Of a stretch of 64,000 nucleotides of DNA, positions 1 through 64,000 are shown one piece after another; the stretch's first letter is position 1; each line of letters opens with the position of its first letter. The DNA is taken from positions 8,370,001 to 8,434,000 of the forward strand of contig CM060732.1 of NCBI GenBank assembly GCA_030704615.1. Direction: 5' to 3'. This DNA is from Takakia lepidozioides (Eukaryota; Plantae; Bryophyta). The notes below the pieces were generated by a model. It ran no database searches. It saw nothing but the letters and a program-made list of their open reading frames with translations, and was not told the DNA's origin. A program made the position numbers and the translations under genes.

Positions 1-469
1 CGGCACTAGACTGAAATTTAAACTCAGGGCAGGAAGCCTACCTTTGAACAGCAAACAGAAGCAGAGAGGAAAGGGAGAGTGCAATTGCCCGCTGTGTGGG
101 CAATCTGAAGACAGTATTCACTTTCTGATATACTGTCCGGGGTTCTCTCACCAAAGAGACGCTCTCTTCAATTCTATCAAGGGAATTGTGCCTGTACCCC
201 TGTTTAACAACTTTGAAAGTCTCGAGGCTGAGCCAAAAGCCCAGGCCCTCCTGAGGCCTAGTTTTTGGGCAAATCACACACAGCAGATTGATGCTTGTGT
301 GAAGGGATTTCTAGAGGATATCTGGAAAACCCGGATTAATTCTATATATGATGGTAAGTCACACTACCAACGTCAGCCCCTGACAGAGGTAGGTTCTGTC
401 CCTTTTGTTCCCGCTCAAACTGGGCGCGGGGTCAATGGCCACAAGGCTACGGCAAACAACGTCTTATGA
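1..469 (+). mobile_element. 3' end of a non-LTR retrotransposon (LINE ORF2 C-terminal Cys/His domain) inside an OSCP intron
   Basis: ORF 44-469 has CPLC...EDSIHFLIYCP...R...LEDIWKTR, typical of LINE ORF2 C-termini. A degenerate second copy of the same sequence lies at ~4669-4870. Confidence 0.65.
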
Positions 470-562
470 GTACAATTTCTCCTCACCAATACACCACTGA
501 TACAATTGCTCATAAGTAAGAGAAAAAAGATGAAAGAATTCAAAGGAGCTAATGGTCCGCAC

Positions 563-2210
563 CCAGAAAGTTTTTGGTGATCTCATGGAACTTGGTTTGG
601 TTGAAGATTTCTTGGATAGCTTTGACTCGCAAATTTGTAGGAACAGCAGGGTCCTTGAGGAAATCAGCAAACACCGGGTTCCTCTCTGCAGCACCACACA
701 ATTGATGCAGGTCTCTATCCACAGCATCGAGAGCATTGGCACGCACTGCTGTTATATACAGGGCTGAGGCATATTTTCCCACCACCCCGTACATGGGCAT
801 AGGTACCTGCATATGTAAAAAGAAAGCATGTGTCAAAATCCTCAAAAGCTCGCAACGGTTCCTATGGACAAGGAGCACACTTCCCTCCTACACAAGTGCC
901 AAAAATGGGCCTGCGTGTGTTAAGGAGAGAAAGAGAGGGACAGGGAGAGCAGAAAGAGATCAACTCATACCACTTTGCTTGCCAATAAAGCTCTCAACAA
1001 ACCTGTCTGCCATTGGATATTCAAACTCAGAGTGCAGACAACAGAAAGGTCACACCTTTCTTCCACTACAGTACATGGGAAAGTATAGGCTACCCTCGAG
1101 ATCGTGGCTGCCTACATGGGTTATCTTTTTCCAGCTGCATTAATATAGTCTGGCAGTAGACAGCCTTCTCTAAGTATGAAAGTCAATGTGTCCCAATTTT
1201 TATCCTGCACAGGATCCCTACCACAAGTCTGATGCCTCAGCAGTAATATGTAAGCACTTCCATATAAATCCATAGGGTACTGCTGAAGGCATTTCTCCGG
1301 AGTAGTTTGCACATGGTTCTCAGCTAGCTTCATATATCTTCTTTGTTCCCCTGCTGATTCTATGTCCATTAAGAGGCAGAGAAGGAGGATGCATGTCACA
1401 CGGGTAATCCAATCCTAAATACCCCCTCAATGCTTGAAATCAAGTGGAAGCCTCTTAGGGGGTTGTTGATTCACTTCTAGTACAATGTAGGTTAGGCAAT
1501 CTCTGAATCCGACGAGGATAGTGAGAAAAGGACCTGTAAACACTGCGATTGAAGTATGAGAAACTTACACTAACCAGTCCAGTGTTGCCTGACAAGTATC
1601 AGTCATCTAGAAATTGAGCCTACGCATGACAAATGTAAGAGAGGGGGAAAGAGAATGAGACAGATCAGCATGACGCGAGGAGGAGAGAGAGGGAGAGGGA
1701 GGAGGAGGTGCAGAATACCTCGACGTGGGCTTCATTGGAACCCCCCGATTTAGCAGCATATCCCCGCACTGCCTGCGTCAACCAAACCTTCTAGAATTAG
1801 AGCCGACTGCATCAAAATGAAGTTGCCCTAATGTGGGCTCAATTCATGCATAATACAAGAGGGAGGCTCTGTAACTTAGATAATAGACCACAAAGAGAGA
1901 AAAGACAGCCGAAATTACAGGAGGGGAGAAGACAGAGACGGATATGAGACAGCCAGACCGGAACTGTGACGTGAATTGTAAAGCGAAAAGAATCTCAAAT
2001 ACACAGTAGAAACAAACACGGAGCCAAGTTCGCCGAAGGAAGAAGACGTGGGTTATTCCTTCTAAATATTACCTTGCAAGCAGCAACGGAAATTGCAGAG
2101 ATGGGGCTCAGATCATTGGCAGTTGAAGCAATGGGAGAAGCGATAGACGAAGGGGACGCCAGAAAGCGACGCAAGGGGAGCGAGCTTCTAAGACCGGTAG
2201 TCCTCCACAT
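563..2210 (-). CDS. ATP5O: Mitochondrial ATP synthase subunit O (OSCP), first three exons 2210-2073, 1772-1719, 806-563; continues off the window
   Basis: Presequence-like MWRTTGLRSSLPLRRFLAS..., then AVRGYAAK...HVE and VPMPMYGVVGKYASALYITAVRANALDAV...FADFLKDPAVP...ITKNFL. The GT-AG junctions keep the frame. Confidence 0.9.
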
Positions 2211-2833
2211 TTTCCTCCGATCGATCCTTCCTTGAGATCTTTTCCACACACGATCGATCCCACACAGACAGACAAGTCCAGATGCTCCACTTCCCCTCCT
2301 CTGTTTCTCGCTTGTGCCCATGCAATGCCGGCCCCTCGACCCGACGCGACCCGAACGACAGCACTGACGGACAGATTTTCTGATCTTCATCTACATAATG
2401 GATGTCTTAGGGTTTGGTCAAGTCACGGAGCATCTCCTCTCCTCTTCACTTCTCTCGACAGACTGCTGCGGTGCTCTCTTCTGGCCTCCTCTCTTCCTAT
2501 CTGTGCAGAGGTAGGTCGGTGCTTAACTCAACGGAAATGGTGGTGGAAGAAGGGGTGCAGTATCAGGGTGATTCGATGGGTGGAAGGAGGGGAGATGTAT
2601 CATTCTTCTCCAGTCACTTAGCAACTTCTGTTTCAAAGACGTGGCCATGGGCCGTTGCTCATTGCATCCTTCAACCTCTTCAAAGAGTTCGTTTTTCTGT
2701 CACGGCGCTCTAACTCGGCAGGCTCTACTTTTGCCCGGTGATTAAACATAGATCACCAGATTGACTTGTGAGGCGAGCATGAGAGAAACAGATCCGAGCG
2801 GGACTTCCGATGGCTTGGTGCAACCAATTGTGA

Positions 2834-3535
2834 GTGAGTAATCTGTCCTTTTCTAGTTCACAAGGGTTCTGAAGTATAACATGGAAGTAGCGGAAAGTGT
2901 CTTGCTAGTGAGTCGTCAGTGGGAATAGTTTGGAAGTCGTCAGATGAGCAGGTGGCAAATTAGCCGGTCGCATGATTGCGTTGCGGTGAAGACACGTTCT
3001 TTGCACGACATGCGCCTTCACATGTGATGGGTCAGTCAGATCACCAATAGTATCGTGGCAAATGTGCTTACTTCTCTGCCTTGATGCCTCGTGGTGTCGT
3101 GGTGTAAAGTGCATGCCTACATTTATCACAAGTTCTCACAGTCTTTCAGAGGGAAACAGGGAAGCATTTTGCCACTTCCTTGCACTCTAGCTGAGGCTAG
3201 CCAATTTCGAGTGAGTAATCTCTCCTTTGGCTCTGAAGTATAATATTAATTCGCCATGCAAGTAGCGCGAAATGTCTGGCTAATGAGTCGTCGTTTGGAA
3301 GTCATCAGAGCAGCAGGTGGAAAATTAGCCGGTTGCATGATTGCGACAACGCAACTTAACATGTGATGGGTCAGTCAGATCACCAATAGTATAGTGGCAC
3401 AGGTGCCTACTTATCTGCCTTCATACCTTGTGGCGTCATGGTGTAAAGTGCATACCTACATTTATCGCAAGTCTGCAGTCGTTCAAGGAGAAATGGGGAT
3501 GTATTTTTCAACATCCTTGCACTGTAGCTGAGGCC
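2834..3535. repeat. Diverged tandem duplication, ~350 bp units
   Basis: Blocks gtgagtaatct, catgtgatgggtcagtcagatcaccaatagtat and ggtgtaaagtgcat each occur twice, in units starting at ~2834 and ~3211. Confidence 0.8.
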
Positions 3536-4000
3536 AAGAATTGACTCCTAATTTGGTGCTCCTTCAGTTTTGGATGCTATGTCTGTTAAGGACAGATGTG
3601 TAATGCTCTGGTTATTCTTCAGCTCCTGGATTTATGTGATGTTCCTGTCCCCTCACTGTTGTCTTCGGTGACGTATCATGTATTCTCCATAATGTGGATC
3701 ACATGGCCCACTATACAGCTTTACATGCCACATGGAGAGATGACTTCATGTGGTAAGGCAATTGGTGAGGTTTATCCAGAACTGACACTTGCTGCTTTCA
3801 GCATCCAGGTGTTGGGACGCCGGTGGCTTGTGTCTGATGTCTTTTAGCGGGACTGCATATACTACATATGGGGAAGGAGTGAGGCAGTGCGTGGGTTTCC
3901 AATGACAACCTCATCAAGGTAGTCTGTGCTCCTCTCTTTCTGTGTGTGTGTGTGGGGGGGGGGGAGGGGGAGGATAAGCTAAACTCTGGTGGGTGTGAAC

Positions 4001-4637
4001 CAGTGTTGGACTGGTATGTCCATTTTTCAATACCAGACTGGTCCTGGTATGAAGGGTCCCACCCCTTTTTCCATACCAGGCTGGTATAGGTATCTATACA
4101 GGTACGAGCAACTTGGGTATGAATCTGGTATGAGTAGTTGTATTTTGGGCTGCATGAGTATGGTACTGGTATTGTCCTTTCTCTTTAGTGATACTAGGGG
4201 TATATGAGCACTGGTATGGTATGTCTACAGCTCACCATACATTGAAATAAATGTCATGTAGCACACAGCTAATTGCAATCTAAACTGTGAAACAATAGGC
4301 AAAGGTGACCCAAAGTACCGCGAAACAGCAAATGAAGTCTGAATTGCAGCAGGGAGCCTTGAATTAATAATATTGTAGTACAGATTACAACTAGCTGCAC
4401 TCACATATACTCATACCTACCTCCATTCGCCATGAACTCACCGCAATACTGGTATTGGGACCATGCGCCTCCGTATACCCAGACTGGTCTGGTATGTGTG
4501 GGTGAAAACCTAAAGACATACTGTCCCCAGTACGTGAATCACCATTGGTTCATTTATACACTGGTATGTTCTTCAATACACATACTCCTACCTGTATTCC
4601 GTACCTAGGTTCAACCATGTATACCCGTCCAACACTG
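4001..4637. mobile_element. Non-autonomous hAT element (MITE)
   Basis: 17-bp TIRs cagtgttggactggtat / atacccgtccaacactg (1 mismatch), an 8-bp TSD gtgtgaac (3993-4000, 4638-4645) and internal (t)ggtat repeats. Confidence 0.9.
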
Positions 4638-5022
4638 GTGTGAACCTTATCAAAGACTCCTTCCCATAGTCAATGGCTGTAAGGCTATGGCAGGCAGGAA
4701 CGGCATGAGTACATTCTCTCTCTCTCACTCACCCTCTCATGGGTGAGGACCTTAAGGATGATCTCAAGGCCTACATACCCTAAGCATTAGACTGAACTTT
4801 AAACTCAGGGCGAGGAGTCTACTTTTGAACAAAAACAGATGCGGAGGAAAGGGAGATAGTCATTGGTCCAATGTAGGTTATTGATCTCTGAGTATGTAAG
4901 AAATTAAATGTAAGCATCGGACACTCAGAAGGAAAATGAGAATTCCAGTGACCCAGACTTGATTGAATGCAATATGAATGTGAGCTCATATCCGCATCTC
5001 ACTTCTGCTGGGCTGTCTAAAC

Positions 5023-5348
5023 CAGCGTTGGGAGGTTCTTTGATTCAGCTACAATCCCCTGGAGGTTATCAAGAAGGTTATATGTATATATAACCGTGGT
5101 TCTCAAGTAGACAAAGAACTGGCAAAGGCTCATAACTGCCAGCTACGCAGTTTTGAAATAACCAGCCTGAAACCGTCAAAGATCTGCCAAAGACCCGCTT
5201 GTTATTTGATCAAAATCGTCGGTTCTTTGAGGTTCTTACAATTAACTGGAACCGGAGGTTCTTCGATTTGTAAGATTTTGTAAAATCCGGAACCGGAGGT
5301 TACGAAAGAATTCAAATAATGAAAGAACTCTAATAACTGCCCAACACT
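5023..5348. mobile_element. Degenerate hAT-like MITE
   Basis: Ends cagcgttgggaggtt / aactgcccaacact with internal ggtt/aacc subterminal motifs. The TSD is only partial. Confidence 0.45.
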
Positions 5349-7925
5349 CTAAATCATGTATTGACTGGTGGTTTATAGAACAGACATTTCTCGGTGATGT
5401 GCCTGATGGAGAATTAGAGCAAGTACTCCAGGGAAATGCTGGATAGAGCAATGTGGGGTCCCCGTGGAAGGACCCTGTGTAGGTTCTTAAACAGTTGTGG
5501 ATGAATGCTGCGTAACATCTACAACCAAATCAAATTCCATGAGATCACCAGCTGTACCTTATTTGTGTTTGTATTCTTCCATTGTTTTTCTTTTTGTGAT
5601 ATGAGAGTGGCAGGGATGGATGTGTTAGAGAGAGGGGAAGAGAAAACAAGAAGTTTCTGCTGTTATTAGTTGTTTGAACCTTCGATCTGCTTTATGAGCT
5701 CTTTGGGCATTGACAGGAGAGGCTTTCAATCAGATTAATGGGCCAAGCTTTGTGCATTTGGCAGGTATCATGGCAGAGGATGGGGTGTCTCAGCTTCAGA
5801 GGATCATGGAAGCATGTATGGAGCTTGTAATGGCCCAATGATTGGAGAGCTGTAGAGTAGGCGGCCTGCATACCTATGTCCAGAAGTTAATTCAGCTGGG
5901 AAACAAAAACCCATTTTCATGAAGGTGAGGATAGCAAACTTGTTTACATTGCATGGTAATGGGGCAAGTCCTTTTGGTTCAGATTTCAGCCATGAAGTCT
6001 GTAATGCTTTCTTTGAGTAGAAGTATTGTCAAATGTGTGAAGTTCAATGCCACTAGTGGGTTATAACCATGGGTGGTCAAGCCATCTCCAATTCTCTTGC
6101 ATATAGGGAGCTCTAAATCCCCCAAGAAACAATGACGAACCAAAGCAGTAACCACCTCTGCACCACAAACTCCCATAGGGGACAGCTGAAAGGCATCATC
6201 TTCTTTTCTTTTTGGAGCTCTCCCTCTCAGGCGACCTACTGCAGGAATGATGCAGTTGCTTCAGTAGCTCCTCTAGAGTCCCATCCCAGAATATTTGCAA
6301 TCAGATCTGTTTATATGAACTAACAAATGCCCCAAATTGTAAAGCCAGTTTGTATGGATGCCTGTGTGAACACCCAACCAGGATATCCAGTGGAGAGATC
6401 TTCTGTTACAGTGCATAATTCCCTACCTTTCCTGAACAAGAAATGTGTGGGAAGAGCTTGACATTACAATGCATGTACTTCTGAGTAACAAGTCAATTTC
6501 ATCTCAGAACTGGAGAGAGCTGGAGAGAAGTGGAGAGAAATCTTACATGGAGAAGTTTCAGGCGATGTATGTGTAGGCTTTTGGTGTTTTGCTATGATAT
6601 CTACAGTCATGGACCATGCTCCTCCTCACCTGGGTGGAGCTAGTTATGCCTAGAGCGTACCAACAACACAACAGTTCCCCTTAGCCCCAAGTGAGCTCTT
6701 GCTACAATCGAAAATGGAAAGGAAACACGAGCCTCAACATATCTGACCAAGGATAGATCTAACAGTGGCAGGCAGGCTTGCGAGTCAGCCTGGCTTCGAC
6801 AGAGAGCACGACATCGCATGTGCCACACTGTAGACGATCCAAGTTGAGGACGTGTGATTGGCACGAAAGCTCCTGTGCGGATGGTAGGCCTCCAGACACA
6901 AACTGTAGAAACAGAAAGGCCTCGCCTGTCAAAAGCGCCTCACTTTTTGGATCCATGCACCCCATGCAACCTTTGATTGCAGCAATCCATCAATCGATCG
7001 CCTCCTGCGTCTCCTCTCCTCTTTCCAGCACTTCATCTCTCACTCCACCAATCTCCATTGGAGCTGCTGTATTACCGGTTGTAGCTAAAACCAATAGTGG
7101 GTGGAGTCAAGACACGCAACGAGCGAGACAAACAGACAGCAAAGATTTCGTTGCTTCAAAATCGCCCGCTTCCCCAGATATTTTCTTGATCACTAATTCT
7201 GACATTTACCCTATTATTGGATTCCTCTACTTTTGACCGTTGGATATCTTTATATCGACCGTCAGGATGCCGCTATCAGATCCTACGGTTTTTAGTAATT
7301 CCCGGAATGTTATTAATTTAAGAATAAGAATGTTTGATTCTACAATAATTGCGGTTTTCAGCCAAATACAAACTGCAGTCAGATATATTAAATTTTTGGG
7401 GTCATTTTTAGCCCGAGGAACATTAACATGGTGGCAGGATGAATGGGGTCATTAATTTAACCGTGGTTAAGGCGGGTAGTGGGGGCAGTAGTGGACGGCA
7501 AGAATCGGGGGTTTAATGGCACTGCCCTGTAAATGCACCGAGGGCAGGTCTGGAAATGTTTTATCCTCTGCCCGGATCCTATATTTATCCGCTCATCCCC
7601 ACCATGCACGTGGCCCTAGAATGCCGAGCTTTTGAATGCTTGTTTGAAAATAACCCGGTGACGTGTCCCGCACATAATTTTTAAATAATTTAATAGTTAC
7701 TCTTTTTGATTATCTGGAGTCAATTAAAGAAGGAACTTTCAGGGCCTCTGTCCCCTGTTCTGCAACAAAAAAAAGAAAAAAACGAAAAAAAAAAACGAGA
7801 GGGTTTTCCAATAGAAACTTTGAAAATAAAGGAGCCACTTTGATGGGCTCCAGCAGGAGGACACCTGGGGCCAACAGAGATTCATGGGGTTTGCGCACCC
7901 TGGAATGGTCGAGCACAGCGCCTAA

Positions 7926-8295
7926 GAGCATCACCACCCTTGAGCCCGAAAAACTCCCTGTAACACAAAAGATAGTGTCATCGATTCAGTGCCTGCTGGG
8001 TTCGGTGGCGCGGCAGCCCGACTCGCGCACACCCTTGTCCCTGAATCCCCCACCATCCCCGCGCACCTCGCCTCCCCCTGGCCGGAAGGGGCGAGATCTC
8101 CGCCAAGATGCTGACAGGCACGCACTTGGTCAGTTGACTTGGATTCAGGGACGTTTTCTGTGCGCAGAATACAGTGCTCGGGTTCAGTGCACGCAATGAT
8201 ATTCAGTGCGAGCTTTTCACGGGATATAGGGTTCAGTGCATGGGTGGGGGACGTTCCCGCCCACCATACCCTCATGGTGTAGGGTGGGGATGCTC
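7926..8295. mobile_element. Tourist (PIF/Harbinger) MITE
   Basis: TIRs gagcatcaccaccct / agggtggggatgctc, flanked by TAA and TTA. Confidence 0.8.
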
Positions 8296-8298
8296 TTA

Positions 8299-8507
8299 GA
8301 GCATATCCACCAGGGGTTACACCAAACAACACTGCAACGGTAACCTCCTACGGCCTCCAACACTCCCCTCCCCATCAAACTACCCTACACATGCCTTTTT
8401 GGCTGAAGTGCCTTACTGGCTGCTCGAAAGTGCCCGGGGTGTGGATACCAGGGCTGGGGGCTCCTTTGCCGTTGCCGGGGCATTTAGGGACCCCGGTGGA
8501 GATGCTC
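8299..8507. mobile_element. Second Tourist MITE abutting the first
   Basis: TIRs gagcatatccaccagggg / ccccggtggagatgctc, flanked by TTA and TAA. Confidence 0.8.
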
Positions 8508-9378
8508 TAACGCAATGTAAGACGCGGGGCGAGCCCGGAAGGGCTAGACGCGCGGCGTGTGCACAGCGTTAGCCGCTGCTGCGAGGCCTTTCCAGTACGT
8601 TAAGGGTTTTGAGTGTTTAGTAGCCACGTGTCATATTATCATTGGAAAGGCAAAGCGAAACAGCGCATTATAACCGTAATCTGCACTTAGGGCGCATTAC
8701 AGCCGTTATGCGCAAGCTATCGTGGACAGGGGAATTTATTGAATATTATTAGTCTGTTAAATGGCGTAATACACACCCAAAATCCTTAACGGATTTATTA
8801 TCCACTGAAACGATACTATTGTGTGAGAACTATAACGGCCGACGATGGATGGACGGACGATCGTAATGTTGGTTGTCCGTAGTTGCTCCGACGGAATGCA
8901 ACACAGTATCTCACTGATAAAGAATCATTCCTCAATCACGTTTTATCGGATGGACAGAAAACAATGATTTTAAGTAAATAAGTAGTTGTCTGGTGTATCG
9001 TTTATCCCAATATGGATGTGCCGGAGTGGCCAAAGGGGGGTTCATATGTAGGGTGGCAGTGGGAGCAGATAAGGCCACAAGCGATATGGGATGAAGAAAC
9101 GACAACACACATGCGATGATTCCCAGGCCTCTATGTCACAAGGGTGGAATTTCCAATGACCCGGCCCGCCTTGTGGGTGCAGACTTGACTGTGGCGGCCT
9201 CGGGCTCCTAACACAACAATATTTTGCGTGTGTTTTGTGTGGGATTTTCCCGGCTCTTTCTAAACTTGGTACAATGCAAACATGGGAAGGTCATTCCATG
9301 AACGCCACAAATAAAATTAGGGCCATGTTTTTGTTTTCTGTCCCAGGATTTCACGACATCCAGGGTCGAGTAGGAACA

Positions 9379-10101
9379 CACTAGACATAGGATAGGAGTT
9401 GAATGTGCGCGATGCGAACTAACCAGTACAGTCACCAAGGCTTGCCGGCAACGGGACTCCCTTGGCGGGGTCGCAGTCACATCCCGCATCCCGCCCCCTC
9501 ACCCTCGGCCTTGTGTCTGTATTTATGGAATAAAAGATTGAAAGTTTCTATTGATTGCATAATATTGGTGAGTAGCTTGATGGCTGGATATTGATTTATA
9601 TTGCTGGAATGAAGGGTTCGATCCTTAGCCAAGGTATTTTTAAATTGAAATATTCAATGATTTAAAGATATGAAGATAAACTTTTTGTATCTCCAAAATA
9701 ATTCGAAGTCCTTGAAGCGGATCCCCGCTCCCTGCTATCCCCGCTCCCTGCTCCCATTCTCCGCTCCCCCATTCCTACACATCTACCTACACATATACTG
9801 CTCCCTGTTGTGCTCCCCCACTCACCTGTTGTGCTCCCCTGTTACTGTTCCCGCTCCCCTTGTTTGTGACTGCTCCCCCGCTCCCCCGTGTTCGTCCCCT
9901 AGGGGAACGGGGAACAAGGGAGTGACATAGCGGGAACAACGGAGCAAAGGCCAGGAACACGGAGTGGAGCGTGGGCCTGGGGAAAGGGTGTGAAGCACAA
10001 TGGAAGCGATGGATTGGACAGGGGTGGGGATTTGACTCTGGGCCCACGGGGGGCCTCAGCGGCTCACACGCGCGCATTCAAGTCCCATCCTATGTCTAGT
10101 G
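9379..10101. mobile_element. Candidate MITE bounded by ~33-bp inverted repeats
   Basis: cactagacataggataggagttgaatgtgcgcg at 9379 is inverted at ~10069-10101, with a third copy at ~17798. No clean TSD. Confidence 0.5.
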
Positions 10102-12307
10102 CAAACCGGTGGAGTAAACTAAAATTTTCTTATGTAGAATTTCTATCTAAATTTTTTTTGCAACCACCAGTGGGTAAGAGTACCACCCAGGTGATTGTTT
10201 TGTGATACCTCGTCAGTATGATCTTCTCCCACTTCCCTTGGTGGTGTCCCTTGATCCACCTTGTGCTCAGTGCCTCACGGCGAGGTTACTATGAAAGAGA
10301 TTATTTTTTCCTCTCACTATATATATATATGGCCTCCCTAAGAAAACGTAAATTATGGTGTCTCTTGACTTGGAAGGGCTCTGCCTTCCGACGAGAAAGT
10401 GGACACCTTTGTGACACCAATTGGTGGAATGAACCAACAACCACCTCCGAGGTGGTATGTGCCTATTACCACCATCTAGTTGTCTCCTCTCACTATAAAT
10501 AAATAATGCCCCCTTTAGAGCCTTCACAATTTCTTTAAGATGTTAATTTTTTTCTTCTCCTTTTTAATTTGATTCTCAAGGTCCTCTGTCCCCCGTTTTC
10601 TTAAATAAAAGAAAATCAGGGTCCTGACTTGTGACTGGGGACGGTGTTTTATTGCTTTTTCCTTGAGACGGAATTTTACTGATTTTGAGGGAAAAAAAAC
10701 AATAAACCCCCAAGAAGGCCATGAATCAAACACGCAGAAGGCAAGGACGAACCCAGTCCCTTTTATTGGCTCCTCCCTAAGGAGAGACCACCCATCTATT
10801 GTTTTCTCCTGATGCACCTTCCCCAGTTAATACCTATTTATCAAGAACCCCAACATTTTCAACATAGTCTAGATTCTCATCCCTCTATATATATATATTC
10901 CCTCTATTGTTACCCATTCATTCATAACTTGGTGAGTGTTATAATTTCATTATATTCAGTTCCTTTGGCATTGAATTTCATTATATCCAGTTCTCTTCAG
11001 ATTTATCCCTCCAATTCCACATTCAATTTTATCTTTTTTGCATTTGTTCCTTGCATTTAATGTAATATTATTGTTTCTAATCGAGGTGAAAACATAAAAT
11101 ATTTTGATTCTAAATCTCACATTTATCTGTTAATTGTTATCCTCAGGGAACACTGAGAGTGCCTTGACGGTTTCGATTTTATGTTTTAAATATTTATCAT
11201 TTTTATTTCAATAAAATCAGGACTGCCAGCACTAGCATTTCAGTTTTGTAATTAATGTGGAGCCATTAAGTGGAGCCATTATGCGATTAGCTGCCTGTTT
11301 AAAGAGAAATAAACAATTGCATCAGTATCACTGACTTTTGAAGGATTTTCCAGAGCCGGGGTAAGTTTGGCCAAATCAGGGCTGCACCAAAGGAAAACCG
11401 CAATCGGAGATGCAAAGCACAAAATTCCGTCACCTCGGACTGGCTTCAAACGGAGATCCAAGGGCGCGCGGACGGAGAAGGGGTAGGAGAAGGGACAGTT
11501 CCCATCCGTGGCAAGACTCTAGAATTGGTGGCGAGGAGCGATGGAGAGCGAGGGAGGCGAGGGAGCGCGGCGAGAAAGGAGGAGCGTGGTTGGGAGGGTT
11601 GGTGTTGGAGAGAGGGAGGGTAGGAGAGAGAAGGGGGCCAATGGAACGGGCAGAGCGCAGATCCGTTTGGTTGGGCGATGGTGGGGCAACGGGGGAGCGC
11701 ATGCAGACGGTGGTGGGGGCAGGCGTGCAGCGTGCACTCTGCTGCCGTCACGCTCTGTCGCACTCTGGCCCGCCTGCACGTGCACGCGGTCCCATCTCTC
11801 TCGCAGTCGGGGATGCTCTTGGGAGGAGGAGGAGGAGGTGGGGAAGGGGGGGGTGGGGCTTGATGGCAGTGATGTAGGTGCAGGGCGGAGACGACATATC
11901 TCCGACTGTCCTCTTGTTGAGCTGACCGCTTCTTATGTCTGATCGCCCACCTGGCCGAGTAAGGTCTGGTGAGAGCCCATCTGGCACCATCTAGCGAGTC
12001 TATAGGTGTTGCGTCTGCTAGCATCTCCTCTTAGCCACCTGCCTGCCTCACTGTCTACTTCTCGTGTGTACTATCAAGGCTTCCTTGCCTGCGGAGGCCC
12101 CTGTGATTAGTGGGCGCTGGTCTCCACCCTAGGCTGTGATTAGCTTGTCTTCCAGCTTCTGGGGGATCCAATTAGGCTGGTTGGGTCGTTGAAGAACCTT
12201 TGTGGGTTGCGGTCTAGGTAATCCCCACGTTCATGTCCCGGGGCAAAAGTTCCGGTGCACCCAGTAGCGATAGGCCGAGTTGAAGCTGCCTGTACAGCTG
12301 TGGTTCG

Positions 12308-12985
12308 ATGTTCGAAAGAGGGAGTATGAGGGACACAATCAACGTCCCGCAGAGATTGATTGATCCCGCGTTACTCATGAGTGGGCAGGCGGCCGTGGGA
12401 GTGTTGGATCATGGAGCAGGGCCATCGATCATGGGAGCTGGAGGGGTGAATGGGGTGAACGGGGTAGACAGCCAGGCGCAGGATCAGGGGTCCAGAACAC
12501 CCAGCCGGTACGAAGCGCAGAAGAGGCGAGACTGGAACACCTTCGGACAGTATTTGCGCAACCATCGCCCCCCTTTAGCGCTGGCAAGGTGCACTGGGGC
12601 GCATGTGCTGGAGTTTGTGAGATATCTGGATCAGTTTGGGAAAACCAAGGTGCACCTGGCCTCTTGCCCCTTTTTCGGCCTCCCGCACCCACCCCATCCT
12701 TGCCCCTGCCCACTGCGCCAGGCCTGGGGATCTCTGGACGCACTCATTGGACGGTTGCGTGCTGCCTTTGAAGAGAACGGTGGGAAGCCCGAGTCCAATC
12801 CATTTGGGGTTCGGGCTGTGCGCCTCTACCTTCGCGAGGTGCGAGAAATGCAGGCCAAGGCGCGTGGCATTGCATACGAGAAAAAGAAGCGCAAGCGTCC
12901 CCCTCCCTCGGATACAGGACAGTCGAATGCCACTATAAGTGTAAATGCTAATGTCCATGTCGGACTCCCAGCTGGCATTCAATAA
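12308..12985 (+). CDS. LSH: ALOG-domain (LSH/G1 family) transcription factor, single-exon CDS, 225 aa
   Basis: [25 protein letters not shown]...[18 protein letters not shown]...[28 protein letters not shown]...[27 protein letters not shown] (ALOG domain plus NLS). Confidence 0.97.
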
Positions 12986-15900
12986 CCTTCAATCACTTGA
13001 GACCTGTAGAACTAAAATTCGCAGATTCGACAAAATCCTATCTAGATCTACCAGGATACACTGGTACCAGGATACACGGGGCATTGCCTCATCATATCTT
13101 CCAAAAGGGCCACAGGCTCGCCCTTGATCAGCTGCCTGACTTCTACAATTTGATCACCGAGCGGTGGGGGGTGAAGCCAAAGCCACATGTGAGTGATCAT
13201 CCTGCAGGCCCAAGCTCCACAGTCTCATGAGCTCCAACACCTCCTTGTAAATACTGCACAATAGCCAGGCACTGCTTGCGTCATCAACTGTTGTATATCG
13301 TGCACAGCTCCGAGTACACTTCAAGGTACCTTTCCCTGGATCTTGGAGGCTTAATCTTATCCAATTCATAGGTTCTGTACTATTCCTGGAGAGACTGTAA
13401 GACTGAGACATGTGGTGGGGCGCACAAGCTGGGTAGTGTTAGCTAGCTCATAAAATTTTAGCTTCTGTATGTGCCTTCACCATGACAGTAGTAGGTAGTT
13501 TTTCATCTCTGGATAACTTGTAATAAATGAGGCCATCCTTGTATCAATATCAATATCAATTTCCTCCGTTAGCCTCATGCAGGAGTGGCAGAGTGCCAAA
13601 GCTATAGCACGAGGCTACCAGACAGTTATATAGCTTAGTGTAATCTTGACTAGAGCTTCTAGAGCATCAACCAGAACCTCACCAGAACTTGCCTGCTGGC
13701 TTCAGGAGACATCTCAACTGTGGACACCACAGAAGCAGGAATGTAAAGGCGCTTCACTGTATTTTTTTTTATGTTGAGACACCTTTGAATTCCTGCTGAT
13801 GAATTGCAAGTTACGGCGTTGCAGCAATAACCTAAGCGAGCTTTTGACAGAGTGTTGACACAATGAAGGAAGATGTAGCTTTTGCAGCTTGGCATGCTCT
13901 GACTGAAATCTTGACGGTCGCTATACATGGCCTAGAGAGACAATTTATACATCTAGATCTTGACATTTGATCGCACGACTGGTGATGGGCAGTATTTGTA
14001 GCTGGTTACTTGACAGTAAATTGAGATCTCTGGCCGCTTCTTCTACTTGCATCACTCGTTCCTATGTGTAGACCCAGAATGACTGCTGGGAAAATTGCTA
14101 GTTGTCTCAGTTTCATGATCGTCAGCGCCAGGAATTGTCATTGAATATTTGTGGAAATATCTTAGATCTTCCCGTGAAAAGTAAGGTTCGAAACACTCAT
14201 AGCTCTACCAAATTCCGTGTTGATTGGGCCGCAAGGTCTATGCATCCACCACACACGGTATCTGTGGATGCTTTACATGCAGACGTTCTCCAATACTGTC
14301 AAGAGATTCAAGAACACCCGTGACTAACACCTGCCTAAAATGACCGCTGGTCAAGTGCCGAATTGGTTTCTTCAATATTCCTTCTCCATTCAAAGAAAGA
14401 AGACTTAGTTTTGTACACATGACACGATTGTACAACCATTATGGCTCCTAGGATGCATTAGGGGGGGGAATACGTGTTTACCGTTTTCAGATCACGTGCG
14501 ATCTTGTGAGATTTTTAAATCATAGGCCTTCTTTTTCAAACACAGTTACTACTCAAGATCTTTCTGGCGGGATTAAGACTAGATGCACAACAATTTGCTG
14601 AGTACTTGAGCACTTCAATAGCTGTTGGTTATAGCAATTTAACTAGGATCCCTGAGATCCTCTATGTTTCTTGGCATCCGATAATTTTCTGTCTCCTACG
14701 TTTGCTTTGAAAAATGTCGGACTGGAAAGACCTTTATGCTGATCGTTTGAATCCTGGAATACTTGTATGATTCTTTGAGGTGAGCTGGATCCTTGGCTTA
14801 CATTGGACCTAACTTGGGGGAGCTCCTGTAAAATGGAAGTTTCCAACTTATGGGTAAGCAGAGAGAGTCGAGGAAGAGAGTCCTCTTCCCGTCCTCTTAC
14901 AACGACAATAGAGGAGGATAGGTCTACATGATGGTCCATAGTAAGGTTCAAAGTGACTGAGATATGACTGGAATATCCGGGAGAATACTTCACCAGCTGC
15001 GCGCTGTCTCATGTCACGTGCGCGCTAAGTGCTCAGCTTTTGGTTATAAAGGAAGAGCTACCTACGAAGACTAGCACTTCAACTGTTGTGAGAAGCAAAC
15101 TGACACCATGGTTTAATTTGTCTCTCTTCTGTCTCCGGTAAATCAACGCTTCAAATAAATTGTGAAGCGACTTGATCCGAAACCTGGTCCTATCATTCAC
15201 ACAATCCACAAGTTCCTAGGATGTCGCTGACCATTTTTCAAGATCCTTCTGTGGATACTATCTACGTGATTCAGCTGACCTCTTTGCTGCAAAGCGTGTC
15301 GAGGGGAGGTGTCACATTGACTTGCTCGGTCCCACTCTGAACTTCAGAACTTATCGCGATTGCCATGTATCCGTCCCAGAGGAGGAGTTATCTAGATAAT
15401 TCCACCTGAGAGAAAGCTGGGAGTGCACCACAAGCAGTCCGAGGCGCTGAGCGTTTGTTCCAAGTGCATGAGCATTTGAATAGATCTTGGAGCCACATCG
15501 GCAAATTGTGTCCAAATTGGAGAGGAGACCAGAACAAACATTCTCCTCGAGGGACGTAGACTTACCCACGTCAAGATCGCCCTCTTTTCTTCGGGTGATC
15601 TCAATGGCCATCGACATGGTTATCCTATAATCTCGTGTCAAATCTTGAGTTCTGTTCCTCCAGGTCTCTCTTTGTGTAGATCTCGACTCTTTCAAAACAT
15701 GCGCATTAGTGTCTCGGTAGAGACATGTGCAGCGTGCGCGACCTGCGTCCCTCATGCGATTCTTTTCAACAGGTTGACGGGAGAATGTGAGTTAACCCAG
15801 GGCTAACCCATTAGATTCACTAAATATTCCGAAAATATTGCACCCCAGGACAAACCCCAAGTTATCTGTGATCAGTCCGGCTTTGTGGAAGGCCCTCTAA

Positions 15901-18299
15901 AAGACAGGATTCCAACGGACTAGAACGCCTACGGCACTTGCTTACAGTCATTAGTTGGAGTACATGAACAATGCTGAATGACGACTAAACGGGACAGGTA
16001 TATTGATGGTAATGAGTTGGTCGCAAGGCTTGTCATTCCGACTACGCAATTTAATCTATCGGTAAACCCTGAACATCTGGCAGTCGAGGCCTCCGATGAT
16101 GCTCAATTGAGATGCATAACTTGCGGCTGATGGAGCCTGAAAATTGTATTATTGGAGGAAGGTGACAGCTCCTCGGTTGAACGTTGCCAATGTTCCTCCG
16201 CTTCAAATGGCTCATGCAGGTCACGGTACCCTGGCTTAGGTGTTGTATTCTACGTCAACTACTAGCCTCCTGCTTGCATATTTGGCTGGACACTGCAGAG
16301 CGCCCAGTTGGCAAGGAGCTGCCTCAGATTGCTAGGCCTAACCCCAACAAGGGTACGTACGCGGCATCCGTGAATTGCTTAAAATTCGGGGGATCTGATG
16401 AGTCTATCTCATGTGCTACATAGTTAGCAATTGACTCGCAATTGTGGACATCAGAAAATATCCTGGTCTCACCAGACAGCAGGCCAAGAGCTTATGTGGT
16501 CCGGGTCTTTTTCAAGGACGTAGGTCCTAGCTCCAGAATATATATATATATGTAAGACCTGTTCATCAAACTTTGATAGACCAATTCTCCTCGAATTGTA
16601 CGTGTGCTGGCCCATCTTGGTGTGCATTTCAAGACGCTGATCTCAAGATAATCTGCACTTTTTTTCCACTTGAAAAAACGGCAGATCTGTAGCATTGATC
16701 GTGATCATTATTTTGCTTTACTACCTAGTAATTAACCCTATTTCACTATACTGTTTACTACATACTTTGAACTAATCAGGTGATTTGAAGTATCAGGGAA
16801 ACTCACTACCAAAGCACGATCACACAAGTAGTAAAAATAAACCAGTTTTACCTGATTTTTTCCCAGCTTATGTTTTATGAGGGAACCAAACTCTCATAAC
16901 AACATTCCTTGAAAGAAGATTCCAACTAGTTCATAGAAAATATGTGATCAAATGTGAGAAAGTACCTCGTTTTTTCCCCTCCATTGCAATGTTCAAGAAA
17001 CTCTGACATTGCTATTGATACTCCCACGTAAACTGTACATCTCCTATACTTGAGTTTAGGGATCGGCATTTTCCTTAGACAGGATATACTCTGCCACCTC
17101 AATGACTTGCTCATCAGGAGATGAGTTGTTGATTAAAGGCGGTTTCTTACTGATTTTGTTTTCAGCCTTCATATAATTCTTCAAATTTCGATACATGTCA
17201 TCAACATCATGCAAACCCAGTTCCTTTAGGACAATGTGCTCTGAAGATGCCAAGGCTATGGCTGCCACCACTGCCCCATCATCGTGTGCTAATGTTTTGT
17301 TTTCGCCTTCAATGGCGTTTGCCCCCTTCCTTCGCTTCTGCTTTGTCTTTGACGATATCACAGCCAAACACCCAAGGTAAGGTACAATGAAGCAAGGTAC
17401 ATTCTGCCACACTCATACTGGTACCTATTTTCTGGTAGGTGATCAACCTTACATGATTGTGTATCTACACAAGAAACAAAGAAAAGAACTGCCCGAGGGA
17501 GATACATTTTCGGTACAACAATATGCGATGCAAATGCGTCTAGGGTTAAATTCTCCTTTCCTCTACCATAACGCCAGTATCAGGGGATGATAACTCGGCA
17601 AAGCAGGCCACGCGGAGAGGAGGGGATCATGCAGCAGAGGACGATGACAAATGTTCTGCTGCATCTCGCGAACGCACAGGCCAAGCACTGAGAACATGTT
17701 CATCAGTATGTCACCCTCATAGCCGTTTCTACAGCTCACCCTTGTACACATAAATGAGTTCACACAATAAAATACGACCCAAATCTCATGTGGTTTACAT
17801 TAGACATAGGATGGGAGTTGAATGCGCGCATGCGAGACCGTGGGCCCCCCTCGTCGGAGCCGTGGCCCCTCCGGCGCGCTGCCGGAAGCAGAAGAGCTAT
17901 GTTTCCTGCAACCATCTCATAGATCAGATAGGGACCTGCAATCCTTATCTTGGCCTTGGATTCCATTGGACCATGCTGCAGTTTAACACATACAATTTGA
18001 CCTGCAACAATGCAACCCGCCTATTGTATTGCTTAGCCTGAGGTAGTTGGGCTTTAGAAATATTAAACTTGGCATCCTCTAATGCTCTGGAGTGATGTGC
18101 CTACAGTTTCTCAACATAAGAATCCCAGTCCTCAGGTATAGCAATGACATGGTTCAGGGGAGTAGAACGTATGGGGTGAGATGCAAGGCCGACCATACAA
18201 AAGATCAAAAGGAGTTTTGCGAGCAAAGGCAGGGATAGCTGAAGGATAATGATAGAGTGTGGGTCCAGATTCACCCAAGAGGCCAGATTTCATGGACTC

Positions 18300-18368
18300 G
18301 TCCAAGGGGAGAAGGAAGGACGAATGACACCAGCATCAAGCATTCGTTTGATTTCTTCTTGAATGAAG
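18300..18368 (-). mobile_element. Tiny Ty3/gypsy RT N-terminal remnant
   Basis: The minus strand translates to IQEEIKRMLDAGVIRPS. Confidence 0.55.
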
Positions 18369-19239
18369 CAATATCATGACAGGTGTCCCTTTTCCCATGG
18401 ACACGTGGACGCAGAAAGATCGTCGATGAGATTGGACAGTATGTGGACACGTGGCCTTATCAACCAAGGACACGTGTCACATTTTTGGTGTTACGAAATG
18501 GATTCCATCAAAATTGCAATGACTTCAAAAACAACTATGTGAGTGAGCAATAAATTACTCATGTTGATATAATGAGAATTAACAATATATAATACCACTG
18601 ACAGAGTGGTTATGTGAAACCCATTCAGTCATTTTGTACTCATTTCATGTAGTTTTAGATAGGTCAAGATTATTATTCATTGGTGTGAAATACAAGAACG
18701 ATTCTAGTAGTAGTTTGTTAGACGTCTACCGGTATTCAGCCAGTGGTTAGGTTGTATACTAAAACCATTGTCTCAGTCATTCTCTGTGTCCCACTGAGTA
18801 GGGACTATGTATTGGGATGATTACTGACAGAGTGGTATTTTAGTGATTTAAAATTATACAACTGGAGGAATACACTATTATAGTAAGTGACTAATTCTAC
18901 CACTAGTGGATTTGCCTACTGTCATAGTCTTAAAAATACCACTAGTAGAGTGGCGTGTAAGTGATTAGGAATAGGACTAGAGGAACACATACCCACTACT
19001 ATGGTGATATGTAAATGATTACGCATACCACTAGTGTAGTGAAAGAAGAACCAATTGTGTTCATTTGGCTACTGTCGGTCTTCCCCCTAGCCTCTGTAAA
19101 TAATGGAGCAAAGATGCATTGCCAATTTGGACAGGCCCACACATTGCAAGTGAATCTGCAAATCAAAATAGTCTTGAAGATTCAAACTTCAAAAAACACA
19201 ATAGAATCCCAGAGAGTAAGTGCTGGAACAGAGTCAACA

Positions 19240-19789
19240 CACTACAACAGATCGCGGTAGTTATGACTGCCAAACCGTGGTAGTCATGGTTTTCATGACT
19301 TTGACCATGACTGCACCATGTTTTTATATGAAATTGACTTCCCGCAGTCGTTCATACAACTGTAGTCATATGAACGACTATCTAAATAGTCGTCTGTATG
19401 ACTACATGGCTCCGGAATGGGCGGAAGGCTGGTCAACGGCAATTGACCAGATTTAGCTCACCATTCATAGTCATTTCCATGACTACAGTGTACATGGATG
19501 AGGTTACATAGTCATGATGACTACTGGGGATTTTGTAATTTGGTGTGTATAATACAATTAAAACACCATATGATCATATGAATGACTAATGGGTGTATTG
19601 GTTAACAGGTGGTGAACTATAACTCTTATAGTAAAGAGGTTGCAGGTTCAAATTCCTCTAAGTACAATCAAATGGATAAGATGGCCATAGGGTTAGTAGG
19701 CGAGCTAGGGATAACACGTGGTTTTTTCATTATTATAAAATACATTATGTCACGTGGCACAATGCCGTGTGACGCGGCGTTTGACACAT

Positions 19790-19831
<42 letters not shown>

Positions 19832-20077
19832 CCTTAAATTTTTTTAAATCAATTGCGCCTCGCCACGTGGCGCGGTAGCGGCGCTGCAGTATGGTATATA
19901 TGACTGCAGTGAGAGATATCACTTGGTTCATATGACTGTAGTCATCCGGACCGTACCATCATGTACTCATTGTATTGACTTAGTTTGCACGACTTATAGT
20001 CATAGAAGTCATATGTACCGTTTATAACTGCAGAATAGTCATATATACAGTCATAAATACCGCGATCTGTTGTAGTG
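19240..20077. mobile_element. Non-autonomous CACTA element
   Basis: TIRs CACTACAACAGATCGCGGTA... / ...TACCGCGATCTGTTGTAGTG, a 3-bp TSD ACA on both sides, many atgact/agtcat subterminal repeats and an internal poly(T). Confidence 0.93.
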
Positions 20078-21919
20078 ACAAAATCCAGCCATGATAAAAG
20101 GTCTCATTCTACATCTACACGATATCTCCGTATGCATGCTAAGAACACTGTACTACTTTCCTGCCTTAGCCTCACTGCCAGCAATGTCTCTGCCCGGGCA
20201 AACCAAACTTCTAAGCCCTCTTCATGTGCTTCTCTGGCCAAAGACAATTCAAAGCTATGATCTGATCCAACTCTGTTTGTGGTGGGTTCTCTTCCTCGTT
20301 ATGATAAAGCAACTTGCAATCTGCAACGTAGACATAAGTCACCTCAACTCGCCACTGGCCTTCAGGAATATCACAGCAGTGATATTTATCTTTGTCAGGC
20401 ACACCAGTGATCCGGCCACTGCCGACCCTATGTCGTGGTGAGTCGGGATCATAGAGGCTAACCTTGTCGTTCTGTACTCAACACCCACCACATAATGATC
20501 ATGAATGAACCCATGAAGTATAGGTATTGAAAACTAGAGAATAAGGAACGTCCACTAAGATGAAGAAAGCGTAGAGTACTTTGGGTAGCATAAGAATATC
20601 TAGGACAGTGGCAGAGGGTTTGTATCTTGAGCTTTCTTTGAAGGCGCCGCAATTGGTGCACATGTGGAAGTATTAAGAGCTTCTTTTTTCAGCCTGCAAA
20701 CGTCATGCCCATGGCCCCTTAGCTATCACAAAAAGCAATGCAAATGACACAGCGTATCAAACCCCTCATGCCAAAATGAGGCTGAAGGTACATGGAGGAG
20801 AAGGCAAATAGGTGGAGCAAAACTCCCCTCCAACACGGGAATTTCAGTAGAAACAGATGCCTCCGTGAGGCCCACCCGATCCTTACTCCAGCTAGAAGTT
20901 GGTGTTATGTCACCTATTGCATCAGTCAATTTCAGGGACTCTTTGGCAGCAATGGCTCTGGTCGAAGTTGCACCTTTTCAGGTGTACTTCTTTTCAGCTC
21001 CCTTCACGACAGCTGGGGCAGGTGCCTCTACTGCAATGATCTCCTTTTTACATGCCAGAAACAACATGCAGTAGTACATGAGTATGCTTCATATACATGG
21101 CAGGAAGGACAATGCGTAATGGCCCACAAATGATAAGGCAAGATAAACGCAAACATTTGAGTACCTCTTTCTGTGGGGAGGTAGCCTTCACAGGAATGGG
21201 GTCATCCCCTACTGCCAATTCCCTGCTGCCCCCCTTACCATCACTCTGTGTGGAGAGTGACGAATCAGTAGCAAGCATTGTTGTGCCGCCTCCCCTCTTA
21301 CGTGGCAGTTTCTCGGACTGTCCCTTGTGCCCCACCTTCACAATACTCACCAGGGGTCCTCAGGCCCAGACTTTGCCGGATCCCCAACGTGCAAAGGATC
21401 TCGCACCCAAGTAATAGTGAGAACAGTGTACAAGAGCTCAGACTCTACAAACACAAAAGCAGTAGTTCAACCACGTGGGGTGAAGGTACCCACAGCGTGG
21501 GGACACAAGTCGCAAGGCCAGGTGGGGCATCATCCAACCCCTCAATGATAGGAGTATACGTTGGGATAGTAATTGGAAGAGGGGCGGACATTGCACCTGC
21601 CATCATCATTGCCATCAATGCATCCAATTTTGTGGCATTCTCTTAAGAGGCCTTAGCCACTTCTGCTTAATACTGTGGCCCTCAATGCTCAGGATCTGAT
21701 TTTCTGACAGGGCAGTAAAACTGCCCTCAAGGGAAGACAAGGGGCATGTAAATCATTCAAGTAAGAAGCAAGCATATATACTCCCAGCTTCCCTGACAAT
21801 TAGCACTGACATGGGAATCGCTGCCAATGGCACAGTCCCTTATAACTCAACATGAAGCTAGGGTCCCTTAATTAATGTGGCAATTTTGATGCCTTAATTG
21901 TATGTATTACAGCCTATGC

Positions 21920-22180
21920 ACTACTAGGAAATTTCCCATTATTCAATGTTGGAATGTTTTACATTATCCAATGCTAGGAAATTTCAAATTATACACTGCT
22001 GAAATGTTTTACATTATTCAATGGTGGGATGTTTTCAATGGTAGGATTTTTGCTGGGATGTTTACATACATTAGAGTGATGCAATTTTGAAATTTATTGC
22101 TGAAATGTTTTCAATGTTTCAATGTTTTCAATGTTTTCAAGGTATTTAATCTACTCAATGTATTCAAGGTCTTCAAGGTA
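21920..22180. repeat. Degenerate short tandem repeat (aatgttttc-like)
   Basis: Repeated caatgtttt/aatgct units. Confidence 0.6.
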
Positions 22181-22970
22181 TTTCATTTCCTTCTATGGTT
22201 GATCTCTAGTTGGTCTCTCATCTTTGGGCAGTAGTCCTGACCCCTTTCCAAGCAGATCCATGGCATGCTCTCTCTTTACAAGGCAAGGAACCCGTAGGTC
22301 AGATCAGCTAAAATTGAGAACCCAGCAAACTTGTCAAGATTGAAACTCTTAGAAATGGCAAATGTCACTGGTTTATGCATGAGCTCCAGTCATCATTTTA
22401 AAAAGATTCCCTCACTTGACAAAAACAAGACGGATTGTAACTTAATATATATAGCAGACAGACAATAACTTAGGGTCTCTTTAGACTATAGGGGGTTGTA
22501 AGACCAAAAACAAACAAGCTAATTCAGTTAGACAGTGGCATATATGGTTTGGCCATAAGACACTGCAAGAATACTTGACTCATGATTGTTTCTTGACAGT
22601 TTTAAATGAGCAGGTAAGTAAGTTATCTGCTACCTATAATGAGTAGATTTCTCGGAATATAAGTTAGAACGTTAGAACAGATTACAAAAACCACTGGGTT
22701 ATCAGCAGCTGGGTTCTTACCTCGCTAGTCCATTCACTTCCTTCTATGGTTGATCTCTAGTTGGTCTCTCATCTAGACACTCGCCCTGCATTTGTTTAGA
22801 TCCACGCACTTCCATTGATACAACAAACATAACTTACTAAATTCCTATCCACGCTCCATTCCAATCCCAAACACATCCCAAACCCCATGCTGGTCTTTGA
22901 CTACCTGATCCACCTAGTCTCTAACCTTAGGGTCATTACCCTTGCATTGTTGCTTCTTCTTGGAGTTGTG

Positions 22971-23602
22971 GAGAGCTCCTATTCTGTCAGTTACCAACAC
23001 AATTCCATCAGTGACGAAGGTCAACGAAGGTGAACAAGAACATTTCAACCTGCCCAACAAACCTGCCCGAAAAATAAATAAATAAATAAATAAAATTGAA
23101 ATTGAATACAATATCACATTCCAAAAAGCGAAAAGTACCTTATACAGGACAGAAGAGCCACCTTCGTTCAACTTAGGTCCAACACATATATATATTTTTC
23201 ACCGGCATCCCTGGATATTTCCGTAGGATACGATAATCCAAGCTAGAGATTAAAATGGCTAAAAAACATGCAGAATTCTTCCACGTTTGTACAGAATTCT
23301 TCAACGTTAGAAGTCCATATCTCATGTTGTTGTTGTTGTTTTTTTTCTTTTTTTTCCTTCGACATCCATTTCTTTCATTTTTACCTTTATGTTCTCCCGC
23401 TCAGCCTCCACCTTCGGCAGCCAAAGGTGGCGTGTCAGTACAATCCCTTGTCATTTTTCATTATTGTTTCTCACAAATCCAAGCATACAATTACGGGCAG
23501 TCCGAGAAAAAAATTATATTATCACGTGGCCGCCGTTTTCGCATCCACGTCACACTGATGGCTGATGACTGATGTCCGATAGCTGATAGAATAGCAAATC
23601 CC
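22971..23602. mobile_element. Non-autonomous MULE-like element, copy 1
   Basis: Colinear with 48716-49439. Imperfect TIRs ctattctgtcagtta / tagctgatagaatag. The TSD is not conserved in this copy. Confidence 0.7.
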
Positions 23603-25257
23603 ATTCCTGTGGGGGCTCTCTTGCGCTGGCCAGTGGTGAAAGCTGCTTCAATTTCCTGTAAACTGTTCGTTTTTTGTGCTCTTGTCCCAAGATCAGTCTC
23701 GCCATGCCCTATCATTTCCAAGTATTCCCTTGTTGGGATTGGAAGGACCTTCCTACTGCACATATTATCACACAAATACCACAATGCACATTTGATGGTT
23801 AGACTAAATCACAACAGTGGAATGAAAAATGACAAGTACTGTAAAATTTCAACATACCTTTTTTTAAAGGTGTATAGAGGGCCACTGTCGGTGTCAATGT
23901 CATTGTCGCTGGATACAGACATCTTTGGAGCAAGATTTGTTTTTACCACGCGGGCTTGGTACGTCTTGTAGTGCTTATACTCCTTAAACCAATTATAAAT
24001 GTCTTCTTCTTTCCAGCGCATAGTAAGCATGCTCCCATTTTGCAGGAACAATAGCCCCGCCAGTGTTGGCTCACACTCGTGGATAAAGCACTTGATGACG
24101 TCTTGACCTTCCACATCATGCCGCAAACTCCTCTCCAACAATGATGTAATCCCTGGATCTTGTGCATTCTGAAACCACCCCCGGACAGCCTTGATGTTTT
24201 GGTTGTACACCCTCCATTGCGCTGGGTGATACAGCCTCAAATAGTCTCTTCCATATGGTGAATGCTGCCCCCCCTCCCCCCACAGATCCTCTCATAGGAT
24301 GGGCCAGGGTCAATTCCCTCCATAGGCTTGGGATCATTCGTTGCATCTGCACAGCCAGGCCAACCAATTTGTTGCATCTGCTGTTGGGATGGGGCTGGAA
24401 GAACAGGCTGTATCATCAACCAAAAATAAATCTATCCCATTAACATGCACAGATTAAACTTAGAAATGTGGTTGATAAGAGTCTATTTAAAGCAATGGCA
24501 CAGATACAAACACCAACCTCCGTATTGGGATTGCAAGGCTGCTTCAGGCTTGAATGACAAGTGCTGCTGCAGCTGTTGTTGCTGTTTTTGGAGCTCTTGT
24601 TGTTTCTGCTTTTGCTATAACTCCTTGTGTCGCTGTTGGGATGGGGTTGGAGGAGGAGAGAGTGCTACCTGCAATGTAGGGAACTTGTGTTCTTCCCTCA
24701 GCCCTACAACCTTTGCCAATGTTGAGCCCACATCTCCTAGCGCTGCAAGGGAGGTAGAATTGGGTTGCAGGGCCTAAAGCTTCTGTGGGACATCTTTCAT
24801 CTCTCTTCCAAGGGACGGTGCCCTACATATCTCCACTCCTCAATAAAAATAAAATGGAATCTACCTGAGTACATCATTCATGGGAGCCAATGTGCAAGCC
24901 AAGAAAGTACAACAGACGAGTTTCTACCCACCTTGAAGCAGCAACGGTGTGAGGTGCGTGGATTCCCTGTGTTCCACAGGATGAGACTCATCGTTAATAC
25001 CAAAGTTCGCATCAAGACTGCTTATCCAAGGTACTGAACAATTCATTGAACGTCCACTTGGAAGTCGAATGATGTAATATTACATGTTATGTATCCACGA
25101 TAAACAAATGGGTCGCATCGAACATGGGGAGACTCCTACTCTACCATAATCGATACAACTTGCTAGTAATTTTATTGATTGAATCTTCATATCAAGCACA
25201 ATGTTCACATACCACACCATTGGAATGATGTTTTGGATGTGACAAGGGCAGTAAAAT

Positions 25258-25738
25258 AGCATGAAACATTCGGAAGAGGTACTAGGGTAGTACAATAAGG
25301 TTTGGGGTGTAATTAGAGAGAAGTGCAATAAGGTTTGGGTTTACGGTAAGGGTAAGGGTTTAGGGTTTGGATTTAGGGTACAAAGGGACAAATAAATATG
25401 ATGGATTCACACTCGGTAGAGTTAAGAAATGGTTGAAGAATTTGATATCCCTGTAATCATTCTATCATACCTTATCCAACAAAAGAAAATATTAAAAGAG
25501 CATGAAACATTGAGTAACATGGTAGTACAATAAGGTTTGGAGTGTAACTAGGGTAGTATAATAAGGTTTGGGGTGTAATTAGAGAGAAGTGCAATAAGGT
25601 TTGGGTTTACGGTAAGGGTAAGGGTTTAGGGTTTGGATTTAGGATACAAAGCAACAAACAAATATGATGGACTCACACTCGGTAGAATTAAGAAATGGTT
25701 GAGGAATTTGATATCCCTGTAATCATTCTATCATACCT
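25258..25738. repeat. Tandem duplication containing telomere-like ggtttagggttt motifs
   Basis: Two near-identical units (aataaggtttggggtgtaattagagagaagtgc...gatatccctgtaatcattctatcatacct). Confidence 0.85.
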
Positions 25739-26689
25739 GCGGAAGCAGAAAAACATCATGACACCTAGACCGGACCGTTCTTCTACTCGTTCGTTTGTTA
25801 AGCATCATGTCACCGTTCCGTTCGTGGTATGGCAAATGCTCAGAAAAGATATATCAACCCCTCGTAGGGCTCCTGCCTGCAGTACCTGCACTCCGTTATC
25901 TCGTATGCTTGGTTCACCATGTGCGGCTCATGTAACATCGAAACTGGACTGACGGGTTGTCTGATCAAGAGGGAACGGATAGATTTACCCCGGGTGATGA
26001 AACAAGGCCCCAATTTTTACTTTATAAGCTATTGTAATCTAGGGACGTCGTTTATGTAACACCTGCAAGTTTGACCCCCGACAACGCGGGGGAGGCTACG
26101 TTGGGCCAGGAATGAGGGGGAGCGCAATGCAAGTGTTACTTGAGCAAATGAGGAGCTGAGAATGTGAGCCAAGCAATGAAGGAAGAAGGTAGTGATGAGC
26201 CTCGCCGTGCACGCTTACCGCGAAGAGGAAAAAGGCTGCGTCGATCCGGGGCCTGGAGTCCGGCGACGAGGTGGGTTAACTCAAGAACCACCCACCCGTG
26301 AAGTGTGTCGCTAAGCTTGCCGGAGGGTCAGCAGTCGATAGAGGGAACTCCTCCCACTTTCTGTAAACTACCAGCCAACACATGGTTCACTCCTATGCTC
26401 GCAGGGCAAAAGTCGTTTGTGTCACCTACGGAATCTACTCCTATCTATTTGCCTTCCAAGACATACTTATTAGTGTTAACACAGCTTCACCCCGGAGCCT
26501 GTCTTATCCTCTTGGGAGGTCCCCTTTGCTTGGAGCGCCTACTGCCAGAAGACCATGCGGTGTGTTAAGGGCCAGCCGCTTAGGTCGGGGTTGCTTCACA
26601 TTCACGTTTCTTCGGATCGCATGTGCGTGCTTGGGTCCAGGCCCACATCAATGCGGAGCACACAAAAGACCTCACCATTCTCACAGGGT

Positions 26690-27600
26690 TGGCACTTCTA
26701 AAGACGACAGGGATCAATTAGATTCGTTAAACATTTTGTTTATATTCAGATCTGTGTAAAGTTCCTTTGTTTGAGCTCTAGAACTACGCTATCTCCATTT
26801 CCAGTCCTATGCGATGTACTGTCAGTACGACCAGACGGGGACGAACAGGTGCAGGAGGGGGTTACCTACTGGTGAACTCTTTAACTCCGTTACTCAATTT
26901 GATTCATGGTCTCCGTTTGCATACATTAAGGTGCTAATGCTATCTGCGCAGGCACTTCTATGAATGACAGGACTTGGTCAGAGTTCTGCTTCTGGGTTCG
27001 AGCTCCATCAGCCCCTGTTACGATTCTCTGTCTACTGCAATGTACTGTCTGTACCTACATATACACAGGGATGAATAGGACCGAAGGATGAGCTACCTGC
27101 TGGTGACCTCCCATAGGTCCTTGTGACTACTCAAATTTAACCAGGATTAAGGCAGTAAGCTACAAGGATCCCTGCTCTGTTTGCTGTCGTTCACGATGTA
27201 CAGTCAGTACATTTAGACAGGGACGAACAGGTGTGGGAATATGTAACATGTTGCCTCCCATATGCCTTATGTTTACTCGGACCTAACCCACGTCTGTGTT
27301 TGCAAACTAGGTGTTGCTACGACTACTGCGTAAGCATCACTTTTGTTTTTGTACAGATCTACATTACATTGCTGTGTTTTGTGCTATGTAAGATCCCTGT
27401 TTATATTCTCTGCCCCTCACAAATGTACTGTCAGTACATTCACACAGAGATGAACAGGTTTGGAAGTGAGTCTTGTTAAACGTGCAGACCTACAGGAAGT
27501 TTCTGAGTTCGAGCTTTACTAAAGTCCCTGACTCTGTCTTCTATCTTATACAGTCAGTACATTATGACAGGGACGGCCTGGCTTGGGTATGGGCCTGGCT
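26690..27600. repeat. Array of ~5 diverged units carrying the palindrome ATGTACTG-T-CAGTACAT
   Basis: Motif at 26814, 27040, 27196, 27423 and ~27546, each followed by an acagggacgaacaggt-like sequence. Confidence 0.75.
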
Positions 27601-28549
27601 TCCTGAGCTACCCCACTTACCTAAGATCATCACAAGCTGGAGGATACAGCTTCTTCTATATAAAGTGGAATTAACCACCTCTTCTCATACGGAGATTCAA
27701 ACTTGTTACCTACCACTCAGTATCACATGGAACACATCACCAACCATCTAGTGATCCTCTCCTCCCTCTACTTCACACTTGTTTGCTGCTTGGACTCCCA
27801 ATGTCACAAGCAACCATCCGTCAAGTTATTAAGGTGAGGACTCGCTACCTGTTATGACGCTTTGACTTCAAGGTAGCTGTTTTTGGAGGCTGTATGCAGG
27901 TTGCTGTTCTACTTATGAACCAAGGAGCACGCACCAATGACAGCAAGACAGAGATGTTCTGTACTGTCAGGGGAGTCTACAAGCTTCTGATACTATTCTT
28001 TCTAAGGCCCATTCTTAACTGGTTTTTAGACACACCAGAGAGACGACCTGTGTTATGACTAGCTGTGATCTCTTTACAACAAGACCTTTGTTTTTTGGAC
28101 ACAAAAAAACTATGTCTTTTAGCATTACTTCTACATATGCCAGGTTTACAGGATATGTGTGAAGATCTGTCATGTCTGGTCTGGTCTGGATCTGGTCTGG
28201 ATCTGGTCTGGTTGATACTGAAGCAGTGACTCAGGGTAATCCTACACAGTCAGCAAGTGGGCCCTCTGGTTTCTGATTGCTATACTGTCCAGACAATTGA
28301 CATACCTATTAAATGAGCGAAGCTTTGAATGATCTTACTATGAAGCAGGGTAAGTGACCAATTTGTTACTCCTGTAAATGTTCAAGGCCTTTTTAGAAAA
28401 AAAACAGAGACCTTACAGCTTTGTAAGATCTATATTTTCTTGAAAAAACTACTTTGCTCATTTTTCTGCTGCGTAAGAACTTACAACAGGTAAATGTCAG
28501 CCTAGGCGCACAACTGTATTCTTGGTAATCATGCCCAGTAGCTTAGTTT

Positions 28550-29136
28550 ACTACTCACTAAACAGGGTGAGGACTAAACCCTTATATGGTTTCTCATTAT
28601 TGATGACATGATGCCTTCAGACATTTGATATGAATGGTTTCAATGTGAAACAGGGTTAGAGACCACGCTGTCCTTCCTGGAAAAATTTGTAAACCATCCA
28701 GACATAGACTTTACAGCTATGAGGGAGGTCTATGCATTTCTAAAGGCTTTATTGTTCATCTATGATGCTGGATTTAACAGATATATGACTGTCAAAAACC
28801 TGTTGTAAAAATCTTTGAACAGGCTGACATATACCTGTATTAAGTCCTTATGCAGCAGAAAATAGGATCAGTACTCACTAACAGAGTGAGGGCTCAATCC
28901 TCGTTTTTCATTTTGATGACATGAGGCTTTCAGCCGTATGATATGAATGGTTTCAATATGAAACAGGGTAAGAGACCACACTGGCCCTCCTGGAAAAACT
29001 TGTAAACCATCCAGACATAGACCTTACAGCGATGAAGGATCTCTATGCATTTCTGAATGCTTTTTTGTTCATCTTTGATGCTGGACCTGACAGATATATG
29101 TTTGTCAATAACCTGTTGTAAAAAGTCTTTGAACAG
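28550..29136. repeat. Tandem duplication, ~270-320 bp units
   Basis: tactcactaa...ttgtaaaccatccagacataga...acctgttgtaaaa..tctttgaaca occurs twice. Confidence 0.8.
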
Positions 29137-29719
29137 CACTACAGTTGGTACACAGGATATAAGAAAACCAATTTTTCTTGAATGGTTTTACTTTACAATT
29201 GTTGTGACTGGTTTTTACAGATAAGAAATAGTTCTACAGAGCAGTCCAGAAGCTTCGTGTTTTCGGATCCCTGGATCACTGGCCTGATCACACTGTCTTG
29301 ACCCGCACCTGGAAAGGAGAATGATTTGGAGGCCCAAATCGAACTTGGTGTGTTGGGTTCTGGTTCAAGAGTCAGGGGGCGTGGAATTGGTTGGCTGTGG
29401 CTGAGCATAGCCACGACAGTCATAAATTGTTACGACTTGTGGCTTCTCAGGCTTGGCAGAGCCCGAACGTGATAGAGGTTGGTGATCTCTGAAGGTAAAA
29501 TTCATAATTTACGACGAGTTCACCTAATGCTCGTTGGTTGCGATCTGGTAGAAATAGAGTCACTGCTCCAGTGTCTGCCTCAGTGTTATCTCCAGTAGTG
29601 GTGCATAGAGACAGGGTCTTTGAAGAATCTGAGTTGATTTCTATGGAGGAGGGCTTTAGCAATGTTTCTGGTAGAGGAAGACCGGGGGTCTCGGACCGGC
29701 TACTGCCAGTGGACCTGGC

Positions 29720-32480
29720 TTGGGCAGTAGGATGCGGGATATTTTGGGTGATGCAGGTGGTACGAGAAACAACCTGTATGCTACCAATTTTTGTGCTCAA
29801 GGTGTGGGCGAATCAGGCCATGTGGGCAAATTACCTGCAGGGCCGCCAGGCTTCTCGATTTCAATACCCACACAACCCGAGCATTTACGTGATGATGCCA
29901 TGCATGGTAATTCTAACCTGAGGGAAATTTCCAGGTATGCAGCCCTTGACCCTTGTTCTTTGCATGTAGGTAGTGAGTCTGCATGGCCGGCCTCTGTGTG
30001 TAGCCAAGTGCTCACACAAGGCCAGCCTGCACTTCAGTCATGGTCCACCCAACTGACTGTGCTACCTCTCTCCCGAGCTATGGGAGAGGTGGCAGTACAT
30101 GAGGAAGGGAGTAGAAGGTCTGGTCATGAAAATTTTGGAATTCAGCCTGTGGTTTCCAATGGGCAGATATATCATGTTGCTCCAGTAGTTACTTATCCGT
30201 ATCCTGAATATCACATGGGGAAGAAAAGAGAGAACTTCTTGGAATTGTTTGAGGTCAGTGCTAGAATGAACAAAGCCACTGAAGAAGTCATGATGGGCAC
30301 CTTTCGCATGAGCATGCAAGGGAAAGCCAATGATCTTCTTCATGTCGCTTTGAGTGGTGAACCCAATCTCACCTGGGAGAAGGTCAAGAGAAGAGCCCTC
30401 ATGATATTCAAACCTGCAGAGAGACCCCTGGACAGTCTTGATAAATTGTGTGACCGGCCATACAAAGAGGGTGAGTCTCTTTTGGACTTGAGGGCTGCTG
30501 CTACTGAGAATGTCCCTGAGGATCTTGAGGGGCATGCCTGCTGAGGTAAAGGCTTGGGGTCAGCATGTTCAAGGATAGTGATGGCTTAGGGACCTGGCTG
30601 AAGCAGAGATGGGCTCTTGAAGCAACTTCTTACTCAGTTCACAATGAAGAGCTTTGAAGTTGGTGGATAAATGGCCTTGGTAGTTGACCTTTTGTTTTCG
30701 GGATTTCCAAAGTCCTTGTGATAGTGATCCCCCACACCCGAAACCCTGGGAGACCTCACTTGTTAAAGGCTATTTGCCTTTCTGAAACGCTTGCAGCATG
30801 GCAGGAAGATCAGGTTGGAAGGGGCAGAACTTCGTAGTATGATTGGGGTCTTTGCAGATCTAACAGGGAGCATGCCTACCTTGGTAGGAAGCTCCTGTCT
30901 GTGTTTTGCCCCGATTGTTAGCTCCACTGGAATCTGCCACAACAGCAGACTTTGGCCCTTATTCAGGAGGTTCCTGACTTTAAGGCGTATGTAAAGGGTT
31001 TTATTCCAGTGACGACAAAGTTGGAACTGGTTTTAGCAGAGGCGAGAATAGGCTCTCTTTCTCTCGTTCGTCGTCGTTCATTTCGTTACGGCGCCAATTT
31101 CCGAGCTATGTATGTCAAATCCGCGCACTTGCATCATATGCGCGGCAGGTGTGTGGAATGGAGGGTTTGGGGATGTGCGAGCGGTGGTAGTGCCATTGAA
31201 GTCAGTTTCAAGATTCCAGTCATGGTATAGAAAGCAAAAGCTAGAAATGACCTTTTTGTGAACCCAATAGTTCAAAGTATATGTTGAAGTGAGGTTCTGA
31301 TTGTCTGTGGCAGATTCTCTCGCCCGGCACGACGGGCACAGACCCTGATTTTCAGCAGATTTGTGGTCTGGCATGAGGTGCGTTGAATCAACTTTGGATA
31401 CAATTGATGTCTTTTTGCTCAGTCATTTATAGTTTCTGCCTTGAGTGGATCGATTGGTTCTTCATATAGCGTGGTGCTATCCTGCCTCACCCTCACCGTA
31501 CAGCTGTTGAAGCATCCCGTTATTGAGGAAGCTTTCATTTCCCTCAACACACCTTGAAGAAAGGATAGTTTCAAGCCTACGAGGTTCATGACGATGCTTG
31601 ACCATGCTCACATCAGAGGAAACTTTTGTACCTTTTATTTTGGTAGACATTCAGGGCTCGTATTCAGTTTGTGTCTACTCATAAGTATTTGGATTGAGGC
31701 TGGACACTATCCACAGGTGACCATTACACAGGAGGTTATGCATCTATATAATCATGACTCTTGATGTTGGGACCTTCTCTTATGCAGGAGGATGGAGTCC
31801 CCATCATTGCTTTCCGAATTGCAAATATCCGAAAACTTCAGATCATTGAGGTGGGCATGGCTGGCTGGTGGTAGTTGGTCTGCATTGCGTCAGTTGTCCG
31901 TATGCTTTTGTCACTGATCTCATCTACGATCGGTTGATATGAGACCATACGGTCTTGTTTTGGTTTGTACATTAATGTGCCAGACTTTCTGAATGTGCTA
32001 ATGTGGTAGAATCTCTCGTGCAAAAGGCAAGCAAAAGCAGTTCTGAAGTTTTTGATTATTACTGCTGTGGACAAGAACCTCAATTTTGACACTGGAAGGT
32101 TTGGCTGTTGGATGGCAGGCTAGTGTGCGGTTGCTTGTGGGGCTCAACAATACCTTGAGTGATGAGGACGAAAGCATGTTTCATTTCACTTCCCTTCCGG
32201 TCTGTATTCACATCTTCTCTGGCATGCCGAGACAATTCTGGGCATAAGTGTTGTGCTGTTTATTGATCATAGTTGTCTTTTTACACCCATTTCAATCACA
32301 ACGACTACTCACTACTCCCCTAACCACCAATGTGTCTCTGCCTCAACATGATTGAGAGTGGTGAACTATGGCACAGGTGATTGGAGGGAGCCAGGTATTT
32401 TTGGGGCTCCCGTGTACAGTGAAGCACCCCGTCACCGCTACCAGCCCCCTTTATGGTTTGACCATTGAGGTATGTTGGTT
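29720..32480 (+). mobile_element. Degenerate LTR retrotransposon: gag-like ORF (29720-30544) followed by decayed pol-like sequence
   Basis: ENFLELFEVSARMN...FRMSMQGKA...LTWEKVKRRALMIF...YKEGESLLD resembles the retrotransposon gag domain. The downstream sequence is heavily decayed and the LTRs are not resolved. Confidence 0.55.
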
Positions 32481-33059
32481 TCCCCTCTCTTGATAGTCAA
32501 AGATGTTTTTGAAGGTGCTTTATATAGGAGCTGCTAACTTCCCAGCAAACATGGTGCATCATAAATAAGAAACAAAGGAAAGAAAGCCAAATCTACAATT
32601 CGAAGAAGCTGGAAGGCCCCAACACACAAGCATGGCAAATAACCACAGAAAAGCAAACTGTAAAACCACAGATCAAAGATGTACCCACGCAGTGAGAAAA
32701 GTTGGACTGCCCCATGCGAGTGAGCTGTTAGGCACATCTATTCATAGATAAAGGTCTTGTAGAGAGAAGAAGATGGCCCGCAGCTGATCTCTTCTGGTTG
32801 TGTACGGTTATGTCTTGGGACCTGTGCCACCTCAAATATTCTGCTTGAACTCCCAACTTATCCTTTCTGTTATTTTGTATGGTCACTGACTTGGAGTCCC
32901 TGAGGCTATTACTGTCCTCTGGCGACCTTCATTGAGAAGTTTGGTGTTAAATGACATGTGCACTGGATGATTTGTACAGTTCTCTGTATGTGTAGCTAGA
33001 GTATGGACTCCGGTACTTATGTCTGTCTCTTGCATAAGTGCATCAATATGAAAGGGCTG

Positions 33060-33900
33060 GAAGTCGGAATATGTCTAAGTGAAATGTGGTATCCTGGAGT
33101 TCAATGATTGCAGCATATGCCCAGCATGGGATGACATCAGGTACAATTCCAGCTTTCATGATGTCTTCATGGACCTTTTTCCCTTTTCCAGAGGGCTGCT
33201 AGGCTGGCACACACAATTCAAACACAAATGAATGTAATCTGGTCCGGCTTCACCCTTTTCCACATCATCTACTCATAGGTCTCCAAAGCCTCCATCCCAC
33301 ACCCGTGCCGGGAATATCCTGCAATCATTGTGTTCCATGACACCACATTTCCACACTGTCAAACACTCCCTTTGCATCTTTGATGCTGCCGCATTTGGCA
33401 TACATGTCCACGAGGCTATTGTTCAGAATGACATCAGGTACAATTCCTGCTTTCGTGATGTCATTATGGACCTTTTTTTCTTTTTCCAGGGTTGCTAGGC
33501 TGGCACATGCATTGCAAATGCAAATGAATGCAACCTGGTCTGGATTCACCCCTTCCCACATCATTTGCTCATAGGTCTCCAAAGCCTTCATCCCACACCC
33601 ATGCTGGGCATATCCTATAATCATTGCACTCCAGGGTACCACATCTCGCTTACTCATACTGTCGAACACTCCCTTTGCATCTTCGATGCTCCCCACATTT
33701 GGCATACATGTTCACCAGGGCAATGTACAGAATGACATCTGGTATAATCCCAGCTTTGATGATGTCAGCATGGACCTCTTTGGCTTTTTCCTGGCGCTCG
33801 CACATGCATTGCAAACACAAATAAATGCGACCTGGTCTGGCTTCACCCCTTCCCACATCATTTGCTCATAGGTCTTCAAAGCCTCCATCCCAGGAATGGC
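33060..33900 (-). pseudogene. PLS-class PPR gene fragment (about three ~300-bp P-L-S triplets) with frameshifts and stops
   Basis: LVDMYAKCGSIKDAKGVFD, DVVPWSAMIIGYAQHGCGMKALETYEQM, GVNPDQVAFICICNACASL. Confidence 0.88.
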
Positions 33901-36524
33901 AACCTTCTGTCAATCAATCCCATCTAGTTCAATTCATCACAACGCTAGCTCATGATCAAAGACGTATGCAGCTAACGGCATGATGGTCTTCACTAATTCA
34001 CTAGCACCTGCGTTTCATAAGCTTCTGATCCACCATGAACAATGACTTATAAGATCTTCGGTATATGATGGAAAATCAATCCCCAAGCTCGACTGACCTG
34101 CAGGTTTATGACAATGGCTCATGATCAAGGCGTGCAGACCAATTTCTCCCTGTCCACTTACTCCTAACGGCCTGCAATTTTACTGTGGGGCCTTATTGCC
34201 AGACTGTTCGCTGCCCTCACGCACACTCCAGCACTCCAACTCCACTGGTATGATAGGCTCTCTTGTTTCGTCCCACGCAACCTCTTCTATTGCCAAGTTC
34301 TGGTTGCGGTCTGCTAGGTAGCCCACGCCTCATACTATACAGCGTATTGATGGCCGTCTACACATTAATTAATGTCTTGCGAGGGCGTACCACAGCTGCC
34401 GAAGCCTCTATCCGGCTCCACCGTCTGGACGTCCTCTGCCCTGCTTATGCGCACTAGTATATCCACTGGTTGGAAAGGCTTCAGGAATTTTCAAGTGGTT
34501 CGTGAAGATGGCCAAGAAGCAGCCACGATATTAGCCTTCGTGTGCAACTTGCCTGCGAACCACTTCCAGCTATGCTCAATTGGAGCCTCGAGCCAGAATT
34601 TCGAGAAAAAGTCGAGTTCTTCTCCCTGCCGCTGTACTTTTTCACCTCCGCCTTCAGCTCCTAGTTCGCCATTGTTGGCGGCCGCTCGTGCATGAGCCGT
34701 AGCATCTAGCCGTAGCATGAGTCGTAGCAGGTCATAGCATTCACTTTTAACAAATATTCTTCTCAATGAAGGCTAGCAGGTTTCAACGATCAGTGCCCAC
34801 CACGGAATCACTTCAACGCTCGGCAACCCTGCAGTCCTCCTCACATATGCACACCTCGATCATGTAGGTTGGAAAACTGATTTGTGTGGTGGTGATCAGC
34901 AGGTCGACGAACCCACACAGTTATCTGGCAGGGCTGTCCCAGCCACGGCAATTGGGTCAGGTGCATCAGACCATCAATGTTACATTCGTGATTTGCCATA
35001 GCAGCATTAGACTTTCTTCACCGCCGCTGTCATGCCATTGCGAAATATTCAGATCTAACAAGCCAGGTTTCGTTCCAAGATTCACACCCGCCTTGTCACG
35101 ATCACCATAAAAGTCACTATCACCTTCCTTCTCCACAAATGTTGTGCAGTTCGTAATATCAGAAACCAGCTTGCCACTTGCGAGACGTTCTCAAAGTGCA
35201 AAGTCGTCTGAATTCCACATAGAACCGAAAGAGGTCCAGAGCCTCGGGCAAAACACAACAAGTCTTACCCAAGAAAAGAAGTTTACCGTCGACAACTACG
35301 AGCTGATTTGTCTGCACAACTGCAGCTCCTGCTTCGTATATACAGAGCCTACTACGAGGCTGTCCAAGCCTCCATCTCGCCTCTTATTTAGCATCCTGTG
35401 TGCCTCCCGTGCACAACATCGTACCGGACTACAAACGAAACGAGCAACAATGACTTCTATCTTAACCACTCATTACGAGTTGTGCTTTCCCTACTTCAAA
35501 TATCATCGACATAGTGCTAACATAAAAGAAATCTATCTAGCTTAGCACTACAAAACTAGACAGATCATCTCTCAACTTCACCCACAGACAACAAGCGTTA
35601 ACCTAAGACTCACACCTTGCACTCACAAGCATGAGAACCATCTTTCTCGAGTGAGAAGATGCACAAAACCAAACCAACGTTTCACTTATAAAATAAGAAT
35701 CAAGCCCATTGCATCCCAAGGCTTTGGGGAATCAACGGTACAAAACGCCATAGCTGAGCTGACAGACGAAGATGAGCCTCACTGAGTCGGCCGCGAGGAT
35801 AACTCCCCCAAGGACCCATTATTACTTTGGCCCTGGATTGACACTTGGGCAAACTCAAGTGTCAATACGTAACAACTAGTTATTTCGTAGCTAGTTCACA
35901 CTAGCTACCTTAAACTAGATAGTTTACTAACTAGTAATTTAACTATTTTTGGTGTGGGGGAGTTGTCGTTCTGATTTCTTGTGTTTGGATCCCCTCCATA
36001 CCTGCATGCTTGACTGTGCGCCATGCTAGTTTTGTGTGGGCGCTTGTTTTTATAGGTGATTGGTCCGGATTTGATCACCGGCCAGTCCTAGGGCATGCTG
36101 TCGATGGTGAGGCTGGGGTGATGACCAGCCAGACCATCATTGTTTCTCCTGTGGTGAGGTTGGAGGTGATGACCAGCCAACCATAGGAGTGCTTGCGGTG
36201 GATGCAGGTACAGGTGTAGGCTATGTTATGAACTTAGTATTCCAAACCATAAGCCGCAACAGGTTCTCTACCCGGTTACCTTGTGGAGAGGGGGTTAGGG
36301 ACATGTTCATGACCGGTTGAGTGTCAACACGGAGGTGCCACTAGTTGCTGGGGACAGTGCCGGTTCGAGCACTAGCGATACTAGTGGGTACACGAGACGA
36401 GGTGTGCGGTTTAGGCCACCTTCACCTCCTGTGTCTTCTAACGGAAGGTTCTGATTCGGATTGTGAATCAGGAGGACTCATACCGGCGGTGCAAGTTGTT
36501 TCTTTGCCATTGTTGTGGGACACA

Positions 36525-37620
36525 ATGGAGGAGATGTATGGAGCTACCAAGGGGCCACGAAGGTACTCTGGGGGCGGTGGGCACCATCGAGTTGGATGAT
36601 TTTATCCAAGAGTTTGATAGTTGGTGTGATTTGCAGCAAATGCGCAATCCACAACTATTTACGCCTTTCATGGCATGGAAGGGGCTGTTTCAGCACCTTG
36701 AGGGCCGCCTATGGATGATTACCATGAGTTCAGGCGGGGGCATGAGGTTGAGATCGAGGAGTGGAGGATGTACTGGTCACCCGACTATGTCTCCATCACT
36801 AGGGGCACTAGAGCCACGAGGGCAGTGGCTACACCTGCCGCTGCACCGGCAGCTTCAGCAAGTAGCAGTGGGACTGGTGGTACAGTAGCTACGACGTCCA
36901 CCCAAGCCACTACCGCACCAGCACTAGCACCCGTGCCTGCCTTCAACCCTGTTGTGGAGTTCTTCGAAGAGTTGAGAGGGAACTACCAAGGGGTGAGGAC
37001 AGAGAAGTTGCGGAGCTTGCAAGAGTTCCAACGGAAGCCGACCGAGAGCTTGAGGGAGGCTTTCACTCGCATGAGGCGCTTGATAAATGTAACCCAAGGG
37101 GTTACGGAAGCTCAGGCAGTCCAATTCTGGTATGGGATATTGGACAAGGAGCTGAGGAGAAGGGTGCGGGATGCAACTCTCCTACAAGCGGCCCAACCCA
37201 CCTTAGCAAATGTGTTTTTGCTGGCAGAGCGGATAGAGCTCAACATGGTGGAGGAACGAGTGGTCATGGTGGGATTTGCTAAGGAGACACCACGGGGTAG
37301 TGGTGCTCCTAGCCAACCACTACCTCAACGTGCTCAAGGCAACAAGGGGGCTCAGGTGAAGCTCAGGGAAGGGCAGAGAGGACCTCAGATGCAGGGGTCT
37401 CTCCCTTCATTTGCTGGCCAACAACGGGCGGATGTGGTGTGCTGGACATGTGGAGGACCCCATGTCAAGAAGGATTGCCCAGAGGGAGGCAAAGGGCGGC
37501 ACATGCACAGCCTGCACAGTTGCAGTGTGGGCATTGTGGCAAGCACGGGCATGGAGAGGCCCAGTGTTATGGTTTGCATCCTGAGTTGCGCCCAGGCCAG
37601 TTCCAAGGGAACAATGGTGG
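36525..37620 (+). CDS. gag: Gag with two zinc knuckles (frameshifted)
   Basis: ELDDFIQEFDSWC...FQRKPTESLREAFTRMRRL; CWTCGGPHVKKDC and CGHCGKHGHGEAQC. Confidence 0.85.
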
Positions 37621-38479
37621 CCGGGGGCGAGGTGGAGCAGCCCAGAGGGACGAGGTGGCCAGCCACGAGGCCAAGGGCAAGCTCAACGTGGCCAAGGACG
37701 CGGAGGTCAGGGTGTTGACCAAGGCATGGCCAACCGGCTTCAGCAGCTAGAGCAGAGGCTCGCTGCCATGGCTACAGCTCAGGTGGTACCGGCTCTAAGG
37801 CCGGATGGTCCACCTCCTGCTCCTGAGGGAGGAGATATGGGAGGCATGGGATTCATGTGTGGAGCAGCACTACCACTAGTGCAGGTGGAGTCTGCTGCAG
37901 CCGTGACTCGAGGAGCAGCACGAGTTCCTGAGCCACGAGGTGCAGAGGTGGAGTTGGATCCACAGCGTGGGGAGGCAAGCCGTCAGGCTAGGCTTCCTCA
38001 GTCATTCACATTGGCGGAGACAGTGTCGACGCCATCCATGGCACCTAGTTCTCGCCCGACTGTTACCGAGGCGGAGGTTACTATGCCATTGGGGAGAGCT
38101 ACACGGGTAGCACCACTACCTAGTGTTGCCAAGGCTACGGCAGCTAGTGTGCTGCTAGGAGCGGCCACATCTGTGTGCCAGGCTCCATTGTTCTCGGCTA
38201 CCATGATTGCGACGCCGGGGGTAAGACCAGCTGAGGTGTTTCAGGCTGGCAGCTACACTCTGTGAGAGTGGGGAGGTTACTTCATCTTCTGCGGAGATAG
38301 TGGGAGGTGTAGTGCCGGAGGGATCCTCGGATTTGAGGGTCAAGACTGCCACGGCGGCGCCATGGCAAGCTGCAGCTGCCAGGTTGATGGAGCTGCCAGC
38401 TAGGCCAGCCATTGAGCGCCATGGTGACACCTGGAGTTGTCATGTTAGACAACCAGGATGGCATTTTCTGTTTGAGTGG

Positions 38480-38880
38480 ACCGGCAGGCAAGAGGTACCG
38501 GCCACTGCGGGTCTTGTTGGACTCGGGAGCTCAGCCATTGATGCTGGGCAGAGCTGCTATTGCAGGCTTGGGCCTCACGGAGGCGGATATGGAGCCTTGT
38601 CCTTTCCAGATACAGACGTCTCTGGGAGGATCGGAGCAGGCTCGGGGCATGACACGGCGTGAGTTGGCTATCAGACTACGGCCGGATCACCCTACAGATG
38701 GCTCAGTGATGCGAGCCAAGGCCATTGTGACAGACGCAGTCTCATACGATGTCCTGGTTGGTGGGGCAGTGTTGTACCCCATGGGCTTCACCCTGGATTT
38801 TTGGGAGGAGTCAGCTTCCTATAGGCCTGCATGGCAGTCAGGGGAGGGCCGGCGTGTGCAGCTCCCTGTGACGTTCATAG
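38480..38880 (+). CDS. Retroviral-type aspartic protease
   Basis: RVLLDSGAQ ... YDVLVGGAVL. Confidence 0.88.
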
Positions 38881-39228
38881 GAGGAGTTGCGGTTGCCCAG
38901 CGAGGCAAGATGCCGACACTAGCAGCATTCACAGCGGCAGTGAGTTGGCCTAGAGAGTTGCTTGAGGGCAATGCTCATTCAGAGGATGTACCACCTCCGG
39001 GAGAGCAGGATGACATGTATGGTATGGCGGAGTTGCCTACCATGGTTGCTCAGACTCCATTGTGGGGCACGAGCAAGGATTTGCAGCGGGATGCTGATCG
39101 ACGGGTGCAACAAGCCTGGGTGGAGGCTTTTGTACCGTCAGGAGAGGAGGAGAGTGTGGGGATTGCACCAGGACCACCTCAATTGTCTCCATTGGACACC
39201 ACACCTATTGTGTGGCAGTCTCCGGATG

Positions 39229-40175
39229 AAGGCATTTGTCTTCTGGACTTGTTTGGCGGGATCAGCACCGGATTGGCTGCTGTGTTACAGGCAGGTGTAC
39301 GAGTTCGGCGTTACCTATGTGGAGAGGGATGAGACTGCACGACGCGTTTCACTTCGCCATGTTGCTCAGTTGGTGCAGCGGTACCCTGAGTTGTTGTCGG
39401 TGTCTGCAATTCGTGGATATCAGCAGGCCTTGCCAGCAGACATTTCGTTGCTGGGGGCGCAGGATTTGGAGCGGGTTGGCTCCATTGATCTGGTAGTGGC
39501 AGGTTGGCCCTGCCAAGGGCATTCATCAGCCGGGCATGGCAATGGATTGCGAGACTCGAGGTCGGGTCTGTTTTGGGAGATGGTGCGGGTTTTGCGCCAC
39601 TTGCAGCTTCATCAAGCTGTATCTCCAGCATACATCTTGGAGAATGTGCCACTGATGGGCGATTCTCGGGCCAGGGTGATGGCCAGTGTGCATCAAGTCC
39701 GGTCGTGGCTTGGGTCAGCAGTTTGCTAGATGCAGCTACTGTGGGTCACGGGCTCATCGTCCACGGCTATGGTGGACTAACATGATGCCACCCGCACTGC
39801 TCAAGCGTGCATTTGATGGGGTGCAGCGGCCAGCACATCTCACAGTGGATAACATTCTGGACACAGGGAGGCAGTCTCAACGTGTGAGACACGATGACCG
39901 TTCGCCTTTGGCAGTGGTCAACAAGGTGGGTCAACCACGAGCAGCATTACCTACACTGCTCAGCTTCCCAGGATCGCATGCTTTCCGGGATAGTGGACCT
40001 GGCCTCCTGTGGGATGCTCAGTTGCAGCAGTTAGTGGAGCCTAATGCTGACGAGCGTGAGCGGGCAATGGGTTTTACCACTGGTACCACGGCGGTGTCGT
40101 CTCTTTCTGAGGCATCACGTCGTCAAGTGTTGGGGCAAGCAATGGATCTCAATTGCTTGACCTGGATTATCAGCT
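39229..40175 (+). CDS. C5-cytosine DNA methyltransferase domain, DNMT3-like, embedded in the polyprotein
   Basis: Motif I LLDLFGGISTG, II YVERD, IV DLVVAGWPCQGHS (catalytic PC 39508-39513), V RSGLFWE, VI YILENV, VIII DAATVGSRAHRPRLWWTN, IX ERERAMGF, X RRQVLGQAMDL. Confidence 0.93.
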
Positions 40176-40473
40176 TGGCTCTGCTGAGCAACGCAGAGTG
40201 CGGAATACACTTCCCTCAATGGTCTCTCTGCCTACCGAGACGGTACAGGCAGTGAGTGGGGGCGAGCATGTGAGGACCACGGGGTGCATGCATCCATGGC
40301 ACACGTGGGAGGTGCTCGAGGTTCAGAGGGAGTTGGCAGCCAAGGCGGCTGTGATGGATGAGGTTGGGGATTCTTCTCGGTTGAGGAGGTCCTCAAGGAT
40401 GAGATGATGGGGGCAGGATGAGGCCTTGTCATTGACTGAGCAGGCAGGGAGTACTGCTCAAGAGGTTGCAGCA

Positions 40474-40482
40474 TAGCAACCA
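40474..40482 (+). other. Candidate stop-codon readthrough signal UAG-CAA-CCA
   Basis: In-frame TAG between DNMT and RT, identical at 53546-53554 in copy 2, matching UAG-CAR-YYA. Confidence 0.6.
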
Positions 40483-40589
40483 CGGGACGCGTCCTCTACC
40501 TCTAAGCCCACTGGACTTAAGGTTGTAGTTACGGAGGACAATTGGGAGCCTGACATTGGACCCATTGTCACCGGGAGAGAGACGACGTA

Positions 40590-41960
40590 TACGGCGGTTC
40601 CTGAGGGCTTACAGGAATTGCTTTGCCTTCAGTTTGAAGGACTTGGGAGCACTGAAGGGTCAAGAGATCCGTATTGAGGGCCACTGACACGCCAATCTTT
40701 CGGAGACCCTATAGATACAGTGACATGGAGAGGTCTTTGATTCAGATGAGGACTCAAGATCTCTGGGAGGCAGGTTTGGTGGAGCTCTCTGGTGGAGAGT
40801 ATGCTTCAGCCACAGTGATGCCAGCCAAGAAGGATGTCTATGGCAATTGGACGGAGAGACGTATGTGCGGTGATTACCGGCCTGTAAATCGTCAGACCAA
40901 GTCCGATAAGTATGCCATGCCAACACCAGAGGAGATCTTTGATGCCATCGGGCATGCTAAGGCCTTTAGCACTTTGGATTTACGATCCGGATATCACCAG
41001 TCCAATCAAGGAGGCGGACAAGCAGAAGACGGCATTCTGGGGGATCAATGAGCACGGCAAGGATTGCCTATATCAGTGGCGGTTCTTACCATTTGGGCTT
41101 AAGAATGCTCCTGCAGAGTTTCAGAGAGTCATGGATAGGATTCTAGCAGGGGTGGACTTTGCTCGGTGCTACATAGATGACATCATCATCTTTAGTGTTA
41201 CGATGGAGGAGCATGAGAGACACCTTCAGGTGGTATTGGAGCGCTTGAGAGCGCACGGATTGAAGTTGCATCCGGGGAAGTGCAAGTTTTTCCACAACCA
41301 GATTGAGTATCTGGGTCACATGATATATCCTGGAGGATTGGGGGTACAGCAGACTAAGGTAGAGGCCATTGCACAAATTCCACGCCCCACGGATGTGAGC
41401 CGAGTTCGAGCTTTCATGGGGTTGGCAAACTATTATAGACGGTTTGTCAAGGGATTTAGTACCATTGCAAAGGCTCTAACCAAGCTGACCAAGGTGGACC
41501 AGGAGTGGCAGTGGGAAGATGAGCAGGAACGAGCTTTTCAAGAGCTCAAGGCGAGGTTGACCTCGGCGCCTATCTTGAGACGACCTATCAGGGGGCGTCC
41601 CTTTCAGCTGCATACGGATTGGAGCATGCTGGGGCTTGGAGCGGTGCTCACACAGGTGGATGATGAGGGAAGAGAGTTCGTAGTGGCTTACGCTAGCCGC
41701 TCGAACAACGCTGCAGAGGCTAAGTACAGCTCATATGAGGGAGAGTGCTTAGCTGCAGTGTGGGCCGTGGCACACTTCAGGTGCTATCTATACGGCAATC
41801 TTTTCACCCTTGTCACGGATCACCAGCCACTCAAGTGGTTGATGGAGTCAGACAAGCTTACGGGGAAGCTTGCACGGTGGCACTTATACTCCAGGAGTAT
41901 GACTTTCAGGTTGTGCATCGACCGGGTTTGGTCAATCGGGATGCGGATGGATTGAGTCGC
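40590..41960 (+). CDS. pol: Reverse transcriptase and RNase H
   Basis: RMCGDYRPVN, FSTLDLRSGYHQ, LPFGLKNAPAEFQR, YIDD (~41170). RNase H: LHTDWS, ECLAAVWAV, VTDHQPL, ADGLSR. Confidence 0.95.
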
Positions 41961-42339
41961 AATCCATGCATGAGCCAGCAGGATGACACTGGAGCTCGGT
42001 GGCATGGTGAGACGGACGAGGAGATGGTGCCGGGATGGCACGCATCTGCATTTTTGTGTATCTTGGCATCGGGAGGTCAGATTGGACCTACAACAGGGAT
42101 GACTGTAGACGGAGTGTCTGAGGACCCTGAGGCTAGTGATGAGCTAGGTGGTGCCAGAGATATACATGAGGATTCGGCTGTGTTGGACTACCTCCGCACG
42201 GGAGACACGGCAGCCATTGTGACTGCCAGGGAGAGGGATCGGATCCTGCAACGAGCCAAGAGGTTCAAGTGGGAGGGGATACACCTACTTCGAGTGTGGG
42301 AGGATGGTCGGGTGAGGATTGTGCCTCACCCCACACAGC

Positions 42340-43400
42340 GTGCACGGTTAGTGCGGCATGCCCATGAGGAGTTGGGGCATTTTGGAGTGCGACGCACTCA
42401 CAGTTTACTGCAGGGGCAGTATTGGTGGCGTGGTGCATACAGAGGTGCAACAGTTTGTGGCTAGGTGCATGGTGTGTGACAGGGTGCGTGCTTCATTTAA
42501 ACGCCCCTACACCACAGTTGCATCCTTTACCTATCATGGGATTGGGCTACAGGTGGAGTCTTGACTTCGCAGGACCGTTGCCACTGACTATGCGCCACCA
42601 CAGATATGTGTTGGTGATGGTGGAGCACTTCTCCAAGTGGATTGAGTTGGTTCCATTGCCTGACAAGGCTAGTGAGGGGGCTGCGTATGCATTCTTGGAT
42701 CGTGTGCTTAGCCGATTTGGTGCTCCAGCTGAGGTACTCACGGACCAAGGGAGAGTTCTTGGGGGAGTTTCAGGCTTTGTGTGATAAAGCCTTGATAGAC
42801 CACCGCACCACTTCTCGGGATCATCCTGAGGCCGATGGCTTAGCAGAGAGAGTTGTTCAGACGGTGAAGAGGGGTTTGCGCAAGTATGGCTTGCAGAAGG
42901 GACACCTAGGAGATTGGGATCTTCAGGTTCCTTGGTTAGCCATGGGCTACAGGTTCAGCAAACAAGCATCACTTGCCTCCTTCTCACCATATTTCCTTCT
43001 CTTTGGCCGAGAGCCGGATTTGCCTGCAGCCATTCGTAGGGACACTGCTCAAGTCCTTAACCTTGACGATCCGGACGTGTGGGTACGTGCATGTGATCAG
43101 CGTGCAGAGTTGTTCAAGAAAGTCATGCCCATGGCTTTTGAGAACCTTGCCATTGCACAGCACCGTGATACGTTGAGGTATGCCACTATACGTGGTGGAG
43201 GATATCGTCCTGGGGTTCGGAGGTTTAGCCCTGGTGACTATGTTTATTTGCAGCAGACTGCTCCTACGACTCTGGATGTTACTGCAGGGCGTGTTATTCT
43301 GAGGGTTCGAGAGGTGTTGCCCTCAGGGGTCCTGATCTTGAGGGTCGGGATGGCATGACTTGGAAGGACCATGTGCGTAATTGTGCGCCATGTCACCTTC
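42340..43400 (+). CDS. DDE integrase
   Basis: HEELGHFG...CMVC zinc finger; WSLDFAGP, LTDQG, ADGLAERVV; FSPYFLLFGREP. Confidence 0.93.
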
Positions 43401-43454
43401 CCAATCGATGGCAGAGTTGACCCAAACTTGGCAGTGGTACCTGCAGGTTTGAGG

Positions 43455-43589
43455 TGCATGCTCTGTGGGTCTGCCAAAGGGGCAGCCACCATGCTGGTGT
43501 GTGATCGATGCTCAAGGGGTTGGCATATGGGATGCTTGACACCACCTCTTGAGAAGGTTCCTGACGGAGATTGGTTGTGTCCACACTGC
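43455..43589 (+). CDS. PHD finger at the integrase C-terminus (stop at 43650-43652)
   Basis: CMLC...MLVCDRCSRGWHMGCLTPPLEKVPDGDWLCPHC, a C4HC3 pattern. Confidence 0.93.
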
Positions 43590-43857
43590 TGGGATAGTGG
43601 CAGTGGACATGACTGGAGGCAGCTAACAAGACATGGGAGGCCAAGCTCATAGGAGTCAATACATGAGATCCCAAGCTCAAGTTCACAGGTTGCAAGACGG
43701 CGACTAACGATGGGGCAACTCTTGCACCCGGCCTCTTGATCTATCGAGTTTGAGTGTAGTAGGGATAGTGGTGGAGGACTTAGTGAGGCTATGGTCACTA
43801 TCACATCTTGTGGCTACCTGGACTTAGAGGGACCTAAGCACCAGCTAGGGGGGCGAT

Positions 43858-44558
43858 TGTGTGGACTAGTGACTGCCATAGTGGGCAGCGTAGTGGCAGC
43901 CTAGACTGACTAGTTTGTAGCCTAGTGGTTGGACTAGTGGCTGGACTAGGTAGACTAGTGGTATACTAGTGTGTGGTGTGCACATGTGTTGTGTGGTTTT
44001 GGACAGCGATGTAGTTGTGTAGCGATATGTATGCGCACGACAGCTGTCAAGTTATTTTACCACTAGTGTGAAACTAGCTAGGAAATAGCTAGCTTTTACA
44101 TATTGACATTTGGGATTGGCCCAAGTGTCAATCCAGGGGTCAAGGCAGATTTAGGCCCTGGAGTGGTTATCTTCACGGCAAGCGCGGGAGGCTCATCTTT
44201 CTCGAGTTGAGCCTCACCGCGCCTAGCTATGGCGCCGTAGTGTGGATTCCCCATGGCGTGGGGTGCACTTGGCTTGACTTGTATTTGAGTGATGAGGTTA
44301 TATATGCATGAGTTTATGCTTCAGCTTTGTGAGCTCGCATGAGCTTGTGCTTGTATTCTTCTTCTTTATCATTGTGGACTAGTGACTGCCATAGTGGGCA
44401 GCGTAGTGGCAGCCTAGTGACTGACTAGTTGTAGCCTAGTGGTTGGACTAGTGGCTGGACTAGTGGTAGACTAGTGGTATACTAGTGTGTGGTGTGCACA
44501 TGTGTTGTGTGGTTTTGGACAGCGATGTAGTTGTGTAGCGATATGTATGCGCACGACA
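43858..44558 (+). repeat. 3' terminal structure: ~185-bp direct repeat (43858-44042), 330-bp spacer, direct repeat (44373-44558)
   Basis: Both units start tgt(g)tggactag, contain ctagtgg microrepeats and end gcgcacgaca. Confidence 0.9.
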
Positions 44559-45329
44559 TCCCCGACGTGCTCCATCGCAGGCACATAGAGGTCGTCCTCA
44601 TCGTCATCATCAATTGCATATCTCCGTGTGGGGGGGGGGGCATGGACTCTATTGTTCCACTGCGTCTTGGGGGACCAGAGGGGCGGGCTGGTGGCTGTCG
44701 TCTTGCACGCTTTGGCTTCTCTCCCACAATCCTACATTGGACGCCCCATGGAAGGTGTTGTAAGCCCTAAACCAACCAGTAGTTCCCTGAGTGTAACATG
44801 ACAAAGAAAACATGATGGAGGAGATGACGAACTAATGCACCCCTCAACCCTAAAAGTGTAGCCACTTTCACGACCCGCAACATGCGGCGATCTCCCGCCC
44901 ACTCCACCATGTGAGCACAACCTACACTGCTCTCGCACTCATCTCATCTTCTTCATGGTTTCTTAGGAACTCACAAAGCTACCTACATTGCATGAAATCA
45001 AGCTCCGCAAGCTACAAACCTCTGCGGAAAGAGTGACTTTGATAGTTCAAAAGTGAACTCATTGTGCTATGTCTGTCAACAGCTCCGCTTCAACCAGCTT
45101 GATGCGAGCAATGTTAGCTTCTCTTAGCCTCTCATAGTCGGTAATGGGTGCAGTGGCCGCATGCTTGACCATCGCATGAGCACATCGCCTCCCTAAACGC
45201 AGCACGACGATCAAGATGTACAGAGGGGGGGGGGGCGAGTGTGACAGGGGATAGGCGGAGAATGAGTTTGTGAGACCACAACCTGTGGAGGTTTGAGGAC
45301 ACCTACGCCACAACAAACAACCTGAAGAA

Positions 45330-46925
45330 AATGTTGTGTAGTTGCTCAGAGTGCCATGGTGGCAAGTGGCAGCTACGCAAGACAGTAAAGAATCACCTCC
45401 TCTTGCATCGTCGGGACCCGAACCTGAGGTACTCTATAGTTCCAGTACGCACTCCATACTTACTCCACATGCACTTCTGACCTGATGTCTCATTTTTTGA
45501 AATCACCGCCAGTCAGGAGCGCCATGATTGCCTAACAAAACACGTGTCTCACATATGTTGGCTGTGGGGCCGTGGGTAGTCATGGCCGTGACTACACTTT
45601 ATGCCGTTGGTAGTCCTAAGCACGGCTACACCTGTTCTCACGATCGCGTGACGTGTGTCCTAACCTCCACACATGCACCAAAACACTTCAAGTAAGTAGA
45701 TTAACGGGGGCGTTTCAATCCTAGATTAGTCTAACCTTGCGATTAGGGTTCGACGATGAACCTCAAAGACAACCTTGGATCCGCAAGGATAGGTATTGAT
45801 AATAGCCAAGCGCATTGTTGAACTGCTGAAGTGAATGAATCAAGCACAATTCCAATTTGCAAAAATGGCTTCGTTCCTAAACAATATTTGAACTGGCCCA
45901 AGGCATACCAGCTGACAACATTGACTTGTCATTTCGCGTTTATTGATGTATCTGCACTGCTGAGTCATGCTTCGGTGCTGCAAATTGCAGGCTCACATTA
46001 TGTATGTTGAAGATTTGGACAGGGAGGAAGGACCGTCCAATCCTACACCTGAAACGAGGGGTGTGGGTGAACCTGACCAATAACAACTTTTACAACAAGA
46101 GATGCAACGTGCTTTGCAAGAGGCTTTTGAAACAACTGACAGAATCAGAAGGGACGTGACTTGTCAAACGAATGAAGATGAATTTAGCATTCCCCATGCA
46201 AGCACTGAGGAACCAGGCAATGCCACAAATTCAACTGGGTTGCACGACGGAGGTGGGATGGCGACGGAGGATGAGAGGCAACAATATGAGGGAGACTACG
46301 CCAAAATATTCAGTGAGTCACATATTCCTTTGTATGAAGGGTGTCATCATAGTTGATTGACAGCATCTTTGATGCTGCTGAATTGTTGCACGACCCACAA
46401 GTGTACAAATGCGTTTGTGAATGAGCTCATGTCATTACTGAAGGATTCATTTTTGCCTAAAGAGAATGTGTTACCGAAATCACATTATGAGGCAAAAACA
46501 ATGATCGTCAGGATGGGGCTAGCATACAAACAGATTCATGCCTGCGAACAGGGTTGTGTATTGTTCCGTGGAGAGCTTGAAAAAACGGAGATTTGCCCAA
46601 AGTGCCAAACTGGAAGGTATTTTGCAGGTCGTGGGAAGGTGCCTAAGAAAGTTTTGCGGCACTTCCCTCTCATACCCAGGTTGAAACGAATGTTTAGAGT
46701 GAAATCGGTGGCAGAGCTCATGAGTTGGCATATCAATCACAAAAGCAAGGATGGGCTCGTTCGTCATGCTGCAGACAGCAAAGCCTGGTCGCACATTGAA
46801 AACACTTGGCCGGAGTTCGCATCAGATCCACGAAACCTGCATCTTGGTTTGGCATTGGATGGGGTGAATCCTTATGGCGCAAAATCTACGAGTTGGTCAA
46901 CGTGGCCCATCCTACTACTCTACTT
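45330..46925 (+). mobile_element. CACTA (En/Spm) transposase, 5' part, truncated
   Basis: MLCSCSEC...NHL exon at ~45330. ORF 46357-46947 has IHAC...CVLF...CPKC...LRHFPLIPRL...DSKAW...DPRNLHLGLALDGVNPY...STWP (Transposase_21). Confidence 0.9.
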
Positions 46926-46932
46926 CTACACA

Positions 46933-47595
46933 GGCAGGGATAGCTGAAGGTCTAGATTCATCCAAGAGGACCGGGTTTCAAACATAAGATTACTACTGAT
47001 TCCCTGTGGACCAATGGCTACAAGAAATCTGCATGGGTAGATGGTCAACTGGAAACAGAAGCGGCAGCAGCACAATTGATAGAACAAGGCACTGCTAATG
47101 AAGGCACCTTCAACACATTTCAGCCTATTTTTCCCTGTTATCAGAGTCGTCCTTTAATTTTCATGTTGAATTCTGCAAGTTAGCTGGTTGAGTGAACCTT
47201 TGATAGTTTGGAGTGACTGACATGATACGGCCAATGTGACAACAGGAAAGTATTGAGAAACAGGTAACAGAGACGAGGAGAAGCTGTCATCAATGGTAGG
47301 ACAATCGAGGCAAAAAGGTGAACGCATGTGGGATTACAGAGAATAGCAGATGCAATTGAGCATAGGAACTAGTGTGATAAGCTGAGTTGGGTGTTTCCTA
47401 GAACAAATCTAGGTTGTCATTGTTAGCTGCTAGCAGCAAGGCAAGGATGAATGCATTATTTGTGGAGAGGCAGGATAGCTGAAGGTGCAGGGATAGAGTG
47501 TGGGTCCAGATTCATCCAAGAGGGCCAGATTTCAAGCTCAAGATTACCTATGATTCCCTGTGGATCAATAGCCACAAGAAACCTACATGGCTAAG
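46933..47595. repeat. Dispersed repeat: two local copies (~46933, ~47470) plus one at ~18228
   Basis: Shared gcag(g)gatagctgaagg...agattca(t/c)ccaagagg. Confidence 0.6.
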
Positions 47596-48069
47596 TGAAT
47601 ATTTCTTCCGCCCTGATGATATCAACGTACTCAGAGCTAGGTGAAGAGACCCGAGCACCGACAACTGCAAGAACACCAGAAACCAACGGCGAAGTGGTTC
47701 TGTCGTCAACCAGCACAAGTACTCCCAAAGAGGCTCGTTCCACAGGCGAAGCAGACATGAGCAAGCCTTCAACCGTCTATGAATTGAGACCAGGCACTGG
47801 AACACCCACTACCACTTGATTATCAAAAACAGTATTTAGGTCAGTCAAAGCAACACAAAGCTCGAGCTTCACCAAAATAGAACCATCTTCCTCTCTTTCA
47901 CTGCATTAATCACAGGGAATCACTGAAGCCATTGCGAAGGTTAAGAATGCAAAGAGAGCAAAAGCAAAGTTCAACGAATGCTTGAAGCGCCGCCGTTGTA
48001 ACTTGAAATCAACCAAACGCAGAGCCCACTGTTCGTAAACCTCTGGTGATCAACGTAGAATTTGCTCAG

Positions 48070-49509
48070 TGTCACGGAGATAGCCCAGAGGAACTTACTA
48101 CGAGTAAATACCAGAAGTTACCAAATTATCAAGTTACCAAAAGTTACCATGATTTATCATAAGTTACCATTAGTTATCAAGTTATCGGAAGTAACTACCA
48201 AATTACTGAGAGTAACTCAGGAAACAGCTCAGGAAGCATCCTGGTGGAGGAAGCTTCTCAAGAGACTTCCCTTGGTTGATGAAGCTTCTCAGGAGACTTC
48301 CTTCGGTCGAGGAAGCTTCTCATGAGACTTCCCTTGGTCAAGGAAGCTTCTCAAGAGATTTCCCTTGGCTGGGGAAGCTTCTTATGAAACTTCCTAGTAG
48401 CCAGTATATATAGGAGGCGAGACTAGACACTCTTCAGTCTCGCCAACACAAGTTCAAGCTACTATTGTTTCCAGTCCCAGTACTCCAGTCCAGCTGAGCT
48501 TGGAGCAATTGGCAAGTTTTTCCCAGAGTTTGAGAGCATGGAGTGAAGGTGATCGCACTAGTCCAGTTTCCAGTATCTGGTACTCCAGTCGAGTTTCCAG
48601 CATTCCAGTATTCAAGTCGAATTCCAGTATCTTGTACTCTTATCCATTGTTATAAAATCATCTTGATTATTTTTATCCATCATGCATTCGGCCACGCCGA
48701 CCTTGACTTCTTGTCGAGAGCTCTTATTCTGTCAGTTACCAACGCAATTCCATCAGTGCCGAAGGTCAACGAAGGTGAACAAGAACATTTCAATCTGCCC
48801 AACGAACCTGCCCGTAAAAAAATAAAGTTTAGAGTTTGAAATTGAATAAAAGATCACGTTCCAAAAAACGAAAAGTACCTTGTACAAGGACAGAAGAGCT
48901 ACCTTCGTTCAACTTAGGTCCAACAAATATATATATTTTTCACCAGCATCATTGGACATTTCCGTAGCATACGATAATCCAAGCTAGAGATTAAAACAGC
49001 TAAAAAACATGCAAAATTCTTCCACATTAGAAGTCCATATCTCATGTTGGTTTTTTTTTTTTTTTTTTTTTTTTCCCCAACATTCATTTATTTCGTTTTT
49101 ACCTTTATGTTCTCCCGCTCAGCCTCCACCTTCGGCAGCCAAAGGTGCATGTCAGTACAATGTTGGTTTTTTTTTTTTTTTTTTCATTTTTTTTTCGACA
49201 TCCATTTATTTCGATTTTACCTTTATGTTCTTCCGCTCAGCCTCCACCTTCGGCAGCCAAAGGTGGCATGTCAGTACAATTCCGTGTCATTTTTCATTAT
49301 TGTTTCTCACAAATCCAAGCATACAATTACGGGCAGCCTGAGAAAAAATTATATGTTGTCATGTGGCCGCCGTTTGCGCATCCACGTCACACTGATGGCT
49401 GATGATTGATGGCTGATAGCTAATAGAATAGCAAACCCCCTTCTTGTCTAGTCTTGTACCTCTAAGTCTGATCTCTTGTTTGTATTCAGTCATGCCCTCG
49501 TCCTTGACA
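48070..49509 (+). mobile_element. 5' LTR of a second Ty3/gypsy family, interrupted by a MULE-like insertion
   Basis: tgtcacgga...tccttgaca termini, internal gaagcttctc tandem repeats, a TATA-like tatatata, and gag starting at 49548. Confidence 0.75.
48716..49439. mobile_element. Non-autonomous MULE-like element, copy 2
   Basis: 9-bp TSD cttcttgtc (48707-48715, 49440-49448), G...C termini and imperfect TIRs. Confidence 0.8.
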
Positions 49510-49547
49510 GTTTGGCGAGACTGAAGGTTGTTCTTTAGTTAATTAAG

Positions 49548-52500
49548 ATGGAAGGCACATTTGCGGAACTGGTCTCCACCTTGCAGAGTCTCCAGCTCCA
49601 GATGCAAGAACTTCGTACCTCTAATGCCCAACTACAAGCTAATCAGTCTCAAGATCTTGACAACGCTCTCAACAATTGGCAACAACAAATTTCAGAGTTG
49701 AAGGAGTCGAACAATGGATCTTCAACCATACGAGTCCCTACTGCAACAACTCCTACTGCAACGGTTCCTCCAAATCTTCAACAGATTACAAGGGTACCAA
49801 AGATCAGCATGCCTGAGAAATTTGATAGCACGAAATCAAGATTTTGCGATTTTGTTCAACAAGTACGATTGTTCCTACGACTACATCCACAACGCTACCC
49901 CGATCAAGGTATTCAAGTGGGATTCGTGGGCACCCTTCTATCAGGCACTGCCCTATCTTAGTTTGCATCGCTATTAGAAAAAATTTCACATTTAATATAC
50001 AATTTTGAAGCGTTCTTGTTCGAGTTCACTGCAACGTTTGGAGAGAATGATAGAGAGAGAGTTGCAGAGACAAAGATGCGAAATCTTCGACAATGAGCAT
50101 GTCCTGCTTCCGTTTATTCTGCCGAATTTCGACAACTTGCGTGCGACCTCGATTGGAATGAGAAGAGTCTCATTAGTGGGCTAAAAGATGATGTAAAAGA
50201 TTTGTTGCTGACAATGTCAAACGTGAGTACACTGAGCGAATTCATCATTCAAGTCATTGCATGCGATAATCGCTTGTTCGAAAGACGTCAAGAGAAGTAC
50301 CGGAACTGTGAAGCAATGTGCAGGGTCTGAAGGTAGAAAGAGACATTTTTTTGGTGAGGAATTTGTGGTGTCCAGCCACATGGTCTCTACTGTGACTGGA
50401 CATCTTCGTTTTTCGACCCTATAGTATCCAAGACTCAGCCTGGAATTTTGTGTAGTTCTCATTCACAATTTGCTCTTCTTCTTCGTAATAGAGACATAAT
50501 CCATTCGAGCGTCGTCTTTGTTTTTCTTGTGGTGTCAATGGCTTGAATCGGACAACATCAATCTGCATAGGATCACTACCGGATGTCTGATGGATTGTTG
50601 TGTGAAACACTTTTGGACTCAGGGGCTTCAGCACGTTTTATTGATAAAAACTTTGCGAAACAACACAATTTAACGCTCGTAAAGAAGAAATTTTTGGCCC
50701 CCGTTGAACTCATCGATGGACGATCGTTAGCATCAGGAAACGTTGACCATGAAACTCGACCCCTTGAAGTGAAGCTTAAAAATCAAGCATCACAAATTGT
50801 TTTCAACGTCATCCAGTCTCCAACGAATCATGTGATCCTTGGACTTCCCTGGTTTGTACTTCATAATCCTGACATCGATTGGCGATCGTGAAAAATTTCG
50901 GCAAGACAAAAATGCAAAAGTACCAAGGGTATCCAACCCATGTTTCTTGGAGCTAGAGCCTTCATGAGAGCTACAAAGAAAGACACGACATTTGCATTTT
51001 ATGCGACTCCGATCAACACCACAACAGACCAAGGTACTTTGACATTACCCACTCAATATCAAGATTTTAAGGATGTCTTCGAGAAGAAAAATGCAGACAT
51101 ATTGCCAGAACATTGACCTTATGATTGTGCAATCGAGTTGCAATAAGGAGCCCAACCACCATTTGGCCTAATCTACAATTTATCTCAGACGGAGTTGGCT
51201 GCTTTACGCGAATACATTGATGAAAATTTGTCAAAGAATTTCATTCGACATTCAAAATCACCCGCGGGAGCACATATCTTATTTGTGAAGAAGAAGGACG
51301 GATCGTTACACATGTGTGTAGATTATTGTGGGCTCAACAAAGTCACTATAAAAAATCGTTACCTACTACCACTGATTTCCGGACTCCTCGAACAACTTGG
51401 ACGAGCAAATTTTTTCACAAAGATCGACTTGAGATGAGCTTACAACCTTGTACGAATAAAAGAAGGAGACAAATGGAAGACAACTTTTCGCACAAGGTAC
51501 AAACATTTCGAATACAGTATTATGCCTTTCGGTCTTACAAATGCTCCAGCAATTTTCCAACATATAATAAATGACATCTTTCGAGAATTTTTAGATGACT
51601 TTGTAGTCGTCTACTTAGACGACATTTTGATATTTTCACAGAATGAAAGAAAACATGGTCGCCATGTACGCCTTGTCCTTGATAAATTGAGGGAAATAGG
51701 GTCATATGCCAAGTTGGCTTTTCCATCAATCTGAAGTCCAATTTTTGGGCTACATTATTTCCGATAAATGAGTCTTTATGGATCAGAAGAAAATACAAAC
51801 CATCATCGAGTGGACTAAACCAACTTCGGTCCGAGATGTACAATGTTCTCTGGGGTTTGCAAATTTCTATAGAATCTTCATCAATGACTACTCCAAAATT
51901 GTTGCACCATTGACACGACTCACATGGAAAAACAAACTTGTATGGGACGAGAAGGCTGACCAGACATTTGAAAGGCTGAAGTAGGCATTTACAACGGCTC
52001 CAATTCTGGTACAAGAATGGGCTCTGGGAGCTGAGGTTATATGGACAATATTATGGATTTGAAGAAAAGGAGCATGTATGACTACAAGGTCACTGTCTAC
52101 ACCGATCACAAAAACCTCGAGTATTTTATGAGTGCTCGTGTTTTGAATCGACGTCAAGCAAGATGAAGTATGTCACAACAAGATTTGATTTTGTTATTAC
52201 CTACCGCCTCGGACATCTTCAAGGAAAACCAAATGCTCTTTCTCGACGATCGGATCTTGCGCCAAAAGAAGGGGATGCAACTTTCGACCAATAGAAATCC
52301 ATCATCTTGAAACCAATAAATCTCCAATTGAATACGGTATCCATGTTCACCTATGACGATGCAACGATCATCAGGGAGATTCAGGAAGCACTGAAGAGCG
52401 ACCAATTTGCTACGACACTACGAAGTCAACTAAATCGACCTCGAGACAACCCACATGTTACAAACGACTTCGAATTTAAAGACGGTTTGCTTTATTTCAA

Positions 52501-52712
52501 GGGACTTCTCTATGTACCTCCGGGACGTACACAACTCCGGATTCTTCAAACACATCATGATTTTTCGGCTGCGGGACATTTTGGCCTCAATAAAACAATG
52601 GAATTGATATCCAGGGACTATTGGTGATCGCAAAATGTGGAAACTAGTGAAATAATTTATAAAATCTTGCGACACGTGTGCTAGAGTGAAGGGACCACGA
52701 CATCGAAGACAT
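49548..52712 (+). mobile_element. Degenerate chromovirus-like Ty3/gypsy gag-pol with many stops, truncated in the integrase Zn finger
   Basis: [61 protein letters not shown]...CDTC. Confidence 0.92.
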
Positions 52713-55692
52713 GGGAGATGGTGCGGGTTTTGCGCCACTTACAGCTTCATCAAGCTGTATCTCCAGCATACATCTTGGAGAATGTGTCACTGTTGGGATT
52801 CTCGGGCCAGGGTGATGGCCAGGGTGCATCAAGTCCAGTCATGGCTTGGGTCAGCAGTGTTGCTGAATGCAGCTGCAGTTGGGTCACGGGTTCATCGTCC
52901 ACGGTTATGGTGGATTAACTTGATGTCACCTACACTGCTCAAGCGTGCATTTGATGGGGTGCAGCGGCCAACGATGACCGTTCTCCTTTGGCAGTGGTCA
53001 ACAAGGTGGGTCAATCACGAACAGCACTACCTACACTGCTCAGCTTTCCTGGATCACATACTTTTCGGGATAGTGGACTTGGCCTCTTGTGGGATGCTCA
53101 GTTGCAGCAGTTAGTGGGGCCTAATGGCGATGAGCGCGAGCGGGCTATGGGTTTTTTCACTGGGACCACGGCGGTGCCTTATCTTTCTGAGGCATCACGT
53201 CGTCAGGTGTTGGGGCAAGCAATGGATCTCAATTGGATTATCAGCTTGGCTATGGCTGAGCAGCCCAGAGTGCGGAGTACACTTCCCTCGATAATCTCTC
53301 TGCCTACCGAGATGATACAGGCAGCGAGTGGGGGCAAGCAGGTGAGGACCACGGGGTGCAGACATCCATGGCCCATGTGGGAGGTGCTCAAGGTTCAGAG
53401 GGAGTTGGCAGCCAAGGCGGCGGTGATGGATGAGGTTGGGGATTCGCCTCGGGTTGAGGAGGTCCTCAAGGATGAGATGATAGGGCAGGATGAGACATTG
53501 TCCCTGACTGAGCAAGCAGGGAGTACTGCTCAAGAGGTTGCGGCATAGCAACCACGGGACGCGTCTCTTACCTCTAAGTCTGCTGGACTTAAGGTTGCAG
53601 TTACAGAGGACAATTGGGAGCCTGACATTGGACCCATTGTCACTGGAGGAGAGAGACGACGTATACGGCGCTTCCTACAAAACCAAAGGGGGCAGGTATT
53701 GGGACTTAGGTAATGAAGTCTGGCAGGGGTTTACCACCTGGTATTTCTCACACGCTGAGACTGCCTCCCTGTGTCCAAAATGCTATCCAGGAAGCGCCGT
53801 ATACGTCGTCTCTCTCCTCCAGTGACAAGGATTTGGGAGCACTGAAGGGTCAGGAAATTCGTATTGAGTTGGCTGCTGACACGTCAATCTTTCGGAGACC
53901 CTATAGATATAGTGACATGGAGAGGTCTTTGATTCAAATGATGACTCAAGATCTCTGGGAGGCTGGTTTGGTGGAGCTCTCTGGTAAAGAGTATGCTTCA
54001 GCCACAGTGATGCGAGCCAAAAAGGATGTCTATGGCAATTGGACGGAGAGACGTATGTGCGGTGATTACCGGCCTGTAAATCGTCAGACCAAGTCCGATA
54101 AGTATGTCATGCCCACACTTGAGGAGATCTTTGATGCCATTGGGCATGCCAAGGTTTTTAGCACTTTGGACTTGGATGGATTGAGTCGCAATCCATGCAT
54201 GAGCCAGCAGGATGACACTAGAGCTCGGTGGCATGATGAGACGGATGAGGAGATAGTGCCCAGATGGCATGCATCTGTTTTTTTGTGTATCTTGGCATTG
54301 AGAGGTCAGGTTGGACCTACAACAGGGATGACTTTAGTCGGAGTGTCTGAGGACCCTGAGGCTGGTGATGAGCCAGGTGATGCCAGAGATATACATGAGG
54401 ATTTGGCTGTGTTAGACTATCTCCGTACGGGAGACACTGCAGCCACTGTGACTGCTAGGGAGAGGGATAGGATCCTACAACGAGCCAAGAGGTTCAAGTG
54501 GGAAGGGATACACCTGCTCCGATGGTCGGGTGAGGATTGTGTCTCACCCCACACAGCGTGCACGGTTAGTGCGACATGCCCATGAGGAGTTGGGGCATTT
54601 TGGAGTGCAACGCACTCACAGTCTACTGCAGGGGCAGTATTGGTGGCGTGATATGCACAGCGAGGTGCAAGTTGCAACAGTTTGTGGCTAGGTGCATGGT
54701 GTGTGACAGGGTGCGTGCTTCATTCAACGGCCCTACACCACAGTTGCATCCTTTACCCACCATGGGATTCGGCTACAGGTGGAGTCTTGACTTTGCAAGG
54801 CCGTTGTCACTGACGATACGTCACCACAGATCTATGTTGGTGATGGTGGAGCACTTCTCCAAGTGGATTGAGTTGGTTCTGTTGCCTGACAAGGCTAGTG
54901 AGGGGGCTGTGTATGCATTATTGGATCGTGTGCTTAGCCGATTCGGTGCTCCAGCTGAGGTACTCACGGACCAAGGGAGAGAGTGGCTAGTGGCAGTCTA
55001 GTGGTGGACTAGTGGCTACACTAGTGGTGGCTAGTGGCAGTCTAGTGGTGGACTAGTGGCTGTACTAGTGGTTGACTAGAGGCAGCCTAGTGGTGCACTA
55101 GTGGTGGACTAGTGATAGACTAGTGTTTGGTGTGCACGTGTGTTGTGTGGTTTTGGACAGCGATGTAGTTGTGTAGCGATGTGTATGCGCACGACAGCTG
55201 TCAAGTTATTTTACCACTAGTGTGAAGTTAGCTAGAAAATAGCTAGCTTTTATATATTGATATTTGGGATTGATCCAAGTGTCAATCCAGGGACCAATAT
55301 ATGTTTGGGCACCTGGCGTGGTTATCTTCACGGTAGATCGTGGTGGGCCCATATTTCTCGAGTTGAGCCTCACCGCGTCTAGCTATGGCGCCGTAGTGTG
55401 GATTCCCCATGGCATGGGGTGCACTTGGCTCGACTTGTATTTGAGTGATGATTCTATACATGCGTGAGTTTATGCTTCAGCTTTATGAGCTCGCATGAGC
55501 TTGTGTGTATTCTTCTTTGTTTATCATTGTGATGGACTAGTGACAGCCTAGTGGTTGACTAGTGGCTAGACTAGTGGCAGCCTAGTGATTGACTAGTGGC
55601 TGCACTAGTGGTGGACTAGTGTTTGATGTGCACATGTGTTGTGTGGTTTTGGACAGCAATGTAGTTGTGGAGCGATGTGTATGCGCACGACA
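52713..55692 (+). mobile_element. Rearranged, deleted second copy of the DNMT-encoding gypsy element (DNMT C-half, partial RT, partial IN, same repeat-spacer-repeat end)
   Basis: Colinear with 39574-42755 apart from deletions. Terminal units ~54984-55196 and 55528-55692. Confidence 0.92.
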
Positions 55693-57900
55693 AAAAAACC
55701 CGTTGTCTTTGAAGAGTACCCCCTCGTCCATGAGTGCCAGAATATTTGTGTTGGGAGTGAGATCTTCTCTTAGACCAGGGAAAGCTTCCGCATATGCTCC
55801 CTAGGTGACCGCTGAGAGGGCTTGAAGAGAGTAAAACGGGAGGTTGGAGGGGAGATAATCCTGAATCTTCGTACAAAGCGTCAGTATTGGGCTGTTATCC
55901 ATAGGGGGTTTTTCCATAAATGAGTGCACATCCTGAACCGTGATACAAATTGAATCCAGGTGCATGTTGTCCTTTGCGGTGACCAGGAAAGCAGGCCGGG
56001 GTGTTCTTTTGAAGACCATTGGAGTGACACAAGCAGCGACTGGAGCCTCAGAGGATTTGAGTTGCGAGCAGCCTCTGAGAGCCAGAGTTCGGAATGATTG
56101 CAGCTTTGTGCAGATCTTTGCAATTACTGGGTTGTAAGCGATGGCAGCAGGGCGAGGGAGAGGCCGGGGGGATCCACCAGTGGTCTCTTCAAAATGCTAG
56201 AGCTTGAGGCTACAGACTTCCTTTTGATGGCTGCCGCTTCGATCTCCCATCCGATTATACGGTGTTCTCCAGGGTGGGGGTTTGATGTCGGAGAAGAGTT
56301 GTGAATAAGGGGAGCAATACCAGCCTCCAAGTGGGTGAAACCAGCCCTTTTCCTTTTTAGCTTTGGGGCAATCTGCCTTGAGGTGCCCAGTTAGACCACA
56401 GTAATAACAAGCTGAGGATGATGTATCTTCAGACACTTTAACAGAGAAAAAGTTACCCTGATCATCTATTGGAAGTCTAATGAATTATGGCAGAATTGTG
56501 TCATTAGGCATCATAACCATGATCTTTGCAAATCCATTTTCATGAAGCCTTGATGCAATGGTCATACCTTTCCATGCTGGGTCCTTCCTCAATTCCTCCG
56601 TGCACATGCTGGGATCAAACACCGCCAAGCAACCCAAAAATGAACCGAAGAAATTGCCAATATCTGGAAGGAAGTGGAGATATTGGTCTGGGATATAAGG
56701 AAGAGAGATGATCCTAGGACTCCCATACTTTACCATTCATGTTTCCCATATTCTTGGACCAAGGAATATGTTTACGTTAAACCCATGCAAGTGAGGATTG
56801 AAGGAGAGGGCTGTACTCGCTGCCTCTTTGGATTCCATCCAATAGAGAGAAGCCCTTCCTCTTGCTTGACAAAAGTGATGGTGCAGGTCACCTGAACCAC
56901 CTAGGTGCCTGACGGCCCAGTCTCTCATGAAGGCTCTGCCAACCTTTTTTCCCGGGAAGTGCAGGATGATCCCCCTGCTCTCATTTCCGCAACCCGACTT
57001 TCAAGGTGGGTGGTTTTGATGTTGACAAGCGGGTGGTCCTCGCTCATGTTGTCCTGCAGAGCATCAGTCTCAACAGACGACCCATCCGAGAGATCAGTGT
57101 CCTGACTAGGAGGAGATCGTGGTGACTCGTCTACACTCACCGGCATCAGTATTGAGGGCCCCTGGGAAATCTCCACTGTGCTGGGAATTGGTGGGCGGGA
57201 CGACGAGGAGGGGTCCATGACACTGAGACCTCTGGATTGCGCTTGATGCGCCATGAAGAATCCCGTTCCAGTGGAGGGCTACAAGCGCCGAGGAACTCCG
57301 AATCTAGTGGGACCTGATCTAGATGGAGCAGGTTTGAAGGCTTTATTGAGAAGAGGACCCATCGTTGGAGAGTGGAGATTGCAGCTTGTAGTACGCGGGA
57401 GATCACGTAGCTTGAGAAAGGTGAAAGAGAAGTGCTAAGTAGATCGAGATGGCAGGGAGTGAAGACTTACGGGAGCTGGCGGGCAAGGGGCCTGCACTCT
57501 TCAAAAGGAGAGAAGCACGGGCCGGAAGGAGAGGTTGAGGCTGGATGATCAGTTGAAGCAGGGACGCGACGTGAGGGGGACCTAGAGGGAAGTTAGTGAA
57601 GGTGATGGCTGCTTGGTGGCTGAGGCCAAAGTTTGTCGGTGATCATTACTCAAATGGAAGAATGAGGGGGATGATTGGTTGGGGCGGGGTTTAATGAATG
57701 AAAGTCGAGGATGGCACAGTTTGAAGGCGGCTTGGCATTAAGGGAGATTGATGAGGACTTACCATCGGTACAGATTTCAAGCATGCCGAAGGGATGAAGA
57801 TGGCAAGTTCATCAGGGGATGAAGCCAAAACATGAGGCTTGAAAATGACGTTCCGAGAGAAAATAGGGCGATGATGCAGGATTAAAATGATGCTTGGGGT
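55693..57900 (-). mobile_element. Degenerate LINE ORF1-like region with zinc knuckle
   Basis: LPYIPDQY...IGNFFG... followed by CYYCGLTGHLKADCP. Stops and frameshifts are present. Confidence 0.65.
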
Positions 57901-58437
57901 ACGGGGGCTTGCTCCGAGGACAGATTGATGATGCCCCGAGATTGGGCTACAGGATGATAGAGACAAAGCGAGAGAAGCACCATAGATAGGCGTTCTCTCT
58001 CACCCCGTAGAACGCGGAGCTCTACCTCCGCCTCCATCCCCCACCTTCTTTCATTAGAATATCATTCATATTTTCCAATCTGAAAGAGTAATATTTCTGT
58101 ATATATGAATTTGTTACGTTCCATCAATATAGTTGGTTCACGAACCAATAACCATCACGTCATGTATATAATTCACCTACACCTTATTCACCGATACAAT
58201 TTGAATAAAAGCTCAAAAGGCAACCCCCCCAAAAAAAGAAGAAAAAATATCTACACTATTAACTAGTGAAGGTACATCTTCTACATTTTGGTGTTTTCTG
58301 GTGTAGGTACATCAGGATCTTCGCCCTTTTCAGCACTGATGCGTGGTCTCCCTTTAGGGAGCCAATAAACTTACTAGTAAACAACGAGGCATAAGCGCAG
58401 CGGGCGAGGAGAGAGCTACGGGTCGGGGTAGTGGGCG

Positions 58438-61383
58438 ATGGCTGCCGCGAGGGCCATGGCCTGCCAGTGCCTGTCCCATCCTTGTGACTACCGTTGCGCT
58501 CCCGGAGGATTGCTTACTGTTTTAGAGCACTGCCTGCAATTTTTAATTCTACCAGGAGTTCTCATTGTAGTCCACGAAATTGTTCAACTGTGGGTTTGAT
58601 CAGACCGTGCAGCTATGGCGGAGTTCGGAGCTCCCGTGTTGATGTATTCGAGGACAGTTGTAGCTTCCAGGATAGATGTAGTTCGCATTCGGGTTTCTCA
58701 GGTAGAGCTTGTTTCCCCAGCGGAAGGAATAGAAGCCTGTCAGATTTGGTCCTGGCTAGGGCACAAGTGTCTGTGGAAGAGAGAGACGCTGCGGTACAAA
58801 GTGGCACTCGTAATGTAGTAGATGTTCTTGAGGAAAGGGGATTGATTGAGTCGATTACTGGCGAGGAGCTTCGAGCCACATGTATGAAGCAGCCGTTGAA
58901 AGTATACTGCGGATTTGACCCCACGGCAGAATCTCTACACCTTGGAAATCTGTTGGGGATTATTGTTCTTTCATGGTTTCAGAGGTGATTCACCTCTATC
59001 GCAAATTTTTCTAAATATTCGTGGAATTTGTAAAGTTAGCAGCGTATTTTATTTGTCAGATCTACGGTTAGGCCAAAGGGTTGATTCGAAGACTTTTAAG
59101 CCACACCTGCTCCAGTAGGCAAGTTTATACTCTCTGAGTAGCGCAATGAAGTGAAGGATTTATAGCGGGAATGGGAAAAGGTGATCCAACAACGACGATT
59201 GGCATGTGAACAAATGTGGAGCAATTCCATCTGACAAATTAAATAGGATGCCATTGTTTCATATTCTCCAAGAATTCTCTTGGAGCATCGTACAGTAGAA
59301 ATCTTAATGTGAACATCTGAGACATCTCGAAGTAACTTTGAGGAAGTTGTGCTTTAGGTGTGGCCATGTTCCAGTCGCTTTGCTGGGAGGTGCTACCGCG
59401 AGAGTTGGTGATCCTTCGGGAAAGAGCAATGAAAGACCAGTAATGGATGATGAAACAATTTGCAGGAATTTGAAGGGCATTCGAGGGATTCTTGCTCAGA
59501 TCTTGAAGGTGGGTGCCTAGATTCTAACTTCATGTGAAATGTGTATCTGGATTCAAGAAACAGTGAGAGGATTTTATGACACTCAGGGAGGCCCTGGGGC
59601 CCGAAGGACACAATTAGAACGAGATATTTTATGCCGGTCTGTTTCTCTGTCAAGTCTCATTGAGGTTCATTTCACCTCAAACATGATGTGGTATCAGGTG
59701 GAAGATGTGGCTCCAGAAGAAATCGCGAATAAGAAAGAAGCCATCTCAGGCAAGAAGGAAGCCATAGAGAATGCATCTTCAGTGATAGAAACATCAGAGC
59801 TCATGGATAGAGATTGGGAGGCCAAGGAAAGGCACACTCCCATTATACTCAACAATTATGATTGGTGGAAGGATTTCAGTCTCTTGGACTTCTTGAGAGA
59901 TGTAGGGAAGTATGCAAGAGTGGGAACAATGATGGCAAAGGAGAGCGTGAAGAAACGATTGAACTCAGAGGAAGGCATGAGCTACACAGAGTTCACATAC
60001 CAACTGCTTCAGGGTTATGACTTTATCCATCTGTTCAAGGTATGGGGTTTAGGGTTTAAGGACACACCTCTACCTCATCTAAATTTGTTTGTCACTATTT
60101 TTCCAAAATCATTGTGGCATCTCCTTCCTCTCTCTCTGGTGTTCGCAACATTATAAGGTTCCTTTCTGGCTTTCTTACTCACTTTCTCTCTCAGCTGAGC
60201 TTGGTCTTAAGAAATTACATTCTCGTCCATCTCATCTCCTCCAGCCCTCAAGTATCATCCGAGGAAAATCTTAATGAGGGTGTTGGTGACTTTGTGCAAG
60301 TGGTATAACCTTTTCAGACTGGCTGAGTTTCATATATTATGGGCAAAACTTCACCCTATCTCTGAGTGGGTTAGTGTCCCACAAACATTCACAGCGAAAG
60401 GTCAATGTCTGGATTTGTAATGAGAGAGCACATGGGACACATGCGTTTGATTTGTCCAGATCTGTGTGCACAACTGTTGTTTCAGGAAGAGGGGGTGTCA
60501 GTACAAATAGGCGGGAGTGACCAATGGGGAAATATCACAGCAGGTACCGATTTAATACGGAGAGTGCTGCAGCAAGAAGGGGCCTATGGGCTGACATTCC
60601 CTCTCTTGCTAAAGAGCGATGGTAGCAAATTTGGAAAATCTGAGGGTGGGGCAATATGGCTATCAACCTTGCTCCTGTCCCCGTACAAATTTTACCAACA
60701 TCTGTTTGCAACACCTGATTCGGATGTTATAAGGTTCATGAAAATGCTTACTTTTGTTGACCTTGAAGAGATTCAAACCTTAGAACAAAGCATGGGTAAA
60801 GCCGGATATGTTGCAAATTCAATTCAGAAAAGGTTGGCCGAAGAGGTCACCCGTTTTGTTCATGGAGATCAGGGCTTGGCCGAGGCTGTGAAGGCCACCC
60901 AGGCATTGGCTCCTGGAGCATCCACCCGACTTGACTGGACAGCACTTGAAGCCATAGCTGAAGATGTACCATCATGTTCTCTTTCTCAATCTTCTGTCTT
61001 AAATTCCTCTTTGGTGGATTTGTGTGTAAGCTCTGGACTTCTTCCAAGCAAAGCTGGCGTACGGCGACTGATCAAGCAGGTATGCAAGTCATCCTAAGTG
61101 TACTGTGTTTCAATCGATACATTCATAAGTTTCAAATTCATTATAATAACTTAGCAGGTTTCTTCTCAAGGGCTCTGTTACTTGTCTGCTTGTCCTACTT
61201 GGACATCTTATGCCAAGAACTTTCATGGAATTTCACTGTTGATTTGGACAGGGTGGACTCTACCTAAACAATGAAAAGGTCGAAGACGAAGGGAAGTCTG
61301 TGGTGGCAGATGATATTGTCGATGGGAAGATGCTGCTATTATCTGTAGGCAAGAAGAACAAACTGGTGGTTCGCGTAGTATGA
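58438..61383 (+). CDS. TyrRS: Organellar (plastid/mitochondrial) tyrosyl-tRNA synthetase; exons ~58438/58494-58984, 59358-59508, 59698-60039, 60486-61079, 61252-61383
   Basis: [15 protein letters not shown] (HIGH), [36 protein letters not shown] (KMSKS) and an S4-like C-terminus ...LSVGKKN. The GT-AG junctions are in frame; the start region is uncertain. Confidence 0.95.
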
Positions 61384-62886
61384 TTTCAGTAAGTCACAAA
61401 CCCACTTCCCCGTTTCTTCGCCTGATAAGCACTATTCTTACCAAATGGTTTCATCCCCTAAAAAATCTCTCTCAAATGGGGTCATGGATGTAAACCATGA
61501 TCAACTCTGCTGGATTAGTTCACAGACTCACTCGGTGTTCCTTTGACACATACCATACACTGATTTGAATATCAGACCCTGAACCAGTTTCAACCATGAT
61601 GCAGCTGGAGGTGACTTGTTCCACTTGGTAACTAGGAATTGAAGGAATATGTGCCCACTTTCCAGCAAAAAACCGAAATACCCCACTAACTAATGAGCCA
61701 ACTGACTGTATTCCTGGGTTAAGCAATGTTGGGCGGTAAGCATAGACTACAGACAGGGATGTCAACCATTTTGCACATCATCCTTGACTCATAGAAACTT
61801 CTGCTGAAGATGGGGAAAGTCTTCCTTGTCCTCACCAATGGATTCTATCCCAATCTCAGATCCACCCAAATATCTACATAACAGCGACCACAGATCAATC
61901 GATAGTGGGTTACGATTCATGGCAGATAGTTTCTCGGGGGTGCTTTCGCTATGTTCGAAGGACCAAGTGACAATCCTATTGTATTCAGCCAACCCTGCAT
62001 CCATCTGTCAGTGGTCTTCACCTTCCAAGAATTTCAACTCGACGCGGGTCTTTTTTTTATCAAACCCACCCTGCCATGGCTGGCTTATAAATTCTTTTAA
62101 GTCTCTTTCTTGGAGCTCGTGTCGCACAATATAGAGATTAGATCATACGAAGAGAATATTTTGATCGACTGATGTGTGAGGATCTAACGGTTGAAGACTA
62201 AGTATGCCCTTTGCCAAATTCGCACAAGTCCTAGGACATATATTGCGTGCAGCAGAGCGCTGATGAAGGATTTGGAGAGCTATGAACAGGTGGTGCAGGA
62301 AGGGATGAAGACCAAATCGTTTTCCATGTATAGAGGAGTCCGCTCTTGCTTTTTTTTCTTGCATCAAGGTTTCAAATACGGAGATAGGGTTATCATGGAT
62401 GATGTGTGCCTCTTCCTGAAGAGGGTTTTACAAGAGGTTGGTTTTTCCATGAGTAGTGAGCGGTGAACAAAGGAATATTTGGAGGAGTATTCCTTACAAA
62501 AAAAGAAAATTATTCACAAACGAACCTGTGCCGAAATAAAACCCAAAGCTACATAGCGGGCTCGGACCACTACCAAGCCTACATCAGTGTTCAGCGACGA
62601 ACGGTGCGGGCACTTATGTTTCAAGAAAAATAATAAAAATAATAAAAAACCCTTTTGCACGTGTTAGGTCGAGTTTGGCCGAACCTTAACCCTTTTAGGC
62701 GTTTCAAGTTTGTGGTTATTTGCACTGTAAAAAGTACCTAATGTAGTTATCCAATAAAAATCTCATTTTTTTTCAGGTCAATGTCATCGATGTGTTTTAC
62801 ATCTACAATATCAACCAACTTTCAAAATCTCAAGACAGAGCCGAAAGCCCTGGCCTTATTCGGGTCTAATCTCTGGGCAAAAGAGC

Positions 62887-62912
62887 AGAGAGAGAGAGAG
62901 AGAGAGAGAGAG
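62887..62912. repeat. (AG)n microsatellite
   Basis: agagag run. Confidence 0.9.
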
Positions 62913-63534
62913 GGGTGAGGAAGATGTGGAGACAAGGAAAGCAGAATGTTGAAATTGAAAGGGTCACAAGCAAATGTGGTGGTGTTCACTGTCTGTTTGA
63001 GTCTAATTTTGGCATCCTTGGGTTTTGTTGCGACAGTGAAGCGTACCAAGGTAGGATTGTACTTAACCTCCTCTCGCTGTGTTTGGGAGTTGTTCATTGC
63101 AACCCCTTCTGCTCCATCACCCACATTTGTCTGGAAAGTTGTTACATTAGATGGGCATCCAGCAAAGAGGACCTATTGTAATTTGTGGGCCCAATGCTGG
63201 TGAGATTCATTCTCGTTATTGTTTTGATGAGGTTGTTCAAGCAGCCAACACCCTGCAATCATTCTCATTGTTGCATCGTACACCAATCGGCTTGGATTCA
63301 CTCCCAATTGTCCATCACTCACCTTGTATTTAAGCAATTCCATTAACATTTGCTTTCAGGATTGAGGGTCTAATGTTGGTCCAGTCTGTTAGACTACCCA
63401 CAGGATCTGTCTTTTGGTATGTAGCAACCCAAGGCTCGATGGATGTAGCATGCAAGGTATGAAAGTAAAGTTTGGGCCCAGTCAAGCAATGGCATGGATG
63501 CCCTTAATATTAGTCCATCCATGCAAAGATTGAT

Positions 63535-63690
63535 ATTTGCTGAAAAACTAGCTGAAACATTAAAATACTTGCTGAAAAACTGGCTGAATTATAGAAATAC
63601 TTGCTGAAAAACTGGCTGAAATATTGAAATACTTGCTAAAATTCTTGATTGAAATACTGAAACACTGAAATTTTGATGTACTGAAATTAT
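63535..63690. repeat. Minisatellite, ~32-bp units
   Basis: ttgctgaaaaact(a/g)gctgaa...aaatac repeated 3-4 times. Confidence 0.8.
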
Positions 63691-64000
63691 GTAGGCATTT
63701 GAATATGCTGTGATTTAAAGTCTGTACCCTATATCTAACCAACAAAACCACAACACTCCAATAGTTGATCTTACCAGCTATTCTTCTTAGAGATTGCATT
63801 GCCCCCAAAGCTAAAAGTGAAATCAAATGGACGAGACAATGATGAATCAATTATCTTCTCTATTGGTCTGGACTTATCCTCCTCTGATTCGTCTACCAAT
63901 ACAAGTCTTGTGCAGAAATTTTTAGTTAAGTTTTATTCTTAAGACTTTTTAGTGTATTATCGGCTGATATACTTTGTAATACCATCTATACAATCGTGAT

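Follow-up and report, generated by a model that had tools for sequence, protein, structure and literature searches.

A PHD finger at the integrase C-terminus of a methyltransferase-encoding Gypsy element in Takakia lepidozioides, with a predicted role in integration

A PHD finger is encoded at the very end of the pol region of a decayed retrotransposon of Takakia lepidozioides, and the question raised by this locus is whether the finger belongs to the integrase that precedes it and, if so, what it might do for the element. The window (the whole stretch of DNA analysed, 64,000 nucleotides in length) had previously been read from its letters alone. The original prediction was that an intact finger occupies the place at which chromoviruses have a chromodomain, in an element that also encodes a DNA-methylating enzyme, and that integration, and perhaps methylation, is steered by this finger to particular chromatin. 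The reading favoured here, which we consider reasonably probable, is that the finger is the C-terminal PHD of the integrase of a dead Gypsy-DNMT copy, and that in working relatives it is predicted to dock on histone H3, thereby biasing insertion.

The finger and the element that carries it

A complete C4HC3 PHD finger, with all eight zinc ligands present, is found on the plus strand at positions 43455–43589 of the window, counted from the first to the last ligand. The ligands are spaced C-x2-C-x11-C-x2-C-x4-H-x2-C-x14-C-x2-C. The finger is recognized by Pfam PF00628 (E 7.4e-12; 45.5 bits, cut-off 24), the C4HC3 pattern is matched at this site only in the six frames of the whole 64 kb, and no second copy of the finger was found in the window by tblastn with a 97-residue piece (next best match, E 1.7). 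An AlphaFold2 model of 43404–43649, built with 70 relatives, has a pLDDT of 89–94 across the finger, with a mean of 80 over the region modelled, and the modelled finger superposes on solved PHD fingers with an rmsd of 0.6–1.4 Å over 45–53 columns, at 35–47% identity. Foldseek yielded 37 PDB matches to this model at E <= 0.001, and all the matches listed are PHD fingers. The eight ligand columns are invariant in an alignment of relatives (A1), the rows of which were picked by this same ligand pattern. The finger comes shortly after the C-terminal domain of the integrase, at the C-terminus of pol, as had been claimed. Its frame is closed by a stop 20 codons past the last cysteine, and the proteins of the nearest relatives end 2–13 residues past the finger. 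The description of the finger as intact stands for the finger itself, which is complete and was placed at its exact coordinates, but not for the frame upstream, which is broken by a TGA and by frame shifts.

Judging from its sequence, the element bearing the finger is a Ty3/gypsy retrotransposon with a C5 DNA methyltransferase (DNMT) of its own. The finger-bearing copy (copy 1), counted from its gag near 36.7 kb, ends at 44558. The features of copy 1, and the second copy present in the window, are as follows:

36702–37715, plus strand: probable gag ORF (PF03732, E 0.0024, 18.5 bits, below the cut-off of 24.1)
38944–40204, plus strand: C5 cytosine DNA methyltransferase, in at least two frames (PF00145, E 8.5e-13; motif IV P-C-Q)
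41047–41886, plus strand: reverse transcriptase (RT) and RNase H (PF00078, E 4.3e-25; PF17917 and PF17919, E ~1e-33)
42330–42440, plus strand: Integrase_H2C2, N-terminal zinc-binding domain (PF17921, E 2.3e-08)
42548–42754, plus strand: integrase (IN) catalytic core, rve (PF00665, E 6.2e-10, in ORF 42368–42781)
42768–43339, plus strand: post-core integrase region including the C-terminal domain, in the frame of the finger (72% identity to P0002 over 42768–43601)
43340–43403, plus strand: out-of-register stretch with TGA at 43356–43358 (three-frame translation against relatives)
43404–43454, plus strand: linker from the integrase C-terminal domain to the finger, in the register of the finger (comparison with eight relatives)
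43455–43589, plus strand: C4HC3 PHD finger (PF00628, sole pattern match, AlphaFold2/Foldseek)
43590–43652, plus strand: short post-finger tail, to the stop TAG at 43650–43652 (translation)
43860–44558, plus strand: 3' terminal split repeat B-A-B (B 43860–44042, A 44043–44372, B 44373–44558)
52712–55692, plus strand: second copy (copy 2), 5'-truncated and internally deleted, with no PHD region (~90% identity to copy 1)

The order RT, RNase H, IN in copy 1 is that of a Ty3/gypsy pol, with the DNMT upstream of the RT, where it also lies in the Klebsormidium nitens protein P0096 and in P0013, an intact relative. P0013 has Ty3 Gag-Pol as its best PDB match (E 2.2e-94), and RT matches dominate its results. 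The claim that a DNA writer is present in the same element was confirmed by the PF00145 match and by motif IV of the methyltransferase, the P-C-Q of which aligns to M.HhaI; the Klebsormidium nitens protein P0096 and P0013 both match 39415–40204, within the DNMT. Searches of the PDB by phmmer with DNMT stretches returned only the motif IV of M.HhaI and M.HaeIII, or nothing: there were no matches to the C-terminal half of the window DNMT, nor to a 390-residue DNMT stretch of P0032. The label "DNMT3" rests on the published description of the K. nitens relative (PMC5890265).

Copy 1 is dead: it cannot make the protein, because its pol is interrupted by several frame changes and a stop. The mapping of homologous proteins places these frame changes before the RT, at ~41000, at ~41900 and twice around the integrase core, which is in a different frame from the integrase parts on either side of it (a frame 2 piece, 42449–42766); the RT and the region preceding it are in frames different again from those of the integrase core and the finger. 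The TGA at 43356–43358, between the integrase and the finger, falls within an out-of-register stretch of ~65 nt (about 43340–43403), where, by comparison with eight relatives, the integrase C-terminal domain has its conserved end in a frame other than that of both flanks. The family is highly repeated in the organism (23,811 matching contigs in one public run), and many of its other copies, in same-organism contigs from public runs, have length differences at ~43339, 43404, 42750 and 43589; the stop-bearing out-of-register stretch is absent from many of them. A 1205-nt contig derived from another copy spans 42738–43589 (one public run, which is only presumed to be RNA). Among about 1 in 100 of the raw reads of each of two RNA runs, none matched, a sample too small to speak for or against transcription. 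The out-of-register stretch also contains a P-C-H motif (43386–43394), about 25 residues before the finger; at least 90% of 71 aligned sequences retain this motif (A1 columns 969–971), and a longer form, C-x2-C-H, occurs in 126 of 234 sequences.

Copy 2 begins inside the DNMT and is devoid of the parts matching 40978–41945 and 42755–43860; it has no finger because the latter part is missing. The split repeat B-A-B is present in both copies (55020–55692 in copy 2), and both end at the matching point (44558 and 55692); the two B units of copy 1 are 97% alike. No ordinary LTR pair and no 5' boundary of copy 1 were found. The B and A units have no direct copy upstream of gag in copy 1, and the sole 5' match to the 3' repeat, at 35831–35904, is 76 nt long, inverted and derived from part of A. 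These split repeats would fit the remark made in PMC5890265 on the DIRS-like repeats of the K. nitens element.

Both copies lie in a transposable element (TE) island situated between a PPR gene and a tRNA synthetase gene, together with other TEs; these and the host genes of the window are listed here:

552–887, minus strand: OSCP host gene
12284–12982, plus strand: ALOG gene, of a land-plant transcription-factor family (PF04852, E 2.4e-63)
33328–33711, minus strand: PPR repeats, host gene, ~2 kb upstream of copy 1
46357–46944: Transposase_21 fragment, CACTA-type, between the two copies (E 5.5e-19)
50571–52624: second Gypsy, unrelated, with protease, RT and integrase zinc domain (~31% identity to the first in the RT)
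56200–56484, minus strand: zinc-knuckle gag, in the TE island
58488–61094, plus strand: Trp/Tyr-tRNA synthetase gene, ~3 kb downstream of the TE island

The PPR repeats are encoded on the minus strand by three tandem units of ~297 nt (33092–33892). The second Gypsy ends where copy 2 begins, which suggests nested or adjoining insertions. The observation that both copies are flanked by TE sequence is correct in that they adjoin other TEs, but the finger is present in copy 1 only. The further step, that such an arrangement fits heterochromatin targeting, carries little weight with two copies, one of them fingerless, and it is weak because host genes are found within 2–3 kb.

Integrase, finger and methyltransferase across the clade

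Relatives were sought with 42618–43652 as the query, read with X at the stop, and 152 longer proteins were returned, 120 of which were listed; as this query contained the finger, the counts that follow describe this clade only, rather than Gypsy elements overall. Among the matches listed, PF00628 is present in 118 of the 120 relatives, nearly always together with rve. A full scan produced 352 cluster representatives at E <= 1e-30, and for most of the best 150 of these the alignment is one unbroken stretch, from query residue 45 to about residue 328, which takes in the integrase core, the break and the finger. The distance from the end of rve to the start of the PHD is 207–220 residues in all 18 of the finger-bearing polyproteins scanned. 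The full ligand pattern is found in 235 of 250 relative proteins; 12 of the remaining 15 have a cut or altered finger and three end before it. In the protein sequences of intact relatives, integrase and finger are thus one open frame, at a fixed distance, and the original prediction, which was to fall if the PHD proved out of frame with the integrase, holds on this point. The fusion is kept, at the level of sequence, across hundreds of diverged polyproteins of the green lineage. The chromodomain PF00385 is absent from the ORFs of the window and from all 120 listed relatives.

The best of the named relatives is from Marchantia polymorpha (72% identity), and the others are from Klebsormidium nitens, Pleodorina, Tetrabaena, Astrephomene, Haematococcus, Chlamydomonas eustigma and Chromochloris. 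The M. polymorpha protein (P0002, Mp_7g09570) matches the window at 38724–40081 and then at 42768–43601, and its gene model runs from a DNMT part straight into the integrase C-terminal region and the finger; it is probably an internally deleted element that has been annotated as a gene.

P0013 has DNMT, RT, RNase H, IN and PHD in a single polyprotein of 1516 residues. Pfam (precomputed) flags a DNMT in only 11 of the 120 listed relatives; blastp with the DNMT stretches of two relatives detects a DNMT-like region in 106 of 249 relative proteins. In the 105 proteins with both RT and IN, this region is located between RNase H and IN in 64 and before the RT in three. No DNMT-like stretch is seen in the other 38, many of which start just before the RT, so an upstream DNMT is possible in these proteins. 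In an alignment of 85 such regions, at least 80% of the sequences retain the methyltransferase motifs, the catalytic P-C and E-N-V among them. Most chlorophyte relatives have a DNMT-like domain of ~330 residues between RNase H and the integrase. In a midpoint-rooted FastTree phylogeny built from 105 IN-PHD rows, the two DNMT layouts are split by a 98* branch into group I (the window, Marchantia and P0013 are among its 32 rows) and group II (73 rows, the named members of which are all Chlamydomonadales). Whether the DNMT is before the RT or between RNase H and IN, the finger does not change its place on the integrase.

Comparison with known elements

Two sources on Gypsy-DNMT3 elements were found: the paper describing KnitGypsy-Dnmt3 of K. 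nitens, a Ty3/gypsy element with a DNMT in the pol frame, upstream of the RT (PMC5890265), and a 2026 preprint in which "Gypsy-DNMT3" of streptophytes is named (bioRxiv 10.64898/2026.05.21.726589). KnitGypsy-Dnmt3 has the DNMT-before-RT order in common with the window element. The K. nitens protein KFL_009030040 (P0096) matches 38502–43328 of the window in six pieces, at 39–48% identity; this protein is incomplete and stops short of the finger. Repeats of the K. nitens element are given as those "of a DIRS retrotransposon" in the legend to Fig. 4c of PMC5890265, and the 3' repeat of the window element is of an unusual, split form. The word PHD is absent from the main text and the three supplementary text files of PMC5890265, a statement that applies to text as distinct from figures. 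The host of the window element, unlike K. nitens, is a land plant, as its ALOG and PPR genes indicate, and the nearest named relative of the element is in M. polymorpha.

PHD fingers are common accessory domains of Chlamydomonas TEs (PMC9940879, PMC8557442) and of retrotransposons (PMC8557442, PMC6673714), and fusions of both PHD and Chromo domains with TEs are reported across eukaryotes (bioRxiv 2021.11.30.470311). In Chlamydomonas reinhardtii, the Gag-Pol of Gypsy-7a_cRei has a PHD finger (Craig et al. 2022, PMC9940879). Intergenic insertions of this element are 2.6 times more frequent than expected, an excess that led the authors to suggest targeted insertion (PMC9940879). The legend to Fig. 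6 of that paper puts the PHD before INT, a position that may differ from that in the window, and no DNMT is mentioned in the passage on this element. No C. reinhardtii protein is found among the named matches to the window query. Another case is provided by Ginger1-9_HM of Hydra, the Gypsy-integrase-like transposase of which has a PHD among its C-terminal extra domains (PMC2836005); this is an animal cut-and-paste DNA transposon with a Ulp1 protease domain and neither RT nor DNMT, whereas the window element is a retrotransposon.

A parallel in position is found with chromoviruses, in which a chromodomain follows the C-terminal domain at the tail of a Gypsy integrase (PMC3605345, PMC3350952, PMC6317226), the very place that is taken by the PHD in the window. 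The job proposed for the two is the same, the tethering of integration to a chromatin state, and chromodomains direct integration (Gao 2008, cited in bioRxiv 2021.11.30.470311). The algal Chlamyvir clade was considered as a carrier of PHD fingers and rejected, as Chlamyvir carries chromodomains.

Both Gypsy-DNMT3 elements and Gypsy polyproteins with PHD fingers have thus been published already, and the idea of PHD-steered integration is not new (PMC9940879, PMC6673714, PMC5890265). No description of the chlorophyte layout RT, RNase H, DNMT, IN, PHD was found in the Gypsy-DNMT3 and green-algal Gypsy literature. The new points are the constancy of the finger's place on the integrase across the two DNMT layouts, the loop charge of the window's subgroup (described below) and the DNMT-like domain of chlorophytes.

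Predicted ligand and possible roles of the finger

The likeness that had been noted to BAZ, CHD4 and KDM5-PHD1 fingers was borne out by both sequence and predicted fold. The best 60 PDB sequence matches include CHD4 PHD1/2 (E 2e-18), DPF3 PHD2, KDM5A/B PHD1, PHF12, ATXR5, PHF21A/BHC80, WSTF, BAZ2A/B, UHRF1, AIRE, KAT6A and ORC1b; ING, BPTF and TAF3 are not among these 60. The top Foldseek ranks are held by DPF3 PHD2, BAZ2B/A, DPF2, UHRF1, Lid, ATXR5 and BHC80, with several of the PDB entries matched being titled as complexes with unmodified H3, and with UHRF1 entries containing the non-histone peptides PAF15 and Stella at ranks 38–39. The solved fingers that bind the N-terminus of unmodified H3, and that match best in sequence (E 2e-18 to 1e-9) and in fold, are BAZ2A (4q6f), UHRF1 (3zvy), ATXR5 (5vab), ORC1b (5hh7), BHC80 (2puy), DPF3 (5i3l), KDM5B PHD1 (2mny) and CHD4. 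These comparisons support the placing of the finger, by likeness, in the unmodified-H3-reader type. The window finger and the solved fingers of this type have equal ligand spacing and a conserved Asp after the third Cys, which is kept in 218 of 235 fingers of the clade. The finger has only two aromatic residues, and an aromatic cage for trimethyl-lysine is unlikely because both occupy conserved core positions.

One feature sets the window's subgroup apart from the solved unmodified-H3 fingers, namely a non-acidic loop between zinc ligands 2 and 3. In the unmodified-H3-reader class, the lysine-4 contacts may be carried by this loop. In the window it corresponds to 43464–43496 and has a net charge of +1. 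Of 30 group I sequences, 18 have a loop with a net positive charge, the window among them, and eight a negative one; in group II the net charge is negative for 53 of 64. The assignment to H3K4me0 readers is therefore less safe for the window's subgroup, given its neutral or basic loop, and if the loop makes the lysine-4 contacts, this subgroup may read something other than H3K4me0. The difference in charge also hints that the ligands of the two groups differ.

The mechanism proposed for working relatives is that the finger would bind the N-terminus of H3, most likely without a trimethyl-lysine cage, and would prefer H3 tails lacking K4me3, as the probable absence of a cage implies. By analogy with chromovirus chromodomains, it would then tether the integration complex to nucleosomes in a particular state.

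Another possibility is that the finger serves the element's own DNMT, directing or switching on methylation rather than integration through an ADD-like sensing of H3K4me0. Host DNMT3 reads H3K4me0 via its ADD domain. Reader and writer are joined in the single polyprotein of the intact relative P0013, a DNMT-like domain occurs in 67 of the 105 RT+IN relatives, with its catalytic motifs conserved in most of the regions aligned, and the nearest solved fingers include readers of unmodified H3. Against this, the finger remains at a fixed distance from the integrase core (18/18), whereas the DNMT is found in two places; the RT, RNase H and IN of the window's group put more than 1100 residues between the DNMT and the finger, and processing by the protease would be likely to separate the two. 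The 38 RT+IN proteins with no DNMT-like stretch also speak against such a role, though with the reservation that many begin just before the RT. A role in methylation is thus unlikely: as the place of the finger is constant and that of the DNMT varies, the comparison of sequences favours a job in integration over one in methylation, though reader and DNMT occur together often enough that some link between them is possible.

A partner other than a histone, such as a host chromatin protein, a non-histone peptide whose N-terminus resembles that of H3 or a nucleic acid, would give the finger a role in nuclear entry, in complex assembly or in protection from silencing. The UHRF1 entries with PAF15 and Stella among the closest folds, and the loss, in the window's subgroup, of the acidic loop seen in most other family members, are consistent with such a partner, but most of the nearest solved fingers bind the histone H3 tail, and chromodomains, known as integration tethers (bioRxiv 2021.11.30.470311), sit at the same spot on the integrase tail. 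We regard this explanation, too, as improbable.

A broader scenario would combine the two functions. The PHD-tipped integrase and the DNMT3-like enzyme would form an old linked pair in a very large Gypsy clade of the green lineage, its chlorophyte branch included, in which the finger would both dock on K4-unmethylated H3 and act as the ADD-like histone sensor that the DNMT is without, with the element methylating DNA at or around its landing site; this is quite a long shot. A chance Cys/His pattern, or the capture of a host exon unlinked to pol, can be dismissed almost entirely as the source of the finger: a stop and frame changes do part it from the integrase in copy 1, but this idea is refuted by the PF00628 match (E 7.4e-12), by the same distance in 18 of 18 polyproteins, by alignments running through the break and by the confinement of the stop to a short out-of-register stretch that is missing from many family copies.

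A finger that docks the integrase on H3 and biases insertion remains the favoured reading. The value of this particular locus is small, because the copy is dead and its layout has already been described in part, in K. nitens and Chlamydomonas. If the finger does steer integration, the clade would provide a second, independent case of a Gypsy integrase with a histone reader, besides that of the chromoviruses, and the pairing of such a reader with a writer of DNA methylation would make these elements a natural system for the reading and rewriting of host chromatin by a transposon.
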